The notes under the pieces: model-generated
What the model was told of the DNA's origin: nothing
The model's database searches: none
Seen by the model: only the letters and a program-made list of their open reading frames with translations
Source of the DNA: Escherichia coli
GTDB taxonomy: Bacteria; Pseudomonadota; Gammaproteobacteria; Enterobacterales; Enterobacteriaceae
Reading direction: 5' to 3' (one strand)
Assembly (NCBI RefSeq): GCF_003334385.1
Contig: NZ_QOWN01000018.1
Length of the DNA stretch: 64,000 bases
Shown: piece by piece, positions 1-64,000 of the stretch
How positions within the stretch are numbered: the first letter of the stretch is position 1
Layout: each line of letters begins with the position of its first letter
Made by a program: the position numbers and the translations under genes

Positions 1-77
1 TGTTTTTGTCATGTGAGTCACCTCTGACTGAGAGTTTACTCACTTAGCCGCGTGTCCACTATTGCTGGGTAAGATCA
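1..77 (-). mobile_element. IS3 terminal fragment: terminal inverted repeat plus first codons of orfA (element continues beyond window start)
   Basis: Reverse complement of 1-77 reads TGATCTTACCCAGCAATAGTGGACACGCGGCTAAGTGAGTAAACTC...CATGACAAAAACA, recognised from memory as the IS3 end followed by the orfA ATG (12..10 on minus strand). Confidence 0.7.
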
Positions 78-421
78 GTGCCTGGCACACGCGTTTGATG
101 GAAGACGGCGTTCAGGCAATGCGCGATTATCTTGCCGGACTGGATATCGCTTCGCCAGAGCATCAGGTTCTGATGAACGTAACAGCAAAAAGCGAGGTCG
201 CTCCGTCAATTATCAAAGAAAATCTCTCATTACACTTAACTCATACGGTGAAATGGACTGAATCTCTCGATACATTTCTGAATATGCCAACCCCGGTAGC
301 TTTCCTTGAAATAAGTAATAAGCCCTATTTGGGGAATATGTTAAATGATTTTGCTGGCGTGGATCAGCAACGAGTTATGCATTGTCGTAAAGCATTTAGT
401 GATGCAAAGGTATTCAAATGA
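62..421 (+). pseudogene. ymdE: ymdE-like gene remnant (C-terminal fragment of an acyltransferase-type protein) truncated at its 5' end by IS3
   Basis: 119-aa ORF abuts the IS3 end and its first codons are IS3-derived; sits immediately upstream of ycdU as in K-12. Confidence 0.5.
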
Positions 422-1404
422 TTCCTGATTATTTAACTTTTATTCGCTTTCAGGATAAACGAAATCTGATATACATTTATGCTATTGGACTTATTCTGAT
501 AGGCTTTTATTGGAAGAATGCAGGGTTTACTTTTCCATCAGAGGATATTGGTGTAGTTAGTGGGATTCTGGCTCTGGTGCTGTATAATTTTATTTTTGAT
601 CTCAAGGCGTACTGGGCTTATAAATGCGTCACGAAGAATATCGATTTTTCGTGGTTTAAGAAAAAGCAGAACCACAAAATAGAATTATTTCTTACACAAC
701 CTCTGGTGGCAGGATTTCTGTCGTTAATCATGTTGAGTGCAATGAGTTGGGGGCTATACCAGCTTCTACCCTCGTTATATGCGCTGTTCCTGATTTCGTT
801 ACTTGGGCCGTTGGTCATCTTTCTGCTGTTTCGGATGATCCGCACCAGTTATGTCAAGCAGGTCGCTATTTCAGTAGCGAAAAAAGTAAAATATAAAAGT
901 CTGACTCGCTATGTGCTGCTTTCGGTGTGCATCTCAACGGTTGTTAACCTGCTTACTATCAGCCCGTTGCGTAACAGTGATTCTTTTGTGACAGAGGGGC
1001 AGTGGTTAACGTTTAAATCGATAATTGCATTGCTCATTCTTTGTGGCGTAGTGTTGGCGATTAATCTGTTTTTTCTGCGCTTCTCCAAGCGGTACGCTTT
1101 TCTGGGCAGGCTTTTTTTGCAGGAAATCGATCTGTTTTTCTCCAGTGAAAATGCGTTGTCGACCTTTTTTGCCAAGCCGCTTTGGCTTCGGTTATTCATA
1201 TTGCTGGTTATTGAAGTGATGTGGATTACGCTGGTGTCGGTATTGGCAACGCTTGTAGAATGGCGGATTTGGTTTGAAGCCTATTTTTTACTCTGCTATG
1301 TACCGTGCTTAATTTACTATTTTTTCTATTGTCGATTCCTCTGGCATAACGATTTTATGATGGCATGTGACATGTATTTCCGTTGGGGGCATTTTAATAA
1401 GTGA
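418..1404 (+). CDS. ycdU: inner membrane protein YcdU (multi-pass, unknown function)
   Basis: 328-aa ORF, strongly hydrophobic with multiple predicted TM segments; position between ymdE and serX. Confidence 0.8.
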
Positions 1405-1535
1405 GGAAGTGATAGGAAGTGACCAGATAATACATATATGTTCTGTACTCTCTTGCGCATTTTGATTGTTGACTGAGTAACCAGACAGTTGATGTGCACG
1501 ATTTCCCCTCGCCCTAACAGACGTGGGCGGGGGCA

Positions 1536-2158
1536 CCCGGTGTGTGCAATATACGAAAAAAAAGCCCGTACTTTCGTACGAGCTCTTCTTTAAATATGGC
1601 GGTGAGGGGGGGATTGACTCGCTTCGCTCGCCCTGCGGGCAGCCCGCTCACTGCGTTCACGGTCTGTCCAACTGGCTGTCGCCAGTTGTCGACCCCCGGT
1701 CGGGGCTTCTCATCCCCCCGGTGTGTGCAATATACGAAAAAAAAGCCCGTACTTTCGTACGAGCTCTTCTTTAAATATGGCGGTGAGGGGGGGATTGACT
1801 CGCTTCGCTCGCCCTGCGGGCAGCCCGCTCACTGCGTTCACGGTCTGTCCAACTGGCTGTCGCCAGTTGTCGACCCCCGGTCGGGGCTTCTCATCCCCCC
1901 GGTGTGTGCAATATACGAAAAAAAAGCCCGTACTTTCGTACGAGCTCTTCTTTAAATATGGCGGTGAGGGGGGGATTGACTCGCTTCGCTCGCCCTGCGG
2001 GCAGCCCGCTCACTGCGTTCACGGTCTGTCCAACTGGCTGTCGCCAGTTGTCGACCCCCGGTCGGGGCTTCTCATCCCCCCGGTGTGTGCAATATACGAA
2101 AAAAAAGCCCGTACTTTCGTACGAGCTCTTCTTTAAATATGGCGGTGAGGGGGGGATT
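1536..2158. repeat. Perfect tandem repeat, 181-bp unit x about 3.4 copies, each containing a copy of the last 19 nt of tRNA-Ser plus the tRNA terminator hairpin
   Basis: Identical 181-bp units begin at 1536, 1717, 1898 and 2079; the last copy merges into the genuine serX 3' end; motif TGGCGGTGAGGGGGGGATT recurs at period 181. Confidence 0.9.
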
Positions 2159-2227
2159 CGAACCCCCGATACGTTGCCGTATACACACTTTCCAGGCGTG
2201 CTCCTTCAGCCACTCGGACACCTCACC
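2140..2227 (-). tRNA. serX: tRNA-Ser (anticodon GGA)
   Basis: Reverse complement is GGTGAGGTGTCCGAGTGGCTGAAGGAGCACGCCTGGAAAGTGTGTATACGGCAACGTATCGGGGGTTCGAATCCCCCCCTCACCGCCA, an 88-nt class II tRNA with long variable arm and encoded CCA. Confidence 0.92.
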
Positions 2228-2421
2228 AAATTGTCGTTCCTGTCTTGCTGGAACGGGCGCTAATTTAGGGAAATCATGACCTGAGGTCAACAAACTTTTT
2301 GAAAAAATCGCGCGTTTATTCAAACTTCAATCAATGTGTGGTTTTAATAAGCGAAATCTGCTTTTTTTGCCACCGACCACGGATTTGTTATGCTGGTGGC
2401 CTTTGTAGATCATAACGATAA

Positions 2422-3399
<978 letters not shown>

Positions 3400-3453
3400 T
3401 AAAGCATCAGGATTCCTGCTATCCTTGGCGGGAATTGAATACAGGAGAGAGTT

Positions 3454-4191
3454 ATGTATCCCGTCGACCTTCATATGCATACCGTTGCCAGCACACATGC
3501 ATATAGCACATTAAGTGATTACATTGCCCAGGCCAAACAAAAGGGCATTAAACTTTTTGCGATCACCGATCATGGCCCGGATATGGAAGATGCGCCGCAT
3601 CACTGGCACTTCATTAACATGCGTATCTGGCCGCGAGTGGTTGATGGGGTAGGGATCCTGCGCGGCATCGAAGCTAACATTAAAAATGTTGATGGTGAAA
3701 TTGACTGCAGCGGTAAAATGTTTGACTCGCTGGATCTAATTATTGCCGGTTTTCATGAGCCGGTTTTTGCGCCACATGACAAAGCGACCAATACACAAGC
3801 GATGATCGCCACTATCGCCAGCGGCAATGTGCATATAATAAGCCATCCCGGAAATCCCAAATATGAAATAGATGTGAAAGCCGTTGCTGAAGCAGCCGCG
3901 AAACATCAGGTGGCGCTGGAAATCAATAATTCCTCATTTTTACACTCACGTAAGGGCAGTGAAGACAACTGTCGTGAGGTAGCCGCAGCGGTACGTGATG
4001 CTGGAGGTTGGGTGGCATTAGGCTCGGATTCTCACACCGCGTTTACCATGGGGGAATTTGAAGAGTGTCTTAAAATCCTCGACGCGGTAGATTTTCCGCC
4101 AGAGCGCATTTTGAATGTTTCTCCGCGCCGCTTACTGAACTTCCTTGAATCTCGCGGTATGGCACCGATTGCGGAATTTGCAGACCTTTAA
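3454..4191 (+). CDS. ycdX: PHP-domain zinc-dependent phosphatase YcdX
   Basis: 245-aa ORF starting [20 protein letters not shown] (PHP-domain histidine motifs). Confidence 0.9.
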
Positions 4192-4214
4192 TTACTAGTA
4201 ATGGAAATATATTA

Positions 4215-4769
4215 ATGAACGAGTTTTCTATCCTCTGTCGTGTGCTGGGTTCGCTCTATTACCGCCAACCACAAGATCCTTTACTGGTGCCGCTGTTTAC
4301 CCTGATTCGTGAGGGGAAACTGGCTGCGAACTGGCCACTGGAGCAGGATGAGTTGCTGACACGTTTGCAGAAAAGCTGTGATATGACGCAAGTCTCTGCC
4401 GATTACAATGCGTTGTTTATCGGCGATGAATGTGCTGTGCCGCCATATCGTAGCGCATGGGTTGAGGGCGCGACGGAAGCGGAAGTGCGCGCTTTTCTTT
4501 CTGAGCGAGGGATGCCATTAGCGGATACGCCAGCCGATCACATCGGCACATTGCTGCTCGCAGCTTCCTGGCTGGAAGATCAGTCAACGGAAGATGAGAG
4601 CGAAGCACTGGAAACACTGTTCAGTGAGTATCTGTTACCCTGGTGTGGTGCGTTCCTTGGCAAAGTGGAGGCCCATGCAACCACGCCTTTCTGGCGCACC
4701 ATGGCACCGCTAACCCGCGATGCCATTAGTGCAATGTGGGACGAGCTGGAAGAAGATTCTGAAGAATAA
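4215..4769 (+). CDS. ycdY: chaperone YcdY (redox-enzyme maturation protein family)
   Basis: 184-aa ORF directly downstream of ycdX. Confidence 0.85.
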   Translation: MNEFSILCRVLGSLYYRQPQDPLLVPLFTLIREGKLAANWPLEQDELLTRLQKSCDMTQVSADYNALFIGDECAVPPYRSAWVEGATEAEVRAFLSERGMPLADTPADHIGTLLLAASWLEDQSTEDESEALETLFSEYLLPWCGAFLGKVEAHATTPFWRTMAPLTRDAISAMWDELEEDSEE

Positions 4770-4870
4770 GTGTGATCTACGTCACTCATAACTGCAACGG
4801 ATAATTTGTTGTTGCATAAAATGTGTGCTCGATCTCATTCATGGCCGCGTTTTCTGCTATCATGCGCGGC

Positions 4871-5362
4871 ATGAACATACTTCTCTCTATTGCAATCACA
4901 ACAGGCATTCTCTCCGGTATCTGGGGATGGGTGGCTGTTTCCCTGGGCTTACTAAGCTGGGCGGGCTTCCTGGGCTGTACGGCCTACTTTGCCTGCCCGC
5001 AAGGTGGGCTGAAAGGGCTGGCGATCTCCGCTGCAACCCTGCTTAGTGGCGTGGTGTGGGCGATGGTCATTATTTACGGTAGTGCACTGGCACCACATCT
5101 GGAAATTCTCGGTTATGTCATAACCGGTATTGTCGCGTTTCTGATGTGTATTCAGGCCAAACAGCTGCTGCTTTCATTTGTTCCGGGGACGTTTATAGGC
5201 GCATGCGCGACGTTTTCCGGGCAGGGTGACTGGAAACTGGTGTTACCTTCGCTGGCGCTTGGGCTGATATTTGGTTACGCAATGAAAAACAGTGGCCTGT
5301 GGCTGGCGGCGCGTAGTGCAAAGACGGCGCACCGTGAGCAGGAAATCAAAAATAAAGCGTGA
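4871..5362 (+). CDS. ycdZ: inner membrane protein YcdZ
   Basis: Hydrophobic ORF; start trimmed to MNILLSIAITTG to give 163 aa. Confidence 0.8.
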   Translation: MNILLSIAITTGILSGIWGWVAVSLGLLSWAGFLGCTAYFACPQGGLKGLAISAATLLSGVVWAMVIIYGSALAPHLEILGYVITGIVAFLMCIQAKQLLLSFVPGTFIGACATFSGQGDWKLVLPSLALGLIFGYAMKNSGLWLAARSAKTAHREQEIKNKA

Positions 5363-5425
5363 GGGGCACTCACGCTTTCGCTTAAACAGTAAAATGCCGG
5401 ATGATAATTCCGGCTTTTTTATCTG

Positions 5426-6259
5426 TCAGGATTCCGGTGGAACCGACATATGGCGGTATTTCACCAGAATGTCATTCTGCCGTTCTGCTTTATTTTGCAA
5501 ATCCCACAGACCACGGTCGATACCATCATTAATCAGGAAAATGACCCCTGTTTCGATAGCCGACATCAGGCACAGCATAACAGGTTCGTTCGAGGTGTAA
5601 CCCACTTCCCCTTCAAGCAAGCGCTGGTAGTCAATAAAGCGGAAAACCCCGGCCTGAACTTCATAGGAAAGTATCGTCTTACTGGTGTTCACCGAAGAAA
5701 GGATCTCGCCGGTACTCACATTGACGACGCGCAGGTTCACGGCAATCTGATCGAGCTGGTATTGCGTGTCGGCACCGATGCCAAAATATCTTGCCCCAAC
5801 CCCGCCAGATTTGACGTTGCTTTCATAACCGATAATCGAACCTTCAACCATGATATTTGCCGCCGTTAAAGATTGCAGCGGGATTCGGTTATTAATGGCA
5901 ACCGTGCCGTTTTCTTGTGCCGCACGAATAATCTTGCGCTCGTTAAGCAGGTTTTGTAAGCCCTGGCGCTCCAGCGGTATAAACCAGCGAGAATCTTTCA
6001 GTGCCGTGACCAGCATTGCCGTGGCGCTTTGCGGAACAGCAGTGGAGAAGTTACTTGCCGGGTAGGGTTTAAATTGCCCGGTTTCGTCCTGAATGTTGTA
6101 TACCGAAACAAAGATTTTACCCGTCGGCGCTGGCAGATGGGTCAAATCTTTGTAGCTCTGAGCACGAGGCATTAATGTCGGTCTGGCGGCTTCTTTAGGC
6201 GGGGCGGTTAAGCATCCGCTCAGTAACATGACGGCAACCAAAAGAAATAAGCGCTGCAT
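5426..6259 (-). CDS. csgG: curli secretion channel lipoprotein CsgG
   Basis: 277 aa with lipoprotein signal MQRLFLLVAVMLLSGC; last gene of csgDEFG. Confidence 0.95.
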   Translation of the reverse strand: MQRLFLLVAVMLLSGCLTAPPKEAARPTLMPRAQSYKDLTHLPAPTGKIFVSVYNIQDETGQFKPYPASNFSTAVPQSATAMLVTALKDSRWFIPLERQGLQNLLNERKIIRAAQENGTVAINNRIPLQSLTAANIMVEGSIIGYESNVKSGGVGARYFGIGADTQYQLDQIAVNLRVVNVSTGEILSSVNTSKTILSYEVQAGVFRFIDYQRLLEGEVGYTSNEPVMLCLMSAIETGVIFLINDGIDRGLWDLQNKAERQNDILVKYRHMSVPPES

Positions 6260-6285
6260 GATTATTTTCCTTATGAAGCTGGGGC

Positions 6286-6702
6286 TTAAAAATCGGTTGA
6301 GTTATTTTGTAAACCCGAAACCTGGATGGTCGAGGTTTGTCCGGTTTTACGATCTGTCACGTTCAACTGCAATTGACCATCGCGGTTGGCAATATCGACA
6401 ATATAATCGTTGGTCACCATGCGGCCCGGTTTACCGGTATTAATATTCGACAGTAGCCCACCTAAAATTTGTGACTGGATGGCCTGAGTAAAGTTATCTA
6501 ACGCTGAGGGTGTTTCAATACCAAAGTCATCGTTATAGCTCGGATCTTTATAAGAGTTTTGGGCCTGAGCGCTATTTAATAAAAAAGCGCCATTATTTGG
6601 GTTACCACCAAAGTTTGGATTACGGAACTGGAAAGTCATGGTTCCAGCCCAACTTAATGGCGAAATAAGCATGAGTAGAACTACTGCATGTTTGACACGC
6701 AT
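6286..6702 (-). CDS. csgF: curli assembly protein CsgF
   Basis: 138-aa secreted protein, operon position. Confidence 0.93.
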
Positions 6703-6726
6703 TGCAGCCTCCGAACAATTTTTTAT

Positions 6727-7116
6727 TTAGAATTCATCATGCGCCAAATCGCCCGTACTTAATAACGCCTGATTTATCTGGCGACGATTTAGTGCTTCTT
6801 CAGTTTGAATCAGTGCAAAGACGACAGTTTTCTCGAAGTCTCTTTTCAACGGAAATAAAAAAGTCTGGAAAATAACGTCCTGATTGACCGTTATAGTGAT
6901 CCAGCTTCCCCATCGTGCACTGGGCCTTTCATTAATCGTTAAGTTACCCGTATAGTCACTTTCCCATTTATCACTAAAGGCTCGGTAAAAATCATGGCCA
7001 ATAGATGAAACAGTATGGTCAGTTAGCAATCCCGGGACTTCTACCTCAACGGCGTGAAGATTCCCTGCGGCGAACAGAAATTCTGCCGCCACAATCCAGC
7101 GTAAATAACGTTTCAT
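6727..7116 (-). CDS. csgE: curli secretion specificity factor CsgE
   Basis: 129-aa secreted protein, operon position. Confidence 0.93.
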
Positions 7117-7120
7117 GGCT

Positions 7121-7771
<651 letters not shown>

Positions 7772-8525
7772 GATGAAACCCCGCTTTTTTTATTGATCGC
7801 ACACCTGACAGCTGCCTCTAAAATAGAAGCACCAGAAGTACTGACAGATGTTGCACTGCTGTGTGTAGTAATAAATCAGCCCTAAATGGGTAAAATATAA
7901 AACTAATGGATTACATCTGATTTCAATCTAGCCATTACAAATCTTAAATCAAGTGTTAAACATGTAACTAAATGTAACTCGTTATATTAAAATGTTAACC
8001 TTAAGGTTTTATTAAGTTTAGAAATGATAGAAAAGTTGTACATTTGGTTTTTATTGCACAATTTTAAAAAATCATACAAATGGTGATAACTTACTAATAA
8101 TGCATATAAAAAATATTTCGGTGTAGTCCTTTCGTCATGTAAAACGTTCTTGTTTTTTCTCCACACCTCCGTGGACAATTTTTTACTGCAAAAAGACGAG
8201 GTTTGTCACGGCTTGTGCGCAAGACATATCGCAGCAATCAGCGACGGGCAAGAAGAATGACTGTCTGGTGCTTTTTGATAGCGGAAAACGGAGATTTAAA
8301 AGAAAACAAAATATTTTTTTGCGTAGATAACAGCGTATTTACGTGGGTTTTAATACTTTGGTATGAACTAAAAAAGAAAAATACAACGCGCGGGTGAGTT
8401 ATTAAAAATATTTCCGCAGACATACTTTCCATCGTAACGCAGCGTTAACAAAATACAGGTTGCGTTAACAACCAAGTTGAAATGATTTAATTTCTTAAAT
8501 GTACGACCAGGTCCAGGGTGACAAC
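7772..8525. promoter_or_regulatory. csgD-csgB divergent intergenic control region (csgDEFG and csgBAC promoters)
   Basis: 754-bp AT-rich non-coding gap between divergent csgD and csgB; known to carry sigma-S dependent promoters and multiple regulator binding sites. Confidence 0.85.
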
Positions 8526-8981
8526 ATGAAAAACAAATTGTTATTTATGATGTTAACAATACTGGGTGCGCCTGGGATTGCAGCCGCAGCAGGTTATGAT
8601 TTAGCTAATTCAGAATATAACTTCGCGGTAAATGAATTGAGTAAGTCTTCATTTAATCAGGCAGCCATAATTGGTCAAGCTGGGACTAATAATAGTGCTC
8701 AGTTACGGCAGGGAGGCTCAAAACTTTTGGCGGTTGTTGCGCAAGAAGGTAGTAGCAACCGGGCAAAGATTGACCAGACAGGAGATTATAACCTTGCATA
8801 TATTGATCAGGCGGGCAGTGCCAACGATGCCAGTATTTCGCAAGGTGCTTATGGTAATACTGCGATGATTATCCAGAAAGGTTCTGGTAATAAAGCAAAT
8901 ATTACACAGTATGGTACTCAAAAAACGGCAATTGTAGTGCAGAGACAGTCGCAAATGGCTATTCGCGTGACACAACGTTAA
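8526..8981 (+). CDS. csgB: minor curlin subunit / nucleator CsgB
   Basis: Start trimmed to MKNKLLFMMLTILG; curlin repeats (Q/N-rich). Confidence 0.95.
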   Translation: MKNKLLFMMLTILGAPGIAAAAGYDLANSEYNFAVNELSKSSFNQAAIIGQAGTNNSAQLRQGGSKLLAVVAQEGSSNRAKIDQTGDYNLAYIDQAGSANDASISQGAYGNTAMIIQKGSGNKANITQYGTQKTAIVVQRQSQMAIRVTQR

Positions 8982-9021
8982 TTTCCATTCGACTTTTAAA
9001 TCAATCCGATGGGGGTTTTAC

Positions 9022-9477
9022 ATGAAACTTTTAAAAGTAGCAGCAATTGCAGCAATCGTATTCTCCGGTAGCGCTCTGGCAGGTGTTGTTCCTCAGTACG
9101 GCGGCGGCGGTAACCACGGTGGTGGCGGTAATAATAGCGGCCCAAATTCTGAGCTGAACATTTACCAGTACGGTGGCGGTAACTCTGCACTTGCTCTGCA
9201 AACTGATGCCCGTAACTCTGACTTGACTATTACCCAGCATGGCGGCGGTAATGGTGCAGATGTTGGTCAGGGCTCAGATGACAGCTCAATCGATCTGACC
9301 CAACGTGGCTTCGGTAACAGCGCTACTCTTGATCAGTGGAACGGCAAAAATTCTGAAATGACGGTTAAACAGTTCGGTGGTGGCAACGGTGCTGCAGTTG
9401 ACCAGACTGCATCTAACTCCTCCGTCAACGTGACTCAGGTTGGCTTTGGTAACAACGCGACCGCTCATCAGTACTAA
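9022..9477 (+). CDS. csgA: major curlin subunit CsgA
   Basis: 151 aa with Gly-rich N-terminus and SxxxQxGxGNxAxxxQ curlin repeats. Confidence 0.97.
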   Translation: MKLLKVAAIAAIVFSGSALAGVVPQYGGGGNHGGGGNNSGPNSELNIYQYGGGNSALALQTDARNSDLTITQHGGGNGADVGQGSDDSSIDLTQRGFGNSATLDQWNGKNSEMTVKQFGGGNGAAVDQTASNSSVNVTQVGFGNNATAHQY

Positions 9478-9535
9478 TACATCATTTGTATTACAGAAAC
9501 AGGGCGCAAGCCCTGTTTTTTTTCGGGAGAAGAAT

Positions 9536-10300
<765 letters not shown>

Positions 10301-10394
10301 GTTTCTGAACAACTCACGTTGCTGAGCAGAAAAATGCGATTTAACCAAAAAGCCTGCTGTACACTTAAGAAACAAGAAGGTGTAAGGAGGCGTT

Positions 10395-10928
10395 ATGAAA
10401 ACGCGTATTCATGTTGTGCAGGGTGATATTACCAAACTGGCCGTTGATGTGATTGTGAATGCGGCTAATCCGTCATTAATGGGAGGCGGCGGCGTCGATG
10501 GGGCCATTCATCGCGCAGCGGGTCCGGCCCTGCTGGATGCTTGTTTAAAAGTCAGGCAACAGCAGGGCGATTGCCCTACGGGGCATGCCGTTATTACGCT
10601 TGCAGGCGATCTTCCCGCTAAAGCCGTAGTGCACACCGTCGGGCCAGTCTGGCGTGGTGGTGAACAAAACGAAGACCAGCTTTTGCAGGATGCCTATCTC
10701 AATAGCCTACGACTGGTGGCGGCAAACAGCTATACGTCAGTGGCTTTTCCTGCAATCAGTACTGGGGTTTATGGTTACCCTCGTGCGGCAGCGGCTGAAA
10801 TCGCAGTAAAAACCGTTTCAGAATTTATTACCCGTCACGCTTTACCCGAACAGGTATACTTTGTCTGTTATGATGAAGAAAACGCCCACCTCTACGAAAG
10901 ACTCCTTACCCAACAAGGAGATGAATGA
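10395..10928 (+). CDS. ymdB: macrodomain O-acetyl-ADP-ribose deacetylase YmdB
   Basis: 177 aa with macro-domain motifs ([18 protein letters not shown]). Confidence 0.93.
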
Positions 10929-12351
10929 TTTGCCCCGGCTGGCGAGCGCGGTGCTGCCACTGTGTTCGCAACATCCCGGTCAGTGTGGCCTTTTTCCTCT
11001 GGAGAAAAGTCTGGATGCGTTTGCCGCCCGGTATCGTCTGGCCGAAATGGCAGAGCATACGCTCGATGTTCAGTATTACATCTGGCAGGACGATATGTCG
11101 GGTCGGTTACTGTTTTCCGCCCTGTTAGCCGCAGCAAAGCGTGGCGTTCGCGTCCGTTTGTTGCTGGACGACAACAATACGCCCGGACTTGACGACATTT
11201 TACGCTTGCTTGACAGTCATCCACGCATTGAAGTCCGGCTTTTTAATCCTTTCTCGTTTCGCTTGCTGCGTCCGCTTGGTTATATCACCGACTTTTCCCG
11301 TCTTAATCGCCGTATGCACAATAAAAGTTTCACTGTCGATGGCGTGGTGACCCTGGTGGGAGGACGAAATATTGGTGATGCCTATTTTGGAGCAGGGGAG
11401 GAGCCACTTTTTTCGGATTTAGATGTCATGGCAATAGGACCCGTGGTAGAGGACGTTGCCGATGATTTCGCCCGCTACTGGTATTGCAAATCGGTTTCAC
11501 CCTTACAGCAGGTGCTGGATGTCCCGGAGGGTGAAATGGCGGATCGCATCGAGTTACCCGCCTCCTGGCATAACGATGCCATGACGCATCGTTATTTACG
11601 CAAAATGGAATCCAGTCCATTTATAAATCATCTGGTTGATGGAACATTGCCGCTTATCTGGGCGAAGACACGTTTATTAAGTGATGATCCGGCGAAAGGG
11701 GAGGGCAAGGCAAAACGGCATTCACTGTTACCGCAGCGCCTGTTCGATATCATGGGCTCACCCAGTGAACGCATCGATATTATCTCTTCCTATTTTGTAC
11801 CGACACGCGCAGGTGTGGCGCAACTCTTACGGATGGTGAGAAAAGGGGTAAAGATTGCGATCCTAACCAATTCTCTTGCCGCTAACGATGTTGCTGTCGT
11901 CCATGCCGGATACGCGCGCTGGCGCAAAAAATTGCTCCGCTATGGCGTGGAATTATATGAACTCAAGCCGACGCGTGAACAAAGTAGTACGTTACACGAT
12001 CGCGGCATAACCGGTAATTCCGGAGCCAGCCTGCATGCTAAAACCTTTAGCATCGATGGTAAAACGGTGTTTATCGGCTCTTTCAATTTCGATCCGCGTT
12101 CAACATTGCTCAATACTGAAATGGGCTTCGTGATAGAGAGCGAAACGCTGGCACAGTTAATTGATAAACGCTTTATTCAGAGCCAGTATGATGCGGCCTG
12201 GCAGCTCCGTCTGGACAGGTGGGGACGGATCAACTGGGTTGATCGTCATGCAAAGAAAGAGATTATTCTCAAAAAAGAACCCGCCACCAGTTTCTGGAAG
12301 CGGGTTATGGTCAGACTGGCGTCGATATTGCCCGTGGAATGGTTATTGTAA
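10921..12351 (+). CDS. clsC: cardiolipin synthase C (phospholipase D family); start may instead be the TTG at 10930
   Basis: Two HKD motifs ([18 protein letters not shown]); overlaps ymdB stop (ATGAATGA). Confidence 0.88.
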
Positions 12352-12358
12352 ATGTGGC

Positions 12359-13516
12359 TTAACGGGCTGGTGCTTTATCGTTCTCACGCTTAACAACCGG
12401 TTTACCAGAGAACAAAAACTTCAGTAACGGGATGCGCAAATGAATTTCATACAGAATTATCGCAATCCCTACTACAAATATCAGGCCACAGAGAAAACCA
12501 AGCCAGTTGGAGGTGATGTGCGGTGTAATGTATGCGCCGAAAAACAGCGTTAACGGGTGGTGAACCAGATAGATAAACAGCGATGCGTTAACAAAATAAG
12601 TCACCCGCGCTGACTGGAAGTTAAGCAAACGGTGGCCAAAGGAGAAGACCACATTCACCATCCACAGACCGAGGACCATGGTGATCACCGACTCGGTTTC
12701 GTACATCCAGGCATCGCCACTGCCATAGCGCTGGTTGAGTAAATAAGCGACAAACGCCAATGCTGCTGCAAGGGTACAGCCACGAGACGGCGTGGTAAAC
12801 AAGGCTTTAAGATGAGGGAAAATGAAAGCCAGTGCGCCGAGGATAAAGAACGGCAAATAAAACAGCGTTTGCATGACAATAAAATTGAACATGCCATTAC
12901 TCAGAATGGGCGGATACACAATAAAAATCGTTCTTCTTATTACCGCATAACCGATGCCGAGGCATAAAAAAATCACCGATAGTTTTACCATCGAGAATTT
13001 TTTATTCGTTTTATCAGAATTTTCTAAATTATTTCTGATGCGCTTAAATATCCATACGCACAGCGTCGTCATGACCACTAACACCAGTAAAAACCACAGG
13101 TGTGATATTAATTCCCAGGCCAACGTATTATATTTGTCATACAATGACAGCCCAGGCCAACTTTCCGCTTTTCCTTTGACATATTGCAGCATAATAAATT
13201 GCGGTAATGTCAGTAGGGGGATGGCTGTTAACATCGGGATACCTACACGTTCGACACGTACTTTCCACCATTTTTTCAAGGGATAGCGTAAAAAAAGCAT
13301 GTAGGAAAAGTAGCCGGATATAACGAAAAATACCTGCATGCGGAACGAGTGGATGAAGTCATTAAAAAGGGTCAGCCACAATGATGATTCGGCGCTATTC
13401 ACATGCCATGTATGGCTCGAATAGATTAAAGAAATATGAAAAGGTATCCCTAACAACATCAGCCAGGCGCGGATGGAGTCGAGGAAATATTCACGTTGCG
13501 CGGGTACTGGGTTCAT
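12359..13516 (-). CDS. opgC: osmoregulated periplasmic glucan succinyltransferase OpgC
   Basis: 385-aa multi-pass membrane acyltransferase-3 family protein. Confidence 0.9.
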
Positions 13517-13798
13517 ATATGGTTAACTAATCTCGGATTTTTCGTCTTATCCCTGTCGGGTTATGCCTTTAGGCTTGTTGCCATAGTGACACCGACCTGA
13601 CCGCGCCAGGCGCAGGCTTCAAGGTTTTTATGCATAGCATCATCGCTACCACTAACCAGAATGGAAGCGTCTGTAAGACGGTTGATAAATAAATTTGCTG
13701 GCAAACCCTACACGAAGTCGATGCTTCTGTCTTTAGGAGAAGCACGGAAAGTGAAAACGGTTGCAATCAGGTGCTTAATCCATGAGCCAGCGTGCTGA

Positions 13799-17981
<4,183 letters not shown>

Positions 17982-17989
17982 AAACGTAG

Positions 17990-18091
17990 TTGCCTGATGC
18001 GCTACGCTTATCAGGCCTACATCGTTCCTGCAATTTATTGATTTTGCAAGACTTTGTGGGTCGGATAAGGCGTTCACGCCGCATCCGGCAA
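17990..18091. repeat. REP (repetitive extragenic palindromic) elements downstream of opgH
   Basis: GCCTGATGCGCTACGCTTATCAGGCCTAC and GTCGGATAAGGCGTTCACGCCGCATCCGGCA palindromic units. Confidence 0.8.
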
Positions 18092-18153
18092 AAACAACGA
18101 GCCAATAAAAATACCGGCGTTATGCCGGTATTTTTTTACGAAAGAGGTATCAA

Positions 18154-18381
18154 ATGCGTTTAATTGTGGTGAGCATCATGGTGACCTTGCTGAGTGGCTG
18201 TGGCAGCATTATTAGTCGCACTATACCGGGGCAGGGGCATGGCAACCAATATTATCCCGGTGTGCAATGGGATGTGCGTGACTCCGCCTGGCGTTATGTC
18301 ACGATCCTTGATCTGCCATTCTCTCTGGTTTTTGATACTTTACTGCTGCCGATCGACATTCATCATGGCCCGTATGAGTGA
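18154..18381 (+). CDS. yceK: putative lipoprotein YceK
   Basis: 75 aa with lipobox LLSGC. Confidence 0.88.
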   Translation: MRLIVVSIMVTLLSGCGSIISRTIPGQGHGNQYYPGVQWDVRDSAWRYVTILDLPFSLVFDTLLLPIDIHHGPYE

Positions 18382-18756
18382 TTAACGTTCATCCCACTCA
18401 TCAGCTGCTGCGCGTCCTTCCTCGGTATCCAGCGGTGGCTCAAGCTGAAATTCCCCCTCGTCCCATTCATGTAATGTATTCTCTTCCTGCCACTCCTGGC
18501 GTATCTCTATCTCATCATAGTCGCCATCAAAAACACTTTGCGCGGCTTCACCGCTAAGCATAGGTAAACATTCACCTTCTTCCCCTTCGTCGGCAAAAAA
18601 CTCAACTTGCCACATGATGTCGCCGTCCTGCAAAACGTATTTTTGGGCATTGAACTGTTGCACATTCGCATCTTCGGCGTCGATGCCGGGGTTGTCTGCA
18701 AGAAATTCTTCGCGTGCAGCGTCAATGGCTTCTTCAAGCGTTGCGTACATGGTCAT
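18382..18756 (-). CDS. msyB: acidic protein MsyB
   Basis: Highly acidic 124-aa protein starting MTMYATLEEAIDAAREEF. Confidence 0.9.
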   Translation of the reverse strand: MTMYATLEEAIDAAREEFLADNPGIDAEDANVQQFNAQKYVLQDGDIMWQVEFFADEGEEGECLPMLSGEAAQSVFDGDYDEIEIRQEWQEENTLHEWDEGEFQLEPPLDTEEGRAAADEWDER

Positions 18757-18838
18757 CACGATTCTCCCTTTGAGTTGATGAGGTTTCAGGGAAAAGGATA
18801 GCTGATTCTCCGCTTTTGCAAGTATGAAAGGCGAAAAA

Positions 18839-19887
18839 TCAGTTCGATACCTGGGGTATTCGACGACGACGTAGACTGTTCCATGAATAGACTGCGTTGA
18901 ATAACACTACGCCAGCGGTGACGAGAAATACCGCTCTGAAACCGTAGTTCGCTGAAATCGCTGCTCCCATCAATGGTCCGGTAACGTTGCCAATATCACG
19001 AAACGATTGGTTATAGCTGAAGATACGCCCGGCGATCTGGTTGCTCGAGTTGTAAACCAACAGTGTCTGTACGGCGGGGAGTAGTGCACCATCGGCGGCA
19101 CCGAGCAAAAAACGTAAAATCCCAAGTTGCAATGGCGTCTGAACGTAAGACATTGGGATCAACAGCAGTACAGAAAAGATCAGCGCTGTAATCAGGATCT
19201 TTTCGGGTCCGATTCGATCGCCAAGTTTGCCGAGTCGTGGTGCACTTAGCAGAGCCGCCACGCCTGGCACCGAGGCGATCATGCCACTGATAAAGGCGAC
19301 GTTACTGACGTTACCCGCCAGTTCGCGGACATACAGCGTCAGAATGGGGGCAATTGAGCCCGTCGCCACCTGGATGATTAACGTAGTGACAAACAGGCTG
19401 AGTACCAGTTTCGGGTTTTTAAGTGATGTCACCACTTCCCGCATGTGCAGCATCTCTTTTTTGCTGACCGGCTGGAATTTTTCTCTGATGCAAAACAGGG
19501 TGACGAAAAAGCAGAGTATGAGCACACTGGCGGTAATAAAGAATACCGGACGTAAGCCGTAGCTATCGGCGAGCAGGCCGCCAGCCATTGGGCCGAGCAA
19601 CGCACCACTAACGCCGCCTGTGGAGAGCGTACCCAGCGCCCAGCCGCTTTTATTACGCGGTACTTGTGTGGCGATAAGAGCATTAGCGTTGGGGACAAAT
19701 CCGCCAAGTAACCCAAGAAGCGCCCGCAGGATCAAAAACTGCCAGATATTTTGTGCCAGCCCCATCAACACCATCACGATGCCCATGCCGAGGGCAGAGC
19801 GTAATAGCATGAGTTTTCGGCCTTTACGGTCGGCGAGTCCACCCCAAAACGGTGAGGCGATGGCCGAAAATAAAAATGTAATGCTGA
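18839..19887 (-). pseudogene. mdtG: mdtG 3' fragment (C-terminal about 350 codons of MFS efflux transporter MdtG), separated from its 5' end by the inserted element
   Basis: Reading frame of the 323-aa ORF continues upstream without an ATG to 19887, where MdtG-like sequence (..[17 protein letters not shown]..) is interrupted. Confidence 0.85.
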
Positions 19888-20289
19888 TATTTGTTCCCTA
19901 AATACACCATGAGAACATACCTGTTAATAACAGGACAATATCAGGTGAATGATTATGCAATTCAACGGTGTTTTTCCAAGTATCTAAGCAGTTTTACACA
20001 GATTCTATGCAGTATCGGTATAGTCTCTTTTTAGCATAACTTATTGATATCTATAAAGAATCTGTGAAGTCTCTTTTCAGGGTAAACTGTATCGTGTTAG
20101 TCGTCCCTCTCTCGACTCCTAGAAAAGTGCTATATACAGGGCTATATAACGATATATAGATAGTTGGTCACATGGTGTAACTATCAAGAAACTTAACGAT
20201 TTCCTACGTGAAAGTTAGAAAGTGATGGTTATAGTTACCCTCCTAAAATCTTCATAGCTCCTTCATAACCAGTCTTAAAAGGACTTCCT

Positions 20290-20404
20290 TATGAGACACT
20301 TTCAACGTAACGGTAGAATGCACCTTCCAAGTGTCTCATAAGCTTGTTTTTGAATTATGAGACAGCTAAACTTATGAGACCAACTTTTGAGACTTCTTAG
20401 GGGG
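20290..20404. promoter_or_regulatory. res-like cluster of resolvase-type half-sites (TGTCTCATA, matching TGTCYNNTA) overlapping the promoter of the small serine recombinase gene
   Basis: TATGAGACA at 20290-20298 and inverted TGTCTCATA at 20332-20340; further direct copies at 20357-20365, 20373-20381 and partial at 20387-20394, ending just 5' of the RBS/ATG at 20409. Confidence 0.55.
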
Positions 20405-20408
20405 ATGT

Positions 20409-20957
20409 ATGGCGGTGATTGGTTATTGCAGGGTATCAACACAAGACCAGACTGTAGACAACCAGAAACTACAGATAGAGAAGGTTCACAAGGTCGATAA
20501 ATGGTTTATTGATGAGGCTGTCTCAGGAGCTACAAAGGCCACCAGCAGAGATGGTTTTAGAGACATGATGAACTATGTAAGGTGTGACGATACGTTAGTT
20601 GTGGTAGCTATTGACCGTTTAGGGCGTAATACCGTTGATGTGCTCTCTAACGTGGAGGCACTACAGACTAAAGGTGTGAGGGTTGTTTCTCTACGTGAAG
20701 GTTTCGACTTATTAACACCAATCGGTAGAGCAATGCTTACTATGATGGCTGGTTTAGCTGACCTTGAAAAAGACCTTATCAGTGAACGTAGAAAGGCTGG
20801 TATTGAACGTGCTAAAGCTGAAGGGGTTCACATGGGGAGACCTGTAAAAGCTTCTTCAGAGACTGTAAAGATGCTTATCTCACAAGGTAAAACGAGGTTG
20901 CAGATTCAGGAAGAGCTAGGAATCTCTAGAGCAACTTATTACAGACTTGCTAAATAA
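20409..20957 (+). CDS. small serine recombinase (resolvase/DNA-invertase family) with C-terminal HTH
   Basis: 182 aa; N-terminal catalytic motif VIGYCRVSTQDQ (active-site Ser), resolvase core, C-terminal HTH LGISRATYYRLAK; RBS GGGGGA upstream. Confidence 0.85.
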   Translation: MAVIGYCRVSTQDQTVDNQKLQIEKVHKVDKWFIDEAVSGATKATSRDGFRDMMNYVRCDDTLVVVAIDRLGRNTVDVLSNVEALQTKGVRVVSLREGFDLLTPIGRAMLTMMAGLADLEKDLISERRKAGIERAKAEGVHMGRPVKASSETVKMLISQGKTRLQIQEELGISRATYYRLAK

Positions 20958-21300
20958 GTTACTGAATAGTTACATGGATGTAGCTGATATTTGGCTTTTT
21001 TGCAAAGGGGGTCACATAGCTGGTGTGACGGGTACTTAGCAGGTATAGACCTGTGATAGATATTTTCGAAGATTCGGGGAAGATGAGATTCAAAGAGGGC
21101 TAGTCATTTTTTATAAAAATTTTCAGAATCTGAAAAGTTACTGTACAGAATATATACAGACATCTTTAAAGTATCTGTAAAGACTTTTAAGATAAAAGAT
21201 AGATATCCAGAAAGGATATCCGTTTAGAAAGACTGTTAAGTATCTCTTAAAAGAGAGTAAACCTTGTCAATAGTGATTGCAATAAAAATTTTTATTTCTT

Positions 21301-21963
21301 ATGTCAATTGAGCATATTTTAATCGGGAAGCATCATGGGGGTTCTGATTACTGGAGAACTCCATTTTTGTTATTTAAGAATCTAAACTGTGAATATATTT
21401 TCACGCTGGATGGTGCTGCAACTAAGCACGATACGTTATTACCCCGCTTTACGGATGATATTCACAATCAATCGTGGATTGGCGAAAGGGTGTTCTGTAA
21501 CCCGCCGTACAGCGATATTCCGTCGTTCCTCATAAAAGCGTCTGAGGCAGATTTAGCGGTATTCCTGATACCGTATAGAGCCAACACCAGCTACTGGCTT
21601 AGGCACATTTACAGCAATAACCACTGTCATGAAATCCGTATTCTTCATCGTGCAGTTAAATACCTTCCACCAGCAGGCCATAACGGGCTTACTATTCGTT
21701 CACCGTTTCCAAGTGCAGTCATTGTTTTTAAAAAAGAACCACGCAGGCATGAAATTACGCAGATGATTTGCTGTGCTGATACATTGCTACCGTTAACCAT
21801 CATTAACAGAGGAGGCTTAAGAGGAAGACCCACCATTTACCCACCTGAGACGCTCGACAGCTTCATAAAACTATACAGGCAAGGAAAACCCATTAAGTGC
21901 ATTGCAGATGCTCTCAGAATGCCTCTGAGCACGTCATACAGGATTGCGCAAAGGTTGAGCTAA
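21301..21963 (+). CDS. phage-type DNA N6-adenine methyltransferase (Dam/T1-like family) with C-terminal HTH-like extension; orphan (no cognate nuclease recognised)
   Basis: 220 aa; motifs DYWRTP, FTLDGAA and catalytic CNPPYS (NPPY), ...FPSAVIVF; extra C-terminal approx 70 aa with HTH-like segment. Confidence 0.75.
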   Translation: MSIEHILIGKHHGGSDYWRTPFLLFKNLNCEYIFTLDGAATKHDTLLPRFTDDIHNQSWIGERVFCNPPYSDIPSFLIKASEADLAVFLIPYRANTSYWLRHIYSNNHCHEIRILHRAVKYLPPAGHNGLTIRSPFPSAVIVFKKEPRRHEITQMICCADTLLPLTIINRGGLRGRPTIYPPETLDSFIKLYRQGKPIKCIADALRMPLSTSYRIAQRLS

Positions 21964-22325
21964 AATTCTCATAAATATGGTCATTTACAAGACAGGTGAT
22001 TCAGATATTAAGAAGTATCCCTGTGAACAATAAATGACCAATCAGTAATTATTCTGTGAAATAATTGTTGCAATTTATAATCACATCTGTTATAGTTTCT
22101 ATATGGGCTGATAAAAAAGTTCATGTCTTGAAGTGGTAACACTTGGGGAGGTGTCAGATGGTTGGCGTATAAAACCTCTCATTCATGGTATACCTCAGCG
22201 TTTTAATCATCGTACTGTTTCAGGCATGGACTTCTTTATCAGTCCATCAATCCCCCAGATATTTTAATCACACAGGCTAATCGGTTTTATCCGGTTGGCC
22301 TTTTCACATATGAGGTATTTTATGA

Positions 22326-23294
22326 ATGAAAAAAGAAACTAATGCTTTTATTATGGTAGATAAACGAGTTGCACAATTCCCTAAAACATTAAAGCCAATT
22401 GACCGCTTGGTATATTTCACTATGCTGGATGGTGCTGATTATTACGAATCTAAGTTCGGGAGATATGCACCAAGTATTGACTATTTGATGGTTATGTCTG
22501 GTGCTACACGTAATACAGTTATTGACTCTCTGAAAAGACTTGAGTCACACAGGCTTATTGAGAAGACCAATATCAAAGGGCAGCAAAGTATTTTTAAAGT
22601 ATTCACGTTAGATGAGCGTCCAGAAGTCTTATCAGAACCTACCCTTGATGAGCGTCGTAGAGTCAAATTATCAGGTCAACCAGAATCTGACACTAACCCA
22701 ACCAAAAATTGGTTACCTACCCAACCAGAATTTGGTTACCTACCTAACCAGAAATTGGTTACATGTAATACTGAATATAAAGACAAAAATATAAAAACTA
22801 AAGAAGAAAGACTAAAAGGGAACTTTGAAGAAGAATCTCTTAAGAAGGGAGCTTCGCTCTGTGATTCACATGAATGTGATATTAAAGAAGATGACTTTCT
22901 TTCTTTGGATGAATTAAATGATTTTCTCTCTATGAATGAATCTGACCTTGATAGTGAAGCTACTAAAGAGGTCGTTAAAAAGGAAGATAAAATCTCTGAT
23001 GTGATTGCTAGTAGTGACCATAAAAACACACAGTGCCCCGCCACTGATGATGAGATGGACCCCTTCGATGATGATGAAGAGGATGAAGAGTCAGAACGTG
23101 AAAAAGCCATTAAGAGGGTAGAGAAGAAAAAGAGATTCGAGCTTGCAAGACAAAAGAACAAAGTATCGGGTTTAGACCCATTCGATGACAGTGAAGATGA
23201 TTATTATCTTTCACCGAGAAAGAAACAAACCCAGGATGACAAGAAGCAAAAAATTAAACCGAAGATGTATTTTGCTGGTGGAGGTATGCGCTAA
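22326..23294 (+). CDS. putative replication initiator (winged-helix N-terminal domain, acidic C-terminal tail) with origin-like iterons embedded in its coding sequence
   Basis: 322 aa; N-terminal winged-helix-like region; internal DNA iterons plus AT-rich tract resembling the lambda O/ori arrangement; C-terminus very rich in D/E. Confidence 0.55.
   Translation: MKKETNAFIMVDKRVAQFPKTLKPIDRLVYFTMLDGADYYESKFGRYAPSIDYLMVMSGATRNTVIDSLKRLESHRLIEKTNIKGQQSIFKVFTLDERPEVLSEPTLDERRRVKLSGQPESDTNPTKNWLPTQPEFGYLPNQKLVTCNTEYKDKNIKTKEERLKGNFEEESLKKGASLCDSHECDIKEDDFLSLDELNDFLSMNESDLDSEATKEVVKKEDKISDVIASSDHKNTQCPATDDEMDPFDDDEEDEESEREKAIKRVEKKKRFELARQKNKVSGLDPFDDSEDDYYLSPRKKQTQDDKKQKIKPKMYFAGGGMR
22676..22820. 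repeat. Origin-like iteron array (3-4 direct repeats of about 23 bp, each containing the palindrome AACCARAAWTTGGTT) followed by an AT-rich tract
   Basis: AACCCAACCAAAAATTGGTTACCTAC / CCAACCAGAATTTGGTTACCTAC / CTAACCAGAAATTGGTTACATG at 22695-22765, partial unit at 22677-22693, then AT-rich 22766-22820. Confidence 0.65.
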
Positions 23295-23584
23295 TGAGAG
23301 AATATAACGGTGAAAAACGATACAAAGATTATCTATTAAGGCGCTACAGCATTTCTCGTGAAGGTCATCTTCTGAAAGATACTCATGGGGAGGTTTACCG
23401 GATTCGACCGAAGAAGGAAGGAAAGAATTATTTCTTTTTTGATGGTGTGACAGATTTAAAGATTGACGCTTTGAGGTTTGCAGTGCTGTATCATTATGAT
23501 ATCTGGGATTCGGTCCACCAGCTACGATTAAAAGACGGTGACCCCGGTAATCTGAGGGCCACCAATATCATCACAAAACGTTAG
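23294..23584 (+). CDS. small protein, possibly degenerate HNH/NUMOD-like; function unknown
   Basis: 96 aa; start overlaps stop of upstream gene (TAATG); C-terminal segment LRLKDGDPGNLRATN loosely resembles HNH_3-type motifs. Confidence 0.4.
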   Translation: MREYNGEKRYKDYLLRRYSISREGHLLKDTHGEVYRIRPKKEGKNYFFFDGVTDLKIDALRFAVLYHYDIWDSVHQLRLKDGDPGNLRATNIITKR

Positions 23585-23903
23585 TTTGTTTTACCATCAT
23601 CAATCGTAATTGTGATTTCATATTTGAAAAGCTTAATGCTGAAATTGAATCGTGTACTTTTGGCGATAATCATTTTTAAAAGCTGATACACCAGAAGCAC
23701 CAGAAACACAAAGCAACCTAAGCTTGCGAATCTGTGAGATTCAGCAATTGTTTCAAGAAAGCCCATTAATTCCCCTTATTTATCAAAGGGAATGACCTGT
23801 ATCAGCCCCTATAACCATAATATCATGTAAATGAGATGTTGACAATATGTTAAATAAATGTTAAGATTGTAGTATGAGTAAGAGATTTAAGGAGATTTTT
23901 ACA

Positions 23904-24194
23904 ATGACTCACACAGTTACGCGCCTTTTGCCAGAGGCATTTGAACGACTGGCAGCAATCAAAGCCAAATACCCTGATATGAAGCACACGGCGCTTGTTG
24001 GAGAGCTTTTAAAAGAGTCGGTAGCCCTGACCCCTTTCGATAACGTTAAGGGCGTTGCAGAGGGTTCTAAGGCCATCAGAATCACAACAGGCCAACTGGA
24101 ACTACTCAAAGCGCAGTCCGCAGTAGCAGGTTGCTCAATGATTCAGGTGTTAAGCACTAAGGTTCATCAACTGGCGGATAAATTGGAGGTTTAA
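23904..24194 (+). CDS. hypothetical protein, possible ribbon-helix-helix DNA-binding regulator
   Basis: ORF track 23874..24194; the internal ATG at 23904 is preceded by RBS AAGGAG; predicted beta-strand/helix pattern (TVTRLLPEAFERLAAIKAK). Confidence 0.45.
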   Translation: MTHTVTRLLPEAFERLAAIKAKYPDMKHTALVGELLKESVALTPFDNVKGVAEGSKAIRITTGQLELLKAQSAVAGCSMIQVLSTKVHQLADKLEV

Positions 24195-24580
24195 TGTATG
24201 ACTTTTATAAACATCGTGACCATTTGGTAAGATTTGACGGTAGAGTCTGGAAAGACATAACAGAAACCAATAAACCCAAGTTTACCCACCAGCAATTAGC
24301 CTCAAGATTTGATATCTGGACTGAAGCACAAAAAGATAATGGTGATTTCGAGTTTATCAGGGGTTTTGATTATGCTTACGAAGATGACCTTAAAGACGCC
24401 ATTAAATTAATTGAAAATTTTAATGGAAATAATTCTGGTGACAAACACAAAGCCAATGGTAATCGGTATGACAGGGAGTTAATTCTTGATGCCATTTCCA
24501 GAGGTCAATCACAAAGTTATATTTCTGAGAAATACGGCTTATCACGTAGTCAATACTACAAGATTAAAGCGTCTGTGTAA
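24194..24580 (+). CDS. hypothetical protein with C-terminal HTH (regulator or terminase-small-subunit-like)
   Basis: 128 aa; start coupled to upstream stop (TTAATG) with RBS GGAGG; C-terminal HTH ISEKYGLSRSQYYKIKA. Confidence 0.5.
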   Translation: MYDFYKHRDHLVRFDGRVWKDITETNKPKFTHQQLASRFDIWTEAQKDNGDFEFIRGFDYAYEDDLKDAIKLIENFNGNNSGDKHKANGNRYDRELILDAISRGQSQSYISEKYGLSRSQYYKIKASV

Positions 24581-24717
24581 GCCTGTGAGAATGAGTGAGA
24601 CTCAAAGATGAGCTACCCTATTACTAAGGTGTCTCACTCCCTCTGTAACCCGCATGGTTACTGGCCTCAGAATGGCTATTTTGGCAGATTTAAGATGTGT
24701 TTTAGAGGAATTTAAAA

Positions 24718-25041
24718 ATGAACAACTTCCCATTACAAATTTTCGTTGATAACGACACCGCTCTGATGATTCAGGCTTTCACTGATTCCGGTGTATCAAT
24801 TGACTTTGACAGGCTGTTAGAGTTGATGGCTGATAATGCAGAAAACATCTCTGACTTTATTCAGTCGGTGGAGTTTAACGAGCCTCGAATGATGCTACCA
24901 ATTAAAGACAGCAACATGAAAAGATTGGTTATCGAGCAAACGAACAAATACAGCGTTAGCCCTGAAAGATATCTCAAGGCAGCTATAGCAATTTTGTGCG
25001 CTGACAATATTTTGGTGACGGATTCGAAGGTGGTGCATTAA
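24718..25041 (+). CDS. hypothetical protein
   Basis: 107-aa ORF with RBS AGAGGA; no recognisable motif. Confidence 0.45.
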   Translation: MNNFPLQIFVDNDTALMIQAFTDSGVSIDFDRLLELMADNAENISDFIQSVEFNEPRMMLPIKDSNMKRLVIEQTNKYSVSPERYLKAAIAILCADNILVTDSKVVH

Positions 25042-25118
25042 TGGGCTTAATAATTGCTTGGACAGCTTTGGGTTTATTTGTTGGTTGCTGGGTAGGTAAC
25101 ACAGTAAATAAGAATTGA
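25041..25118 (+). CDS. candidate small hydrophobic peptide (25 aa, single predicted TM helix), translationally coupled to upstream ORF
   Basis: ATG overlaps upstream TAA (TAATGG); encodes MGLIIAWTALGLFVGCWVGNTVNKN; below the size cut-off of the ORF track. Confidence 0.3.
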   Translation: MGLIIAWTALGLFVGCWVGNTVNKN

Positions 25119-25535
25119 TGTTGCCAATCTGTTAAAAAGCTGTTGACAAATAACCTTAAGCATGACATAATTTTAATTATGGGAGAGTAATTCTCTCTTA
25201 TATTTCTTTCAATAATCCGATGGATGGATGGATATTCTGAGTTGGTGAGGTATGTTCTATACCGAACATTCTGAAAGGTGCAATGCTTTTCGCTACATGA
25301 CCTCTTATATAACCTGAGAGGTCATCTCGAAAAGTACTCTTGTTCATTCGTTATTGAATCCTTTAGATGTTTTAATTTCTTCACCTTATGAATAGCCCTT
25401 TATAAGAAATTATCTAGGGCTATTCAGTTTTTAAAAAGCATACTTGGCAAACCGCCTTTTAAGTCTCTTCTAAGTTCGTAGGCTGTCAGGTGTGCTTTTT
25501 AAAAACTGAATATACTTAGAAGAGGAAATGAAATA

Positions 25536-26246
25536 ATGGCAAATGACATTTATATTAGTGGAAGAAAAATTGATAGCTTCGGTGACTGGTCGCCACAGAC
25601 TGAACATCCAGCTATCGTTATTCAGCGTAAAGAACACGATGCGAGAATTGAGCTTGAGCAAGAGCTAAAGATGTCACCAAAGCAAATTACCTTTGTGTCT
25701 CCTGAGCCTCAAGAGATGCCTGATGTATGCAAGAGTGAAGCATTGCTTGAGCTTGAAAAGAAATATTTCCCAGCTTTAAAAGCACAGCGTCTTAGATTAG
25801 ATGACGCTTACAGCAAAGTTACCCTGATGCAATCAGCTATTGAACCGTCAGAATTTGAGATTCAGGATGAATTGTCACAGAAACCATTTGTTTATTACCA
25901 ATATGCAGACAATGATGGTTTTGGTACTTTTCCTGAGAATATCCCAGACGCGATTAGTAGTCTTCCTGATGGATATCGAATTGTGAAGATGGTTAAAGCT
26001 TCAAGGGGTGCTGGTCAATTTATTTATATGACCAATAAGAGCGATGAAGAACTCGCTGAACTTGCTAGACAGAACATCTTGGCATCACGTAACAAGCAGC
26101 TTGATAGTGCTAAGTTGTATCTCTCAAGAGAGCTTCAGGCTATGAAAGAGCTTGTTAGTGAATATGAGTCGCAGAAGAAGATTGCTATGCAAGCTGATAT
26201 TGAGCAGTTAGTGAAGATTTCTCAGAAGTATAGTAAAGCACTTTAA
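25536..26246 (+). CDS. hypothetical protein with C-terminal coiled-coil
   Basis: 236-aa ORF with RBS GAGGAAA; no recognisable catalytic motif. Confidence 0.5.
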   Translation: MANDIYISGRKIDSFGDWSPQTEHPAIVIQRKEHDARIELEQELKMSPKQITFVSPEPQEMPDVCKSEALLELEKKYFPALKAQRLRLDDAYSKVTLMQSAIEPSEFEIQDELSQKPFVYYQYADNDGFGTFPENIPDAISSLPDGYRIVKMVKASRGAGQFIYMTNKSDEELAELARQNILASRNKQLDSAKLYLSRELQAMKELVSEYESQKKIAMQADIEQLVKISQKYSKAL

Positions 26247-26270
26247 TTATGAATTAAGAAGAGGTGATTA

Positions 26271-26480
26271 ATGTTTGAAGAACGTTTAGAGACTATTCGG
26301 TCTGTTTGTGAAAACTTAAAGTTACAAACCAAGCCAGCCTTAAGAATTAAAACCAAACATCAAATTATCACCTCACACAAACCAAAAACACGCAAGATTC
26401 CAAAGTGGTGTATTGACCGTATTCCTTCTGATGCTCAAATCATAGGTGAAACGGAATTACATTATCTTGTCCGACATTAA
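26271..26480 (+). CDS. hypothetical small basic protein
   Basis: 69-aa ORF with RBS GAGGTG. Confidence 0.4.
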   Translation: MFEERLETIRSVCENLKLQTKPALRIKTKHQIITSHKPKTRKIPKWCIDRIPSDAQIIGETELHYLVRH

Positions 26481-26577
26481 AAATTGGTTGGGTAAAATCA
26501 ACGGGAGAGATTATCGAGTGACATCGGTAGTTTCTCCTTTTTTTGTATATGAACACTTAAGAGGTGAAAAAATATGA

Positions 26578-28749
26578 ATGGCACAGTTTAAAGTTGATGA
26601 TTTTCTGATTGAGCTAGGTTTTAACTCTCAGAGGGTTTTAAAAGGTCTGGAAAAAGCCGAGAAACAAACGATGCAGGTAGCATCACGAATTGAGAAGCGA
26701 TTGAATAAAGCTTTTAAAGTTAACCCTACGCCTTTAAATGATTCTCTCAAGGTCATGGAAAGAAATGTCGATAAAACTGTTTCCAAGATTGAGCAGCGTC
26801 TTAAAAACACTAAAGCGTTTAAGATTAAAACGGAAATTGAGGATACTTTAAAGCCACTTAAACAACCGAGACAGCCACGAATTAGCGGCAACAGAGCAAT
26901 CACAGCAGCACATAGTGTGAATATGTCTAAGCTTGGTGATATTAATCCGCTGATGGCTAAAATGTTTAAAGCACAGTATTACAGCTTAAGCGGTAAGGCT
27001 GGTAATATTGGAAGTGAAAAGTTTAACGCTGAACTTGCAAAATTAAATCAATCTCTTCGTGAAACGTTGAATAAACTCAGGTCACAGACAAAGACCGCCA
27101 GCATCAGCAAAGTAAATGATTCCTTTAATAATCTTGCAAGCAATGCAATTAAGTTATCTGGTGCATTTTACTCTGTGATGGGTGCTCTTAACGCTTACAA
27201 GGCCATTATGAATGCAGGTCTTAAACGAGATTCCGCACAGAGAGCCGCTAAGTTTGTACTTGGTGATAAAGCATCTGAAGCTGAAACATTTATCAGGGGA
27301 CTGGCTGACAAGACAGGTCTTAATATCTCTGAAGGACTATCAAGCTACGCTAAGTTTGCAGCAGGTGCTCAGGGTTCTATGTCACAGGAACAGACACAGG
27401 AGCTATTTGGTAATGCAACGGCTATGAGCCGTTTAATGGGGCTTTCTAACGATGAACTAAACGGCATTTTGAAAGCTTTTGAGCAGATGGCTTCTAAGGG
27501 CAAGATTCAGGCTGAAGAATTACGTGGGCAGTTAGGTGACCGTATGGCTGGTGCATTTAAGCTATTCGCTGAAGCATTGGGTATGACTGCTACAGAGCTT
27601 GATGCAGCCATGAAAAACGGGAAGGTACTTTCCGCTGATACTCTCCCTAAAGTCGCTAAACAGATGGGCTTGATGATTGATAAAGCGGGTGGCTGGGCTG
27701 AAGTCGCTAAGAGCACCCAGACAGCTTTAGGTAAGTTAGCAAACAACTGGGATGATACGATGGTTAAAATCTTCTCAGGTTCACAGGATGAGTTAAACGG
27801 CTTCTTATCCAGCCTGGGTAGCCTGCTTAGTGAAATGGGGATGAGTTCTTCTATCGCTGGTGATGCTATCGGTGGACTTATCGACATGCTTAAAGCTGGT
27901 GTAGATGATATTCGCGTATTCAATAACACCATTGAAGGCTGGATTTTACAGGTTAAAAAGTTCTATTACAGCCTTGATGACACTAAACGAAAACTACTTG
28001 ATGAAGTCGGTGATGGTTTTATCAATTTTGTCAAAGGTCTTGCTATAGCGTTATCTGCAAAGACGCTATTCAGTGCCACTACAGGGGTGATGAACCTGAC
28101 AAGAGCAATCACAACGTTAGGTACAAGAGCTAATCAGGTGGCTGGTCAGGTAACTACTGGTAAAGGTGGTGGAAAACTGAAAGGTGTAGCTGGTGGTGTA
28201 GGTAGTGCTCTTGCAATTGGTTATGCTGATGACGGTTATGAAACAGCGTTAGCATTAGCTTCAATGATTCCACAAATCAGAGGTGTCACCCTTGGTTTAT
28301 ATGCATTGAAGAAAGCACTGGATTTTATGAATCAGGAAGTAGTCAAAAACGCTAATATGCATCCATCTGGGGTAGGTGTGGGTAGTGACTTTAATCCTGT
28401 GTATTCTGGTGACCCTAATAAACCGAATATGATTAACGAAGGATGGAGTAAAATTTTTAATTCAATGGGTGAATTGTTTAACAATGCCACAATGAATATT
28501 GCAAGATTCAATCATCCAGAATTAAACAACATTAAGCAAGATTCAGCATTAACGAGTGCAGATATTCAGAGTCTGAGGGATGAAATTAGTGCTTTGAGTA
28601 AACGTATTCAGGAGCCTGTGAAAGTTTCACTTGGTGGTGAAGTTGCCATTAAACCAGATGAAACCAGCTTTATGACCTTTAGCAGTAATATCTACGACCA
28701 ATATGCAGAAGCTACGCTATTAAGTTCATCATTCCCAGAAGATGATTGA
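26578..28749 (+). CDS. phage tail tape-measure-like protein
   Basis: 723 aa; coiled-coil N-terminal part; segment AEELRGQLGDRMAGAFKLFAEALGMTATELDAAMKNGKVLSADTLPKVAKQM resembles the conserved tape-measure N-terminal domain; Gly-rich middle. Confidence 0.65.
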   Translation: MAQFKVDDFLIELGFNSQRVLKGLEKAEKQTMQVASRIEKRLNKAFKVNPTPLNDSLKVMERNVDKTVSKIEQRLKNTKAFKIKTEIEDTLKPLKQPRQPRISGNRAITAAHSVNMSKLGDINPLMAKMFKAQYYSLSGKAGNIGSEKFNAELAKLNQSLRETLNKLRSQTKTASISKVNDSFNNLASNAIKLSGAFYSVMGALNAYKAIMNAGLKRDSAQRAAKFVLGDKASEAETFIRGLADKTGLNISEGLSSYAKFAAGAQGSMSQEQTQELFGNATAMSRLMGLSNDELNGILKAFEQMASKGKIQAEELRGQLGDRMAGAFKLFAEALGMTATELDAAMKNGKVLSADTLPKVAKQMGLMIDKAGGWAEVAKSTQTALGKLANNWDDTMVKIFSGSQDELNGFLSSLGSLLSEMGMSSSIAGDAIGGLIDMLKAGVDDIRVFNNTIEGWILQVKKFYYSLDDTKRKLLDEVGDGFINFVKGLAIALSAKTLFSATTGVMNLTRAITTLGTRANQVAGQVTTGKGGGKLKGVAGGVGSALAIGYADDGYETALALASMIPQIRGVTLGLYALKKALDFMNQEVVKNANMHPSGVGVGSDFNPVYSGDPNKPNMINEGWSKIFNSMGELFNNATMNIARFNHPELNNIKQDSALTSADIQSLRDEISALSKRIQEPVKVSLGGEVAIKPDETSFMTFSSNIYDQYAEATLLSSSFPEDD

Positions 28750-28905
28750 TTTAACGGTGTTCTACGTGAATAAAGCAAAGTTAATACCCGCACTAAAAAT
28801 TATTTTTTACGTAGCACACGCTTAACAGAGAAAATACTTATATATCAAAGGCTTGGTTAAAAATGATTAAAATACACTAAGCCTTTGAAATCAAAGGAGA
28901 ATTTA

Positions 28906-29694
28906 ATGATTTACTCTAATCAACTTCGTTACAGTGGCAAAGATGGTGTTTACTTCCATCTACAAGGCCAACCAGATAATTTCTTGTCACTATCAGCAAC
29001 AGAGAACATGGAATTTGACAGCCCTATGATGGTGACCACTCAAAATATGCAATCAGGGCAGACTGTAACAGATAATGTAATGCGTTCACCCAGAACTATT
29101 TCAATCAGTGGTGTGGTTGTAGTTGGTGAATCCGGTAGTATCCTCATCTCAAGAGATAATAAGCTGGTGGAAAACTTCATCGACACTCTTGAAAGCTGGC
29201 GTGACCAGAAGCAAATTATTTCGGTCATCTGTAAAGACGGAATTAAAATTGATGATTCTATTATTACGAGTTTTAAAGCCTCTAAAGATGTTGGTATTTC
29301 AAATGGTCTAAGAGTCCAGCTAACTTTTCAGGAAATTAACTTTAAAGCAATTGTAGGGCAAACTGATGTTTCAGCAGCTACTGGCAAAGCTGCCACCACG
29401 AATGACGGTGGTGTGACCAGTAAGAAGAATGCAGGTAACGTGACCACTGAACGCAATAACGCGCCTATGCTATCGTGCAAAGAGTTAATGAATATTAGCG
29501 ATGTATCCGGTTACGTTCCGGCTATCAGAAATGATATTCTCGATGCTCAGATTAAGTGCAATAAAGCTTGGAAGCTGGACTATTCAGACTTAACAGAAGC
29601 TGAAAAAACCAACGTCACCAATGCTAATAGTAACGCTGGTCGAGTAGCTTCAAAGCTTAAAAAGTACTCAGTGAATCCTAATAAGAGATACTAA
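28906..29694 (+). CDS. hypothetical protein downstream of tape-measure gene (possible tail-associated protein)
   Basis: ORF track 28885..29694; ATG at 28906 preceded by RBS AAAGGAGA; gene order after the tape-measure gene. Confidence 0.45.
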
Positions 29695-31220
29695 ATCTCT
29701 ACTACATCAACATCTATTAAACCCCTCTCAGTGACTTCAGAAAGCGACTGTATAGCCTCTGTAACGTTGTCTGAGGGGTTTTCTGTTATAGGTAGGTCAA
29801 TTACCTTGCCGTTGTGAAAAGTCACTTTACAGCGACGTTTAGCGGCATCTATAACTATTTCTTTGAGTACGCCCTTGATAAGTAGCTGTGTCTCTATCAT
29901 CCCTTCCTTTGTTGTCCTGTCAATATCTTTGAGGCTTCCAGTTGTGATGGCCTTTATCCGCTGTGTTTCCTCTTCGATATCATGATTGAGTTTTGATAGC
30001 GCATTCTTCATATCACGTAATTTCTCTGTGATAATTGTCATGTCATCGAGTTCAATAGCGAGTTCTGCCATTTTTGAGATTTTACGCTGCAAATCTTCAC
30101 GCTGTAATTTAAGGCTATCAATAGTGTCAGTATTTTCAGTTTCAAAACGGTCGCATAATGCGAGCATGTAGAGAATAGTTGCATCCGTTTGCTTACGACT
30201 GATAGCCTTTGCACTACACCTGTTAGCTGAACGATTAGGGCATCTGTACATCCCAAAACGTTTTAAGGCATATCCACCAAGAACAATAGTAGCCCCACAC
30301 TCAGAACATTTGATGATACCCCTGAACAAGTTGACTGATAGCGGATTACTTGATACAGAAGCCCTACCATATTGCCCTGTGTTCAGTTGCTGTACTCGAT
30401 AGAATAGTGACTCACTGATTATTGCGGGGTAGTAACCCTGAACTTCTTCACGTCCAGCAGGTGTGAAACATCCAATCACAGCACGATTTCTGAGTAGTTT
30501 CTTTACAGCAGTATCAGACCACCCCTTTTGTTTGGGTGTGTATTGATTCAATGACAAGTGGCCTTCATCGTTTAAAGTTCTGGTGATAGCCCAAAAGCTT
30601 AAACCCTGTAATCTCAGGTCAAATGCTCGTTTAACAACTTCCACTTTATCGGGGATGATAGTGAATGTTCGACGGTCATCATTCAGCCTTAACCATGCAG
30701 GACAACGCCTAGATACCTTGATACCTTCGGAGATGAGTTCTTTTTTACGGTTCCATGCAGCTTGGACACGCTCAGACTTCCTCAGACTTTCCTCATGCGC
30801 CCGCTGCATTATCAGAATGCTTTTAATCAGGGATAACGGGTCTTTTAAACTTTCTCGTGTGTAATGTTCACCATCGGACAGGGTGACTACATCTACACCA
30901 GCCCTTAAGATACGGCGTAATAGCTCAGAAGCAATATCAATATCCTGACGTGACAGACGGTCTAAACTCTCGATTAGTAGCGTATCACCAGCTTTAACAA
31001 GCCCTTTCTCGATAGCGGTTAGAAAGTCACCTAGACCACCTTTCAGGTGCTTACCACTAAAAGCACTTTTCCCCAAATCTTTAAAGCTCAAGGATGAATC
31101 CAAGTAAAACTCAGGGTTCTTATCAAGCCAGTCAGTAACCAGCTTAGATTGTCTGCGTACAGAGTCCCCTTTTAGTTGTCGTTCACTTGAAAATCTGATG
31201 TAGCTGATTGCCCGTCTCAT
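29691..31220 (-). CDS. large serine recombinase (serine integrase)
   Basis: About 510 aa; N-terminal resolvase-type catalytic domain ([12 protein letters not shown], active-site Ser), recombinase domain, zinc-ribbon-like Cys cluster (CSECGATIV...CPNRSANRC), C-terminal coiled-coil; first ATG at 31220, track start at 31226 is TTG. Confidence 0.88.
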
Positions 31221-31243
31221 ATTCAATACCTAAAATGATGTGT

Positions 31244-31441
31244 TTAGGAACCCATTATACTGAAGACAATACCGGACCACATATTCAGGGCGGAGTGACC
31301 GGTAACGCCAAGCTGCTCAACGTAGAGGGGTAAGAAGGGCATTACCAGACTGAAGGCGGCACCGGTAAGAAAACAGCCTAGCCAGGCGACGATCAGGTTT
31401 CGTTTCCAGTTTATAGGGGTGTCATTTTCACAGGGTGACAT
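31244..31441 (-). pseudogene. mdtG: mdtG 5' fragment (N-terminal 58 codons of MdtG fused to 7 element-derived codons before a stop)
   Basis: Starts [16 protein letters not shown]... as MdtG; sequence diverges at the junction near 31260. Confidence 0.85.
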
Positions 31442-31612
31442 AGCAATCCGCTGTTGGTGCGCCAGGCGCGGTGAACATAAGAAGAAAAGATAAGCACACT
31501 AATTATGCGCCCGACTTCCAGGGGGCGCAATCCAGAGAGCTTTTATCGCTAAATCAGGGGGATTTGCTGTGGTAATGCCGGATGCCATTCTGAAGCATCC
31601 GGCATGGGAGAT

Positions 31613-32533
31613 TTAATAGCGTGAAGGAACGCCTTCCGGGCGTGTTTTAAAGCGACGGTGTAACCACATATACTGCTCTGGTGCCATCATGATGCATTTT
31701 TCGACCACTTTGTTCATCCACGCGGCGGTAGTTTCGGCATCATCCAGTGGCGGAGAACACTCTGGCGGCAGCATAATCAATTGATACCCTTTGCCATCTG
31801 GCTTACGGCGTGGAACGAAGGGCACCAGACATGCGCCGGACATCCGTGCCAGCATCCAGGTTCCGGTCGTGGTCGCAGCCTGCTCAACGGCAAACAACGG
31901 GACGAAAACGCTTGAGCGCGGGCCGTAATCATGATCCGGTGCGTACCAGACCACTTCGCCTTTTTTCAGGGCTTTAATCATGCCTTTTAAATCTTTGCGG
32001 TCGAGCATCGATTTATTTGAGCGCAAACGGCCCCAGGTTTGTAGCCAGTCAATCAGTGGATTATCGTTCGGGCGATAAACGCCAATACCCGGTTCCTGCA
32101 TACCAAACTGCCGCGCACCCAGCTCCAGTGTCAGAAAATGGATGCCAACTAACAGGATGCCGCGTTTTTGCGCCTGCACGTCACGAATGTGTTCCATGCC
32201 GATCACTTCCGTCCAGCGGGCGATTCGGCGGTCCGGCCAGAACCACGCCATGCCGGTTTCCATCAGGCCCATGCCAACGGATTCGAAATTCTTCACCACC
32301 ATTTTACGGCGTTCTTGTTCGCTCATTTCCGGGAAGCACAGTTCCAGGTTGCGATGCACAATTTTTGCGCGTCGTTTCATAAAACGTAACGCCAGTTTTC
32401 CTAATCCACAACCGAGGCGGTAGATAACCGGGTAGGGCAATTGCACGACTAACCAAAGTACGCCAATACCCAACCAGGTTAACCAATAACGCGGATGAAG
32501 CAGTGCGGTGGAGAACTTGGGTAGATTCGTCAT
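31613..32533 (-). CDS. lpxL: lipid A biosynthesis lauroyl acyltransferase LpxL (HtrB)
   Basis: Start trimmed to [17 protein letters not shown] (306 aa). Confidence 0.93.
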
Positions 32534-32757
32534 ATCAATCCTGTTTTTCAACCTATTCGGGCAATTGTATGTATTGTCGCATTTTTTCGCCCGCAACCAA
32601 AATTTGTGGCTGAAGACTGGGCGAAATTGCCGCGCTTGTAAATAACAAATAATTTTTAATGCGCAAATGTAGCGTAAAATGTGTGGATGTTAATTATCGA
32701 TAATTGCTATATCATGCCGCGGATTTTTACTTTCCCATCTCGCAGGAACCGTACACC

Positions 32758-33810
32758 ATGCCAGTGTTACACAACCGCATTTCCAACGACGCGCTAAAAG
32801 CCAAAATGTTGGCTGAGAGCGAACCGCGAACCACCATTTCGTTTTACAAGTATTTCCACATCGCCGATCCTAAGGCGACCCGTGACGCTTTATATCAGCT
32901 GTTTACCGCGCTGAATGTTTTTGGGCGAGTGTATCTGGCGCATGAGGGCATTAACGCGCAAATCAGCGTACCTGCGAGCAATGTTGAAACATTTCGCGCG
33001 CAGCTCTATGCCTTCGACCCGGCTTTAGAGGGTTTACGCCTGAATATCGCGTTGGATGATGACGGGAAATCCTTCTGGGTACTGCGCATGAAGGTACGCG
33101 ATCGCATTGTTGCCGACGGTATTGACGATCCTCACTTTGATGCCAGCAATGTTGGTGAGTATCTGCAAGCGGCGGAAGTGAACGCCATGCTTGACGATCC
33201 CGATGCACTATTTATCGACATGCGTAACCACTATGAGTATGAAGTGGGGCACTTTGAAAACGCGCTCGAAATTCTGGCAGATACCTTCCGTGAGCAGCTG
33301 CCAAAAGCAGTCGAGATGATGCAGGCACATAAAGATAAAAAAATCGTCATGTACTGCACCGGCGGCATTCGTTGTGAAAAGGCCAGTGCCTGGATGAAAC
33401 ATAACGGATTCAACAAAGTCTGGCATATCGAGGGCGGAATTATTGAATACGCCCGTAAGGCGCGCGAGCAGGGCTTGCCGGTGCGTTTTATTGGCAAAAA
33501 TTTTGTTTTTGACGAGCGGATGGGCGAACGTATATCGGATGAGATTATCGCGCATTGCCACCAGTGCGGCGCGCCGTGCGACAGCCATACCAACTGTAAA
33601 AATGATGGCTGCCACCTGCTGTTTATTCAGTGTCCAGTATGCGCGGAAAAATACAAAGGTTGTTGTAGTGAGATTTGCTGCGAAGAAAGCGCGTTACCGC
33701 CAGAAGAACAGCGACGCCGTCGGGCAGGACGTGAAAATGGCAATAAGATCTTTAATAAGTCTCGTGGACGTCTGAATACAACACTGTGCATTCCTGATCC
33801 AACAGAATAA
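32758..33810 (+). CDS. trhO: rhodanese-domain tRNA uridine(34) hydroxylase TrhO (YceA)
   Basis: Start trimmed to [16 protein letters not shown] (350 aa); rhodanese active-site Cys (YCTGGIRCE). Confidence 0.9.
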
Positions 33811-33851
33811 ATATCATTGCCGGATGCGTGCCATCCGGCAACATTTCACGC

Positions 33852-34427
33852 TTACTTCTGCTGTACGCCTTCCACTGAAATAATCAGATCCACTTCCTGA
33901 GAAGCTGGACCTAAATCTGTCTTGATATTGAAGTCCTTGAGCTTAATTTTGCCTTCGGCCTCGAAGCCTGCACGTTTACCACCCCATGGGTCGTCGCCCT
34001 GACCAATTAATTTCGCTTCCAGCGTGACGGGTTTGGTTACGCCATTCAGCGTCAGATCGCCGGTAATATCCAGTTCGTCACCGTCTTTCTTCACGCTGGT
34101 GGAGGTGAATGTTGCCTGTGGATATTTTGCGGTATTGAGGAAATCTGCACTGCGAAGATGTTTATCGCGTTCGGCGTGATTAGTATCGACGCTGGTGGTG
34201 TTAATTGTCACATTCACTTTATCGGCAGCCGGATTTTTTTCGTCAAAGGTAAAAGTACCGTCGAAATCTTTAAAGGTGCCGTATAACCAGCTATAGCCAA
34301 GGTGCTGGATGCGGAAATTAACAAAGGCGTGCTGACCTTCTTTGTCAATTTTGTAATCGGCGGCAACCGCTGAACCGGCAGAGAACATCAGGGACGCGAA
34401 GGTTAAACCAAGCAGGCTTTTTTTCAT
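33852..34427 (-). CDS. yceI: periplasmic YceI-family protein
   Basis: 191 aa with signal peptide [22 protein letters not shown]. Confidence 0.92.
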
Positions 34428-34430
34428 TTT

Positions 34431-34997
34431 TTATACTCCATAGTCAGATGACGACTTTCCCAGCATGCGCTTCAGAGTGTCGTCTTTATCGATGAAATGA
34501 TGCTTCAGGGCCATAAATCCGTGCATAACGGACAGTACTACGACGCTCCACGCGAGCCAAAAATGCAGGGCACCGGCAAAGTCTGCCTGTGCGCCAGCGT
34601 CGGCAAGGGTCGCGGGGACGTCAAACCAGCCAAAAACGCTGATCGGTTTACCATCGGCAGTTGAGATCAGATAGCCGCTGATGCCGATGGCGAAAAGCAA
34701 TAGGTACAATGCGAGATGTCCAGCTCTTGCGGCAAGACGAGTCATGGGGGAATAACTCGGCAGCGGACCCGGCGGTGGAGATATGACACGCCACAGAACG
34801 CGAATAACCAGCCCCATCATTAACAAAATACCGATGCTTTTATGCAGTTCGGGTGCTTTGTGATACCAGCCATCGTAATAACTGAGCGTGACCATCCACA
34901 GACCTAAAGCAAACATGCCGTAGACAATAATTGCGCTTAGCCAATGGAAGGCCGCAGATATAACACCATAGCGTTCAGGGGTATTTGTGAATGACAT
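34431..34997 (-). CDS. yceJ: cytochrome b561 family membrane protein YceJ
   Basis: Start trimmed to MSFTNTPERYGVISAAFHW (188 aa); conserved His-containing TM helices. Confidence 0.88.
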   Translation of the reverse strand: MSFTNTPERYGVISAAFHWLSAIIVYGMFALGLWMVTLSYYDGWYHKAPELHKSIGILLMMGLVIRVLWRVISPPPGPLPSYSPMTRLAARAGHLALYLLLFAIGISGYLISTADGKPISVFGWFDVPATLADAGAQADFAGALHFWLAWSVVVLSVMHGFMALKHHFIDKDDTLKRMLGKSSSDYGV

Positions 34998-35257
34998 AAG
35001 TGCATCCAAAACGAATTTGCGAGAGAAAGAAAATGGCGTGTCGGAGAATGAATTGCAACACAAAAATAACAAATTGAATGATATTTATTTTTATTTCAAT
35101 AATTTTGAATTAATAATGAAAGAATCTTCATAAGTTTAGTGGGTTCAGCATCAGAGATGTCTGGTGAGTGCTGTAGAAGCAGGAATAATCTCATTCAATT
35201 TTTCACGCTAAATGAAAGGGAGATTAAATATTTGTCAGTTTATGTCAGTGCGGAAAA

Positions 35258-35371
35258 CTAAAAATAAAACACATAGATCAGATCCATAATTGCCAACAAT
35301 CCCCAGAGAAAAAGATAAAGCATCAGATGCTCGCGAATATTATTGATGAGATAGTGCAACAGCCGACGCAT
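35258..35371 (-). CDS. yceO: small hydrophobic protein (YceO-like)
   Basis: 37-codon [40 protein letters not shown] between yceJ and solA; below the ORF-track size threshold; symbol assigned from position and memory. Confidence 0.45.
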
Positions 35372-35418
35372 TAAATACTCCTGTAAAAACGGCCTCATTC
35401 TGGAGGCCGTAATGATGA

Positions 35419-36537
35419 TTATTGGAAGCGGGAAAGCCTGAATGGCGTCAAATCAAAATCGCTTTTTTTGTCTTGCGCAAAATCGGCAGCTATTTCCCCT
35501 AAAACTGACGCAAATTTAAAACCGTGCCCACTCAGGCCGGTAATGAGCAGTGTATTATCGTGGCCGGGTAGGGTATCGATAATAAAATCTTCGTCAGGCG
35601 AATTATCATAGGTGCAGGCAGCGCCGTACAGGCAGCAACCGATACCCGGCAATACATTGCGCAAGAACGGGAAGGCTTCTGACCCATCACTGGCCACTTC
35701 CGCAAACGGAACACGTTCATCCGCTGAATGGATAACCTGGCCTCCGTTATGTTTGCCAATCTTCAACGCGTCGTTTTCTGCCGGAAAACCATAATATTGA
35801 TCGCCATTGGGCAGTTCACCGGTAAACGCCGGGAATTTATTCTTCACGCTATAGCGGCCATCGGCCTGATACCAGGCAAATACTTTGCGTACGGGCTGGA
35901 CAGGCAGCTCCGGGAGCAGGTCTTTTACCCATGTTCCCGCGCAGACAATCGCTTTTTTCGCCTGATACTCACCGTCAGCCGTTTCAATAGTTACGCCATC
36001 ATCGTCATGACGAATTGCGGTGACCGGGCAGTTGAACAGTTGCGCACAGCCCGCTTCCTTCGCCAGTTGGATCCAGGTTTTAATCGCCAGTTCGCTGCGC
36101 AAAAAACCGGAATCAGTTTCAAATAAGCCGATGTAGTTGTCCGGGACGCGTATTTCCGGCCAGCGGGCCATAATCCCTTGCGCATCGAGCTTTTCAACGT
36201 TGAGTTGCCATTGTTCGGCGCTGTGGGCGACGTTGGCGAGAAATGTGGAATCAGCCGGGCCAAGGTTAATGACGCCAGAGCGTACAAAAATGGGATCTTC
36301 TTCGTTGTGGCGGGAGAGTTCATCCCACAGCGTTTGCGCGCGGAGGACCAGCGGGACATACTTTTCGCCTTCACCATAAGCATGGCGAATTAATCGCGTA
36401 TCGCCGTGGTGGCTGCCGTGTTGATGCGGTGGCATATGGGCGTCGGTCATTAGCACGTTTAAACCGGCGCGGGTTGCATAATACCCGGCGGCAGCGCCTA
36501 CGGAACCGCTGCCAATAATGATGAGATCGTATTTCAT
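35419..36537 (-). CDS. solA: N-methyl-L-tryptophan oxidase (FAD-dependent)
   Basis: 372 aa; N-terminal FAD-binding GxGxxG ([14 protein letters not shown]). Confidence 0.93.
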
Positions 36538-36651
36538 TTTTTTCTCTCTGCTCTCATGGTTTAAGCAGAGTAATTAACTGAATGCAGATATACAACCCAG
36601 AAATGGTAAAGGCACCGGTGAGGTGCCTTTTGGGTGGATGGTCATGTCATG

Positions 36652-36906
36652 TTAATGACGCCGATACTCGTTTACCTGGAAATCACCGGATTCAATTTTG
36701 GCGATTCCTGCTTCTAATATCGAAATAAATTGTCTGGCAACATCAGTGGTTAACCAGAGCGTCTGACCAACTTCAGTCCCTTCCTGCTCGGACTTATTTG
36801 GGGTCTGGTAGTGCAAACGCAACATCAGCGCATCATAACTATCAACGGTGCTGATGTCCCACCCTACGAGCGGATGAGTCTGAATGACTTCATTATTTTT
36901 TTCCAT
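36652..36906 (-). CDS. bssS: biofilm regulator BssS
   Basis: 84-85 aa ORF (MEKNNEVIQTHPLVGWDIS...). Confidence 0.88.
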   Translation of the reverse strand: MEKNNEVIQTHPLVGWDISTVDSYDALMLRLHYQTPNKSEQEGTEVGQTLWLTTDVARQFISILEAGIAKIESGDFQVNEYRRH

Positions 36907-37193
36907 CATGGCCCCCTAATTCGTGTTACTAGACAACGTTATTCGAGGTTCAATGCGTTTTTATCTGAAGCAACTTCAGTATACCAATAAGTAAGGGTAT
37001 TCACCGAATTTTTAAAGGGGGAAACAGATAAATTTCTGCTTTTAAGATTTATATGAACAATAAAACAGCATGTCATTCATATTTTTTTAGCATATTGTGC
37101 AATTATTTTGAGGAAGTGTAGAAATTTTGTACTCAAAATTCGTAAGTAAAATAAAAAAGCCGGGGCGACCCGGCAAAAAAAAATCACTGCATA

Positions 37194-37439
37194 TTATTCG
37201 CTGACAAACCAGTCATCGGCGCTTTCCCACGTTTCCTGGAGAATTTCACTAATGCGCTGTTTATCTTCTTTTGTCGCGCCAATAACCGATAAATTATTCG
37301 CTGCGGCATAACGTACCGATACGTGGCCTTCATTATCAGGAAACGCATACTGAATACGGCGGGAAAGTTCGCCAGCCAGGGCGTCAATAGCCCCAGCTGG
37401 CAATGGAGAAGTTTTCGCTATGGTGACTTCAATTCGCAT
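37194..37439 (-). CDS. dinI: DNA damage-inducible protein I
   Basis: 81 aa starting MRIEVTIAKTSPLPAGAIDALAGELSRR (internal start of the 125-aa track ORF). Confidence 0.92.
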   Translation of the reverse strand: MRIEVTIAKTSPLPAGAIDALAGELSRRIQYAFPDNEGHVSVRYAAANNLSVIGATKEDKQRISEILQETWESADDWFVSE

Positions 37440-37458
37440 AATAGCCCCCTGTTGAATA

Positions 37459-37478
37459 TACTGGTTATTTATACAGGT
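37459..37478 (-). promoter_or_regulatory. LexA operator (SOS box) of dinI
   Basis: Minus-strand ACCTGTATAAATAACCAGTA (CTGT-N8-CCAG, near-consensus SOS box) 20 bp upstream of dinI. Confidence 0.8.
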
Positions 37479-37512
37479 AAAATAACCTAATGACAACAGG
37501 AAGCTACGATTT

Positions 37513-38559
37513 TTATTGTTTAACGGACCAGCGTACCGTTTCCCCGGCGAGGAATGGCACCAGCGTGTCATCAGTCAGTGCGATGCTTTCAGCAACCTGT
37601 TGCTCTTCACGTACCAGTTCGATGAATGTGTCGTTGACCGGCAACCCATAGAACTGCGGGCCGTTTACAGAACAGAATGCTTCAAAGTGCTGCAAAGCAT
37701 TCATTTCTTCAAAGACGGTAGCGTAACTGCCCAGCGCGGTTGGGGCGTTGAAGCAGCCCGCGCAGCCGCAACTGCTCTCTTTGCGATGACGTGCATGTGG
37801 CGCAGAATCCGTACCGAGGAATACTCGATTAAAACCGCTGGCGACCAGTTCACGCAATGCCTGTTGGTGAATATTACGTTTGAGGATGGGTAGACAATAC
37901 AGGTGCGGACGCACGCCTCCAACCAGCATATGGTTGCGGTTAAACATCAGATGCTGCGGAGTGATGGTGGCAGCCAGCCGTTCATTTCCGTCACGGACAT
38001 AGTCGGCAGCATCTTTGGTGGTGATGTGCTCAAAAACGACTTTCAGCGCAGTCAGGCGCTGGCGCAGAGGTTCCATCACGCTTTCTATAAAGCGCGCTTC
38101 ACGATCAAAAATGTCGATATCTGCATGTGTCACTTCACCATGCACCAGTAGCGGCATACCGATTTTTTCCATGCGCTCAAGTACCGGCATGATTGCGTCA
38201 ATTGACGTCACGCCGTGGCTGGAGTTAGTGGTTGCGTTTGCCGGGTAAAGTTTTGCAGCGGTGAACACGCCTTCGTTAAATCCGCGCTCCAGCTCATTAG
38301 GATCCAGCGAATCTGTTAAATAACAGGTCATCAATGGGGTGAAATCGTGCCCGGCAGGTACGGCGTCAAGAATACGCTGGCGATACGCCACGGCAGCCTC
38401 AACGGTGGTCACGGGCGGAGCCAGATTGGGCATTACGATAGCCCGTCCATAAATTTCGCTGGTATATGGCACGACAGTTTTTAACATGTCGCCATCGCGG
38501 AGGTGAAGGTGCCAGTCGTCTGGGCGGCGGATCTTTAATACCTGGGATGGTGCAGTCAT
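37513..38559 (-). CDS. pyrC: dihydroorotase
   Basis: 348 aa; [26 protein letters not shown] metal-binding HxH motif. Confidence 0.95.
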
Positions 38560-38664
38560 TAATCTCTATGCTCCGGCTGAAGGGATGTTTTTGCCGGACA
38601 CAAAGGATAAGCGGAAACGTTTTCCTTTGCACGAAAAATAAAGGGCGCGAATGCGCCCTCGTGA

Positions 38665-39225
38665 TTAATCAGTAAATGGAATGACAATTTCGCCTGGCTT
38701 CACTTCAATGCCTTTCGCCAGTTTTTTCGCCATTGCTTCGCCCTGGCTGCCATCTTCGCGCAGGACGTAAGCAGGTTGCTGGTTAAAGTAATTGCGTAAT
38801 GCCTGGTTCAAATAGGGAAGCAACGTTTGCATCACCGTTTGCATTTTTTCCGGTTGTACCGTCGCATCGACCACTTCCATCTCTTTCAGGAAGATCGCAC
38901 CTTTTTCTTTATCAAACACGGGCAGCGCTTTCAGCTTCAGTTTCATGGTCGCTTTCTGACTACCGAACAGGGAGTTCATGTCCAGATTGGCGTCTCCGGT
39001 TAGGGTAACCTTATTCGGCTCTTCGCGACCAATTTGGCTGGTCAGGTTTGTCAGAACAATATGGGCGTCAGCCACGCCGGGTAAACCGATATCTTTTGAG
39101 AAATTATTATGTTTCGCAAGCGACTGGTTAATTTCTTGTTCGGTGATGGTGTATTGGGTGAGTTGATTACAGCCAACGAGCAGGCCACTGACGATCAATG
39201 CAGCGGCAAATAAAAACTTGTTCAT
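38665..39225 (-). CDS. yceB: lipoprotein YceB (DUF1439)
   Basis: Start trimmed to MNKFLFAAALIVSGLLVGC (lipobox), 186 aa. Confidence 0.88.
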   Translation of the reverse strand: MNKFLFAAALIVSGLLVGCNQLTQYTITEQEINQSLAKHNNFSKDIGLPGVADAHIVLTNLTSQIGREEPNKVTLTGDANLDMNSLFGSQKATMKLKLKALPVFDKEKGAIFLKEMEVVDATVQPEKMQTVMQTLLPYLNQALRNYFNQQPAYVLREDGSQGEAMAKKLAKGIEVKPGEIVIPFTD

Positions 39226-39358
39226 GGTAGTCCTCGACATGAAATCTGCGTCAATATCCTGACACAACGCAGCATGTGTCACCAGCGATAAACTCGCCAG
39301 CAGAAAAAACTGAAAACGGCGGCAACCCGCGAATACAGGCTGCCGCGGCGGGTCAGGA

Positions 39359-40006
39359 TTAAATCGCCATTGATGATAACAAATTGATTTGTGTCTGTTT
39401 CGCCATATTATCGCGGTAATCAGCAACGCGGCTTGGCCAGTTAATTCCGGCTACCAGCGTCAGATTACGCAGTAGCGGGAATAGCTGAATATCATCTTCC
39501 GAAAGTTCGCCATTCACGGCGTTCGGTTTGACGATCAGTTTGTCCAGCGCACGTAAATCATCGCTGATATTCTTAATCAGACCGTCAGAGTGGGCCAGCA
39601 GGTCGGCAAAATTACCCGCGCTGGCCTCTTTCTTGTCGACGAAATATTTGCGCGCGGCGGGAGTAGAAAACTCATCAAATGCCGATTTGGCAAAACGCGG
39701 CAACAGCAGTTTGTTGGCGTAGCCATTGACCTTGCGCAGCCACTCTTCAATGGCAGGGGAACGTTTGCCGGTCAGTAACGGTTTGCCGTCGAGTTTATCG
39801 ACATAGTGAACGATGTCCATGCTTTCTGGCATATAGCGGCTGTCATCTTTTTGCAGAATGGGAACCTGTTTTTGACCGACCATCCGGGTGGGTGTTTCTG
39901 CGTCGTCGTTGAGCAGAACATGTAATTCGACGGGGATATTTTTCAGGCCGAAAATCATGCGGGCTTTGAGGCAGTAAGGGCAGTGATCGTAAATGTATAG
40001 CTTCAC
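39359..40006 (-). CDS. grxB: glutaredoxin 2
   Basis: 215 aa; MKLYIYDHCPYCLKARMIF (CPYC active site). Confidence 0.95.
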   Translation of the reverse strand: MKLYIYDHCPYCLKARMIFGLKNIPVELHVLLNDDAETPTRMVGQKQVPILQKDDSRYMPESMDIVHYVDKLDGKPLLTGKRSPAIEEWLRKVNGYANKLLLPRFAKSAFDEFSTPAARKYFVDKKEASAGNFADLLAHSDGLIKNISDDLRALDKLIVKPNAVNGELSEDDIQLFPLLRNLTLVAGINWPSRVADYRDNMAKQTQINLLSSMAI

Positions 40007-40069
40007 GTGACTCCTCCATTTGGCTGTCAGTTCACTTTCAGTATGGAGGAGTCAGGGGGGAGTATCAAA

Positions 40070-41278
40070 TCAGGCGTCGCGTTCAAGCAAACGACGCGCG
40101 GCGCGTTTCTGGCTAAACTGCCAACCCAGCGCAAGGAAAGTGAAGATGCCAATAATGCCCAGCATCATCCACGGAAGCTCTGGCTGGTGCGCCGATTTGC
40201 CCAGGTCAAACAGCCAGCCGCCACCGATATAACCAATAGCGCCGCCAATCGCCAGACCCAGACGGCTAAACCCCATATAGCTGCCGCGAGCTCTTGCGTC
40301 CGCCAGCGAAGCACTTAAGGTTTCACGCGCAGGCTCGGCAATGATCGACCCGATATAAAACAGACAAATCAGGGTGAAAAGTTGTTGCAGGCCGCTGACC
40401 ATGCCCACCGGCATCATGCTAAATGACATTATCAACAGCCCAGCCATCAACCGGTGTTCCAGACGAAAATGCTTTTCACTCCAGCGGGCGATAGGGTAGA
40501 GCAACGTTAACGACAGACACGCTTCAATGGCATACATCCATTTAACGGCAGAGGGCGCGCCAGCCACGTCGTTGACCATAATTGGCAGCATCAGCATCAC
40601 TTGTACAGCCAGCATGTAGTAACCCGCCAGCGTCAGAACATAGGTGACAAAACGCTTGTCACGCATCACGCGGGTCATGCCTTCGCGAACGGGCGTGCGT
40701 ACGGTGGAGAGTTTCCATGCTGGTAACAACCACGCATTGAACGCCGCACATAGCACAAATAGAACTGCCCCTGTGGCGCAGACCAGGCGAAAGTCGTATT
40801 GCAACAGCCAGCTCCCCAACAATGCGCCAATGACCGCACCGGCACTGTCCTGCATCATCAACAGCGAGAAAAAACGACCACGCTGCTGTGGACGGATTAA
40901 TTTCACCACCAGCGCCGAACGCGGCGGATCAAACAACGTGCCACCGAGTCCCGAGAGCAGGCATGAAAACCACAATAGCCACGGTTCGTGGGCGATACCC
41001 ATTGTGGCGAATCCGGCGGCGCGCATCAGCATACCGGTAACAATCATCGGTTTGGCACCAAAGCGGTCGGCAATTGCACCGCCGAAAATACCCAGACCTT
41101 GCTGAATAAATTGGCGTAGACCGAGAGCAATACCGACCATGACGGCGGCCCAGCCCATTTGATCAACGAAGCGGATAGAGATCAGCGGGAAGACAACAAA
41201 GAACCCCAGCACGACCAGCATATTATCGATGAGCAGGAAATATTTACCCAGGTTCCTCGCCTGCGACACGCGGGACAT
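40070..41278 (-). CDS. mdtH: MFS multidrug resistance transporter MdtH
   Basis: Start trimmed to [16 protein letters not shown] (402 aa); 12-TM MFS. Confidence 0.92.
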
Positions 41279-41513
41279 TTCCCCTCCCGGGAAATAAAAG
41301 ATGAGCACTTTCTATTCTGCATTGCCGCTAAGACTTTTCCCATCACTTCGGGGACAATATTTTTTTATCAAAACGTCGCTTTGATAGAGAGTTTTTATCA
41401 AATATGTGAATAATGCAGAAAATGGCATTTTGGACTTTTCACAGGGTCTGGTTGCGCAGGTATAGTAATACTTACAGCGTATTAAAGACGTTACGGGAAG
41501 GAGTAGGTATAGA

Positions 41514-42756
<1,243 letters not shown>

Positions 42757-42757
42757 A

Positions 42758-43681
42758 GTGAAAAAATTACGTATCGGCGTAGTGGGATTAGGTGGCATTG
42801 CGCAAAAAGCGTGGTTACCGGTGCTGGCGGCAGCGTCTGACTGGACGTTACAAGGAGCCTGGTCGCCTACGCGCGCGAAAGCCCTGCCAATTTGTGAAAG
42901 CTGGCGCATTCCTTATGCCGATTCGGTATCCAGCCTTGCCGCCAGTTGCGATGCGGTTTTTGTGCATTCCAGCACCGCCAGCCACTTTGACGTGGTCAGT
43001 ACGTTACTCAATGCGGGGGTACATGTCTGTGTCGATAAACCGCTGGCAGAAAATCTGCGCGATGCTGAACGGCTGGTGGAACTGGCGGCGCGGAAAAAAC
43101 TGACGTTGATGGTCGGTTTTAACCGTCGTTTCGCACCACTCTACGGTGAGTTAAAAACGCAACTCGCCACCGCAGCCTCGCTAAGAATGGATAAACATCG
43201 TAGCAATAGCGTCGGGCCACACGATCTTTATTTCACGTTGCTGGATGATTATCTGCATGTGGTGGATACCGCGCTGTGGTTGTCGGGCGGCAAAGCCTCT
43301 CTGGATGGCGGTACGCTACTGACTAACGACGCTGGCGAAATGCTGTTTGCCGAGCACCATTTTTCGGCTGGTCCTTTGCAGATCACCACCTGTATGCATC
43401 GCCGTGCCGGAAGTCAGCGTGAAACCGTGCAGGCCGTGACTGACGGTGCGCTCATCGACATTACGGATATGCGCGAATGGCGTGAGGAGCGCGGGCAGGG
43501 CGTAGTGCATAAACCGATTCCTGGTTGGCAGAGTACGCTTGAGCAACGTGGGTTTGTCGGCTGTGCGCGGCACTTCATTGAATGTGTGCAAAACCAGACA
43601 GTTCCGCAAACCGCCGGCGAACAGGCCGTGCTGGCGCAACGTATCGTTGACAAGATCTGGCGCGATGCGATGAGTGAATAA
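42758..43681 (+). CDS. yceM: Gfo/Idh/MocA-family oxidoreductase YceM (MviM)
   Basis: GTG start giving MKKLRIGVVGLGGIAQKA Rossmann motif; 307 aa. Confidence 0.88.
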   Translation: MKKLRIGVVGLGGIAQKAWLPVLAAASDWTLQGAWSPTRAKALPICESWRIPYADSVSSLAASCDAVFVHSSTASHFDVVSTLLNAGVHVCVDKPLAENLRDAERLVELAARKKLTLMVGFNRRFAPLYGELKTQLATAASLRMDKHRSNSVGPHDLYFTLLDDYLHVVDTALWLSGGKASLDGGTLLTNDAGEMLFAEHHFSAGPLQITTCMHRRAGSQRETVQAVTDGALIDITDMREWREERGQGVVHKPIPGWQSTLEQRGFVGCARHFIECVQNQTVPQTAGEQAVLAQRIVDKIWRDAMSE

Positions 43682-43703
43682 ACCCTGTAACATCTGGCGG
43701 TAG

Positions 43704-45326
<1,623 letters not shown>

Positions 45327-45335
45327 CAATGCATT

Positions 45336-45356
45336 CCGGCCTGCAGTGCAGGCCGG
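45336..45356. terminator. bidirectional hairpin between convergent murJ and flgN
   Basis: Perfect palindrome CCGGCCTGCAGTGCAGGCCGG in the 39-bp gap between the two stop codons. Confidence 0.6.
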
Positions 45357-45365
45357 AGATAATCT

Positions 45366-45782
45366 TCAGATCGAAATCTTTTTACCGCCGCGATGGGTTG
45401 TTGAGGTCTGACCGTTCGCCCCATATAGCGTCGGTTCCTGATGCGGTTTCAACATTTCCAGCGCCTGTTGATTGCGCTCAATCTGTCCTTCCAGTAACCA
45501 GCCGTTATGTTGATTCATTTGGCGTAGTTGCTGCGTTTTCACAGTAATTTCCTGCCAGCGTTGACTAATATCAACGCTATTTGCTGTATTGGGTTCTTTC
45601 CTGCGTAACTGTTCGAGGTAATCCAGCGTCGCCAGCAGTGAGCTTTTTTGTTCTGTAATCCATTGCAACTGGCTGCCGTTGATCTGCCCCATAGAGAGAT
45701 GTTGCTGCTCTTGATCCATTACCGTTTTGAGATCGTTAAGCACAGCGGACATCTGGTCGAGGATCTCTGCAAGACGTGTCAT
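45366..45782 (-). CDS. flgN: flagellar export chaperone FlgN
   Basis: 138-aa ORF, flg cluster position. Confidence 0.93.
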   Translation of the reverse strand: MTRLAEILDQMSAVLNDLKTVMDQEQQHLSMGQINGSQLQWITEQKSSLLATLDYLEQLRRKEPNTANSVDISQRWQEITVKTQQLRQMNQHNGWLLEGQIERNQQALEMLKPHQEPTLYGANGQTSTTHRGGKKISI

Positions 45783-45786
45783 ACGA

Positions 45787-46080
45787 TCAGTTACTCTGCA
45801 AGTCTTGCTGCGCTTCGTTGATCAGCGCATCGGCAATTTTGCCGGTGTCCATTTTTAGTTCACCGTTACGAATCGCCAGTTTTAACGCTTCGACACGTTC
45901 AAGATTGATATCACTGCTGCCGGGTTGCATCAGTTTTGCTTGCGCGTCGCTTAACGTCACACTGGTGCTGGTGGAGGCGGTTGTTTTTGCCGCCCGGCTG
46001 TTCGTTACCGGCGCGTCAGTGGTTTCGCGCGGTTGAACGGTGCTTACAGGCTTCAGAGGCGAAGTGCGATCAATACTCAT
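45787..46080 (-). CDS. flgM: anti-sigma-28 factor FlgM
   Basis: 97-aa ORF, flg cluster position. Confidence 0.95.
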
Positions 46081-46123
46081 GGTTTATTCCTCATTGAGGG
46101 CGCTTTTATCATGTGTTGCTTAT

Positions 46124-46150
46124 TTATCGGCAAGGGACGGGTAATCTTTA
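46124..46150 (-). promoter_or_regulatory. sigma-28 (FliA) class 3 promoter for flgMN
   Basis: Minus strand TAAAGATTACCCGTCCCTTGCCGATAA (TAAA-N15-GCCGATAA) about 45 bp upstream of flgM. Confidence 0.75.
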
Positions 46151-46155
46151 ACAGC

Positions 46156-46815
46156 TTACAGGTTTATAAGAATATTCCCATCTGCATCAACAACGCCGCT
46201 GACTACCTGTCCCGATACCATGCGCACCCGCGCATTCTGTGCGACGGCTGCATTGTTCAGCGCCTGACCTTCTGCGTTGGCGCTAAACCCATCACCGCTG
46301 GCGATCACATTGACGCGTTGTCCCGCTTTTACCCGCCATGCCTGGCGAAACTGGGTTAACTGGATAGGTTGATCGGGTGATAGATCGCGCAGGCTAATGG
46401 CATCAACAAGTTGATTGATATCCAGCACCGTACGCGGTGGCAGGGTATCCAGCCGTCCGCGTTTCAGTTTGACATTGCCAGCTTCCAGCTTTCCTCCCCG
46501 CGCAATGGGCATCGCGGCAACCACATAATTTCCTGTGGCCTGTACATTAACCTGTAAATATCGTTTGTCGTTACCGCAGCGTGCCAACACATTCACATTG
46601 CCCCACAGGCGGGAATTATTGCTCATCGAAAGCAATGGCTGCTCGCATGGCGGTAGTAGATTGGGCGCTGTACGAATAGAAACACGAACCTCATCACTTA
46701 CCCCCGCGAGTTGGGCGCTAAAAAAGTTGTGCAATTGCGATGTGAGATTGCTCGCCGTACTTAACGGACTGAACAGTATCGCGATGATCGCCACGCTACG
46801 TTTTATTATCAGCAT
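46156..46815 (-). CDS. flgA: flagellar P-ring assembly chaperone FlgA
   Basis: 219 aa with signal peptide. Confidence 0.93.
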   Translation of the reverse strand: MLIIKRSVAIIAILFSPLSTASNLTSQLHNFFSAQLAGVSDEVRVSIRTAPNLLPPCEQPLLSMSNNSRLWGNVNVLARCGNDKRYLQVNVQATGNYVVAAMPIARGGKLEAGNVKLKRGRLDTLPPRTVLDINQLVDAISLRDLSPDQPIQLTQFRQAWRVKAGQRVNVIASGDGFSANAEGQALNNAAVAQNARVRMVSGQVVSGVVDADGNILINL

Positions 46816-46969
46816 TTTCGCCCCCAGCCATTTCTACAACGTGAATTGTACCTGTCCGCAATGACCATCAACGGCATAAATAGCGACCCATTTTGCGTTT
46901 ATTCCGCCGATAACGCGCGCGTAAAGGCATTTAAGCTGATGGCAGAATTTTGATACCTGCGGAGGAGAT
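46816..46969. promoter_or_regulatory. flgA / flgB divergent class 2 (FlhDC-dependent) promoter region
   Basis: 154-bp gap between divergent flgA and flgB; binding sites not individually resolved. Confidence 0.6.
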
Positions 46970-47386
46970 ATGCTCGATAAGCTCGACGCCGCCTTACGTT
47001 TTCAACAAGAGGCGCTCAATCTGCGCGCCCAGCGTCAGGAAGTGCTGGCAGCAAACATCGCCAATGCCGATACCCCTGGTTATCAGGCGCGCGATATCGA
47101 TTTTGCCAGTGAACTTAAAAAAGTCATGCAACGTGGACGGGATGCAACCAGTGTGGTTGCACTGACGATGACCTCAACGCAACACATTCCGGCGCAGGCG
47201 CTGACGCCTCCTACCGCAGAACTGCAATACCGTATTCCGGACCAGCCTTCGCTTGACGGTAATACCGTCGATATGGATCGCGAACGCACCCAGTTTGCCG
47301 ATAACAGCCTGCAATACCAGATGAGCCTTAGCGCGTTGAGCGGGCAAATCAAAGGCATGATGAACGTTTTACAGAGCGGAAATTAA
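46970..47386 (+). CDS. flgB: flagellar basal-body rod protein FlgB
   Basis: 138 aa. Confidence 0.95.
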
Positions 47387-47389
47387 CGG

Positions 47390-47794
47390 ATGGCACTGCT
47401 GAATATTTTTGATATCGCCGGGTCGGCGTTAACTGCCCAGTCCCAGCGCCTGAACGTGGCGGCCAGTAATCTGGCGAATGCTGATAGCGTGACCGGTCCC
47501 GATGGACAGCCATATCGGGCAAAACAGGTGGTATTCCAGGTTAACGCTGCACCAGGTGCTGCGACAGGCGGCGTAAAGGTTGCCGATGTTATAGAAAGTC
47601 AGGCCCCGGACAAACTGGTTTATGAACCGGGTAATCCGCTGGCAGATGCAAAGGGCTACGTAAAAATGCCGAACGTTGATGTTGTCGGAGAGATGGTTAA
47701 CACCATGTCGGCGTCACGCAGCTATCAGGCCAATGTTGAAGTGCTCAACACGGTGAAAAGCATGATGCTGAAAACCCTTACGCTCGGTCAATAA
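47390..47794 (+). CDS. flgC: flagellar basal-body rod protein FlgC
   Basis: 134 aa. Confidence 0.95.
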
Positions 47795-47805
47795 AGGAGA
47801 AAGCT

Positions 47806-48501
47806 ATGTCCATTGCGGTAACCACCACCGATCCGACAAATACCGGCGTCAGTACCACCAGCAGTAGTTCGCTCACGGGCAGCAACGCCGCAGATTTACA
47901 AAGCAGTTTTCTGACTTTGCTGGTGGCGCAGCTGAAAAACCAGGACCCGACCAATCCAATGGAAAACAACGAGCTGACGTCGCAATTGGCACAAATCAGC
48001 ACGGTCAGCGGGATTGAAAAACTCAATACCACGCTCGGATCTATTTCCGGACAGATTGATAACAGCCAGTCGTTACAGGCCAGTAACCTGATCGGTCACG
48101 GCGTGATGATCCCCGGCACCACTGTTCTTGCGGGAACCGGCAGTGAAGAAGGGGCTGTGACCACGACCACGCCGTTTGGTGTTGAGCTGCAACAGGCGGC
48201 AGACAAAGTTACGGCCACCATCACCGATAAAAATGGCGCGGTTGTGCGCACCATTGATATTGGTGAACTGACCGCCGGAGTTCACAGTTTCACCTGGGAC
48301 GGTACGTTGACTGATGGCAGCACTGCGCCGAACGGTTCTTACAATGTAGCGATTAGCGCCAGTAACGGTGGTACACAACTGGTTGCCCAGCCGCTGCAGT
48401 TTGCTCTGGTGCAGGGTGTGATCCGCGGCAACAGCGGTAATACGCTGGATCTCGGCACTTACGGCACCACCACCCTCGACGAAGTACGGCAGATAATTTA
48501 A
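47806..48501 (+). CDS. flgD: flagellar hook capping/assembly protein FlgD
   Basis: 231 aa. Confidence 0.95.
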   Translation: MSIAVTTTDPTNTGVSTTSSSSLTGSNAADLQSSFLTLLVAQLKNQDPTNPMENNELTSQLAQISTVSGIEKLNTTLGSISGQIDNSQSLQASNLIGHGVMIPGTTVLAGTGSEEGAVTTTTPFGVELQQAADKVTATITDKNGAVVRTIDIGELTAGVHSFTWDGTLTDGSTAPNGSYNVAISASNGGTQLVAQPLQFALVQGVIRGNSGNTLDLGTYGTTTLDEVRQII

Positions 48502-48525
48502 GCCTTCACATTTCAGGAGTCAGTC

Positions 48526-49734
48526 ATGGCCTTTTCTCAAGCGGTTAGCGGATTAAACGCTGCCGCCACCAACCTCGATGTTATTGGCAACAATATCGCC
48601 AACTCCGCCACCTACGGCTTTAAATCAGGCACGGCCTCTTTTGCCGATATGTTTGCCGGTTCGAAAGTGGGACTGGGGGTAAAAGTTGCCGGTATCACTC
48701 AGGACTTTACCGATGGCACGACCACCAACACCGGGCGAGGTCTGGACGTTGCTATCAGCCAGAACGGTTTTTTCCGTCTGGTAGACAGCAACGGTTCGGT
48801 GTTCTACAGCCGTAACGGACAATTTAAGCTGGATGAAAACCGTAACCTGGTGAATATGCAAGGTTTACAGCTGACGGGTTACCCGGCAACCGGTACGCCG
48901 CCGACTATTCAGCAAGGGGCGAATCCGACCAATATTTCGATCCCGAATACCCTGATGGCAGCGAAAACTACCACCACGGCATCGATGCAGATCAACCTGA
49001 ATTCCAGTGATCCGCTTCCTACTGTTACGCCATTCAGCGCCAGCAATGCGGATAGCTATAACAAAAAAGGTTCGGTGACTGTTTTCGACAGTCAGGGTAA
49101 TGCTCATGACATGAGCGTCTACTTTGTGAAGACCGGGGATAATAACTGGCAGGTCTACACCCAGGATAGCAGTGATCCAAACAGCATTGCGAAGACAGCG
49201 ACAACACTGGAATTTAATGCTAATGGCACATTAGTGGATGGTGCGATGGCGAATAATATCGCAACCGGCGCAATTAACGGTGCAGAACCCGCCACGTTTA
49301 GTCTGAGCTTCCTCAACTCCATGCAGCAAAATACCGGCGCTAACAATATTGTGGCAACCACCCAGAACGGCTACAAACCGGGCGATCTGGTGAGTTATCA
49401 AATCAATGATGACGGTACGGTTGTCGGCAACTATTCCAACGAACAAACCCAACTGCTGGGGCAGATTGTACTGGCGAACTTTGCCAACAACGAAGGTCTG
49501 GCATCCGAAGGCGACAACGTCTGGTCTGCGACGCAATCTTCTGGCGTGGCGCTGTTGGGGACAGCCGGGACGGGAAACTTTGGCACCCTGACCAACGGTG
49601 CGCTGGAAGCGTCCAACGTCGATCTCAGTAAAGAACTGGTCAATATGATCGTTGCCCAGCGTAACTATCAGTCTAACGCCCAGACCATCAAAACCCAGGA
49701 CCAGATCCTCAACACGCTGGTTAACTTACGCTAA
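48526..49734 (+). CDS. flgE: flagellar hook protein FlgE
   Basis: 402 aa. Confidence 0.95.
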   Translation: MAFSQAVSGLNAAATNLDVIGNNIANSATYGFKSGTASFADMFAGSKVGLGVKVAGITQDFTDGTTTNTGRGLDVAISQNGFFRLVDSNGSVFYSRNGQFKLDENRNLVNMQGLQLTGYPATGTPPTIQQGANPTNISIPNTLMAAKTTTTASMQINLNSSDPLPTVTPFSASNADSYNKKGSVTVFDSQGNAHDMSVYFVKTGDNNWQVYTQDSSDPNSIAKTATTLEFNANGTLVDGAMANNIATGAINGAEPATFSLSFLNSMQQNTGANNIVATTQNGYKPGDLVSYQINDDGTVVGNYSNEQTQLLGQIVLANFANNEGLASEGDNVWSATQSSGVALLGTAGTGNFGTLTNGALEASNVDLSKELVNMIVAQRNYQSNAQTIKTQDQILNTLVNLR

Positions 49735-49753
49735 TCGCTGACGGGATAGCTCA

Positions 49754-50509
49754 ATGGATCACGCAATTTATACCGCGATGGGAGCAGCCAGCCAGACACT
49801 GAATCAACAGGCGGTAACCGCCAGTAATCTGGCCAATGCCTCAACGCCCGGTTTTCGCGCGCAGTTGAATGCTTTACGCGCGGTGCCAGTGGAAGGGCTT
49901 TCTCTGCCCACGCGCACGTTGGTCACGGCGTCAACGCCGGGCGCAGATATGACGCCCGGCAAAATGGATTACACCTCGCGCCCGCTGGACGTCGCGTTGC
50001 AGCAGGATGGCTGGCTGGCCGTGCAGACCGCTGACGGCAGCGAAGGGTATACGCGTAATGGCAGCATTCAGGTTGATCCCACCGGGCAACTGACAATTCA
50101 GGGGCATCCGGTGATAGGCGAGGCTGGGCCAATTGCTGTGCCGGAAGGGGCGGAAATCACTATTGCTGCCGATGGCACAATCTCGGCGCTCAATCCGGGC
50201 GATCCGGCAAATACGGTTGCGCCAGTAGGGCGTCTTAAACTGGTGAAAGCCACGGGCAGCGAAGTGCAGCGCGGTGACGACGGCATTTTTCGTTTAAGCG
50301 CAGAAACCCAGGCCACGCGTGGGCCGGTACTGCAGGCAGATCCAACCTTGCGTGTGATGTCGGGGGTTCTGGAAGGCAGTAACGTCAATGCCGTTGCGGC
50401 AATGAGCGACATGATTGCCAGCGCGCGGCGTTTTGAAATGCAGATGAAGGTGATCAGCAGCGTCGATGATAACGCAGGCCGTGCCAACCAACTGCTGTCG
50501 ATGAGTTAA
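49754..50509 (+). CDS. flgF: flagellar proximal rod protein FlgF
   Basis: 251 aa. Confidence 0.95.
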   Translation: MDHAIYTAMGAASQTLNQQAVTASNLANASTPGFRAQLNALRAVPVEGLSLPTRTLVTASTPGADMTPGKMDYTSRPLDVALQQDGWLAVQTADGSEGYTRNGSIQVDPTGQLTIQGHPVIGEAGPIAVPEGAEITIAADGTISALNPGDPANTVAPVGRLKLVKATGSEVQRGDDGIFRLSAETQATRGPVLQADPTLRVMSGVLEGSNVNAVAAMSDMIASARRFEMQMKVISSVDDNAGRANQLLSMS

Positions 50510-50599
50510 TTGAAAGGATACATGACAAGTATAAGTTGCCCGATGCGCAAGTTTATCGGGTCTATGGGGGCAATCGCAATTTATCGATTTTGCGAGCAC

Positions 50600-50637
<38 letters not shown>

Positions 50638-50662
50638 GAAGACATATGCACTTTGTCACTAA

Positions 50663-51463
<801 letters not shown>

Positions 51464-51515
51464 GGCTTAACCGGTGGCAGGTTCACCGGTTTACTGATTT
51501 TTGAAGATGATAGCC

Positions 51516-52214
51516 ATGCAAAAAAACGCTGCGCATACTTATGCCATTTCCAGCTTGTTGGTGCTTTCACTAACCGGCTGCGCCTGGATACCCTCCACGC
51601 CGCTGGTGCAGGGGGCGACCAGTGCACAACCGGTTCCCGGTCCGACGCCCGTCGCCAACGGTTCTATTTTCCAGTCTGCTCAGCCGATTAACTATGGCTA
51701 TCAACCGCTGTTTGAAGATCGTCGACCACGCAATATTGGCGATACGCTGACCATCGTGTTGCAGGAGAACGTCAGCGCCAGCAAAAGCTCCTCTGCGAAT
51801 GCCAGCCGTGACGGTAAAACTAATTTTGGCTTTGATACTGTGCCGCGCTATTTGCAGGGGCTGTTTGGTAACGCTCGTGCCGATGTCGAAGCCTCCGGTG
51901 GTAACACGTTCAACGGAAAGGGCGGGGCCAATGCCAGCAATACCTTTAGCGGCACGTTGACGGTGACGGTTGACCAGGTACTGGTCAACGGCAACCTGCA
52001 TGTGGTGGGTGAAAAACAGATTGCCATTAATCAGGGTACCGAATTTATTCGCTTCTCTGGCGTGGTTAATCCACGCACTATCAGCGGCAGCAATACCGTA
52101 CCGTCTACTCAGGTGGCGGATGCGCGCATTGAATACGTAGGCAATGGCTACATTAACGAAGCGCAAAATATGGGCTGGTTGCAGCGTTTCTTCCTTAACC
52201 TGTCGCCAATGTAA
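51516..52214 (+). CDS. flgH: flagellar L-ring lipoprotein FlgH
   Basis: Start trimmed to [22 protein letters not shown] (lipobox), 232 aa. Confidence 0.93.
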
Positions 52215-52225
52215 GTGAGGCTGTG

Positions 52226-53323
52226 GTGATTAAATTTCTCTCTGCATTAATTCTTCTACTGGTCACGACGGCGGCTCAGGCTGAGCGTATTCGCGATCTC
52301 ACCAGTGTTCAGGGGGTAAGGCAAAACTCACTGATTGGCTATGGTCTGGTGGTGGGGCTGGATGGCACCGGTGACCAGACAACCCAGACGCCGTTTACCA
52401 CACAAACGCTTAATAACATGCTCTCACAGCTGGGAATTACCGTTCCGACGGGCACCAATATGCAGCTAAAAAACGTCGCTGCGGTAATGGTGACAGCGTC
52501 ACTTCCTCCGTTTGGACGTCAGGGGCAAACCATCGATGTGGTGGTTTCTTCCATGGGAAATGCCAAAAGCTTGCGTGGAGGTACGTTGTTGATGACACCG
52601 CTTAAGGGCGTTGACAGTCAGGTGTATGCGCTGGCGCAGGGCAATATTCTGGTTGGCGGCGCAGGAGCCTCCGCTGGCGGTAGCAGTGTTCAGGTTAACC
52701 AACTGAACGGTGGACGGATCACCAATGGTGCGGTTATTGAACGTGAATTGCCCAGCCAGTTTGGCGTCGGGAATACCCTTAATTTGCAACTTAACGACGA
52801 AGATTTCAGCATGGCGCAGCAAATCGCTGACACCATCAACCGCGTGCGTGGATATGGCAGCGCCACCGCGTTAGATGCGCGGACTATTCAGGTGCGCGTA
52901 CCGAGTGGCAACAGTTCCCAGGTCCGCTTCCTTGCCGATATTCAGAATATGCAGGTTAATGTCACCCCGCAGGACGCTAAAGTAGTGATTAACTCGCGCA
53001 CCGGTTCGGTGGTGATGAATCGCGAAGTGACCCTCGACAGCTGCGCGGTAGCGCAGGGGAATCTCTCAGTAACAGTTAATCGTCAGGCCAATGTCAGCCA
53101 GCCAGATACACCGTTTGGTGGTGGACAGACTGTGGTTACTCCACAAACGCAGATCGATTTACGCCAGAGCGGCGGTTCGCTGCAAAGCGTACGTTCCAGC
53201 GCCAGCCTCAATAACGTGGTGCGCGCGCTCAATGCGCTGGGCGCTACGCCGATGGATCTGATGTCCATACTGCAATCAATGCAAAGTGCGGGATGTCTGC
53301 GGGCAAAACTGGAAATCATCTGA
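52226..53323 (+). CDS. flgI: flagellar P-ring protein FlgI
   Basis: GTG start giving [19 protein letters not shown] signal peptide, 365 aa. Confidence 0.93.
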
Positions 53324-54264
53324 TGATCAGCGACAGCAAACTACTGGCAAGTGCGGCCTGGGATGCGCAATCACTCAACGAACTAAAGGCGAAAGCGGGC
53401 GAAGATCCGGCGGCAAATATCCGTCCGGTGGCCCGTCAGGTGGAAGGGATGTTCGTGCAGATGATGTTGAAAAGCATGCGCGACGCTTTACCAAAAGATG
53501 GCCTGTTCAGCAGCGAGCACACTCGCCTGTATACCAGTATGTATGACCAGCAGATTGCCCAACAGATGACGGCGGGCAAAGGTCTGGGGCTTGCAGAGAT
53601 GATGGTTAAACAGATGACGCCAGAACAACCATTGCCAGAGGAGTCCACGCCAGCAGCACCGATGAAATTCCCGCTCGAAACTGTGGTGCGTTATCAAAAT
53701 CAGGCGCTTTCGCAGCTGGTGCAAAAGGCCGTGCCACGTAACTACGATGATTCGCTGCCGGGTGACAGTAAAGAATTCCTCGCGCAACTCTCGCTGCCCG
53801 CCCAACTGGCAAGCCAGCAAAGCGGTGTGCCACATCATTTGATCCTCGCTCAGGCGGCACTGGAATCTGGTTGGGGGCAACGGCAAATCCGCCGCGAAAA
53901 CGGCGAGCCGAGCTATAACCTGTTTGGTGTCAAAGCCTCTGGCAACTGGAAAGGGCCAGTTACTGAAATCACCACGACTGAATATGAAAACGGCGAAGCG
54001 AAGAAAGTAAAAGCGAAGTTTCGCGTCTACAGCTCGTATCTGGAAGCCTTGTCGGATTACGTTGGGCTGTTAACGCGTAACCCGCGCTACGCCGCCGTGA
54101 CGACCGCCGCGAGTGCGGAACAGGGGGCGCAGGCCCTACAGGACGCGGGCTATGCCACCGATCCTCACTATGCCCGCAAACTCACCAACATGATTCAGCA
54201 GATGAAATCGATAAGCGACAAGGTGAGCAAAACCTACAGTATGAACATTGATAATCTGTTCTGA
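53323..54264 (+). CDS. flgJ: flagellar rod-capping peptidoglycan hydrolase FlgJ
   Basis: Start overlaps flgI stop (TGATGA), 313 aa; C-terminal glucosaminidase domain. Confidence 0.93.
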   Translation: MISDSKLLASAAWDAQSLNELKAKAGEDPAANIRPVARQVEGMFVQMMLKSMRDALPKDGLFSSEHTRLYTSMYDQQIAQQMTAGKGLGLAEMMVKQMTPEQPLPEESTPAAPMKFPLETVVRYQNQALSQLVQKAVPRNYDDSLPGDSKEFLAQLSLPAQLASQQSGVPHHLILAQAALESGWGQRQIRRENGEPSYNLFGVKASGNWKGPVTEITTTEYENGEAKKVKAKFRVYSSYLEALSDYVGLLTRNPRYAAVTTAASAEQGAQALQDAGYATDPHYARKLTNMIQQMKSISDKVSKTYSMNIDNLF

Positions 54265-54265
54265 A

Positions 54266-54296
54266 TAACTCAAGTCCGGCGGGTCGCTGCCGATAA
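54266..54296 (+). promoter_or_regulatory. sigma-28 class 3 promoter for flgKL
   Basis: GCCGATAA -10 element at 54289-54296 with upstream -35-like TAACTCAAG, about 35 bp before flgK. Confidence 0.65.
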
Positions 54297-54329
54297 TACT
54301 CTGTAATTGAAGGCTTATAAGGAACCTCC

Positions 54330-55973
54330 ATGTCCAGCTTGATTAATAACGCCATGAGCGGACTGAACGCGGCCCAGGCGGCGTTAAATACGGCAAGTAA
54401 TAATATCTCCAGCTATAACGTTGCCGGATATACCCGCCAAACCACTATTATGGCGCAGGCCAATAGCACGTTGGGCGCTGGCGGCTGGGTTGGCAATGGT
54501 GTCTACGTTTCTGGTGTGCAGCGTGAGTATGATGCGTTTATTACCAACCAGTTACGTGCGGCGCAGACGCAAAGTAGCGGTCTGACTGCCCGCTATGAGC
54601 AGATGTCGAAAATCGACAATATGCTCTCCACCAGTACCTCTTCGCTGGCAACACAGATGCAGGATTTCTTCACCAGCCTGCAAACGCTGGTGAGTAACGC
54701 GGAAGACCCGGCAGCGCGCCAGGCGCTGATTGGGAAATCAGAAGGATTGGTGAATCAGTTTAAAACCACCGATCAATATCTGCGCGACCAGGACAAACAG
54801 GTCAATATCGCGATAGGTGCCAGCGTTGATCAGATCAACAACTACGCTAAACAAATTGCCAGCCTGAACGATCAAATCTCGCGCCTGACAGGCGTGGGGG
54901 CAGGGGCGTCACCTAACAATCTGCTGGATCAACGCGATCAACTGGTGAGCGAATTAAACCAGATTGTTGGTGTAGAAGTCAGCGTTCAGGATGGCGGCAC
55001 TTATAACATCACGATGGCCAATGGTTACTCACTGGTTCAGGGAAGTACGGCGCGGCAACTGGCGGCAGTTCCTTCCAGCGCTGACCCTTCTCGTACGACT
55101 GTCGCTTATGTTGATGGGACGGCAGGCAATATTGAGATCCCGGAGAAATTACTGAATACCGGGTCGCTGGGCGGCATTCTGACATTCCGTTCTCAGGATC
55201 TGGACCAGACGCGTAATACGCTTGGACAACTGGCGCTGGCATTTGCCGAGGCTTTCAACACCCAACACAAAGCCGGATTTGATGCTAACGGCGATGCCGG
55301 TGAAGATTTCTTTGCTATCGGTAAGCCCGCGGTTCTGCAAAACACGAAAAACAAAGGTGACGTTGCGATCGGTGCCACGGTAACTGATGCCTCCGCGGTA
55401 CTGGCGACAGATTACAAAATCTCGTTCGATAATAATCAGTGGCAGGTCACCCGCCTTGCCAGCAATACCACTTTTACGGTGACGCCGGATGCCAACGGTA
55501 AAGTGGCATTTGATGGTCTGGAGTTGACGTTTACAGGAACGCCTGCCGTTAACGACAGCTTCACGCTGAAACCAGTAAGTGACGCCATCGTCAACATGGA
55601 TGTATTAATCACCGACGAAGCGAAAATAGCGATGGCGAGCGAAGAAGATGCGGGTGATAGCGATAACCGCAACGGTCAGGCCCTGCTGGATCTGCAAAGC
55701 AACAGTAAAACGGTGGGCGGTGCGAAATCCTTTAACGACGCTTATGCCTCGTTAGTGAGTGATATCGGTAATAAAACCGCGACGTTGAAAACCAGTAGCG
55801 CCACGCAAGGTAATGTGGTGACGCAGCTTTCCAATCAGCAGCAGTCGATTTCCGGTGTCAATCTCGATGAGGAGTACGGAAATCTGCAACGTTTTCAGCA
55901 GTATTACCTGGCGAATGCGCAGGTTCTGCAGACGGCAAACGCGATTTTTGATGCGCTGATTAACATTCGCTAA
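54330..55973 (+). CDS. flgK: flagellar hook-associated protein 1 FlgK
   Basis: 547 aa. Confidence 0.95.
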   Translation: MSSLINNAMSGLNAAQAALNTASNNISSYNVAGYTRQTTIMAQANSTLGAGGWVGNGVYVSGVQREYDAFITNQLRAAQTQSSGLTARYEQMSKIDNMLSTSTSSLATQMQDFFTSLQTLVSNAEDPAARQALIGKSEGLVNQFKTTDQYLRDQDKQVNIAIGASVDQINNYAKQIASLNDQISRLTGVGAGASPNNLLDQRDQLVSELNQIVGVEVSVQDGGTYNITMANGYSLVQGSTARQLAAVPSSADPSRTTVAYVDGTAGNIEIPEKLLNTGSLGGILTFRSQDLDQTRNTLGQLALAFAEAFNTQHKAGFDANGDAGEDFFAIGKPAVLQNTKNKGDVAIGATVTDASAVLATDYKISFDNNQWQVTRLASNTTFTVTPDANGKVAFDGLELTFTGTPAVNDSFTLKPVSDAIVNMDVLITDEAKIAMASEEDAGDSDNRNGQALLDLQSNSKTVGGAKSFNDAYASLVSDIGNKTATLKTSSATQGNVVTQLSNQQQSISGVNLDEEYGNLQRFQQYYLANAQVLQTANAIFDALINIR

Positions 55974-55984
55974 GGGGAGATAAG

Positions 55985-56938
55985 ATGCGTTTCAGTACAC
56001 AGATGATGTACCAGCAAAACATGCGTGGTATCACCAATTCTCAGGCAGAATGGATGAAGTACGGCGAACAGATGTCGACGGGTAAGCGAGTCGTTAACCC
56101 TTCTGACGATCCCATTGCTGCATCACAAGCCGTAGTTCTCTCCCAGGCACAGGCGCAAAACAGCCAGTACACGCTGGCGCGTACTTTCGCCACTCAAAAA
56201 GTGTCACTGGAAGAGAGTGTACTTAGCCAGGTCACCACTGCTATCCAGAATGCTCAGGAAAAAATTGTCTACGCCAGCAATGGCACCTTGAGTGACGATG
56301 ACCGGGCCTCGCTGGCTACGGATATTCAGGGGCTTCGTGACCAGTTGCTGAATCTGGCAAACACCACTGACGGTAACGGGCGCTACATTTTTGCCGGTTA
56401 TAAAACAGAGACTGCGCCGTTTAGCGAAGAGAAAGGGAAATACGTCGGTGGAGCAGAAAGTATTAAACAACAGGTCGATGCTTCGCGTTCGATGGTGATA
56501 GGGCACACGGGTGACAAAATTTTCGACAGTATTACCAGCAACGCGGTAGCGGAACCAGACGGTAGCGCTTCTGAAACCAATCTTTTTGCCATGCTGGATA
56601 GTGCCATCGCAGCCCTGAAAACGCCGGTCGCGGATAGCGAAGCGGATAAAGAAACCGCCGCTGCGGCGTTAGATAAAACCAACCGCGGACTGAAAAACTC
56701 GCTGAACAATGTGCTGACTGTTCGCGCGGAATTAGGCACGCAGCTGAACGAACTGGAGTCGCTGGATTCATTAGGTAGCGATCGCGCTTTAGGGCAAACG
56801 CAGCAGATGAGCGATCTGGTTGATGTGGACTGGAATGCAACTATTTCATCTTACATCATGCAGCAAACGGCATTGCAGGCATCGTATAAAGCATTTACCG
56901 ATATGCAGGGATTGTCGCTCTTCCAGCTCAGCAAATAA
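55985..56938 (+). CDS. flgL: flagellar hook-associated protein 3 FlgL
   Basis: 317 aa. Confidence 0.95.
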   Translation: MRFSTQMMYQQNMRGITNSQAEWMKYGEQMSTGKRVVNPSDDPIAASQAVVLSQAQAQNSQYTLARTFATQKVSLEESVLSQVTTAIQNAQEKIVYASNGTLSDDDRASLATDIQGLRDQLLNLANTTDGNGRYIFAGYKTETAPFSEEKGKYVGGAESIKQQVDASRSMVIGHTGDKIFDSITSNAVAEPDGSASETNLFAMLDSAIAALKTPVADSEADKETAAAALDKTNRGLKNSLNNVLTVRAELGTQLNELESLDSLGSDRALGQTQQMSDLVDVDWNATISSYIMQQTALQASYKAFTDMQGLSLFQLSK

Positions 56939-57133
56939 TTTCGCTTTAAAACATATCATGAAACTGGGTATGTTTTGTCTGCCTGCTCTGGGATCGCTGG
57001 GGCGGGCATTTTTTTGCCTATTTTGCATTGTTGGTTAGCAAGGATGCCATTCGATGAATTTTAATATGTTGATTCAAAGATGAAATAAAAAAGCCCTGGC
57101 AGTTACCAGGGCTTGATTACTTTGAGCTAATTA

Positions 57134-60100
57134 TTACTCAACAGGTTGCGGACGCGCAGGAGCGGCAGAGGCATGATGTGTTGCCGTATGACCACCTGCG
57201 GCACCTTTACCTTCGAAGGCAAAAGTAGGGCGCTGCCAGTCACTGTGACGCGGTGCCTCCGGAACATATTCCGGTGCTGGAGCGCGCGTCATTGGCGCGG
57301 TAGCGTGGTTATGCTCAACGGTGACCTCAGGTTCGACCGCAGCTACCGTTTCAACTTCTGCTGCGACTTCAGCGACTACTGGCGCGGCAGGTTGAGCAAC
57401 AACTTCAGGTTCAGCAACTACAACCTCAGCAGTTTCGACAACTTCTTCAATATCTGCCGTCTCTTCCTGCGGTTCAACCACCGGTTCTGCTTGTTCTGCA
57501 ACTTCCTGGGCTACGGCAACATCAGACTCGGTAATCACCTGCGGCTGTTCAGTTACCGCGGCAGCGATCACTTCAGGATGCGTCGTTTCAACCACTTCCG
57601 GTTGCGGTTCGGCAACCTGAACGGGGGCTTCTACGACACCGGCCACTTCTTCAACAACTGGCGCGCTAACAACCGGTTCGATAGCGGCGGCGACAGGGAC
57701 CTCAGTCACCATCGGCTGCACATGTACTTCTTCCTGTTCGCGCTGCTCTTCAACCTGTACATCTTGCGGACGTACAATTGGATAGCGGATCCAGACTTTG
57801 CCAGAGGCCAGTTCCGGAGACGCGCACGCTACGGTCAACGGCATTGGCGACTGGGTTGGATAACGCTCGTCACGATAGCGACGACGACGCTGACCACTTA
57901 CGCGCAGGTGACGAGGCGAGCGGCGAGAACGACGCGGCATGCCACCGTTGTCACGGTTATCAGCATTGTTCTCTTCTTGCTGTTCTGGTGCAGTTTGCGC
58001 TACGACTGGCAGCGGGACTTTCACCAGTTCTGTGCGTGGAGCTGGCGCTTCCTGAACAATTGGTTCGGCAGCGACAGTTTCTTCAACCACCGGTGCGACT
58101 ACCGCTTCTTCGGCTACGCTTTGCTCGTAACGCACTTTCTGATTGAGCTGACGCTGTTTACGACGCGGCTGAACCGGACGTACACGTTCTTCCTGTTCGG
58201 TTTCCTGAACAGATTGCTCTTCAACATTCAGCGCCTTCGCTTCTTGTTGCGCCTGACGTTTATCATCATTACGGCGGCGGCTACGTTCACGACGCGGCGC
58301 TTGCTGCTCGTCGGCGGTACGCGCTTTTTCCGTTACCTCAGCCTGCTGACGGCTCTCACGCGTCTCGGCAGTCTGCTGCTGTGCCTGGCGACGATTACGA
58401 CGGTTTTCTTCGCGATTATCGCTGCCTTCAGTACGTTCACTACGGGTGTCGCGGCGCTCATTACGGTCACGGCGGTTGTTCTGACGAGGCTTGCGACGAT
58501 CCTGTTGACGTTCCGGTTTCGCTTCTGCTTTCGGTGCTGGTTGCTCGGTCGGTTTGGTTTCTTCACCACCGCTGAACAGCGCTTTCAGTGCGCCGAAGAA
58601 GCGGCTCAACAGCCCAGGTTGTGCAGGAGCTGCTGGTGTTGCCGGTGCAGCTTTCGGTGCTGGAGCTACAACAGGCGCGGCAGGTTCAGCTGGCGTTGGC
58701 GCAGGCGGCACATCCGGCATGGCAAAGGTTGCCAGCGCAGGTTGTTCCGGACGCTTACGTTCAGCGAACTCTTCTTCAGACGGCAGCGCCATCGCTTCTT
58801 CATGCAGCTTCGGCAGCATGTAGCTTAAGGTTGGGGTTTCTTCCCCTTTACGCACGCGCAGCACGTGGTAGTGCGGGGTTTCCATCTGATCGTTTGGCAC
58901 AATTACACAGCGCACACCGTCCTGACGAGTTTCAATGGCATTTACCGCAGAACGTTTTTCATTCAGCAGGTAAGAAGCGATTGGCACAGGAACAATGGCG
59001 TGAACTTCCTGGGTGTTCTCTTTCAGCGCTTCTTCTTCGATCAGACGCAGAATAGAGAGCGACAGCGATTCGTTGTCACGCACGGTGCCAGTACCAGAAC
59101 AACGCGGACAAACGTGATGACTGGATTCACCCAGTGATGGGCTCAGGCGCTGACGGGACATTTCCAGCAGGCCAAAGCGAGAAATATGGCTGATTTGAAT
59201 ACGCGCACGGTCCTGACGCACCGCTTCACGCAGACGGTTTTCTACCGCACGCTGGTGGCGTACTGGCGTCATGTCGATGAAGTCGATAACAATCAGGCCG
59301 CCGAGGTCACGCAGGCGCAGCTGACGAGCAATCTCATCGGCAGCTTCGAGGTTAGTGTTAAACGCGGTTTCTTCGATATCGCCGCCGCGGGTCGCGCGTG
59401 CGGAGTTGATGTCGATGGCCGTTAACGCTTCGGTGCTGTCGATAACAATGGAACCACCAGACGGCAGACGAACTTCACGCTGGAAGGCGGACTCGATCTG
59501 TGACTCGATCTGGTAGTGGCTGAACAGCGGGATCTCGCCGGTGTACAGTTTGATTTTGCTGCTGAAATCCGGGCGACCTAATGCAGCGATATGCTGACGT
59601 GCCAGTTCGAGCACTTTCGGGTTATCGATAAGGATTTCGCCGATGTCCTGACGTAAGTAATCGCGGAATGCGCGAACGATTACGTTGCTCTCCTGATGAA
59701 TCAGGAACGGGGCCGGGCGGCTTTCAGCGGCTTTTTTGATGGCTTCCCAGTGTTTCAGACGGAAGCTTAAATCCCATTGCAGCGCCTCAGCAGATTTGCC
59801 GACGCCAGCGGTGCGCACGATAAGCCCCATGCCTTCCGGCAGTTCAAGGCTTGCCAGTGCTTCTTTTAATTCGGTACGGTCGTCGCCTTCGATACGGCGA
59901 GAAATGCCACCCGCGCGCGGGTTGTTCGGCATCAGAACCAGATAGCTACCCGCCAGACTGATAAAGGTGGTTAATGCCGCGCCTTTGTTGCCGCGCTCTT
60001 CTTTATCGATCTGAACAATGACTTCCTGACCTTCACGCAACACATCTTTAATGTTGGGACGACCATGAGCACTGTAGTTAGCAGGGAAATATTCGCGGGC

Positions 60101-60319
60101 AATTTCTTTTAGTGGGAGGAAACCGTGACGTTCAGCGCCGTAATCAACAAAAGCAGCTTCCAGACTCGGTTCAATGCGGGTGATTTTACCTTTGTAGATG
60201 TTTGCCTTTTTCTGCTCGTGCCCTGGACTTTCGATATCCAGGTCATACAGACGCTGCCCATCTACAAGGGCAACGCGCAACTCTTCCTGCTGAGTTGCGT
60301 TGATTAACATTCTTTTCAT
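57134..60319 (-). CDS. rne: ribonuclease E
   Basis: 1061 aa starting [30 protein letters not shown] (S1 + catalytic domain), Arg/Pro/Glu-rich C-terminal scaffold. Confidence 0.97.
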
Positions 60320-60680
60320 CGTAACTTACTCATTATTCTTACATTGACGACTAAGCTGCGGGCAAAGTAACGCCTTTCCGGGTGTGAACCGATGGCCTCG
60401 TGTCTAGTCGCGTCGCCAACCTCACGGTTATCGTCAGCTCAAAGAGGCGCAGAGTGTCGGTTGCCCGTTTTTCATGCGGAAAAACAGCGCAATTATCAAA
60501 GAAACAGACTGGGTATTACTCTCCAGAAATATTTCCATCTACCGGTAAGGACTGCAACCCGCAGCCCGCTAACTGCCTGAAAGATCAATACGTCTTACGC
60601 CATTGCTGCGTGGATGATCGGTCGGGCAAAATGGGTTATTCCGTAAAATTTCTTGTTTTAACAAGGATGGACACGGAAAC
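60320..60680 (-). promoter_or_regulatory. rne long 5' untranslated leader (autoregulatory structured region) and promoter-proximal sequence
   Basis: About 360 nt non-coding upstream of rne start; the rne leader is known to be long and structured; exact 5' end not determinable here. Confidence 0.6.
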
Positions 60681-60891
60681 GGCCTCATTATTCCACTGCA
60701 AGCCTTGTTATAGCAAGATGACTTTTACCATTTATCACCCGCTTACTCACAGTTTTTTCACTTCTTGCTGGTGATTGGTTTAATAACCATCAATAAAGTG
60801 ATCACGCAGTGAAGTAATAAGGTGCAAAAGTAAATATAAGCATAGAAAAATGAGTGGCGCGAATCCTGTTGGCTAATTAGAATCGCCAACC

Positions 60892-61851
60892 ATGAAAACA
60901 GAGACTCCATCCGTAAAAATTGTTGCTATCACCGCTGACGAAGCGGGGCAACGTATCGATAACTTTTTGCGTACCCAATTGAAAGGCGTACCAAAAAGTA
61001 TGATTTACCGTATTTTGCGTAAAGGCGAAGTGCGGGTGAACAAAAAACGTATTAAGCCTGAATATAAACTCGAAGCGGGTGATGAGGTGCGTATTCCACC
61101 GGTTCGCGTTGCTGAGCGGGAAGAAGAGGCGGTTTCGCCACATCTGCAAAAGGTGGCGGCGCTGGCGGACGTCATCTTATATGAAGATGATCACATCCTG
61201 GTGCTGAATAAACCTTCCGGTACGGCGGTACATGGCGGCAGTGGTTTAAGCTTCGGCGTTATTGAAGGTTTGCGGGCGTTGCGCCCGGAAGCGCGGTTCC
61301 TTGAACTGGTTCATCGTCTTGACCGGGACACCTCAGGTGTTTTGCTGGTAGCGAAAAAACGCTCGGCGTTGCGTTCTCTGCATGAGCAATTACGTGAAAA
61401 AGGGATGCAAAAAGATTACCTGGCGCTGGTGCGCGGTCAGTGGCAGTCGCATGTGAAGAGCGTTCAAGCACCGTTACTGAAAAATATTCTGCAAAGCGGC
61501 GAACGTATCGTGCGTGTGAGTCAGGAAGGCAAACCGTCGGAAACACGCTTTAAAGTGGAAGAACGCTATGCATTTGCCACCCTGGTGCGTTGTAGCCCGG
61601 TAACAGGGCGTACTCACCAGATCCGTGTGCATACACAATATGCGGGTCATCCGATTGCCTTTGACGATCGCTACGGTGACCGTGAATTTGACAGGCAGCT
61701 CACTGAAGCAGGCACGGGATTAAATCGCCTGTTCCTGCACGCTGCAGCGTTGAAGTTTACTCATCCGGGGACCGGTGAGGTGATGCGTATCGAAGCTCCG
61801 ATGGATGAAGGTTTGAAGCGTTGTTTGCAAAAGCTGCGTAACGCGCGCTAA
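60892..61851 (+). CDS. rluC: 23S rRNA pseudouridine synthase RluC
   Basis: 319 aa; S4-like N-terminal domain and RluA-family catalytic motif (HRLDRDTSGVLLVAK). Confidence 0.95.
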   Translation: MKTETPSVKIVAITADEAGQRIDNFLRTQLKGVPKSMIYRILRKGEVRVNKKRIKPEYKLEAGDEVRIPPVRVAEREEEAVSPHLQKVAALADVILYEDDHILVLNKPSGTAVHGGSGLSFGVIEGLRALRPEARFLELVHRLDRDTSGVLLVAKKRSALRSLHEQLREKGMQKDYLALVRGQWQSHVKSVQAPLLKNILQSGERIVRVSQEGKPSETRFKVEERYAFATLVRCSPVTGRTHQIRVHTQYAGHPIAFDDRYGDREFDRQLTEAGTGLNRLFLHAAALKFTHPGTGEVMRIEAPMDEGLKRCLQKLRNAR

Positions 61852-61881
61852 TACAAGCATATAAACCTGATAATGGGCGGT

Positions 61882-61955
61882 TGGCCTGATAAGGCGTTTA
61901 CGCCGCATCAGGCCGCCAGCACCGATTGCCGGATGCGACGTAACCACATCCGGCG
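61882..61955. repeat. REP elements between rluC and yceF
   Basis: GCCTGATAAGGCGTTTACGCCGCATCAGGC and GCCGGATGCGACGTAACCACATCCGGCGC palindromic units. Confidence 0.75.
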
Positions 61956-61962
61956 CAAAAAA

Positions 61963-62547
61963 CTATCCCATCAGCGGGTTTTTCCCTTCCCGACGTAACA
62001 TCTGACACAGCGCGATTAGCGGTAAACCAACCAGCGTGTTAGGATCACGCCCCTCTAAACGCTCAAACAGCGTAATGCCAAATCCTTCACTCTTAAAGCT
62101 ACCCGCGCAGTGCAGGGGATGCTCTTTACGCACGTAATTATCAATCTCCGCCTCGCTCAGGTGACGGAAATGGACGTCAAAAGGCTCCACTTCTGTTTGC
62201 AGATGCCCATTCGCCGAATTAAACAACGCCAGTCCAGTATAGAAGGTGACGATATTGCCGCTGGCTTTGCGTAATTGCAGACGGGCATTTTCTTCCGTTA
62301 ACGGTTTACCGGTGATTTCGCCATCAAGAACACATACCTGGTCTGAACCAATAATTAAATGATCCGGATAACGTGACGCCAGAGATTGCGCTTTTTCTTG
62401 TGCCAGTCGAAGCACCAACTGTCGCGGTGATTCGTCGCTGCGTGGGGTTTCGTCGACCTCTGGTGCTGCACATTCAAAAGAGATTTGCAGTTTTTCCAGA
62501 AGAGCGCGACGCCATGGCGAGGTGGAGGCTAAAATAAGTTTAGGCAT
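61963..62547 (-). CDS. yceF: Maf-like nucleoside triphosphate pyrophosphatase YceF
   Basis: Start trimmed to [20 protein letters not shown] (194 aa). Confidence 0.92.
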
Positions 62548-62733
62548 ATTTTTTTCCATCAGATATAGCGTATTGATGATAGCCATTTTAAACTATGCGC
62601 TTCGTTTTGCAGGTTGATGTTTGTTATCAGCACTGAACGAAAATAAAGCAGTAACCCGCAATGTGTGCGAATTATTGGCAAAAGGCAACCACAGGCTGCC
62701 TTTTTCTTTGACTCTATGACGTTACAAAGTTAA

Positions 62734-63267
<534 letters not shown>

Positions 63268-63306
63268 TTGGTGCTCCCCGTTGGATCGGGGATAAACCGT
63301 AATTGA

Positions 63307-63492
<186 letters not shown>

Positions 63493-63572
63493 TCACGCAT
63501 CTGCGTGATGAAGCTTAGTGAGGATTTTCCCCAGGCAACTGGGGAAAGACCAAACCGGGCGGCGACGATACC

Positions 63573-64000
63573 TTGACACGTCTAACCCTGGCGTTAGATG
63601 TCATGGGAGGGGATTTTGGCCCTTCCGTGACAGTGCCTGCAGCATTGCAGGCACTGAATTCTAATTCGCAACTCACTCTTCTTTTAGTCGGCAATCCCGA
63701 CGCCATCACGCCATTACTTGCTAAAGCTGACTTTGAACAACGTTCGCGTCTGCAGATTATTCCTGCGCAGTCAGTTATCGCCAGTGATGCCCGGCCTTCG
63801 CAAGCTATCCGCGCCAGTCGTGGGAGTTCAATGCGCGTGGCCCTGGAGCTGGTGAAAGAAGGTCGAGCGCAAGCCTGTGTCAGTGCCGGTAATACCGGGG
63901 CGCTGATGGGGCTGGCAAAATTATTACTCAAGCCCCTGGAGGGGATTGAGCGTCCGGCGCTGGTGACGGTATTACCACATCAGCAAAAGGGCAAAACGGT
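63573..64000 (+). CDS. plsX: phosphate acyltransferase PlsX (5' portion, continues beyond window)
   Basis: TTG start giving [25 protein letters not shown]; runs to window end. Confidence 0.88.

Follow-up and report, generated by a model that had tools for sequence, protein, structure and literature searches.

A candidate replication origin inside the gene of a probable PLE-RepA-like initiator on a genomic island of Escherichia coli

Background

Initiator genes that contain their own origin of replication are textbook knowledge for bacteriophage lambda and are known for RepA_N plasmids as well, and the principle of an in-gene origin is therefore not new. In lambdoid phages, the exchange of the N-terminal domain of O together with the iterons, as one specificity module, is a classic pattern. 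RepA_N plasmids reportedly have their origin in the central part of repA, and their C-terminal domain is said to be specific to the lineage. Initiators of the Rep_3 type lack an enzymatic domain; they recruit the host helicase by protein contacts, and their iterons adjoin an AT-rich unwinding element. A further system to be considered are the satellites called PLEs, reported only in Vibrio cholerae (PMC10085698). The N-terminal domain of PLE RepA is available as structure 4RO3 (PMC7145576).

Here we describe a gene found in 64,000 nucleotides of E. coli DNA (the window), within an island that has features of a mobile element (Table 1). The explanation that we consider probable is that the gene encodes the replication initiator of the island, that a candidate origin lies in the gene itself and that the helicase or replisome is supplied externally.

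Table 1. Coordinates of the features discussed in the text (window positions)
Feature	Position	Strand	Remarks
Host element, ~11.4 kb, in mdtG	19893-31253		GC 39.5%, no GATC; junctions read
Dam-family N6-adenine methyltransferase with C-terminal HTH	21301-21963	+	directly upstream of the initiator
Initiator-like ORF, 322 aa	22326-23294	+	PHROG replication-initiator matches, mosaic blastn pattern
N-terminal winged-helix DNA-binding domain, aa 1-118	22326-22679	+	predicted iteron-binding part
Iteron 0, degenerate	22673-22695		core AACCAGAATCTGACA at 22678-22692; one period upstream of iteron 1
Iteron 1	22696-22718		ACCCAACCAAAAATTGGTTACCT; core 22700-22714
Iteron 2	22719-22741		ACCCAACCAGAATTTGGTTACCT; core 22723-22737
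Iteron 3	22742-22764		ACCTAACCAGAAATTGGTTACAT; core 22746-22760
AT-rich tract, candidate DNA-unwinding element	22765-22820		encodes Lys/Glu/Asn-rich linker
Acidic, mostly disordered C-half, aa 166-322	22821-23291	+	composition, AF2
First DPFDD motif, aa 245-249	23058-23072	+	inside EMDPFDDDEED
Only confident C-terminal helix, aa 254-278, basic	23085-23159	+	EREKAIKRVEKKKRFELARQKNK; AF2 block means 83, 93, 82
Second D[PD]FDD motif, aa 284-288	23175-23189	+	
96-aa ORF	23294-23584	+	start overlaps initiator stop codon by 1 nt
Tape-measure protein, 723 aa	26578-28749	+	29% identity, full length, to Felixounavirus tape measures
Dit-like tail protein, 269 aa	28885-29694	+	~66% identity to the Felixounavirus gene adjoining the tape measure
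Large serine recombinase, 511 aa	29691-31226	-	presumed integrase/excisionase

Repeat array and AT-rich tract

Positions 22673-22764 contain four repeats of ~23 bp that are in phase with one another; three are near-perfect and one is degenerate, and every copy has the architecture of a half-palindrome centred on an A-tract. A repeat finder and TRF agree on the three tandem 23-bp copies (iterons 1 to 3), whose identity to the reference copy is 87-100%; TRF gives a score of 113 and the consensus ACCCAACCAGAAATTGGTTACCT. Their core AACCARAAWTTGGTT has three exact occurrences in 64 kb, none of them outside the array; with up to 2 mismatches, 7 matches are found where 0.8 are expected, a number reached in 0 of 100 shuffles. 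The first-pass annotation of this DNA had recognized three to four direct repeats of about 23 bp with a palindrome, at coordinates right to a few bases, followed by an AT-rich stretch, and both observations are borne out. The first of the four iterons is degenerate, which counts against the origin reading; in allele L024 it is nearer to the consensus than in the window.

The array directly adjoins a 40-mer (22766-22806) that, by nearest-neighbour energy, ranks lowest in duplex stability within the entire 11.4-kb island (z = 3.2), despite being coding, and GC content over 22760-22819 is only 0.217. Intergenic DNA of the island harbors further AT-rich stretches, an observation that has to be counted against the candidate, as has the absence of DnaA boxes from the island. 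GATC shows no clustering at the candidate origin, being absent from the entire island, and Rfam gave only sub-threshold chance matches over its length.

The repeats recur at 22-24 bp, a period that in no case is divisible by three, so that the copies fall in different reading frames; those of the window are translated in frames 1, 2, 1 and 0 into the unrelated peptides QPESDT, PTKNWL, QPEFGY and NQKLVT. Because of this difference in frames, the repeats represent a DNA signal rather than a peptide repeat, and the frame analysis excludes the peptide-only reading that had been named beforehand as the outcome speaking against an origin. In one of the E. coli types introduced below (type B), the single frame-0 copy carries AGACA at a place at which TGACA would create a stop codon, and one spacing of 22 keeps out of frame 0. 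We regard the chance that the array is a mere repeated peptide motif or a functionless product of slippage as practically negligible. Slippage or recombination does change copy number, as alleles with one copy gained (L018) or lost (L005) document, but the change wrecks the gene by frameshift. Moreover, six unrelated repeat sequences occur at the same site, in the same count and with the same dyad symmetry, and within type A the repeats are conserved to the same degree as the DNA-binding domain.

The initiator-like protein

The AF2 model of the N-terminal part contains helices and a two-strand wing, that is, a single winged helix followed by disorder. Means of 10-residue blocks are 94-98 for aa 11-100, 93 for aa 101-110 and 86 for aa 111-120, and the winged-helix-like N-terminus suspected in the first-pass annotation is thereby supported (pLDDT ~93-98 over most of aa 11-110). 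When the domain was compared with PDB by Foldseek, the best match was 4RO3 (TM 0.66-0.70, 19-22% identity), followed by the RepA_N structures 4PQL, 5KBJ and 4PT7 (TM ~0.58-0.60, 12-13% identity). A profile search of PDB likewise retrieved 4ro3 (E 7.7e-6), with weak matches to RepA_N structures over aa 5-96; the solved RepA_N matches include a Rep-iteron complex. By both approaches the N-terminal domain has the RepA_N (DnaD-N-like) winged-helix fold, and in the modelled structure it stands closer to the RepA_N/PLE RepA group than to lambda O. Several of the viral fold matches are annotated as replication initiators, and MarR, SlyA, GntR and TubR appear among the weaker profile and fold matches.

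On the level of sequence families, PHROG replication-initiator families match the window protein with E 5e-8 to 2e-6. Its sole Pfam match is a weak one to HTH_36, a model that matches 51 of 73 relatives; DnaD_N matches 13/73 and Phage_rep_O (PF04492) 1/73 at E<=0.001. The window protein itself has no Pfam match to Phage_rep_O and no BLASTP similarity to lambda O. Alignment of the family profile with the lambda O profile (hhalign) joins window aa 4-84 with O aa 25-105 (prob 88.8%, E 2.5e-6, 79 columns, 8% identity). RepA_N (PF06970) is absent for the window protein and from the 20 Pfam families listed for the 73 relatives, Rep_3 matches neither the window protein nor these relatives, and searches of the window protein in NCBIfam, PADLOC and, as a single sequence, PDB gave no relevant match. 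Membership in Phage_rep_O, RepA_N or Rep_3 by Pfam model was considered and rejected, and the missing matches of the window protein to Phage_rep_O and RepA_N are a point against the initiator reading. The HMM search proposed in the first-pass annotation succeeded with initiator PHROGs and, in relatives, with DnaD_N, and failed, for the window protein, with the Pfam models of Phage_rep_O and RepA_N. With 159 cluster representatives among 1.84 billion proteins, the family is a narrow one, and it is unnamed; its members are annotated only as "helix-turn-helix domain-containing protein".

The C-half was described early on as dominated by Asp and Glu and as unlike that of lambda O. Both statements hold: aa 166-322 contain 29% Asp+Glu with a net charge of -17, and no similarity to lambda O was found in them by BLASTP or hhalign. 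AF2 predicts disorder throughout, except for one helix (Table 1). The same C-half is common to E. coli alleles of types A-C with different N-terminal modules. Its first DPFDD motif has Phe substituted in 2 of 9 aligned alleles; around the second motif, L-D-x-F-D-D-S is invariant in all nine (9/9), and the C-terminal end, KPKMYFAGGG, is conserved as well. We propose the C-half as a partner-recruiting region. The D[PD]FDD motifs may be likened to the SSB tail, the likeness being one of motif only; our literature searches for initiators mimicking the SSB tail returned no relevant description. Because its start overlaps the initiator stop codon, the 96-aa ORF is probably translationally coupled to the initiator. 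It has no Pfam or PHROG match and no loader signature, and other small ORFs are likewise without match.

Specificity types and module exchange

Among the window protein and its relatives, the N-terminal DNA-binding domain exists in six versions or more. Each version is accompanied by a set of four repeats (22-24 bp) peculiar to it and located at the same position of the gene, and the AT-rich tract follows 3' of the repeats in 6/6 specificity types. E. coli alleles have the C-half in common at 70-95% nucleotide identity, and their N-terminal domain, repeats and AT tract fall into three types (A-C). Repeats of these types occupy the same position and differ in sequence, with AACCAAAAATTGGTT in the window and TGACAAAATGTCA and GTCAAAAnnnTTTGAC in types B and C, in the style of RepA_N and PLE RepA iterons. 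The window ORF is accordingly a mosaic, visible in blastn matches, of a specificity module (N-terminal domain, repeats and AT tract, to ~22822) and the common acidic C-half. Diversity among type A alleles amounts to 0.03 in the module versus 0.21 in the C-half. In the distant relatives L011, L012 and L015 (~21-23% identity), about four repeats of 22-24 bp, different in each, are found at gene nt 380-505, and in each the lowest-GC 40-mer of the gene comes after them.

This comparison across relatives is the main evidence for the iteron and origin reading. Taken from sequences, the non-triplet period and the co-variation of repeats with the N-terminal domain across six types suggest an iteron-like behaviour of the repeats. 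A role as hix/gix-type sites at which the small invertase recombines DNA was considered as well. It was rejected because of the repeats' co-variation with the initiator N-terminal domain; further, the arms are 7 bp apart, not 2, and the island of strain Ec-U3, devoid of an invertase, still keeps the repeats.

The host island

In strain Ec-U3 the same element is inserted in yecE. Its serine recombinase matches phrog_95 (5.9e-81) and an XisF/Ccr-like NCBIfam model, and the recombinase of the homologous element L011 has the domains Resolvase, Recombinase and Zn_ribbon_recom. Genes for helicase, primase or loader were sought in the island with PHROG, NCBIfam and Pfam, and none were found. GC content of the island is practically that of a Felixounavirus genome as sampled over 34.5 kb (39.3%), and both are devoid of GATC, for which 36-48 sites would be expected over 11-12 kb. 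Gene order is kept across genera and insertion sites, with recombinase and initiator intact, and many distinct alleles occur in 151 of 5,426 genomes.

All 159 E. coli copies (159/159) are chromosomal, so that no free replicating form was seen, which speaks against the initiator reading. Neither blastn nor tblastn found relatives on 72,556 plasmids or in 50,697 phage records, and none of 569 pattern matches obtained when IMG/VR was scanned with the family alignment was confirmed. The first-pass annotation had suggested that the element replicates autonomously after excision. This is unsupported: the lack of helicase, primase and loader genes, the Felixounavirus-like tail genes and the zero GATC make helper-dependent replication likelier. 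The island has the appearance of a parasite, so far undescribed, of virulent phages of the Felix-O1 type; the links to Felixounavirus (Dit, tape measure, GC, absence of GATC) are circumstantial. Literature searches for an E. coli or Felixounavirus satellite of this type yielded no description.

Proposed mechanism and alternative explanations

The mechanism that we propose starts from what is observed: the fold, the anatomy and its conservation, and repeats that vary together with the domain. Dimers of the winged-helix domain would bind the four half-palindromic, A-tract-centred iterons, and the resulting nucleoprotein complex would destabilise the adjacent AT-rich tract. The acidic disordered C-half, with its two D[PD]FDD motifs, basic helix and conserved end, would then recruit a helicase or replisome that is not island-encoded. 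The host might supply it, but a virulent phage of the Felix-O1 type that infects the cell is the more probable source. Presumably this takes place after excision by the large serine recombinase, and the island would replicate like the Vibrio satellite PLE.

We also put forward, as a tentative proposal with somewhat less than an even chance, that the island is the first PLE-like satellite of virulent Felix-O1-type myoviruses in Enterobacteriaceae. Such a satellite would integrate by means of the large serine recombinase and carry its origin in the PLE-RepA-like initiator gene. Its acidic tail would hijack the replisome of helper or host via SSB-tail-like acidic-aromatic motifs, while its own tape-measure and Dit genes would redirect tail assembly of the helper. 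Finally, exchangeable modules of domain and iterons would set groups of replication incompatibility or specificity among co-circulating islands.

Other functions of the protein can be imagined. It might be a packaging factor similar to small terminases, with the repeats as an in-gene pac site and the acidic tail engaging the large terminase of the helper. Pac sites are commonly found inside small-terminase genes (P22, SPP1, Sf6), no packaging gene is recognisable in the island, though a satellite would need one, and the protein has the appropriate layout of N-terminal HTH and partner-binding tail. We find this quite improbable, as family-level matches are all to replication initiators, no terminase family came up with Pfam, PHROG or NCBIfam, the closest solved folds are PLE RepA and RepA_N, and the oligomerisation core of terminases is absent from a model that consists of one winged helix and disorder. 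Four phased iterons next to the least stable duplex are the anatomy of an origin. Hardly better are the prospects of a transcription factor or a centromere-binding protein acting on an intragenic operator or partition site. This idea could draw on the winged-helix regulators and TubR among the weaker matches and on the iterated sites typical of partition centromeres, but the island has no partition NTPase gene, and an operator located 350 nt into the regulated gene and always followed by the least stable duplex would be atypical. The best matches remain initiators, and the position of the repeats equals that of lambda ori.

An objection of a different kind accepts the initiator and its origin and holds that the island no longer excises or replicates, being a decayed prophage remnant or a defence island with tail genes as leftover cargo. 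We consider this unlikely, yet of more weight than the two preceding proposals. The exclusively chromosomal location, with no trace in phage, plasmid or virome collections, would fit, as would the frameshifted alleles and truncated remnants (L005, L018, L009, L024) and the AbiTii and HNH genes of one relative. Decay is, on the other hand, difficult to reconcile with the constant gene order, the intact recombinase and initiator and the many distinct alleles, and the complete avoidance of GATC argues for ongoing selection outside the chromosome.

Should the island prove to be a satellite of phages of the Felix-O1 type, PLE-like parasitism of virulent phages would reach beyond Vibrio cholerae to E. 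coli, where genetics and phages are at hand (e.g. BASEL Bas63). The matter would then also bear on phage therapy and on typing of Salmonella and E. coli with Felix-O1-type phages. Six natural specificity variants moreover offer a ready swap experiment on recognition between initiator and iterons.

Comparison with known systems

Iterons next to an AT-rich tract are shared with Rep_3 systems (RepE, pi, RepA of pPS10). Rep_3 initiators differ in having two winged helices, while one is predicted by AF2 in the window protein; the candidate origin of the island lies in the gene and is not accompanied by a DnaA box. Closer are RepA_N initiators (pSK41, pTZ2162; PDB 4PQL, 4PT7, 4PTA, 5KBJ), the second-best fold matches, with the same style of iterons. 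They belong to plasmids of Firmicutes, whereas the island is integrated in a Gram-negative host and the C-half of its initiator is acidic and disordered.

The likeness to lambda O and ori, claimed in the first-pass annotation, stands up to detailed comparison. In both cases the initiator gene itself contains the origin or candidate origin, at the point where the N-terminal DNA-binding domain gives way to the remainder of the protein; iterons lie at nt 349-433 of the lambda O gene (annotated) and nt 348-439 of the window gene. Lambda and the window gene alike have four iterons, 21-23 bp apart and dyad-symmetric about an A-tract, which are read in several frames and which an AT-rich tract directly adjoins. 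By hhalign, the N-terminal domains may be remotely similar. The N-terminal domain and iterons are swapped as one module in front of a common C-terminal part as in lambdoid phages, and the next gene overlaps the initiator stop codon as P does with O. The C-terminal part of lambda O, in contrast, is folded and binds P; downstream of the window initiator there is no gene for a loader of the P or DnaC kind, and the gene resides not in a lambdoid phage but in an island of 11 kb that encodes a serine recombinase.

Among solved structures, that of PLE RepA matches the N-terminal domain best, by profile as well as by fold. PLE and the island each combine a large serine recombinase, used for integration, with a RepA-type initiator devoid of helicase and, as far as the window sequence tells, primase activity. 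They also share semi-palindromic iterons with a poly-A centre and adjoining AT-rich DNA. For its replisome PLE relies on a virulent phage, and the Felixounavirus-like tail genes and the GATC-free, 39% GC composition of the island may correspond to this dependence. The PLE origin is located in a non-coding region and the candidate origin of the island in the gene; induction, replication and transduction are demonstrated for PLE, and the island is known here from its sequence. What is new is the family, which joins a PLE-RepA-like domain, a lambda-like in-gene candidate origin and a disordered acidic tail, the latter standing, by sequence comparison, where known initiators have a helicase-recruiting domain.

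Repeats and AT-rich tract inside the initiator-like gene

The first-pass annotation had placed repeats within a coding sequence and an AT-rich stretch directly behind them, and its coordinates proved correct. Two independent repeat finders detect three tandem copies of 23 bp (TRF score 113), and a degenerate fourth copy lies one period 5´ of them. The repeats occupy nucleotides 348-439 of the initiator ORF. Their palindromic core, AACCARAAWTTGGTT, has three exact matches in the 64 kb, all within this array; when two mismatches are allowed, there are 7 matches versus 0.8 expected, a number reached by no shuffle. The tract 3´ of the repeats has a GC content of 21.7% and, despite being coding, provides the least stable 40-bp duplex of the entire island by nearest-neighbour energy.

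Features of the island and of the interrupted mdtG gene (window positions)
Feature	Position	Strand	Remark
mdtG halves	18839-19810; 31254-31440		interrupted between codons ...GIVFS and ITFLF...
Island, ~11.4 kb	~19893-31253		junctions read at 19893 and 31253
Small serine invertase, Hin/Gin type	20409-20957		182 aa; island left end
Initiator-like ORF	22326-23294	+	322 aa; ORF call
Fourth repeat copy, degenerate	22678-22692 (core)
Three 23-bp repeat copies	22696-22764		consensus ACCCAACCAGAAATTGGTTACCT
Least stable 40-bp duplex	22766-22806
96-aa ORF	23294-23584		starts on last base of initiator stop codon (TAATG)
Tape-measure and Dit-like genes	26578-29694

Variation among alleles and relatives

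The region was found in 151 of 5,426 complete E. coli genomes, chromosomal in every case, and many of the matches are confined to upstream DNA plus the gene portion that begins near 22822. In the fetched E. coli loci the initiator gene is a mosaic: the alleles share the acidic C-terminal half, and at least three types exist of the segment spanning the first ~115 codons, repeats and AT tract. The window carries the type A repeat, ACCCAACCAGAAATTGGTTACCT; the type B repeat is GACAAAATGTCAYCAsTACCAGT (period 22-23) and that of type C is ACCCACTGAGTCAAAATTCTTT (period 22). Each type has about four copies at gene nucleotides ~347-437, every copy with dyad symmetry around an A-tract, followed by a type-specific AT-rich tract. 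Type A alleles differ least in the domain (nucleotide diversity 0.028) and the repeats (0.031), somewhat more in the AT tract (0.049) and most in the C-terminal half (0.21).

Relatives are few, only 159 in a profile search among 1.84 billion cluster representatives. Three distant full-length ones (~21-23% identity) each possess about four repeats of 22-24 bp, of their own sequence, at gene nucleotides 380-505; directly 3´ of these repeats lies, in all three, the 40-mer with the lowest GC content of the respective gene. Judged by sequence, types A-C and these three relatives would represent six recognition specificities within one architecture, as would be predicted for repeats that are bound by the N-terminal domain. 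Such modules of domain and repeat specificity are classically described for lambdoid O/ori.

Could the repeats be purely a peptide motif? Frame analysis refutes this. Because of the 23-bp period, the four copies of the window gene are translated in different frames (1, 2, 1 and 0) into the unrelated peptides QPESDT, PTKNWL, QPEFGY and NQKLVT; the same analysis of the lambda iterons gives frames 1, 1, 0 and 2. In type B, whose repeat core is TGACAAAATGTCA, the sole frame-0 copy has AGACA where TGA would create a stop codon, and one spacing is 22 instead of 23, again keeping a copy out of frame 0. Some copies are thus degenerate because of the overlapping coding constraint. Repeat number is constrained by the reading frame as well, since gain or loss of one copy breaks the gene in natural alleles: in strain AHS8C65RI (L018 327-1315) all four copies are perfect (+23 bp) and annotation splits the gene into two ORFs, and in strain 90-3040 (L005 1428-2346) 23 bp are missing and the annotation records a frameshift.

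Predicted protein

The HMM search suggested earlier matched initiator-type families, namely PHROG replication initiators at E 5e-8, 1e-6 and 2e-6; Pfam returned a weak HTH_36 match only, without Phage_rep_O. Among 73 relatives, HTH_36 is matched by 51, DnaD_N by 13 and Phage_rep_O by one. AlphaFold2, run with the 73-sequence alignment, bears out the supposed winged-helix-like N-terminal region, whose 10-residue blocks average pLDDT 94-98 across aa 11-100, then 93 and 86 across aa 101-120. Block means drop to 46-63 between about aa 121 and about aa 250, a low-confidence stretch partly encoded by the repeats and AT tract; beyond it, a single basic helix is predicted with confidence (aa 254-278) and the end of the protein is disordered. 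The best solved match by both sequence profile (E 7.7e-6) and fold (TM 0.66-0.70) is 4RO3, the N-terminal domain of RepA from the Vibrio cholerae satellite PLE (Barth et al., PMC7145576). Next in fold are staphylococcal plasmid RepA_N initiators, including a Rep-iteron complex, and several viral fold matches carry replication-initiator annotation.

The C-terminal half is as strongly acidic as had been noticed at first (29% Asp+Glu, net charge -17). The D[PD]FDD motif occurs twice in its tail: the second occurrence, L-D-x-F-D-D-S, does not vary among nine aligned alleles, and the first lacks Phe in two of the nine. The acidic-aromatic C-terminal tip of E. coli SSB is DFDDDIPF. The motifs resemble this tip, and this resemblance may be one lead on how the tail works. 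The distant relative P0143 (L011 10001-10858) comes from an island of the same kind that occupies the same insertion site; its C-terminus reads DFDDVPF (...DDMPEFDFDDVPF), very like the SSB tip. In raw counts, the last residue is Phe or Trp in about one fifth of the tails from 100 relatives, and nine tails close with Pro-Phe or Pro-Trp. By analogy, SSB-tip-like tails are a possible clue to recruitment of replication proteins by helicase-less initiators.

Island and its phage links

The ORF resides in a chromosomal island in mdtG, with imperfect inverted repeats (TTAGGGAAC / TTAGGAACC) just inside both ends. Besides the invertase and the initiator, it encodes a Dam-family methyltransferase with HTH, six small ORFs, a tape-measure protein, a Dit-like tail protein and a large serine recombinase. 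Family matches were found for none of the small ORFs, including the 96-aa ORF, and no helicase, primase or loader is recognisable among the island genes. A closely related island with this layout (L001) occupies yecE in strain Ec-U3, and the layout recurs in an enterobacterium of 60% GC (L011), there at the mdtG position used here and with an initiator that is ~21% identical. In place of the invertase, Ec-U3 has an unrelated 306-aa hypothetical gene, and L011 and L012 have a resolvase in this region; variable cargo thus seems to occupy the left end. A larger related island (L012/L013) additionally has a tail chaperone, and AbiTii and HNH genes (15521-17154) beside the large serine recombinase would be consistent with some members of the family acting in defence. 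In strain 2018-11-3CC (L009 1484-2520; same in NC101), a type B initiator is directly followed by a truncated Dit-like pseudogene; the locus, next to lafU/flhA in the Flag-2 region, is a third insertion site, where a remnant of the island is left after deletion.

The tape-measure and Dit-like genes form a syntenic pair in Felixounavirus (virulent Felix-O1-type myoviruses). The island tape measure is 29% identical to that of Felixounavirus over its full length, and the Dit-like protein ~66% identical to the product of the gene adjoining the phage tape-measure gene. Capsid, portal, terminase, tube and sheath genes are all missing from the island, and tail genes without other structural genes suggest a satellite interfering with or re-using the tail assembly of its helper.

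GATC is absent from the island (19734-31390; 0 versus 41-48 expected in 11.5 kb), and the flanking chromosome has the expected density. It is equally absent from the related islands of Ec-U3 (L001 6090-18300) and L011 (7100-18350), and from 34.5 kb of Felixounavirus JohannRWettstein (L017 1-34493; 0 versus 114 expected), where GC is 39.3% versus 39.5% in the island. No such depletion is seen in L012, the larger relative (80 versus 105 expected). The GATC-free island itself encodes a Dam-family methyltransferase.

Discussion

What we observed comprises the anatomy and how it is conserved, the fold, and a co-variation between domain and repeats. Beyond these observations we consider it quite probable, in agreement with the first-pass annotation, that the ORF is an initiator with a putative origin inside its own gene. 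For a satellite, one could conceive of a small-terminase-like protein whose own gene harbours a pac site; both family matches and fold contradict it. Were the repeats an operator or a centromere, their constant pairing with the least stable duplex would stay unexplained, as would their lambda-like position. Individual island copies are possibly decayed remnants, as frameshifted and truncated alleles exist, but gene order conserved across genera and insertion sites, together with maintained GATC avoidance, argues that the family is active.

For the predicted initiator, we propose that dimers of the winged-helix domain would bind the four iterons and that this complex would melt the adjacent AT tract. 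Once the serine recombinase has excised the island, the shared acidic tail might recruit a helicase or replisome, whose source would be the host or, with greater probability, a Felix-O1-type phage infecting the cell. We put the chance that the island is a satellite dependent on a helper slightly below even; it may parasitise virulent Felix-O1-type phages as a satellite not described before.

In PLE, a large serine recombinase occurs together with a helicase-less RepA, and replication depends entirely on the replisome that the virulent helper provides. The island likewise pairs a large serine recombinase with a RepA-like predicted initiator, without recognisable helicase. PLEs are reported in V. 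cholerae only (PMC10085698), and a comparable satellite of E. coli or Felixounavirus did not turn up in the literature searched.

The likeness to lambda O-gene/ori put forward in the first-pass annotation holds for position, AT tract and overlapping next gene, and fails for membership in the O family. The four lambda iterons are annotated at nucleotides 349-433 of O, practically as here, and an A-rich tract follows them. Gene P overlaps the stop codon of O, and the 96-aa ORF, kept beside the initiator in E. coli alleles, takes the position of P with an overlap of one base. Profile-profile comparison with a lambda O alignment gave 88.8% probability (window aa 4-84 versus O aa 25-105). The C-terminal halves, already described as unlike, have no similarity that we could find, and the protein differs from the lambda O family in having no Phage_rep_O match, P-binding domain or loader gene. 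The anatomy is the same as in lambda, the protein family is not. Taken together, the gene unites a PLE-RepA/RepA_N-like initiator domain, a lambda-type putative origin and an unusual acidic tail.

Follow-up and report, generated by a model that had tools for sequence, protein, structure and literature searches.

A hitherto undescribed integrative element of Escherichia coli carries a block of small genes that is mostly fixed backbone

A block of small genes in Escherichia coli belongs to a hitherto undescribed family of elements of ~11 kb that integrate and replicate, and that carry tail genes derived from Felix O1-type lytic phages. The small genes are mostly fixed backbone of these elements and not swappable defence cargo, and so resemble a gene set for control and helper hijacking in a new phage satellite. 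On balance, we favour the view that the elements are PLE-like satellites of Felix O1-like virulent myoviruses, whose induction, packaging and transfer we infer, and that the block forms their regulatory and morphogenetic core, comprising the control region and the first part of the late operon. The window analysed (i.e., a 64,000-nt stretch of contig NZ_QOWN01000018.1, assembly GCF_003334385.1) had earlier been interpreted from its letters and open reading frames (referred to as the sequence-only reading), and the claims made then are taken up below.

An 11.37-kb element is inserted in mdtG

The block lies within an integrative element of ~11.37 kb inserted in mdtG (window positions ~19886–31255, borders approximate to a few bases), in line with the satellite-like setting proposed earlier. 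The element has a GC content of 36–43% vs. ~50% in the flanks, and it cleanly splits the MdtG frame between ..GIVFSI and TFLF.., with one part of the frame located from 31256 onward and the other up to 19885. The gene order is small serine recombinase, Dam-like methylase, Rep (with internal iterons), block, tape-measure protein (TMP), Dit-like hub and large serine recombinase (LSR). The element and its features outside the block are:

19886–31255, no strand: whole integrative element, from GC content, the split MdtG frame and circular relatives
20409–20957, plus: small serine recombinase of resolvase/invertase type (Pfam Resolvase on counterparts in relatives)
21179–21214, plus: phage-like non-coding stretch of 36 bp, matching a Bas63 intergenic region
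21301–21963, plus: orphan Dam-like N6-adenine methyltransferase (phrog_111, 1.2e-25; PADLOC "orphan methyltransferase", 4.5e-14)
22326–23294, plus: replication initiator (Rep, 322 aa; weak PHROG matches)
26578–28749, plus: TMP, 723 aa (phrog_4036, 6e-88; TIGR02675)
28885–29694, plus: Dit-like baseplate hub protein (Pfam Dit_like, 6e-19), the true start of which is probably the ATG at 28906
29691–31226, minus: LSR, the integrase (Pfam Resolvase, Recombinase and Zn_ribbon_recom on counterparts)

Relatives of the block were found in 473 of 5426 complete E. coli genomes, at no more than three copies per genome. The family uses at least four integration sites, and the LSR allele type follows the site (mdtG, yecE, yciI-tonB or rutR-wrbA). 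Moreover, two metagenome contigs of ~11.2 kb each are circular assemblies of relatives, with terminal overlaps of 27 bp (L012) and 55 bp (L027; L numbers designate relatives of the element). Matches in IMG/VR bear names suggestive of prophages called in isolate genomes and not of virions.

The low GC content, the phage-type genes (TMP, Dit, Rep and methylase) and the generic NCBI labels would also suit a decaying prophage remnant whose small ORFs are relics of early genes that no longer serve a function. This is highly improbable given the compact architecture, the intact ORFs under purifying selection, the recurrence at several sites across hundreds of genomes, and the assembled circular forms; furthermore, the homologous tail genes reside in virulent Ounavirinae, for which no integrase is annotated.

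The more variable parts of the element are the left arm (recombinase, methylase and unknown 221/234-aa genes) and the replicon-linked slots of ORF96, ORF61m and ORF128. The small serine recombinase occurs family-wide as very divergent alleles (25–98% identity to the window copy), and the methyltransferase is a variable module (21/42 loci). Upstream of the methylase-Rep-ORF96 genes, the 36-bp stretch is identical at 35 of 36 positions to an intergenic region of the Felix O1-like phage Bas63 (E 1.7e-12), and it recurs at the equivalent place in L001, L002 and L021. Rep weakly matches replication initiation and O-like proteins among the PHROGs (best 4.9e-8), and its gene contains three 23-nt tandem iterons (22696–22764).

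Gene order and signals of the block are conserved

The block and its signals comprise:

23294–23584, plus: ORF96, 96 aa, basic (pI 9.6), translationally coupled to Rep
23581–23766, minus: ORF61m, 61 aa, one hydrophobic helix (in the ORF list; overlooked in the sequence-only reading)
23836–23868, plus: promoter TTGACA-17-TAAGAT with ATGTTRA repeats (10/12 matches, extended –10)
23904–24194, plus: ORF106s, 96 aa, predicted single-chain tandem RHH (AF2)
24194–24580, plus: ORF128, predicted alpha/beta N-terminal domain and C-terminal resolvase-type HTH, coupled to ORF106s
24718–25041, plus: ORF107, 107 aa, acidic (pI 4.4), predicted second tandem RHH-like fold
25041–25118, plus: ORF25, hydrophobic 25-aa peptide, coupled to ORF107
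25143–25171, plus: late promoter TTGACA-17-CATAAT, extended –10 (11/12 matches, best in the element)
25172–25535, plus: structured non-coding leader (conserved gap, covariation, hairpin and T-run)
25536–26246, plus: ORF236, acidic, predicted antiparallel coiled-coil hairpin with small alpha/beta head
26271–26480, plus: ORF69, basic (pI 9.8), Lys/Arg-rich centre and small C-terminal beta domain
26503–26545, plus: strong intrinsic terminator in the ORF69-TMP spacer (hairpin 26503–26538)

All seven plus-strand ORFs originally noted between the 322-aa Rep-like gene and the 723-aa TMP gene are present and, as judged from dN/dS values of about 0.03–0.4 against relatives (the 25-codon ORF included), under purifying selection. 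The stop/start overlaps are likewise exact in the sequence (TAATG at 23292–23296 and 24192–24196, TAATGG at 25039–25044). A single operon spanning the block is, however, contradicted by strong sigma-70-like promoters at 23839–23867 (plus), 23845–23817 (minus) and 25143–25171 (plus), and by the terminator at 26503–26538.

Across the family, ORF69 was found in 74/76 loci, TMP in 59/60, Dit in 47/48 and LSR in 34/35, followed by ORF107 (66/76, E < 1e-3), ORF106s (51/63) and ORF25 (62/82), vs. only 34/68 for ORF128 and 24/60 for ORF96. The right half of the block (ORF107, ORF25, the structured leader, ORF236 and ORF69) is thus near-universal and the left half (ORF96, ORF128) modular. The order ORF107-ORF236-ORF69 beside TMP, Dit and LSR is kept even where ORF236 identity drops to 27–42%, and conservation extends from the block genes to the promoter, the leader hairpins and the terminators. 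Such retention of gene order and regulatory signals across diverged members is the signature of backbone genes, whereas ORF96, ORF61m and ORF128, present in only 40–50% of loci, behave as exchangeable modules. The earlier description of the block as cargo is not supported for ORF107, ORF236 and ORF69, which are fixed in order and near-universal, with co-conserved signals; the "helper manipulation" offered alongside it is a fair description of the presumed role of the right half.

As initially reported, nothing in the block matches a known defence system (negative in PADLOC, NCBIfam, PHROGs and Pfam alike). Part of it might still work on its own as a defence or toxin-antitoxin/abortive-infection module that travels with the element, e.g., ORF107 with ORF25, ORF106s with the divergent ORF61m, or ORF236-ORF69 as an anti-phage pair independent of element transfer. 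An RHH gene coupled to a downstream small ORF recalls a type II TA layout, the peptides of both ORF25 and ORF61m are hydrophobic (the former in the size class of known membrane toxins), ORF96, ORF61m and ORF128 are distributed like modules, and the lack of known families among the block proteins leaves room for novelty. Interference of satellites with their helpers, which is common according to excerpts of PMC9638900 and PMC9410903, would fit such a module too. Nevertheless, we regard it as unlikely: PADLOC gave no match, the supposed antitoxins are full tandem-RHH proteins without an obvious toxin-binding tail, ORF236-ORF69 is transcriptionally wired to TMP and Dit, and the ORF107-ORF25-leader-ORF236-ORF69 series stays fixed, unlike defence hotspots with their changing content. 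The small membrane peptides may have a defence or toxin role.

Predicted DNA-binding proteins of the block

Structure prediction and Foldseek searches, as proposed in the sequence-only reading, yielded folds for ORF106s, ORF107, ORF128 and ORF236 but not for ORF96 (AF2, pLDDT ~25). Two or three block ORFs are predicted to be DNA-binding. The RHH suspected at 23904–24194 is supported by an AF2 model in which ORF106s forms a beta-alpha-alpha unit twice (pLDDT ~80; 74–86). Its start is the ATG at 23904, preceded by the RBS AAGGAG, while an upstream ATG at 23874 (giving 106 aa) is not conserved. The top Foldseek matches of ORF106s were the F-plasmid relaxosome chains E, F and G and single-chain Arc, all non-significant (E >= 0.098) and obtained with a fusion-construct AF2 model of low overall confidence (mean pLDDT 52.6). 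ORF107 is likewise modelled as two beta-alpha-alpha units (pLDDT 70–84; dN/dS 0.17–0.40) and is encoded directly upstream of the late promoter. For ORF128, the proposed HTH at 24194–24580 gained moderate support from Pfam HTH_28 (i-E 0.0018) and three C-terminal helices (pLDDT ~60), together with weak Foldseek matches to gamma-delta/Tn3 resolvase chains. The ORF128 family counts only 18 clusters, Escherichia throughout. In L001, the ORF128 slot holds a 76-aa ORF that by eye resembles the N-terminal part.

ORF96 (dN/dS 0.11–0.28) was found only alongside the Rep322-type replicon, i.e., in loci with a Rep322 homologue in a 20-locus matrix. ORF61m runs towards ORF96 and is transcribed away from ORF106s, and its reading frame is kept in the diverged versions of L002 and L019, even at only 45% identity. 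Strong sigma-70-like promoters face both ways, i.e., 23845–23817 (minus) for the ORF61m side and TTGACA-17-TAAGAT at 23839–23867 (plus). The latter is overlapped by three ATGTTRA direct repeats with 11-bp spacing, a candidate RHH operator, and the promoter/repeat sequence (23836–23868) is invariant across six relatives.

A late promoter, a structured leader and a universal terminator

ORF25 (dN/dS 0–0.37) is replaced by another hydrophobic peptide of 21 aa in L002 and L007. Downstream of it, the TTGACA of the late promoter is invariant even in L013 and L015, and a leader gap of 350–590 nt follows in 19/19 relatives examined. The leader contains a +1 hairpin (25181–25197), a second hairpin (~25298–25330), a terminator-like hairpin (25392–25435) and a long stem (25413–25449 with 25484–25520) that reaches to the ORF236 RBS. 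Compensatory changes were seen in alignment A3, and 8 of the 18 pairs predicted by RNAalifold covary by double changes. All 44 leaders that have the promoter within range contain a hairpin and T-run between promoter and ORF236. A minus-strand ORF of 49 aa in the leader is, given its dN/dS of about 1.07, probably not coding.

ORF236 constitutes an orphan family, and its alleles do not co-vary with those of TMP (20-locus matrix), which disfavours a tight ORF236-TMP partnership. ORF69 has a dN/dS of 0.03–0.57 and its C-terminal part was modelled at pLDDT 59–81. In all 60 distinct ORF69-TMP spacers a hairpin precedes T5-7, with varying stem sequences (dG –16 to –23 for the 25 listed), and there is no room for a promoter between this terminator and TMP. 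The combination of sigma-70 promoter, leader terminator and universal pre-TMP terminator suggests an antitermination-controlled late operon, although terminator-like hairpins could have other uses, for example in stabilising mRNA or in processing by RNase III.

Tail genes point to Felix O1-like phages

The hub protein shares 66% aa identity (83% nt identity over 519 bp) with bas63_0018, whose gene directly follows TMP in Felixounavirus (virulent Felix O1-like myoviruses), and it is 58–82% identical to bas63_0018 in every family member. TMP is 27–35% identical to Felix O1-like phage TMPs at a similar length (723 vs. 742 aa). Moreover, the motif CTTTTAAG is enriched, relative to mononucleotide shuffles, in both phage and element and not in the flanks. 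No homologue of any block protein was found in the Bas63 genome and none has an annotated relative, so that the role of each is judged from its fold class, charge and position.

A search of the element for packaging and capsid genes yielded no capsid-remodelling or terminase gene and no recognisable pac/cos site. This would agree with an element that is never transduced, i.e., an integrative defence island whose diverged TMP and hub are dominant-negative decoys poisoning Felix O1-like tail assembly, with the block encoding only their regulation. An identity to the phage counterpart of only 27–32% for TMP, next to 58–82% for the hub, would suit a part that docks yet misfunctions, and excerpts of PMC11364771 present tail-assembly interference as a known defence strategy. 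However, Rep and iterons, LSR, several integration sites, circles and extreme mosaicism speak for an element that replicates and moves often, and a pure decoy needs neither replication nor tight late control. We give this explanation little credence, although decoys and a satellite are not mutually exclusive.

Proposed working of the putative satellite

For the favoured satellite, the sigma-70 promoter at 23839 would at rest drive ORF106s (tandem RHH) and ORF128 (HTH). Judging from the folds and the operator-like repeats, these proteins and ORF107 would then sit on direct repeats over element promoters and keep the element quiet. Helper infection would presumably activate the methylase-Rep-ORF96 genes behind the phage-like non-coding DNA, and replication would proceed from the iterons inside rep. 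The 25143 promoter would yield a structured leader ending in a terminator, with ORF236-ORF69 expressed only if termination is overcome; TMP and hub, behind the second universal terminator, would depend on this likewise. Such a late switch would be lambda PR'/tR'-style, with basic ORF69 or a helper factor as candidate antiterminators. Going only by the order and shared transcription of their genes, ORF236 (coiled-coil stalk and head) and ORF69 might work together with the TMP and hub that the element itself encodes, so that assembly of the helper's tail or virion is taken over or started anew, which would favour element transfer at a cost to the phage. As for the small membrane peptides ORF25 and ORF61m, our guess is that they modulate lysis or entry.

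Comparison with known systems

ORF106s and ORF107, each with two predicted beta-alpha-alpha units in one chain, resemble tandem RHH proteins of TraY type (Arc/MetJ/CopG superfamily), the relaxosome chains E, F and G (~110 aa) presumably being TraY. The likeness is one of modelled fold, with weak matches and no sequence similarity, and the setting differs, with transcriptional control in a phage-related element in place of a relaxosome.

In lambda, the leader terminator tR' is read through by Q, next to N/nut antitermination. The late region of the element is analogous to PR'-6S leader-tR' in having a strong constitutive-type promoter, a short structured leader and a terminator before morphogenetic genes, and a further terminator inside the late operon. 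No Q- or N-like protein and no sequence similarity to lambda late control were found in the element; its antiterminator, if any, may come from the helper.

With P4-like satellites, PICIs and cfPICIs, the element shares a ~10-kb integrated scale, a regulatory module, a replicon, a putatively helper-dependent late operon and presumed strong repression at rest. The P4 Sid capsid-size protein is comparable in size to helical ORF236, by analogy only. In contrast, those satellites use tyrosine integrases and temperate helpers, and the genes they encode redirect capsids or packaging, where the element has tail-tip genes; no PHROG family of theirs matched a block protein.

PLE is about 18 kb, whereas the present element is 11.4 kb, resides in Escherichia or Salmonella, has a Felix O1-like partner and brings genes of its own for TMP and the baseplate hub, with no capsid-scaffold gene recognised. 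The likeness to PLE (for which excerpts of PMC9638900 and PMC9410903 provide the background) is one of architecture and not of gene sequence: the element, too, is a small island in the chromosome that has a large serine recombinase as integrase, with its own replication initiator and iterons, many small orphan genes and a strictly virulent myovirus as apparent partner, with which interference is expected.

Genetic context and mobility of the element

The block of small ORFs lies in a stretch of lowered GC content (36–43% over ~20.0–31.3 kb vs. ~50% for the backbone), and the split that this insertion causes in the MdtG reading frame delimits an element of 11.37 kb (~19886–31255) with the following gene order:

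Gene 1: small serine recombinase
Gene 2: Dam-like methylase
Gene 3: Rep, with three 23-nt iterons within the gene
Position 4: the block (23294–26480)
Gene 5: tape-measure protein (TMP), 723 aa (phrog_4036, 6e-88)
Gene 6: 28885–29694, Dit-like hub protein (Dit; Pfam Dit_like, 6e-19)
Gene 7: 29691–31226, minus (opposite) strand, large serine recombinase (LSR), 511 aa

The LSR counterparts in relatives carry the Pfam domains Resolvase, Recombinase and Zn_ribbon_recom, and the insertion into mdtG is clean. The three iterons are arranged in tandem (ACCCAACCAAAAATTGGTTACCT, 22696–22764) inside the Rep gene, and by analogy this array looks like an origin located within its initiator gene, as in lambda O.

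Of 5426 complete E. coli genomes, 473 carried relatives of the block, always on the chromosome and in up to three copies per genome. A search of species-representative genomes returned two loci only, both from Escherichia. The same architecture was found integrated in mdtG, yecE, yciI-tonB and rutR-wrbA, with the site tracking the recombinase allele. Two relatives from independent assemblies, i.e., L012 (Logan SRR22802630 contig; 11,280 bp, 27-bp terminal overlap) and L027 (ERZ506742 NODE_633; 11,233 bp, 55-bp terminal overlap), are circularly permuted, suggesting an excised circular form. Together with many further metagenome contigs measuring 11–12 kb, they suggest either free circular copies or insertion polymorphism at the population level.

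The left end of the element contains two 36-nt direct repeats (repeat region 20004–20342), a 21-nt inverted repeat directly preceding the small serine recombinase gene, and 20-nt inverted repeats on either side of this gene (20176–20195 and 20955–20974), all of which may be recombination or inversion sites. The small serine recombinase itself is on the plus strand in the window and in locus L021, and on the minus strand, as very different alleles, in most relatives.

Gene content and conservation of the block

An ORF listing recovered the seven plus-strand ORFs, named here by codon count, at the coordinates proposed by the sequence-only reading, and the three stop/start overlaps it described match the sequence exactly. 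The block and its surroundings comprise:

23294–23584, plus strand, ORF96
23581–23766, minus strand, ORF61m
23904–24194, plus strand, ORF106s
24194–24580, plus strand, ORF128
24718–25041, plus strand, ORF107
25041–25118, plus strand, ORF25
25172–25535, non-coding leader
25536–26246, plus strand, ORF236
26271–26480, plus strand, ORF69

Codon-aligned comparison with relatives yielded dN/dS values of 0.03–0.40 for ORF96, ORF106s, ORF128, ORF107, ORF25, ORF236 and ORF69, which marks them as true genes and not as ORFs arising by chance. ORF106s starts at the ATG at 23904 (96 aa), the upstream ATG being unconserved in relatives. ORF61m, situated between ORF96 and ORF106s, encodes 61 aa with one hydrophobic helix, and its reading frame is retained in a 45%-identical version. 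A further minus-strand candidate, ORF49m (25198–25347), was rejected as a gene given its dN/dS of up to ~1 and its position within the conserved, RNA-like leader. In the spacer between ORF128 and ORF107 (24581–24717), a 9-bp stem (GAGTGAGAC/GTCTCACTC) encloses a 29-nt loop, and GTAACC/GGTTAC forms another, small hairpin; no T-run follows either of them. The gap between both genes has a median of 142 nt in 33 loci (measured between tblastn alignment ends).

Gene presence was scored among 85 loci with an ORF236 relative, taken from E. coli genomes, IMG/VR, Logan/ENA/NCBI contigs and 71 metagenome contigs.

Presence of element genes among loci with an ORF236 relative (denominator: loci long enough to cover the position of the gene)
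ORF69: 74/76
TMP: 59/60
Dit: 47/48
LSR: 34/35
ORF107: 66/76
ORF25: 62/82
ORF106: 51/63
ORF128: 34/68
ORF61m: 27/62
ORF96: 24/60

The order ~92 aa, ~130 aa, ~100 aa, ORF236-like, ~60–90 aa, TMP, Dit and LSR is preserved even in members with an ORF236 identity of only 27–42%. In a matrix of 20 loci, ORF96 was confined to those with a homologue of the 322-aa Rep type (Rep322), and gene-to-gene identities were strongly mosaic, suggesting that family members often recombine with one another. The earlier view of the block as cargo is not supported: gene presence and conserved order identify the right half of the block as backbone, and the left half as alternative modules tied to replicon type.

The variable part of the family is the left arm (L023 2392–4057, L010 4562–5227 and L095 5786–6073), which holds 221-aa and 234-aa genes, 185-aa genes replacing Rep322, and small HNH_3 proteins; the 234-aa gene matches phage families of unknown function (6e-18). 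Swappable cargo, if the family has any, is more likely to reside in this left arm than in the flagged block.

Promoters, leader and terminators

Three strong promoters and a strong terminator were identified within or bordering the block:

23839–23867, plus strand, sigma-70-like promoter
23845–23817, minus strand, sigma-70-like promoter
25143–25171, plus strand, sigma-70-like promoter
26503–26538, intrinsic terminator

With these internal promoters and the terminator, the block is not one operon; its ORFs are translationally coupled in part. The promoter at 23839 lies in a region that is invariant in relatives and overlaps three ATGTTRA repeats with 11-bp spacing (23836–23868), which we take to be a candidate operator for the predicted ribbon-helix-helix (RHH) proteins described below. 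CTGTT repeats are located at 25130–25150.

The spacer from ORF107/ORF25 to ORF236 measured 350–590 nt in all 19 relatives examined, and the leader promoter (TTGACA-17-CATAAT) is kept even in the most distant members. The leader hairpins show compensatory changes between relatives, with double substitutions in 8 of 18 pairs of the long stem that ends at the ORF236 ribosome-binding site, and a hairpin with T-run precedes ORF236 in 44/44 leaders (those with the promoter in range). Likewise, all 60 distinct ORF69-TMP spacers contain a strong hairpin followed by T5–7, despite differing stem sequences, and only ~35 nt remain between the terminator and the TMP start. These findings outline a layout of strong promoter, terminated leader, ORF236-ORF69, second terminator and TMP-Dit, which implies control by antitermination or read-through. 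A similar arrangement of promoter, terminated leader and late genes is found in the late operon of lambda. The first hairpin of the late transcript (25181–25197) and the pre-TMP terminator (26503–26538) both open with GGGAGAG, which may be a coincidence or a shared recognition element.

Predicted folds of the block proteins

Searches of PHROGs, NCBIfam, PADLOC and Pfam returned no match for the block proteins (the RHH proteins included, for Pfam) except a weak HTH_28 match in ORF128. Solved structures searched by sequence with ORF236, ORF128 and ORF106s yielded noise only, blastn of the block against a phage collection no match, and Rfam only sub-threshold chance matches. ORF236 has 3107 close clusters and only 21 matches among 1.84 billion representatives of 50%-identity clusters; it is predicted to fold into a coiled-coil hairpin bearing a small head. 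The NCBI name "transposase" of its homologues found no support, as no Pfam family matched even at E ≤ 10 and NCBIfam gave none.

The smaller proteins were joined into a single fusion construct, for which a separate alignment was made, and modelled with AF2 (low overall confidence, mean pLDDT 52.6, several segments being well defined). Two beta-alpha-alpha units were predicted in both ORF106s (pLDDT 74–86) and ORF107 (pLDDT 70–84), the arrangement expected of the RHH superfamily. In the ORF128 model, three helices follow an alpha/beta domain; ORF69 shows a small C-terminal beta domain, and no fold was obtained for ORF96. The best Foldseek neighbours, all non-significant, were F-plasmid relaxosome chains E, F and G (~110 aa), single-chain Arc and the HTH of gamma-delta/Tn3 resolvase, which agrees with a tandem-RHH plus HTH reading of these models. 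Of the DNA-binding features suggested earlier, the RHH of ORF106s thus reappears as a predicted tandem RHH, and the HTH of ORF128, whose family is restricted to Escherichia, is moderately supported by the weak HTH_28 match and the three helices.

Coupling joins the RHH proteins to ORF128 and to the 25-aa peptide, in a layout that resembles a type II toxin-antitoxin system; profile searches of NCBIfam, PADLOC and Pfam returned no toxin family. That the membrane peptides act in toxin-antitoxin or abortive-infection systems, or that a new effector pair is encoded, is unlikely in our view.

Small HNH_3 proteins occur in the block of other family members. ORF96 itself had no Pfam or PHROG match and did not resemble the PF13392 protein of L095, and it matched a 90-aa HNH-like protein of L022 weakly (BLASTP E 0.088), with a common ..DG[DN]..N....N[IL] motif and Lys/Arg at the expected place of the first His. 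As the profile comparison also gave an hhalign probability of 5.9%, ORF96 was not accepted as an HNH relative. ORF236 or ORF69 as a TMP-specific chaperone is a weak option only, since neither allele type tracks the TMP allele type and neither protein resembles the phage chaperone genes bas63_0015 and bas63_0016.

Link to Felix O1-like phages

The hub protein shares 66% aa identity (83% nt identity over 519 nt) with bas63_0018 of the Felix O1-like phage Bas63, i.e., the gene that immediately follows TMP in these virulent myoviruses (Felixounavirus, 86–88 kb), and this identity ranges from 58 to 82% in all family members. TMP (26578–28749) is 27–35% identical to the phage TMP across the family, ~30% for the copy in the window, and of similar length (723 vs. 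742 aa). Both similarities point to a lytic helper or target phage. When all element proteins were compared with the whole Bas63 genome (tblastn), TMP and Dit alone matched.

A phage-like link was also seen in non-coding DNA, where a 36-bp stretch upstream of the methylase-Rep genes, conserved in three relatives, is identical at 35/36 positions to the divergent intergenic region 79805–79840 of Bas63. The composite motif CCTTTTAAGT-N3/4-TCTTCTAAGT occurs once in this Bas63 region and once in the leader-hairpin loop upstream of ORF236, and CTTTTAAG is ~six-fold over-represented in phage and element, not in the chromosomal flanks (as judged against mononucleotide shuffles only). The region upstream of the methylase (21101–21260) shows shorter matches to Bas63 intergenic DNA at 33.3–33.7 kb and 71.6 kb as well as repeated CTGTA(A/C)AGA-like motifs, and may be a helper-responsive promoter or packaging signal.

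On balance, we favor a satellite-like element that makes use of Felix O1-like virulent phages, with the block as its control region and the front of its late operon. The same TMP and Dit might instead serve a non-transducing "decoy tail" defence island, which we consider rather improbable. PADLOC-DB v2 had no match for the six block proteins, Rep, TMP or Dit, consistent with the earlier impression that no recognizable defence system is encoded here, and its sole match was the methylase, as an "orphan methyltransferase". A decayed prophage, to which the phage-like tail genes might also be attributed, is scarcely credible and contradicted by the data. The annotated Bas63 genome shows no integrase; accordingly, the element is not left over from a phage of this kind.

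Extending the satellite-like reading, the family might, more tentatively, be the first satellites known to parasitize Felix O1-like virulent phages (in Escherichia and Salmonella) and the first described to supply their own TMP and hub, with ORF236/ORF69 as new helper-hijacking (tail/virion re-initiation) or antitermination factors expressed through the conserved structured leader. The interest of the region lies less in small ORFs as "defence cargo" and more in the element and its late-switch architecture.

Comparison with known satellites

Felix O1-like phages are widely used in typing, biocontrol and therapy of Salmonella and E. coli. With the element present in ~1/11 of complete E. coli genomes, any exploitation or blocking of such phages by it would affect host range and therapy outcome. 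Starting points for experiments in the block are its pair of conserved promoters, the covarying leader RNA, the internal terminator shared by the whole family, and four or five orphan proteins for which folds were predicted.

The known E. coli satellites (P4-like, PICI and cfPICI) rely on temperate helpers and manipulate capsids or packaging; their markers are a tyrosine integrase with AlpA/Pri-Rep and capsid/packaging genes, plus Sid/Psu/delta for P4. The element differs in having a serine recombinase, and none of its genes tested matched capsid, terminase, Sid or Psu families in PHROGs or Pfam. A virulent-phage satellite with its own tail-tip genes would, if confirmed, be a strategy unlike that of these satellites. 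Our literature search found no description of such an element, though an earlier one may exist elsewhere; one candidate paper (PMC10569123) proved unrelated.

The closest likeness is to the Vibrio PLEs (PMC9638900, PMC9410903), which integrate by a large serine recombinase, replicate from a replicon of their own and have a virulent myovirus as partner; the element shares the first two features and has an apparent partner of the same kind. PHROGs and Pfam returned none of the PLE marker names (RepA, TcaP, LidI and others), and the element is not filed as a PLE, because the likeness comes from gene content rather than PLE-gene homology and helper dependence is only putative. Should that dependence be real, the element would provide a tractable E. 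coli counterpart of the Vibrio PLE-ICP1 system.

Follow-up and report, generated by a model that had tools for sequence, protein, structure and literature searches.

What is the function of a stretch of DNA that encodes a very small hydrophobic peptide and continues into some 400 bp of hairpin-rich, noncoding sequence? The question concerns positions 25041-25535 of a 64,000-nucleotide stretch of Escherichia coli contig NZ_QOWN01000018.1 (assembly GCF_003334385.1), hereafter called the window. The original prediction for this locus had offered several answers: a type I toxin with its antitoxin RNA, a holin-like peptide, a small RNA, terminators, or a regulatory switch between the early and late halves of the element. 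We find that the region is a conserved control point in a small E. coli island, where it separates early genes from phage-tail genes; the island is related to Felix O1-type phages and apparently undescribed. Because the site lies exactly at the boundary of the early and tail modules, the options of a regulatory switch and of a small RNA with terminators both fit, and a conserved promoter, a structured RNA and terminators are all predicted there. In our judgment it is somewhat probable that this early/late boundary acts as a transcription-termination gate of the lambda PR'-tR' kind.

The island is present in 479 of 5,426 complete E. coli genomes (ca. 9%; 478 genomes contain the leader and 479 the baseplate-like gene) and, judging by names in the protein database, in some Shigella, Salmonella, E. 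fergusonii and E. marmotae. It is ca. 11 kb long, with a large serine recombinase and a replication-initiator-like gene and without capsid or terminase genes; its only virion-type genes are those for a tape-measure protein (TMP) and a baseplate-like protein, head and lysis genes being absent. It shares homology with both coding and noncoding DNA of Felixounavirus, and its TMP has diverged to 32% identity with the Felixounavirus copy. With this gene content (recombinase, initiator-like protein, partial virion set and Felixounavirus homology), the island resembles a Felixounavirus satellite; we found no literature on such an element for Felixounavirus. Its size, large serine recombinase, initiator-like gene and missing capsid and terminase genes, as well as its sequence ties to a single genus of virulent phages, are shared with the PLE of Vibrio cholerae and with PICMI satellites, from which it differs in carrying a tape-measure gene with an adjacent baseplate-like gene. 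The region itself had no match among 50,697 phage records by megablast and blastn, and a 91-nt query from it returned only unrelated phages at E <= 10. Counts across the 27 loci compared below are not independent, because the loci are related and mosaic. The features of the locus are collected in Table 1.

Table 1. Features at and around the boundary between the early and tail modules (window coordinates)
Feature	Position	Strand	Description
Early promoter TTGACA-17-TAAGAT (TG)	23837-23867	+	Heads the operon ending in the peptide gene; second TGTTR x3 array over it (23837-23863)
107-aa gene, last large gene of early operon	24718-25041	+	ORF list; predicted tandem ribbon-helix-helix-like DNA-binding protein
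25-aa hydrophobic peptide gene, MGLIIAWTALGLFVGCWVGNTVNKN	25041-25118	+	ORF list; previously unannotated
Three TGTTR repeats, 11-bp spacing (25119, 25130, 25141)	25119-25145	.	Candidate operator array
Sigma-70 promoter TTGACA-17-CATAAT, extended -10 TG	25143-25171	+	11/12 consensus + TG; TTGACA 25143-25148, 17-nt spacer, CATAAT 25166-25171 preceded by TG; start predicted at ca. 25178
SL1 stem-loop, extreme 5' end of predicted RNA	25181-25197	+	14 variants
Conserved single-stranded/core segment	25232-25292	+	From alignments; ATATTCTGAGTTGG, extra hairpin, then GAAAGGTGCAATGCTTTTCG
SL3 (first hairpin of the original prediction)	25285-25335	+	Upper 11-bp stem 25297-25307/25315-25325 above lower stem GCTTTTCG/CGAAAAGT
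Intrinsic terminator (second hairpin of the original prediction)	25389-25432	+	10-11-bp stem, 16-nt loop; arms (T)GAATAGCCCT 25389-25399 and AGGGCTATTC(A) 25416-25426, then G and TTTTT (25428-25432)
Long hairpin in read-through leader	25413-25520	+	Arms 25413-25449 and 25484-25520
Anti-Shine-Dalgarno CTCTTCTAAGT	25465-25475	+	Apical loop of long hairpin; perfect 11-nt complement of 25514-25524
Translation initiation region, first tail-module gene	25514-25535	+	ACTTAGAAGAGGAAATGAAATA before ATG 25536
236-aa protein gene, first past the gate	25536-26246	+	ORF
T3, strong intrinsic terminator	26503-26545	+	15-bp stem + T7, 33 nt before tape-measure ATG (26578)

The peptide gene and the promoters

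The small ORF had been proposed to begin within the stop codon of the upstream gene, and indeed its ATG overlaps by one base the TAA of the 107-aa gene (TAATG) in 27 of 27 loci. Conservation of this ORF in related elements, on which the original prediction had partly staked itself, was found throughout: the ORF is intact in all 27 loci, with a pN/pS of 0.31 among 21 distinct nucleotide versions, and an SD-like GAGG/AGGTGG lies 5' of the ATG, inside the 107-aa gene. The peptide occurs as two families, of 25 and 21 aa, and its best 17-residue Kyte-Doolittle window is 2.0 to 2.8 across versions, as expected of the single hydrophobic helix that had been described. The exact peptide sequences are missing from a 15-billion-protein collection and carry no database annotation. 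By its sequence, the ORF is a real, conserved and translationally coupled gene for a predicted single-helix membrane peptide, which we infer to be an early-expressed small membrane protein and not a toxin-antitoxin partner.

The 107-aa protein, which falls into two subfamilies with a mutual identity of 27 to 30%, could be assigned to no family in Pfam, PHROG, NCBIfam or PADLOC and has no sequence match in the PDB. Its AlphaFold2 model (pLDDT 74) contains a beta-alpha-alpha unit twice, and the best PDB folds were ca. 110-aa chains of the F-plasmid relaxosome (probability 0.97), a match that is weak because the TM score was just 0.43. The model thus suggests a putative DNA-binding protein of tandem ribbon-helix-helix (RHH)-like architecture and a candidate regulator. 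The early operon ends, then, in a peptide gene coupled to the gene for this putative DNA-binding protein, and no plus-strand terminator was found between the early promoter and the region under study.

Beginning 24 bases 3' of the peptide gene is a promoter that gives the top match in the whole island. The TTGACA element recognized earlier is real, but the -10 that had been paired with it, TAATTTTAAT, overlaps the true hexamer, CATAAT. Promoter-like sites overall are not enriched in the region (7, versus 6.6 in shuffles); this promoter counts as more than chance because it is nearly invariant across the 27 loci. The block containing it (25113-25172) is better conserved than any other 60 nt up to 1 kb away on either side, with a mean pairwise identity of 0.90 to 0.94, versus 0.55 to 0.72 in the flanking genes. 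In each of the three variants the -10 is followed by AT-rich strings that resemble it, with the key final T not conserved, and inspection of the alignment by eye revealed no conserved pause element of the -10-like type in the initially transcribed region. The TGTTR array begins directly after the peptide stop codon and ends within the -35 element. Only two such threefold arrays occur in the island, both of them at promoters, versus none in 300 shuffles, and the promoter-adjoining position is kept in 26 of 27 loci.

The predicted leader RNA and its terminators

The promoter is predicted to drive a noncoding plus-strand RNA consisting of a 5' stem-loop, a 20-nt invariant core, a covarying 11-bp hairpin and one or two intrinsic terminators. 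Structure prediction and covariance analysis, which had been proposed as checks, both spoke for such an RNA. The plus strand of 25176-25540 folds at -120.6 kcal/mol (shuffles, -77.7 ± 5.5; z = -7.7), the minus strand has a z of -4.3, and the plus strand is the more stable in all 26 distinct leaders. The description of the stretch as lacking any ORF was right in effect: mechanical ORFs of 21 to 49 aa exist, but they shift in position or length and none is conserved across the 26 leaders, five of which have no ORF of at least 25 aa.

SL1 appears in 14 sequence variants, each forming 6 to 8 bp with frequent G-U pairs; the T-rich run that follows it is not conserved, so it constitutes no conserved terminator. 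Within the core segment, window-type leaders carry the extra hairpin at ca. 25246-25272, and the invariant 20-mer GAAAGGTGCAATGCTTTTCG occupies 25273-25292. When used as an IMG/VR query, this 20-mer recovered 13 loci, and the related-locus search and the DNA-pattern search of IMG/VR gave identical contigs. An alternative invariant core hairpin, GAAAGGU/GCUUUUC, is also predicted. The core segments GAAAGGTGCAAT and ATATTCTGAGTTGG occur in the window, on either strand, at chance level.

The first of the two hairpins noticed earlier (25297-25325) pairs as described, ATGACCTCT at 25297-25305 with AGAGGTCAT at 25317-25325, extends to 11 bp and is conserved as SL3. Each of its 12 sequence variants retains 10 to 13 contiguous pairs, 96.4% of cells are paired, and four pairs have changed on both sides; this covariation score was reached by none of 500 shuffles, and slid controls gave 39 to 52%. 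The pairing was taken from anchored pair tables and covariance-model alignment, MAFFT-based RNAalifold having misaligned SL3. The lower stem is weaker, with one pair being C-A in 8 of 13 sequences. A covariance model of SL3 found one match per island locus (27/27) and none elsewhere, while an Rfam scan at E <= 1 yielded only noise (best scores, 29.8 bits against a threshold of 90 and 29.2 bits against a threshold of 55). Judged by these comparisons, the predicted transcript is a new structured RNA with clear covariation, outside all Rfam families.

A conserved U-rich single strand (CAUUCAUUGAAUCCUUU) precedes the leader terminators. The second hairpin of the original prediction does pair (25389-25399 with 25416-25426) and is a terminator, although its coordinates had been placed one base off. 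One or two hairpins with a T-run stand at the equivalent place in all 26 distinct leaders, ca. 160 to 255 nt downstream of the promoter, as T1 (GCCCTAA..TTAGGGC+TTTCTTT) and/or T2 (AGCCCT..AGGGCT+T-run). Beyond them follow, in order, a long hairpin, the genes for the 236-aa and a 69-aa protein, T3, and the tape-measure and baseplate-like genes. T3 recurs in all 26 loci compared, with a tail of T5-T8 and a stability of -19 to -23 kcal/mol, and in three loci its T-run begins just 29 to 30 nt before the tape-measure ATG. This leaves no room there for an independent TMP promoter, and upstream read-through is therefore still needed. With their long loops or interrupted U-tracts, the terminators may be leaky, in which case a special factor would be needless.

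The long hairpin, a 25- to 30-bp structure whose 37-nt arms in the window are 84% complementary, is found in all 25 distinct post-terminator segments (-29 to -42 kcal/mol). It comprises three covarying sequence families, and the plus strand beats the minus strand in stability in 25 of 26 comparisons. Complementarity of 9 to 15 nt between its loop and the SD region is kept in all three families, and where the whole loop was captured the loop-SD duplexes are worth -12 to -22 kcal/mol (z, -4 to -7). The minimum-free-energy fold leaves the SD free rather than sequestered. Searches of Pfam, PHROG, NCBIfam and PADLOC with the 236-aa protein encoded next gave no match, nor did tblastn against phages; databases label it a "transposase" without family support.

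A proposed termination gate and its alternatives

Taken as a gate, the locus would work as follows. In the uninfected cell the promoter would fire and most transcripts would halt at the terminators, as would transcripts of the early operon, which lacks a terminator of its own; the default output would be an abundant, constitutive short RNA, with the tail genes silent. The trigger would most plausibly be a helper phage of the Felix O1 type infecting the cell, or else derepression of the island. Upon this signal, RNA polymerase would become termination resistant and pass T1/T2 and T3, turning on the tail genes. Such a modification would most likely be loaded at the conserved RNA core close to the promoter or at the promoter block, and the long hairpin with its anti-SD may add posttranscriptional control of the first gene. 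We found no antiterminator, and the 107-aa protein shows no similarity to the Q or N antiterminator families. By eye, no convincing boxA or ops motif was seen (best boxA, 7/12), and comparison with the sigma-54 motif was at best weak. A T4-type late promoter, TATAAATA, was considered and dropped, given that its three copies in the helper-type phage Bas63 include none upstream of late genes.

The RNA might instead be a stand-alone, trans-acting sRNA of 160 to 255 nt that regulates host or helper-phage mRNAs, with the terminators merely ending it and the early operon and the tail genes being activated otherwise. The layout is classical (strong promoter, 5' stem-loop, U-rich single strand, Rho-independent terminator), in many E. 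coli islands nucleotide similarity persists only in the promoter and core (window positions 25110-25365), and StxS, a by-product RNA of a lambdoid gate that can itself regulate (PMC7547250), provides a precedent. A Rho-independent terminator with a U-tail after a U-rich single strand is also a trait of Hfq-type sRNAs. We nevertheless think this reading unlikely: the leader is never found apart from the tail-gene module, short BLAST of the core against Bas63 gave just 11- to 17-nt, same-sense matches and no extended complementarity, and the loci without space for a TMP promoter require read-through from upstream. The sRNA and gate readings are compatible, and both can hold. A purely DNA-level role, through operator sites, an origin or a packaging signal, with the RNA structures incidental, would account for a promoter block conserved far past the needs of RNA polymerase and for a repeat array held in common with the early promoter; a dimeric protein could bind the long inverted repeat, and noncoding sequence elsewhere in the island is common to phage. 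It is made very improbable by helices that are kept through compensatory changes as the sequence varies, by frequent, strand-specific G-U pairs in a plus strand that folds better in every leader, by T-runs that follow the hairpins on the plus strand only, and by a similarity of the stretch to phage DNA of no more than about 20 nt. Most doubtful is a type I toxin-antitoxin or holin-like module, in which a membrane-toxic peptide is held in check by RNA from the noncoding stretch. The peptide is toxin-like in size and hydrophobicity, and a structured RNA gene does adjoin it. Yet the minus strand has no promoter over the ORF, the neighboring RNA and the peptide mRNA are of the same sense (duplex of -48.6 kcal/mol, versus -49.6 ± 4.6 in shuffles), the peptide is coupled to the upstream gene without a promoter or folded leader of its own, and PADLOC returned no match. 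There are no adjacent endolysin or spanin genes and no lysis cassette in the island, and 21 to 25 aa is far below the length of known holins. With neither an antisense partner nor lysis genes, both the toxin and the holin suggestions are unsupported.

A different possibility, which we consider improbable, is that the anti-SD loop pairs with helper-phage mRNA. As a sensor, the island leader would have its anti-SD titrated by the phage tape-measure mRNA, freeing the island SD; as a silencer, the island RNA would block translation of the phage TMP so that the island version is used. Positions 25465-25479 (CTCTTCTAAGTTCGT) are complementary at 15 of 15 nt to Bas63 11452-11466 (BLAST E, 0.03), a site 14 nt before the start of the phage TMP gene; this match is longer than the 11-nt pairing with the SD region of the island itself, and the target 15-mer is identical and in the same place in four Felixounavirus genomes. 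Moreover, 25455-25476 is complementary at 20 of 22 nt to Bas63 79753-79774 (local score of 32, versus 18.9 ± 2.6 and a maximum of 27 in shuffles). The latter site is in the initially transcribed region of a phage promoter with a -35 region similar to the island promoter. These matches are, however, short and were found post hoc, and the four genomes are close relatives. The island initiation regions and that of the phage TMP gene are homologous, so a cis-acting anti-SD would complement the phage site by descent. Because it is located downstream of the terminators, the anti-SD would be made solely in read-through RNA, and the 15-mer is limited to the window-type leader family, the other two families carrying different anti-SDs. 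A broader version, in which the read-through leader is an RNA device directed at the helper phage through both the TMP site and the 5' end of a phage early transcript and the core provides factor-independent, put-like antitermination, likewise has little probability in our estimate. If true, the helper's late mRNA would switch on the island tail genes, or the helper TMP would be silenced and the island copy used in tails, making an RNA-only sensing and hijacking circuit and a new satellite class of virulent coliphages.

Relation to known systems and significance

The proposed gate is most readily compared with the lambdoid PR'/6S RNA-StxS/tR'/Q arrangement. In both, a regulatory gene lies immediately upstream of a strong promoter, which directly precedes structural genes; an intrinsic terminator follows shortly downstream, a short terminated transcript is the default product (here, a predicted one), and further terminators within the late operon make expression dependent on read-through. 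The island, however, has no sequence or Rfam similarity to the lambdoid gate, no Q-family protein (the predicted fold of the 107-aa protein being tandem RHH-like and not Q-like), no sigma-dependent pause element detectable by eye as conserved, and no head or lysis genes, and its kin is a virulent rather than a lambdoid phage. Its RNA body is also conserved and covarying, which the 6S RNA region of the lambdoid gate is not known to be. Promoter-proximal conserved stem-loops followed by several intrinsic terminators recall the HK022 put, nut and EAR antitermination RNAs, the difference being that boxA-like similarity is weak (7/12, by eye); put does not form a broad family. As with the P4 CI RNA and the P1/P7 C4 RNA, an operon leader RNA of a satellite or phage would exert control via premature termination, but there is no Rfam C4 match at E <= 1 and the island lacks internal seqA/seqC-like repeats complementary to its core. 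The series of promoter, noncoding RNA, partial terminator and protein gene is that of type III ToxIN systems; unlike these, the island RNA has no ca. 36-nt tandem repeats (only 9- to 14-nt, two-copy chance matches), and the downstream 236-aa protein has no ToxN/AbiQ or PADLOC match. Lastly, the peptide shares with the type I toxins Ibs, ShoB, TisB and Fst, and with other small membrane proteins, a 19- to 35-aa single hydrophobic helix with a short polar tail, but differs from the toxins in having neither an antisense or complementary RNA nor its own promoter and in being translationally coupled upstream.

The central control region of the island has never been annotated before, its peptide being absent from protein databases and its RNA from the Rfam families. 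As a set of parts, it combines a very strong natural promoter, a covarying structured RNA, three serial terminators, and a candidate operator array together with a candidate regulator of the tandem-RHH type. Should the locus indeed be such a gate, it would explain how the tape-measure and baseplate-like genes of a Felix O1-related element are silenced and activated, and it would add a satellite-like or defense-like class of element for a virulent coliphage. Such a gate would also be relevant to the outcomes of phage therapy, in which Felixounaviruses are employed to combat both E. coli and Salmonella.

A conserved membrane protein gene and the promoter downstream

All of the elements named in the original prediction, namely, a small ORF, a promoter, and two hairpins, are present (see the table). 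We compared 27 loci, which besides the window comprised 13 E. coli chromosomes picked to span the range of identities and 13 contigs from IMG/VR, and found the peptide ORF to be intact in every one. In each it begins at a TAATG overlap, with GAGG or AGGTGG before it, and stops 23 to 25 nt ahead of the −35 element. The peptides form two families, one of 25 aa (M[GTS]L[IV][IV][AL]WT.LGL..GC......N[KR]N) and one of 21 aa (MELVIICFVL[IV]GMIAGASIKV). For the 25-aa family, 21 different nucleotide versions gave a pS of 0.49 and a pN of 0.15 (ratio, 0.31), substitutions being mainly hydrophobic to hydrophobic, and every peptide variant has a hydropathy window of transmembrane grade, as had been anticipated. 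A set of 15 billion predicted proteins contains neither sequence, and the gene has therefore never been called. We conclude that this is a real, selected, and unannotated small membrane protein gene.

The promoter (TTGACA, 17 nt, CATAAT, with TG upstream) scores 11/12 and is the top sigma-70 match of the whole island. Its −35 is invariant, and its −10 occurs in three variants, each with the extended TG. The surrounding 60-nt block has a mean pairwise identity of 0.90 to 0.94 versus 0.55 to 0.72 in the flanking genes, a comparison carrying some ascertainment bias, as part of the loci were found via the region itself. An array of three TGTTR repeats leads into the −35; the island has just one more array of this kind, located at the early promoter, versus 0 in 300 shuffles. 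The 107-aa protein encoded immediately upstream of the peptide ORF, which occurs as two subfamilies of 27 to 30% mutual identity, belongs to no family in any library. Its AlphaFold model (pLDDT 74) comprises two beta-alpha-alpha units and is most similar, though weakly, to small chains from the F-plasmid relaxosome. A DNA binder of the tandem ribbon-helix-helix kind would fit this model, and the protein is a candidate regulator of the TGTTR arrays. At the early array, two divergent promoters have a common −35 region, and together with the array they resemble the island's main genetic switch. The rightward promoter (TTGACA-17-TAAGAT), which the array covers, ends 7 nt ahead of the ATG at 23874, and the 106-aa gene may therefore use a leaderless mRNA; the leftward one is followed by a 61-aa ORF whose middle part is hydrophobic.

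Features of the island and its flanks
Feature	Position	Remarks
mdtG	18839-19810	5'-truncated; island flank
Host element	19811-31600	low-GC island at 5' end of mdtG, beside lpxL
Left-end cargo	20409-20957	Hin/Mpi-type DNA invertase here
Bas63-like segment	21101-21141	upstream of methyltransferase gene; 83% identical to Bas63 71631-71671, non-coding
Bas63-like segment	21179-21240	upstream of methyltransferase gene; 87% to Bas63 79780-79840, reverse orientation, non-coding
61-aa ORF	23581-23766	minus strand
Divergent promoter pair	23817-23876
Second TGTTR x3 array	23837-23863
107-aa gene	24718-25041
Peptide ORF	25041-25118	25 aa; ATG overlaps upstream TAA
Conserved promoter block	25113-25172	60 nt
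TGTTR x3 array	25119, 25130, 25141	11-bp spacing; from peptide stop codon into −35
Promoter −35	25143-25148	TTGACA
Promoter −10	25166-25171	CATAAT
Folded leader	25176-25540
Leader terminator	25389-25432	only one in window leader
Phage-antisense segment	25455-25476
Anti-SD segment	25465-25479
236-aa gene	25536-26246
T3	26503-26545	15 bp + T7, strong intrinsic terminator; 33 nt before tape-measure start
lpxL	31613-32596	island flank

The leader RNA and its terminators

The stretch described as lacking an ORF is indeed a leader without any conserved ORF. Both perfect hairpins were recovered, the second displaced by one base from where it had been placed. The plus-strand fold greatly exceeds shuffles in stability (z = −7.7), with a weaker excess on the minus strand (z = −4.3), and plus beats minus in all 26 distinct leaders (mean, −123 versus −101 kcal/mol). 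A stem-loop at the predicted RNA 5' end (SL1; paired in each of its 14 variants, often by G-U) is followed by a variable AU-rich linker of three module types, an invariant 20-mer (GAAAGGTGCAATGCTTTTCG), and the hairpin SL3, whose 12 sequence variants have 10 to 13 contiguous pairs in an anchored pair table. A covariance model built on the core and SL3 gave a single match in each island locus (27/27; 40 to 98 bits) and none in phage Bas63 or the rest of the window. In the covariation alignment, which was fitted to the model and hence favours the structure, 96.4% of cells pair and four pairs are changed on both sides; the covariation score was reached by none of 500 shuffles, slid controls gave 39 to 52%, and the independent anchored SL3 table agrees. 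The RNA belongs to no Rfam family. A roughly 33-nt hairpin module (GAGGATAGTCTTCTATCCGAAGTCTAT) stands, depending on the island, directly after the promoter −10 (leaders L006, L019, and L023) or after the later terminator T3 (several loci), and may represent a short cassette that is shuffled or mobile.

The suggestion of terminators was borne out: every distinct leader carries one or two of the hairpin-plus-T-run type, 160 to 255 nt downstream of the predicted start. As the early operon lacks a terminator, those in the leader would also end early transcripts. Each leader then has a further hairpin (25 to 30 bp; −29 to −42 kcal/mol; three co-varying sequence families), 9 to 15 nt of whose apical loop are complementary to the Shine-Dalgarno (SD) region of the next gene. 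By our own geometric reasoning, the loop-SD and hairpin pairings cannot coexist, the linking nucleotides being too few; given this, and the SD being free in the minimum-energy fold, the anti-SD would be a conditional element. T3, the terminator before the tape-measure gene, is kept in 26/26 loci. In three its T-run begins 29 to 30 nt before the tape-measure ATG, leaving no room for a promoter, and expression of that gene would therefore have to come from terminator read-through. The T3 stem and SL1 both open with GGGAGAG. The intervening 236-aa protein is a "transposase" by database name, matches nothing in Pfam, NCBIfam, PHROGs, or PADLOC, and has more than 3,000 homologues, all from Escherichia, Shigella, or Salmonella; its N terminus exists in two unrelated versions across islands (MANDIYI.. 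and MIRNEHEM..).

A phage-related host island

The window is E. coli chromosomal DNA, and identical E. coli database entries exist for several of the proteins that it encodes. The island (ca. 11.5 kb) has 37 to 40% G+C versus about 50% for the chromosome. From the left it encodes a small serine invertase, a Dam-type methyltransferase, a replication-initiator-like HTH protein, and several small unknown proteins; to the right of the leader follow the 236-aa and a 69-aa unknown protein, the tape-measure protein, and a "baseplate" protein of PHROG 3721, with a large serine recombinase closing the island on the opposite strand. Capsid and terminase genes are absent. The left-end cargo differs between islands, the place of the invertase being taken elsewhere by an AP2/ERF-type transcription factor or by unrelated genes. 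Same-order relatives in other strains lie in yecE, near wrbA/ymdF, and near yciI, and the island occupies at least four integration sites among complete E. coli genomes. The leader region matched 478 of 5,426 complete E. coli genomes (527 places) and the baseplate-like gene, an independent probe, 479 (534 places), the region thus being a constant part of the island. Our literature search found no paper describing such an element.

Kinship to Felixounavirus myophages such as Bas63 is seen in the tape-measure protein (32% amino acid identity) and the gene after it (66% amino acid and 83% nucleotide identity). Two non-coding island segments also match non-coding Bas63 DNA, the dyad AGATATC..GATATCT lying in the second (reverse-orientation) match. 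Their role may be that of an operator responsive to the helper, of an origin, or of a mimic of the packaging site. The element as a whole is a candidate for a satellite, or else a defence island, of virulent Felix O1-type phages.

Possible functions of the region

Our functional reading draws on architecture and conservation. By analogy, a strong promoter, a conserved promoter-proximal RNA, terminators in series, and then structural genes follow the logic of processive antitermination, the nearest known counterpart being the PR'-tR' gate of lambdoid phages, which in Stx phages yields the sRNA StxS by default (PMC7547250). For this reason we lean toward the region being a transcription-termination gate. 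A short RNA would be its default product, and the tail genes would be expressed only once polymerase becomes termination resistant. The agent might be the RNA acting on its own in the manner of put, a protein of the island, or a factor from the helper phage.

An sRNA acting purely in trans is a less probable reading, although compatible with such a gate. Pairing with helper transcripts seems improbable: the anti-SD segment is antisense at 15/15 positions to a Bas63 site 14 nt upstream of the tape-measure start (E = 0.03), the same 15-mer being so placed in three further Felixounaviruses, and an overlapping segment is antisense at 20/22 positions to the start of a Bas63 transcript whose promoter has a −35 region (GTTAAAAAAGTTGTTGACAAA) similar to that of the island promoter; yet the island's initiation regions are homologous to the phage's, and the complementarity may thus be inherited rather than functional. 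That the features act as DNA is very unlikely and is weakened by the strand-specific G-U pairs. The proposal of a type I toxin or holin-like peptide is less likely still: the former fails on its defining feature, there being no antisense promoter, and the latter has no lysis cassette. The peptide mRNA and the adjoining RNA share one sense, and their duplex is no better than shuffles.

The finding is real and non-trivial, joining a selected small membrane protein gene to a new structured RNA and putative terminator gate on a widespread, Felixounavirus-related, and apparently undescribed island. Although devices of this kind are familiar, these sequences, this structure, and this host element are not.

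Follow-up and report, generated by a model that had tools for sequence, protein, structure and literature searches.

Tape measure and tube initiator genes of Ounavirinae type in a compact serine-integrase element of Escherichia coli

The window analysed here is the whole 64,000-nt stretch of contig NZ_QOWN01000018.1 from Escherichia coli (assembly GCF_003334385.1), and all coordinates refer to positions within it. It contains an intact integrative element of 11.4 kb that lies inside mdtG with clean, precise att junctions (Table 1). Comparison with uninterrupted mdtG (locus L009) gives an attB of ...AAATGTAATGCTGA/AGACAATACC, with the CTGA core present at both junctions of the element, whose GC content is 0.36-0.43 as compared to ~0.50 in the flanks. 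The large serine recombinase (LSR), homologues of which have recorded Resolvase, Recombinase and Zn_ribbon_recom domains, is encoded on the minus strand and converges on a pair of tail genes, as had been noted from the sequence; it overlaps the nearer of the two by 4 nt.

Table 1. Features of the mdtG element (window positions)
Feature	Position	Strand	Basis or remark
Whole integrative element	19888..31259	+	~11.37 kb, low GC; intact-mdtG homology ends at 19887 and restarts at 31260
attL core CTGA, left junction within mdtG	19884..19887	no strand	comparison with uninterrupted mdtG (L009)
Small serine recombinase (resolvase/invertase type), 182 aa	20409..20957	+	NCBIfam Mpi-family invertase E 1e-29, under family cutoff
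Segment homologous to conserved Ounavirinae intergenic region, palindrome GATATCC-N5-GGATATC	21160..21240	+	phage-record DNA search
Orphan phage-type N6-adenine DNA methyltransferase	21301..21963	+	NCBIfam TIGR01712 E 1.8e-9 (under cutoff); PADLOC orphan MTase E 4.5e-14
Replication-initiator-like HTH protein, 322 aa	22326..23294	+	PHROG 270/678/428 'replication initiation protein' E 5e-8 to 2e-6
Core gene o107, tandem ribbon-helix-helix (RHH) DNA-binding protein	24718..25041	+	predicted fold is tandem RHH
Near-consensus sigma-70 promoter, TTGACA-17-CATAAT with TG	25143..25171	+	upstream of o236-o69-TMP-TI; 11/12 matches
Conserved, highly structured leader or ncRNA, 360 nt	25176..25535	+	MFE -120.6 kcal/mol, z = -7.7 vs shuffles
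Core gene o236, coiled-coil hairpin protein, 236 aa	25536..26246	+	AF2 model
Core gene o69, 69 aa	26271..26480	+	directly upstream of TMP gene in every element examined
Intrinsic-terminator-like hairpin between o69 and TMP genes	26503..26538	+	15-bp stem, then T-run
Tape measure protein (TMP), 723 aa, Felixounavirus gp17 homologue	26578..28749	+	Pfam TMP_3, PHROG 4036, PDB 9ndy_F
Inverted repeat CTACGTGAA...TTTACGTAG between TMP and TI genes	28762..28826	+	7/7 aligned elements
Tail tube initiator (TI; Dit-like baseplate hub protein), 262 aa, Felixounavirus gp18 homologue	28906..29694	+	Pfam Dit_like, PDB 9ndy_A
Large serine recombinase (LSR, integrase), 511 aa	29691..31226	-	PHROG 95 'integrase' E 6e-81
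attR core CTGA	31256..31259	no strand	junction mapping vs intact mdtG

The 723-aa protein, which had been described from the sequence alone as tape-measure-like, is by homology a true TMP. It matches Pfam TMP_3 (E 1.2e-18), PHROG 4036 'tail length tape measure' (E 6e-88) and the solved gp17 of phage Bas63 ('Tape measure protein (gp017)', PDB 9ndy_F, E 3.3e-68), with which it is colinear along its length (32% identity over residues 1-479). The termini are conserved and the middle region has strongly diverged: the N-terminal ~45 residues are ~60% identical to those of Bas63, and the C-terminal tip reads LLSSSFPEDD, the Bas63 counterpart being LLSSSYPEEE. In the cryo-EM structure of the Bas63 baseplate, the C-terminal 25 residues of the TMP dock on the hub and puncturing proteins (PDB 9NDY; PMC12609058). 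The closest phage TMPs are of Ounavirinae type (29-35% identity), and the element TMPs, of which we found more than 120 full-length alleles, span 688-727 aa as compared to 742 aa for Bas63 gp17.

The same reading left the downstream gene without a function, but its product is a TI, as judged from matches to Pfam Dit_like (E 6e-19), PHROG 3721 (E 1.6e-119) and the solved Bas63 'Tube initiator protein gp018' (PDB 9ndy_A, 69% identity overall, E 1.8e-102). Its length is counted from the ATG; the ORF listing extends the frame to a TTG at 28885. Residues 86-161 are identical to Bas63 gp18, and window positions 29170-29435 are 94.7% identical to Bas63 at the DNA level. The C-terminal extension (~90 aa) is similar in length to that of Bas63, its sequence is a divergent, element-type variant, and it ends in an invariant SVNPNK motif; in Bas63 the corresponding ~100 residues pass through the baseplate along the spacer proteins (PMC12609058). 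Among phages, the TI matches 299 records, 218 of them at 60-80% identity. The element thus resembles the Felixounavirus gp17-gp18 pair (PDB 9NDY; PMC12609058) in gene order, with the TMP gene directly upstream of the TI gene, as well as in its colinear TMP and 69%-identical TI. However, the pair is detached from the chaperone, tube, sheath, hub, spike and wedge genes that belong to it in Bas63, and lies beside an integrase gene within a chromosomal island.

Searches of PHROGs, Pfam and NCBIfam with the element's ten other ORFs that reach 65 aa gave no match to head, portal, terminase, tube, sheath, baseplate-wedge, fibre or lysis families, and a tblastn comparison with the complete Bas63 genome gave no match to any of these ORFs; the sequence-only statement that the element carries no other head, tail or terminase gene thus holds in these searches. 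Profile and fold searches likewise gave no recognisable packaging, capsid-size-redirection or tail-assembly-chaperone gene. The o69, o236 and o107 proteins have no match to a tail-assembly-chaperone PHROG, whereas Bas63 gp15 and gp16 do (E 1e-48 and 1e-55), and no TcaP-like capsid scaffold was found by sequence or fold. Searches with the o236 protein gave nothing in Pfam, PHROG, NCBIfam or PADLOC and only 21 relatives among 1.84 billion representatives; its AF2 model (pLDDT 79) is helical, a long antiparallel coiled coil whose tip bears a small domain, and its fold matches are generic. The replication-initiator-like (Rep-like) protein has its best-scoring PHROG match in family 270 and a weak Pfam match to HTH_36 (E 0.005) and none to RepA_N; 50,697 phage records contain neither a homologue nor a matching anti-element nuclease. 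Counterparts of the small serine recombinase in related loci have a recorded Resolvase Pfam domain, and the methyltransferase homologue in the related element L001 is named a methyltransferase by PGAP.

The site at 25143..25171 is the best promoter-like sequence of the element, and both of its hexamers are invariant in six elements, one position differing in the divergent element L010; by its sequence, the predicted promoter of the operon would be of sigma-70 type, strong and constitutive, and not dependent on a phage. The leader that follows is conserved in alignment A2, where a long hairpin (~25424-25512) is kept with little covariation. The terminator-like hairpin between o69 and the TMP gene is kept in all seven aligned elements, and its Bas63 analogue is a hairpin between the tube and chaperone genes. 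The inverted repeat between the TMP and TI genes was not found in Bas63, and a second copy of it stands upstream of the TMP gene in three elements (L002, L003 and L008).

The element belongs to a family with a shared core that comprises the tandem RHH protein, the 236-aa coiled-coil protein, the ~70-aa ORF, the TMP, the TI and the LSR. This core recurs at at least four integration sites (mdtG, yciI/tonB, yecE and wrbA), and matches to it occur in 488 of 5426 complete E. coli genomes (~9%). Hosts of the family include E. coli, E. albertii, Shigella, Salmonella, Citrobacter and Pluralibacter, a range close to that of the Ounavirinae. The ~20 related loci examined all have the same compact gene content, and no larger relative with extra virion genes was present among them; the 10-12-kb architecture is shared by elements at several sites and in several genera. 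The five core genes other than the LSR gene evolve under purifying selection, with dN/dS values of 0.04-0.5 overall (TMP, 0.14-0.35; TI, 0.04-0.23; o236, 0.19-0.51; o69, 0.21-0.48), and the TMP and TI fall into two paired allele classes. We found no copy that was circular or came from virions: the IMG/VR loci lie on contigs of 20-55 kb, five of seven with isolate-genome-style identifiers. One 11.5-kb metagenome contig (L020) has wrbA sequence at both ends.

The nearest phage relatives of both tail proteins are strictly virulent Felix-O1-like myoviruses (Ounavirinae), whose genomes contain no integrase, and several observations point to recent contact with them. On sequence comparison, the TI genes are mosaics, in which the tube-like domain can be phage-like and the C-terminal extension is of element type. 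In L001, TI codons 46-175 are 95% identical to Bas63 at the DNA level and just 66-93% identical to the window TI, whereas the C-terminal extension is 96-100% identical to that of the window and 44-51% identical to that of the phage. This mosaicism, with up to 95% DNA identity to phage in the tube domain, indicates recent recombination with Ounavirinae. The near-identical stretch of the window TI gene counts in the same direction, as does the non-coding segment at 21160..21240, which is the sole DNA match of window positions 19888-26577 in the 50,697 phage records. Over 62-81 bp, it matches 253 records at 80-87% identity, all of them Felix-O1/Moogle-type phages, and 35 of 36 positions agree with Bas63 79805-79840; among the elements checked, only that of the window and L001 carry it.

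We consider it somewhat better than an even bet (a probability of roughly 0.55) that the TMP and its neighbour form the tail module of an intact element which exploits virulent Ounavirinae or is at the least directed specifically against them. Since this mobile island has its own versions of two inner tail proteins of such phages, it is most likely a satellite of them that builds hybrid tails. By analogy with PLE and ICP1, the element TMP and TI would replace gp17 and gp18 upon infection in the tail-initiation complex of the helper (hub, TMP and TI), and the helper would provide the tube, sheath, wedges, fibres and chaperones. The outcome would be chimeric tails through which the element is transferred and the phage yield falls; because the element TMPs are shorter than Bas63 gp17, such tails should be ~2-8 nm shorter. 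A satellite life cycle would be completed by the LSR (integration and excision), the Rep-like protein (replication) and the RHH and HTH proteins (control). In favour of this reading we count the identity and order of the two genes, the Ounavirinae as closest phage relatives and the signs of recent contact with them, the similar host range, the PLE precedent, the matching layout of a second, unrelated E. coli element family (below) and the fact that the TMP has kept its two ends and the TI its tube domain and its terminal SVNPNK motif, as well as the multi-site core, its frequency among E. coli genomes, the many TMP alleles, low dN/dS and clean att sites. Against it we count the lack of recognisable packaging, capsid-size-redirection and chaperone genes, the constitutive-looking promoter, the restriction of the Ounavirinae-like segment to just two of the elements examined, the lack of a circular or virion-derived copy and of a phage nuclease matching the Rep protein, and the mismatch between an 11.4-kb element and the capsid of a phage with an 87-kb genome.

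A satellite with its own tape measure had been considered from the sequence, and on indirect evidence it is the best-supported reading here; the accompanying remark that such a strategy had not been described is outdated (Mathur et al. 2025, PMC11838301; Barth, Dunham & Seed 2023, PMC10055350). Every V. cholerae PLE has genes for a TMP and a tail assembly chaperone (TAC), and most have one for a baseplate hub. In PLE11 virions, the PLE TMP and hub replace those of ICP1 in chimeric tails from which the ICP1 versions are excluded, and deletion of the PLE tmp gene lowers transduction by 96-99.9%; the PLE TMP and hub are 19-41% identical to the ICP1 proteins (20% and 41%, respectively) (PMC11838301). 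The present element resembles PLE as a small integrative island with an LSR at one end, here with precise att sites, and a replication initiator (putative here), and in having a strictly virulent myovirus as helper (known for PLE, inferred here). In both, the TMP is somewhat shorter than that of the helper, and the TMP and a hub-proximal protein have diverged from the helper's versions (20% and 41% identity in PLE, ~32% and 66-76% here). Unlike PLE, the element lacks a recognisable TAC, TcaP-like scaffold or RepA_N domain, and its hosts and presumed helpers are Enterobacteriaceae and Ounavirinae. It is also smaller, at 11.4 kb as compared to ~18 kb for PLE. Both this family of elements and its presumed helper lineage appear undescribed. 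Tentatively, and at slightly less than even odds, the elements of E. coli, Citrobacter and Salmonella may be a first, PLE-like satellite family of Ounavirinae that has no capsid or chaperone genes and hijacks its helper solely by swapping TMP and TI, the TI extension paired with the TMP tip acting as the switch that sorts satellite from phage tails.

Among the alternatives, the one that survives best, an unlikely reading that nonetheless carries some weight, is an island devoted to defence, in which TMP and TI would act as dominant-negative decoys that join the tail-initiation complex of infecting Ounavirinae, yield dead-end or non-infectious tails and protect the clone, the element itself being unpackaged and spreading otherwise. 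Conservation of the phage-interacting parts of both proteins beside divergence of the TMP middle and of the baseplate-spanning TI extension would fit such decoys, and cells could be stocked with the two proteins in advance from a strong sigma-70 promoter; packaging and capsid genes were not found in the element. Interference with tail assembly is moreover a known defence theme, exemplified by Rta of PLE11 and by the Tai systems (PMC11364771). However, the element has genes typical of elements that amplify and transfer (replication initiator, second recombinase, anti-restriction-type methyltransferase), no PADLOC defence model matched, and decoys have no obvious need for a full-length TMP and TI co-adapted in two paired allele classes. 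The only tested precedent, PLE, needs its TMP for transduction, not for defence.

It seems distinctly improbable that the two proteins have been repurposed outside virion assembly, either as a membrane block to Ounavirinae DNA injection (superinfection exclusion) or as proteins co-injected with the element DNA, for which the N protein of phage Mu, reported to protect the ends of injected DNA, would be a model. TMPs and hub-proximal proteins do exit the tail and enter the envelope during infection, and such a role would be compatible with a TMP middle strongly diverged from phage and a promoter that looks constitutive. We disfavour it because the regions through which phage partners are contacted have been retained at both TMP ends and in the tube-like domain of the TI: conservation peaks where the TMP tip meets the hub and puncturing proteins and in the tube-like domain of the TI. 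A tube initiator would also be superfluous for a pure exclusion factor, and Pfam shows no signal peptide or added domain on either protein. The other possibility raised from the sequence, that the pair is all that is left of the tail operon of a decayed prophage with a serine integrase, matches the isolation of two tail genes beside an integrase without other virion genes, but is very improbable and was rejected: the nearest phage relatives are virulent and integrase-free, all genes are intact (no pseudogenes or truncations) between precise att junctions, the five core genes other than the LSR gene are under purifying selection (dN/dS 0.04-0.5), the architecture recurs at several sites and in several genera, and the ~20 loci examined are equally compact and include no larger relative with additional virion genes.

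Prophage debris is thus the wrong default annotation for an isolated tail gene beside an integrase. Detailed knowledge of virulent-phage satellites comes essentially from a single system, PLE and ICP1 in V. cholerae, where chimeric tails were reported only in 2025, and the satellite reading, if true, would provide a tractable second system paired with well-studied, therapeutically used phages (Felix O1 and the BASEL phage Bas63). As the Bas63 baseplate has been solved (PDB 9NDY) and the host is compatible with E. coli K-12, the question raised by PLE of how and why satellites selectively install their own tape measure would become directly testable. Felix-O1-like phages serve in biocontrol and typing of Salmonella and E. 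coli, and islands of this kind could reduce their efficacy or be mobilised by them.

Putative E. coli satellites with a TMP and a baseplate protein have been reported in silico (Barth, Dunham & Seed 2023, PMC10055350 / PMC10448857), and their Justusliebigvirus/Stephanstirmvirinae elements (example, L019) are likewise integrative elements of 10-14 kb. Both families share a terminal layout of small ORF, TMP, Dit-like baseplate protein and convergent integrase, each has tail genes that point to a single virulent myovirus lineage (Stephanstirmvirinae there, Ounavirinae here), and the Rep proteins of both match PHROG 270. Their protein sets are nonetheless dissimilar, with no BLASTP match below E = 1. 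The reported elements encode a major capsid protein as well as a decoration protein upstream of the TMP gene (in L019, a 343-aa protein matches PHROG 29), whereas no capsid was found here (PHROG, Pfam), and they mostly have a tyrosine integrase beside tRNA genes in place of an LSR. The N-terminal domain of their Rep is mirrored by Odn-like nucleases of phages, whereas no such mirror was found here in the 50,697 phage records. Hallmarks of P4-like elements, PICIs and cfPICIs (Sid/Psu/delta; AlpA, Pri-Rep; capsid, protease, terminase) were absent from every ORF of the element in PHROG, Pfam and NCBIfam searches. Strain CFSAN029787 carries both families, at different loci.

The 723-residue protein that the sequence-only reading had taken for a tape measure is identified by homology as a tape measure protein (TMP), as it matches Pfam TMP_3 (E 1.2e-18), PHROG 4036 (E 6e-88) and 11 further PHROG families, 10 of which are annotated as tape measure. 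It also matches the TMP (gp17, PDB 9ndy_F, E 3.3e-68) of Bas63, a Felixounavirus (Ounavirinae) phage whose baseplate structure has been solved (PDB 9NDY). That reading placed the TMP gene, the gene that follows it and the convergent integrase correctly, and it left the second gene without an identity. Profile matches place its 262-residue product among the Dit-like tail proteins (Pfam Dit_like, E 6e-19; PHROG 3721, E 1.6e-119), and it is 69% identical to PDB 9ndy_A, ‘Tube initiator protein (gp018)’ (E 1.8e-102); we refer to it as the tube initiator (TI). In Bas63 the genes for gp17 (11480-13708) and gp18 (13708-14505) are adjacent and follow the same order as in the element. In the cryo-EM structure of the Bas63 baseplate (PMC12609058), six TI copies form a hexameric adapter between the threefold hub and the sixfold tube. 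The TI consists of a tube-like fold and a ~100-residue C-terminal extension that runs through the baseplate beside spacer proteins, and the C-terminal 25 residues of the TMP touch both hub and puncturing protein. The element TMP is colinear with gp17, exhibiting ~60% identity in its first 45 residues and 32% across residues 1-479, and the C-terminal tips of the two proteins are much alike (LLSSSFPEDD in the element, LLSSSYPEEE in Bas63). The element TI is identical to gp18 at every residue from 86 to 161; its C-terminal extension has diverged, and identity returns at the terminal SVNPNK motif. These alignments demonstrate conservation of the predicted interaction surfaces in both proteins.

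The two genes lie within an element of ~11.37 kb, whose extent was established by mapping its junctions against uninterrupted mdtG. Homology to mdtG stops at 19887 and restarts at 31260. Both junctions contain the tetranucleotide CTGA, and the arms on the side of the element show imperfect symmetry, a pattern expected of the attP site of a serine integrase. The GC content of the island is 0.36-0.43, as compared to ~0.50 outside; other low-GC stretches (0.38-0.45) in the window are located outside the element at 6000-9000 and 12000-14000. The insertion breaks mdtG, a multidrug efflux gene, after codon ~60, and its 5' fragment runs on into the element. In relatives integrated in wrbA (e.g. L020), the N-terminus of WrbA is replaced by one that the element supplies.

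Features of the element and its insertion site (window coordinates; o107, o236 and o69 are core genes named by the length of their products in residues)
Feature	Position	Strand	Remarks
mdtG	18839-19887, 31260-31441	-	stop codon of 5' fragment at 31244-31246
Element	19888-31259		inserted in mdtG
Repeats of TATGAGAC	20290-20400	both	4-5 copies
Small serine recombinase gene
Segment shared with phages	21160-21240		non-coding, 62-81 bp
Orphan N6-adenine methyltransferase gene
Replication-initiator-like HTH protein gene			PHROG 270, E 5e-8
Genes for several small proteins
o107	24718-25041	+
Small ORF	25042-25119	+	25 codons, MGLIIAWTALGLFVGCWVGNTVNKN
Sigma-70 promoter, near consensus	25143-25171
Leader	25176-25535	+	360 nt
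Hairpin within leader	~25424-25512		~27 bp
o236	25536-26246	+	236 aa; models as long coiled-coil hairpin, no informative fold match
o69	26271-26480	+	69 aa
Terminator-like hairpin	26503-26538
TMP gene	26578-28749	+	723 aa
Inverted repeat	28762-28826		CTACGTGAA...(~35 nt)...TTTACGTAG
TI gene	28906-29694	+	262 aa from ATG; mechanical ORF call begins at TTG, 28885
Large serine recombinase (LSR) gene	29691-31226	-	511 aa; convergent with TMP-TI genes

The phage relatives of both proteins belong to a single group. The TI matches 299 of 50,697 phage records, 218 of them at 60-80% identity, and these are Felixounavirus, Mooglevirus and related phages of Escherichia, Salmonella, Shigella, Citrobacter and Erwinia, with genomes of 83-98 kb among the matches listed. 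The best full-length TMP matches come from the same Ounavirinae phages, at 29-35% identity. Phages of the Felixounavirus and Mooglevirus type are strictly lytic, and the Bas63 record contains no integrase. At the DNA level, window positions 29170-29435 are 94.7% identical to Bas63. The TI genes were further compared by nucleotide identity over codons 1-45, 46-88, 89-175, 176-200 and 201-end, where the TI gene of the related element L001 is 0.86, 0.95, 0.95, 0.44 and 0.51 identical to that of Bas63 gp18, and 0.74, 0.66, 0.93, 1.00 and 0.96 identical to that of the window, respectively. Since the tube-like domain of the L001 TI is nearer to the phage than to its sister element, but its extension remains element-type, the TI is, on these identities, a recombination mosaic with a breakpoint near codon 175. 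The elements have evidently recombined with Ounavirinae phages, as demonstrated by sequence comparison, and their contact with these phages appears recent. Upstream of the TMP gene (19888-26577), the sole DNA match to phage records is a short segment that contains the 7-bp palindrome GATATCC-N5-GGATATC. It matches 253 phages, all of them Ounavirinae, in intergenic DNA (between gp128 and gp129 in Bas63), and it resembles an operator or promoter acquired from a phage and placed upstream of the methyltransferase gene. Among the elements checked it was found in the window and L001 only, so it is not a core feature of the family.

That the element carries no other recognizable virion genes, as the sequence-only reading had stated, was borne out by database searches. 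The other ORFs of at least 65 residues yielded no match to a head, portal, terminase, tube, sheath, wedge, fiber, lysis or chaperone family, and when all 12 proteins of the element were compared by tblastn with the whole Bas63 genome (87.1 kb), nothing beyond the TMP and TI matched. The o107 protein was considered as a hidden tail assembly chaperone and discarded, as it is predicted to fold as a tandem ribbon-helix-helix; a PDB profile search with it gave no matches, and neither o69 nor o236 matched a chaperone PHROG at E-values up to 10. No Odn-like anti-satellite nuclease was found when the Rep protein was searched against all phage records, and the PADLOC defense models recognized the orphan methyltransferase alone. 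Translation of the small ORF that follows directly on the stop codon of o107 gives one hydrophobic helix; the reading frame is kept in six elements with mostly synonymous-looking changes (first ~75 columns of an alignment over the promoter and leader region), and a small membrane peptide or a toxin is a possible product. The TATGAGAC repeats immediately precede the small serine recombinase gene and may be binding sites for the recombinase or a regulator.

A megablast search with the whole element retrieved only one complete E. coli genome at a coverage of at least 80%, which suggested a nearly unique insertion; this result is misleading because the family is mosaic. A blastn search with the block comprising o69, TMP and TI gave matches in 488 of the 5426 complete E. 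coli genomes, and in 75 of the 488 at least 80% of the query was covered. The protein database contains over 120 different TMP alleles of full length (95% identity or more), which come from E. coli, Shigella sonnei and Salmonella. The gene order o107, o236, ~70-residue ORF, TMP, TI is kept in related loci L001-L003, L007, L008, L010-L018, L020 and L021, none of which contains further virion genes, and a convergent LSR comes next in every related locus whose fetched stretch reaches that far. These loci are integrated at mdtG, between yciI and tonB, inside yecE, or at wrbA; L020, a metagenome contig of 11.5 kb, terminates in wrbA sequence. Circular or virion forms were sought as well: the IMG/VR loci came from 20-55-kb contigs, and terminal overlap was absent from L020 and from the 11.8-kb contig L021. 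Relatives of o236 are few, with only 21 in a set of 1.84 billion representative proteins, and they stem from E. coli, E. albertii, Citrobacter and Pluralibacter. Amino-acid identity between allele classes falls to ~45% for the TMP and ~27% for o236 and o107, and core-gene alleles are shuffled between loci. Pairwise dN/dS values (TI, 0.04-0.23; TMP, 0.14-0.35; o107, o236 and o69, 0.19-0.51) demonstrate, as estimated from these alleles, purifying selection on all of these genes.

Satellites that encode their own tail proteins have been described, and the earlier statement that no such strategy was known is outdated. Mathur et al. 2025 (PMC11838301) found a TMP and a chaperone in all PLEs, the V. 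cholerae satellites of phage ICP1, and a baseplate hub in most, with 19-41% identity to the ICP1 counterparts. In PLE11 virions the TMP and hub are those of the PLE and the ICP1 versions are excluded, PLE tails are ~10 nm shorter, and deletion of the PLE tmp gene lowers transduction by 96-99.9% (PMC11838301). PLEs also have an LSR, a RepA initiator and a virulent myovirus as helper. An in silico study by Barth et al. 2023 (PMC10055350) reported 224 elements of E. coli, linked to Justusliebigvirus, with capsid, decoration, TMP and baseplate genes. Their example L019 ends in a small ORF, a TMP, a Dit-like protein that is 53% identical to Stephanstirmvirinae proteins, and a tyrosine integrase; its proteins have no BLASTP similarity to those of the present element, and it occupies a different locus of a genome that also carries the present family. 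Thus, the strategy has been described before, but the present family, its probable helper lineage and so small a gene set (lacking capsid genes and any recognizable chaperone) appear to be new; a literature search found no paper tying satellites to Felixounavirus.

By analogy with PLE, we assign a probability of roughly 0.55 to the element being an Ounavirinae satellite that builds chimeric tails. During infection its TMP and TI would occupy the positions of gp17 and gp18 within the initiation complex of hub, TMP and TI, all remaining components would come from the helper, and the resulting chimeric tails would serve transfer of the element at a cost to the phage. Of the alternatives raised by the sequence-only reading, a satellite-style element appears best supported, given the homology, the conserved surfaces, the behavior of the family and the recombination with Ounavirinae. 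Its main weaknesses are that no packaging or capsid-size function is recognizable, with a genome of 11.4 kb as compared to a head for 87 kb, and that the promoter looks constitutive. A decoy that serves defense only is a distinctly less probable explanation, and we consider it improbable that the TMP and TI have been repurposed for exclusion or DNA-end protection. The proposal that the TMP gene is the last piece of a decayed prophage is rejected as highly implausible, as the element belongs to a recurrent compact family under purifying selection, with no larger relatives and no further virion genes among the loci compared. Read as a satellite, the family would be an experimentally tractable equivalent of PLE in E. 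coli, with a helper whose baseplate structure is already solved.

Several candidate expression signals are conserved. Both hexamers of the sigma-70 promoter are invariant in six of seven aligned elements, and the conserved leader downstream folds much better than shuffled sequence (z = -7.7), with covariation support for its hairpin that is weak because the sequences are too similar. No credible Rfam match was obtained for the element, leader included; the leader could be a regulatory RNA with a role comparable to PLE SviR or P4 CI RNA. The terminator-like hairpin separates o69 from the TMP gene in all elements aligned, and was not accepted as proof of conditional expression, as the Bas63 tail operon has a similar attenuator. 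Every aligned element has the inverted repeat in the interval that separates TMP from TI, and in L002, L003 and L008 a duplicate precedes the TMP gene. It is not a shared phage late promoter, as Bas63 lacks it, and no late-promoter motif common to the element and Bas63 was found; the repeat may instead serve as an operator or in RNA processing.

TMPs of class A (716-727 residues, tip LLSSSFPEDD) always occur with TI extension variant 1, and those of class B (688-691 residues, tip LISSAYPEE) are paired with variant 2, which may reflect co-adaptation or simply linkage. The variable left half of L002, L003 and L007 contains a gene for a ~95-residue HNH endonuclease, and that of L003 also encodes an AP2-domain protein. 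Both domains are of the homing-endonuclease type. Such domains were discussed by Barth et al. as a currency of phage-satellite conflicts. In L007 (NZ_CP027586, 17468-21577) the LSR gene is interrupted by the IS21-family insertion ISEc12, so this copy of the element is probably immobilized.

Follow-up and report, generated by a model that had tools for sequence, protein, structure and literature searches.

An integrase gene with little room for a promoter at the crossover site of an 11.4-kb element in Escherichia coli mdtG

The int-attP end of the element and its described counterparts

In A118, phiC31 and Bxb1, the attachment site attP lies next to int, the gene for the large serine recombinase (LSR, or integrase). 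The 'split-operon' control of int in P2 was reportedly set out by Bertani in 1970, and the PLE of Vibrio cholerae combines an LSR, Int, with a recombination directionality factor (RDF), PexA, encoded by ICP1. Adjacency of attP and int is the rule for LSR elements, phiJoe having its attP 18 bp from int (PMC5311408). Pcirc of ICEclc is a known state-coupled integrase promoter (PMC5812530), and PLE Int is made constitutively, the RDF being phage-encoded (PMC6002521). In the literature searched, control of integrase supply by recombination state has been shown for tyrosine systems and none was found for serine ones.

The locus considered here lies in a 64,000-nucleotide stretch of E. coli DNA (the window), in which comparison with K-12 places an element at 19888-31259, within mdtG. 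It comprises 11,372 bp of element-specific DNA and one 4-bp core, CTGA (~11.4 kb), with a G+C content of ~0.39 against ~0.52 in the flanks. The uninterrupted K-12 target reads aatgtaatgCTGAagacaatacc; in the window, the left junction reads aatgtaatgCTGA and then tatttgttccc (core at 19884-19887), and the right junction acccattata and then CTGAagacaatacc (core at 31260-31263). The features relevant to the argument are as follows.

18839-19887, minus strand: mdtG 3' fragment with the attL core CTGA at its right end (K-12 mdtG alignment, ORF list)
19888-19913, no strand: P' arm of attP at the left end of the element, integrase-type-specific (imperfect inverted repeat of the P arm)
19914-20217, no strand: conserved non-coding left-end block, upstream of int in the circle (83-89% identity across elements with unrelated integrases)
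20218-20997, plus strand: cassette of a small serine recombinase (gene, 20409-20957), the TTATGAGAC cluster (20289-20393) lying upstream (PHROG DNA invertase, E = 8e-58)
26578-28749, plus strand: tape measure protein gene (PHROG 4036, E = 6e-88; PDB 9ndy_F, gp017, E = 3e-68)
28885-29694, plus strand: tail tube initiator gene, 'phage baseplate protein' in RefSeq entries of relatives (PDB 9ndy_A, gp018, E = 1.6e-102)
29691-31220, minus strand: int, LSR gene, 509 aa (translation, Pfam, PHROG)
31221-31259, minus strand: int leader, identical with the P arm of attP; AGG at 31231-31229, stop TAA of the mdtG 5' fragment (mdtG') at 31246-31244, TATAAT at 31259-31254 (direct sequence reading)
31260-31263, no strand: attR core CTGA, probable crossover TG at 31261-31262 (attL, attR and K-12 attB comparison)
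31264-31530, minus strand: mdtG 5' fragment (ATG at 31441) and promoter-like TTGCGC-17-CATAAT (31530-31502), co-directional with int (ORF list, weight matrix scan)

We counted the int reading frame from the ATG at 31220; the mechanical frame starts at a TTG two codons upstream. The same ATG is annotated by RefSeq in two relatives, and similarity to the yecE-type integrase genes of sister elements ends exactly there. An earlier note on this DNA had placed this start on the minus strand about 40 bp inside the element's edge, and the distances are indeed 39 nt to the last element base and 40 nt to the TG. Its description of a serine integrase of roughly 510 residues also holds: the 509 residues carry Resolvase (PF00239, 4-160), Recombinase (PF07508, 190-280) and the zinc beta-ribbon Zn_ribbon_recom (PF13408, 298-350), in the order of LSRs, and give a PHROG integrase match at E = 2e-80. 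Residues 8-16, YIRFSSERQ, form the N-terminal catalytic serine motif and correspond to that of characterised LSRs. Residues 360-440 gave weak coiled-coil-type Pfam matches only, the C-terminal domain of the A118 integrase aligns weakly to residues 244-459 (A118 match, E = 7e-4), and among phage proteins the lambdoid YbcK is closest (37%). On the evidence of its sequence, the product is a canonical LSR.

The attP arms, TATAATGGGTTCCTAAACAC and TATTTGTTCCCTAAATACAC, are imperfect inverted repeats of 20-25 nt, and the CTGA core is common to the element and K-12 mdtG. Because the ACAC ends of both arms are equidistant from the core, its central TG is most likely the crossover dinucleotide. The reconstituted attP junction of the circular form reads GGAACCCATTATACTGATATTTGTTCCC. 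The pair of sites follows the LSR pattern: attP is short and built as imperfect inverted repeats flanking a 2-bp crossover, and only a few of its bases recur in attB. Phage LSRs of the phiJoe type resemble the present one in their three-domain architecture, in an attP of ~50 bp whose two halves repeat each other imperfectly in inverted orientation about a 2-bp crossover, and in the position of that site directly upstream of int, the outer edge of the P arm here lying ~16 nt from the ATG. Sequence similarity to them is, however, distant only; phiJoe has its RDF gene, g52, across attP, where the present element has none; and the carrier here, an element of 11 kb, lacks capsid and packaging genes. 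The int-attP layout is compact but ordinary for the LSR class, and less special than the earlier note implied.

Integrase transcription and recombination state

The 39 element-borne bases upstream of int contain AGG as a weak Shine-Dalgarno and, abutting the crossover, a perfect TATAAT; a -35 element has no space there. On our sigma-70 position weight matrix, which gives lacP 9.3 and lacUV5 12.9, the best full -35/-10 combination in the 41 nt upstream of int scores 1.6. By comparison, the P arm of the yecE-type cassette contains a conserved TTTAAA-17-TACAAT that scores 10.5. The yecE type, whose integrase is 69% identical, has a leader 20-70 nt longer than the mdtG-type leader, which is unchanged in sequence in two relatives (L001 and L003). 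The earlier note had named a strong, self-contained promoter between 31221 and 31259 as the observation that would defeat its proposal, and prediction found no such promoter. By direct reading, a complete sigma-70 promoter does not fit the mdtG-type leader, which offers only a -10 hexamer at the crossover. Since this DNA is too short for a full promoter, upstream signals must come from, and int transcription be set by, sequence across the crossover. The locus would thus be a clean natural case of an integrase gene without a self-contained promoter, a finding of modest value on its own, the family context described below being the larger prize.

We assign a probability of roughly 55% to the reading in which an 11.4-kb element in mdtG has its int-attP cassette here, int transcription is set across the crossover and the RDF is unlinked to int. 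Transcription of int would then be dictated by whatever DNA adjoins beyond the crossover. In the integrated state, the most likely source would be read-through from the mdtG promoter, which a weak hybrid promoter, ATGTGG-17-TATAAT, may supplement, the two keeping integrase at a low standing level. In the circle, int would be driven by a second hybrid, GTGTAT-18-TATAAT, together with any transcription exiting the left end. The direction of recombination would probably be set by the int-unlinked directionality factor and not by the integrase level.

Several observations bear on this reading. The reading frame of the mdtG 5' fragment is co-directional with int and stops at 31244, leaving 23 nt to the int ATG, and nothing resembling a terminator was found between 31492, on the mdtG' side, and int. 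The suggestion that the promoter is either mdtG read-through or a compact one overlapping attR gains from this arrangement, but sites at attR score within the range of shuffled sequences. Our promoter search (a consensus scan and our own weight matrix, applied to the attR and reconstituted attP contexts) returned no site above shuffled-sequence expectation in either context, so that promoter prediction, including that on the reconstituted attP which the earlier note had proposed, is unable to decide how int is expressed. As promoter-like scores at both attR and attP fall within the shuffle range, read-through and hybrid promoter are both predicted only. The two hybrids built on the crossover TATAAT score nearly alike, at 7.0 in attR (integrated) and 8.2 in attP (circular). 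The proposed coupling of integrase expression to excision state is supported only in part: int lacks room for a full promoter of its own, yet these two scores are similar. The predicted unpaired probability of the AGG is 0.03 in the attR-type leader versus 0.42 in the attP-type leader; taken at face value, the freer AGG would mean better translation from the circle, a point against this reading.

It is somewhat unlikely, but conceivable, that the TATAAT forms a compact promoter with little or no -35, driving int about equally in both states and leaving no meaningful coupling. The perfect hexamer would put the transcription start ~27 nt upstream of the ATG, and the closeness of the hybrid scores, the invariance of the leader in relatives and the self-contained promoter-like site within the P arm of the sister yecE cassette are all consistent with such a promoter. 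The resolvases of Tn3 and gamma-delta bind res and so repress their own promoters, and integrase bound to the P arm could likewise repress this one. However, neither a TG extension nor a recognisable -35 accompanies the hexamer in either state, the scores lie inside the shuffled-sequence range, and, because the hexamer belongs to the attP half-site as well, its conservation needs no promoter role.

The left end of the element

The description of the left end as rich in repeats and palindromes proved accurate. It contains a palindrome, CCTGTTATTAACAGG, at 19920-19934, a pair of 36-nt repeats (20004-20039 and 20050-20085), and four exact copies of TTATGAGAC within 20289-20380, with no other exact copy in the window (chance expectation ~0.5, from 128,000 positions / 4^9), while a fifth copy with one mismatch lies at 20385-20393. 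These repeats belong to two parts. The first is the block at 19914-20217, which is conserved alongside unrelated integrases and is non-coding, because indels rule out coding. The second is the small-recombinase cassette, which in relatives has another allele in its place, in some cases inverted. The left-end repeats are not evidently integrase regulators. An Rfam search of 19700-21400 gave no match, and the left-end block has a single 16-nt match in the Bas63 genome (E = 0.009), too short to interpret.

As with Pcirc/Pint of ICEclc and with P2, the crossover parts int from its upstream DNA, so that the sequences upstream of it differ between the integrated and circular states. Those systems, however, have tyrosine integrases and a strong opposite-end promoter shown by experiment, whereas the outward promoter-like site of the present element is weak and unconserved, and host read-through would serve as a source just as well. 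We consider it unlikely that a left-end promoter, fused to int only on circularisation in the manner of Pcirc, supplies integrase mainly from the excised form. The only outward-facing candidate, TTGGAA-16-CATAAT (19979-19952, minus strand), would suit that role, as would the strong conservation of the neighbouring non-coding block, the more accessible AGG of the predicted attP-type leader and the ICEclc precedent (PMC5812530). Yet this candidate scores 8.4, below the shuffled-sequence mean of 10.0 (sd 1.7), and its -10 becomes CATAGG, CATAGA or AATAGA in relatives, the invariant final T being lost in five of the six and the surrounding 250 bp being conserved. An alignment of seven elements led us to reject it as a conserved feature, and a circle-specific promoter at the left end is unlikely. 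Excision from the chromosome would, moreover, still require integrase made while the element is integrated.

The element family, its cargo and a possible helper

Elements of this family are present in 418 of 5,426 complete E. coli genomes, with mdtG, yecE, wrbA, yegS or tonB as targets. Their integrases are 27-69% identical and their backbones reach 86-94% nucleotide identity. Similarity to elements of other types spans only ~19914 to 29694, starting at ~19914-19919, right of the P' arm. These alignments delimit int, the P arm, the core and ~26 nt of P' arm as one exchangeable unit, with yecE, wrbA/yegS and tonB versions, and the mdtG-type cassette is found intact, with its full leader, in ~17 genomes with different backbones. 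A rule that int always lies downstream of the interrupted host gene is true for mdtG and yecE and fails for the wrbA and tonB types, in which int and the host gene are divergently oriented. The family as a whole is thus not built around host-promoter drive. The cassettes represent four orthogonal LSRs predicted to be active in E. coli, with attB in mdtG, yecE, wrbA and tonB, and are candidate tools for genome engineering.

That the element is a decaying remnant, fixed in mdtG with its leader shortened by deletion and its integrase silent, is highly improbable: the mdtG type is rare, at ~17 of the 5,426 genomes, and its leader the shorter one, but the int reading frame is intact, attL and attR are precise, an identical junction occurs on different backbones in strains from different hosts, and phiJoe functions with attP 18 bp from int (PMC5311408).

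The only virion-like genes in the element are those for the tape measure and the tube initiator, homologues of Felixounavirus gp017 and gp018. The former protein has 33% amino acid identity with Bas63 gp017; the latter, whose gene overlaps the int stop codon at its 3' end, has ~66% with Felixounavirus phages, and 83% nucleotide identity with Bas63 over 519 nt. No capsid gene was found in the element. Few helper-gene homologues, with most virion and packaging genes absent, is the pattern of a satellite; the element appears to parasitise Felix O1-type phages.

An RDF was as hard to recognise here as the earlier note had found it: PHROG, NCBIfam and PADLOC matched none of the small ORFs to an RDF-, excisionase- or defence-like family, the sole PADLOC match being an orphan methyltransferase. 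No cargo gene was found to co-vary with integrase type across the family, which makes a helper-encoded RDF plausible, the arrangement known from Vibrio PLE. Judging by the cargo, the helpers would be virulent phages of the Felix O1 type, which may encode the directionality factor, although one helper RDF would have to serve integrases only 27-35% identical. Like PLE, the element is small and integrative, encodes an LSR and no RDF that could be recognised, and has cargo related to a virulent myophage; a standing level of Int when integrated would fit the host read-through wiring. It differs in that the helper relationship is deduced only from tape-measure and tube-initiator homology.

More tentatively, and with doubt outweighing confidence, we propose an undescribed family of Felix O1-type satellites. 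Their int cassettes would be wired to host promoters (mdtG, yecD-yecE), so that integrase is pre-made in the lysogen; excision would await a phage-encoded directionality factor, as in PLE; and the element's tape measure and tube initiator would redirect tail assembly of the helper. If true, this would be an enterobacterial counterpart of PLE/ICP1. Literature searches on mdtG with serine recombinases and on Felix O1 or Felixounavirus satellites found nothing relevant. The excised attP junction was not found in IMG/VR, JGI metagenomes and GTDB genomes, in a search without power, the attR control itself being found once only (in metagenomes). The virome contig MT836130 (12.7 kb), which also carries an LSR, is unrelated except for the integrase.

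The putative E. coli satellites of Barth et al. 2023 (PMC10448857) are of similar size (~10-14 kb) and share the order of small serine recombinase, regulators/Rep, tape measure, baseplate component and outward-facing terminal integrase. We rejected membership, the small recombinase alone being homologous: a tblastn of all element proteins against one member (L021) revealed no cargo homology (capsid, tape measure, baseplate, RepA_N), and none of six accessions with elements of the present family is in their Table S6. The matches in that comparison were the small recombinase, at 36% identity, and a marginal match of the integrase catalytic domain to the same small-recombinase gene.

Boundaries of the element and the start of int

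At the insertion point the mdtG gene of K-12 reads ...aatgtaatgCTGAagacaatacc..., and comparison with the left (...aatgtaatgCTGA|tatttgttccctaaatacacc, window 19884-19887) and right (...ttaggaacccattata|CTGAagacaatacc, window 31260-31263) junctions defines the element as 19888-31259 plus one 4-bp core. The edges proposed in an earlier note, 19888 and about 31259, are thus exact. The element is a low-GC island splitting E. coli mdtG, with a G+C of ~0.39 (20000-31000) against ~0.52 in the flanks; upstream of it, G+C also dips to 0.42-0.45 at 6001-10000 and 12001-14000. Its inner arms are imperfect inverted repeats reading, outward from the core, TATAATGGGTTCCTAAACAC and TATTTGTTCCCTAAATACAC. As the distal ACAC motifs of both arms are equidistant from the core, crossover probably takes place at its central, non-palindromic TG.

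The features discussed below are as follows.
29691-31220, minus strand: int, the large serine recombinase (LSR) gene, 509 aa from its ATG
31259-31254, minus strand: perfect -10 hexamer TATAAT, abutting the core
31246-31244, minus strand: TAA stop of the truncated mdtG 5' fragment (mdtG'), within the P arm
8 nt 5' of the int ATG, minus strand: AGG, within the P arm
31530-31502, minus strand: promoter-like TTGCGC-17-CATAAT, upstream of the mdtG ATG (31441)

The ATG at 31220 is supported as the start of int by the RefSeq annotation of two relatives, which use the same codon, by nucleotide similarity to the integrase genes of yecE-type relatives, which stops exactly there, and by the domain order (Resolvase, Recombinase, Zn_ribbon_recom). 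Its distance to the element edge is 39 nt, and to the crossover 40 nt, as close as the earlier note had estimated. On the sense strand the region reads TCAG|TATAATGGGTTCCTAAACACATCATTTTAGGTATTGAAT|ATG, the 39 nt being the P arm of attP. Such a layout has a precedent in phiJoe, in which attP lies 18 bp from int and whose authors call an attP adjacent to int the norm (PMC5311408).

Sources of int transcription

From this proximity the earlier note had argued that int expression is coupled to excision state through the left end, and had set against it a strong promoter contained in the leader. A sigma-70 weight matrix based on general hexamer frequencies was used to score complete promoters (-35, spacer and -10); on this scale lacUV5 scores 12.9, lambda PR 12.7, lacP 9.3, and bla 8.0. 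No full sigma-70 promoter was found in the element-borne 41 nt upstream of int (best score 1.6). Promoter prediction thus shows no room for a self-contained int promoter, and a -35 for TATAAT must come from across the crossover. Context-dependent transcription of int, one part of the earlier proposal, follows from this anatomy.

Which upstream source matters is a separate concern. The hybrid promoters pairing TATAAT with ATGTGG-17 in the integrated state (7.0) or with GTGTAT-18 in the circle (8.2) both score inside the shuffled-sequence range. Over the whole upstream context the best score was 7.6 for attR (shuffles mean 8.1, sd 1.8) and, on the reconstituted attP for which the earlier note had proposed such a prediction, 10.0 (shuffles mean 10.0, sd 1.7). 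With scores in the range of shuffles, promoter prediction cannot say which source is relevant. A -10-only promoter is at least as likely to drive int as a circle-only one.

Read-through from mdtG is likewise at least as likely as a circle-only promoter. In the integrated state int and mdtG' run in the same direction, and a scan found no terminator-like site between the mdtG promoter-like site and int. The mdtG' stop falls 23 nt before the int ATG, where ribosomes on mdtG' would halt. Together, these features would make read-through into int mechanically easy.

In the circle, int would be preceded by the P' arm (19888-~19913) and then by a non-coding block (19914-20217), in which one outward promoter-like site was flagged (TTGGAA-16-CATAAT, 19979-19952, score 8.4). 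Aligning the left ends of seven elements, we found its -10 to be CATAGG, CATAGT, CATAGA or AATAGA in relatives, although the surrounding block is 83-89% conserved. A dedicated left-end promoter resembling Pcirc, the circle-specific integrase promoter of ICEclc, is thus without conservation support, which leaves this part of the proposed coupling unsupported.

Folding offers a weak hint of state-dependence. An attP-crossing transcript would include both arms and could form a hairpin whose predicted energy is -14.0 kcal/mol (-8.2, sd 2.4, for shuffles); in this leader the AGG has a predicted accessibility of 0.42, versus 0.03 in the mdtG-derived one. The concept of a state-dependent integrase supply already has clear precedents, including the split-operon control of P2. 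Pcirc is another (PMC5812530).

Interchangeable cassettes and the directionality factor

A Megablast search of 5,426 complete E. coli genomes, with junctions mapped against K-12, revealed one backbone (~11-12 kb) carrying four different LSR/attP cassettes (the window and the relatives' loci L001, L003, L004-L008, L013, L014, and L015). These target mdtG, yecE, the start of wrbA (secondary site yegS), and the start of tonB. About 17 of these genomes have the mdtG-type integrase together with the complete leader.

Table. Cassette types on the shared backbone.
Type	Integrase identity	Putative crossover or core	Orientation	ATG-crossover
mdtG (window)	100%	TG in CTGA	intragenic, co-directional	40 nt
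yecE	69% to window's	AA	intragenic, co-directional	62-112 nt
wrbA (same integrase at yegS)	35%	GT in GTGCTTT	divergent from wrbA	~75 nt
tonB	34%	shared core CAATGACCCTTGA	divergent from tonB	~87 nt

Integrases are 27-69% identical across types, while backbones reach 94% nucleotide identity; the backbones of one mdtG-type and one wrbA-type element share 94% and 86% identity along most of their length. As similarity between types begins at ~19914 and ends at the int stop codon, with nothing beyond, the mobile unit is int together with the P arm, core and P' arm. All four types have int close to the crossover and facing it. The mdtG type is the most compact, and it alone leaves no space for a promoter of its own; within the yecE-type P arm lies TTTAAA-17-TACAAT, a promoter-like site (score 10.5) that is conserved. 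In the wrbA type the element provides an RBS and N-terminus, MSVKARILVLYYS, which join wrbA in frame and replace its first codons (L013 15853-15935). In the tonB type, the tonB ORF is intact, its native upstream region being cut off and new upstream DNA supplied (L014 reverse complement 15742-15840). Both insertions appear to repair or rewire host genes rather than destroy them.

In some genomes a yecE-type element is immediately adjacent to a lambdoid prophage (with tyrosine integrase and excisionase) also in yecE, which is thus doubly occupied (L006 4686-6409; L007 4581-6306). In several members ISEc12 (IS21-family) or IS3-family insertions truncate the integrase gene (L008 117-2417; L010 4867-7169), so that part of the family would be immobilised.

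Scans of the small ORFs with PHROG, NCBIfam and PADLOC profiles found no recombination directionality factor (RDF), in agreement with the earlier note; to our knowledge RDFs share no common family, and empty scans are therefore expected. Comparison of relatives revealed no cargo gene travelling with integrase type, making it likely that the RDF is unlinked to int; it could be generic or encoded elsewhere. A 107-aa ORF (24718-25041) accompanies both mdtG-type and tonB-type integrases, and a 128-aa ORF (24194-24580) is missing from another mdtG-type element. The alignment showed no conserved ORF lying across attP like g52 of phiJoe, the left-end block being broken by indels. In Vibrio PLE, the lytic helper supplies the RDF, PexA, and LSR production is constitutive (PMC6002521); if this family works similarly, read-through from the host promoter into int would serve a purpose rather than be an accident.

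Cargo, phage relationships and the left end

A probable satellite family with interchangeable integrase cassettes is the more interesting lead, drawn from homology and comparative anatomy only. Cargo includes a small serine recombinase, an orphan N6-adenine methyltransferase, a weakly Rep-like HTH protein, several proteins without assignment, and a pair (26578-29694) found in 418 of the 5,426 genomes. The pair comprises a 723-aa tape measure protein matching PDB 9ndy chain F (gp017) and a 269-aa tube initiator matching chain A, 'tube initiator gp018' (E = 1.6e-102). Judging by gene numbers, gp017 and gp018 are the products of genes bas63_0017 and bas63_0018 in Escherichia phage JohannRWettstein (Bas63).

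A tblastn search of a phage collection matched the tube initiator to 299 records, the best 25 all being ~87-kb Escherichia or Salmonella phages (~66% identity, several classified Felixounavirus). The genera matched (Escherichia, Salmonella, Erwinia, Shigella, Citrobacter) fit the Felix O1 group. Against Bas63 the tube-initiator gene shows 83% nucleotide identity over 519 nt, and a 36-nt sequence with a GGATATC...GATATCC hairpin (21179-21214) is 97% identical to Bas63 intergenic 79805-79840; it may be a common regulatory or terminator element. No other proteins common to the element and Bas63 were found.

The element combines an integrase and precise att sites with two tail genes of helper-like type and has no capsid or terminase gene, a phage-satellite profile. 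The closeness of the tail proteins to Felix O1-type gp017/gp018 suggests a satellite or parasite of such virulent myophages; a literature search found no publications tying satellites to them. The putative E. coli satellites of Barth et al. 2023 have the same gene order, with homology to our element in the small recombinase only.

The 83-89% conservation of block 19914-20217 extends to all family members, even those with unrelated integrases. The block includes the palindrome ACCTGTTAATAACAGGA as well as 36-nt repeats; it lacks any significant Bas63 match and is possibly a packaging site, origin or operator region. Adjoining it is a replaceable cassette (20218-20997), in which the small recombinase gene is preceded by clustered TTATGAGAC repeats, with four exact copies and one with 1 mismatch in 105 bp. 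Relatives carry a different allele, without detectable nucleotide similarity in this segment and sometimes on the opposite strand, and imperfect inverted repeats (20036-20080 and 21130-21174) bracket the cassette.
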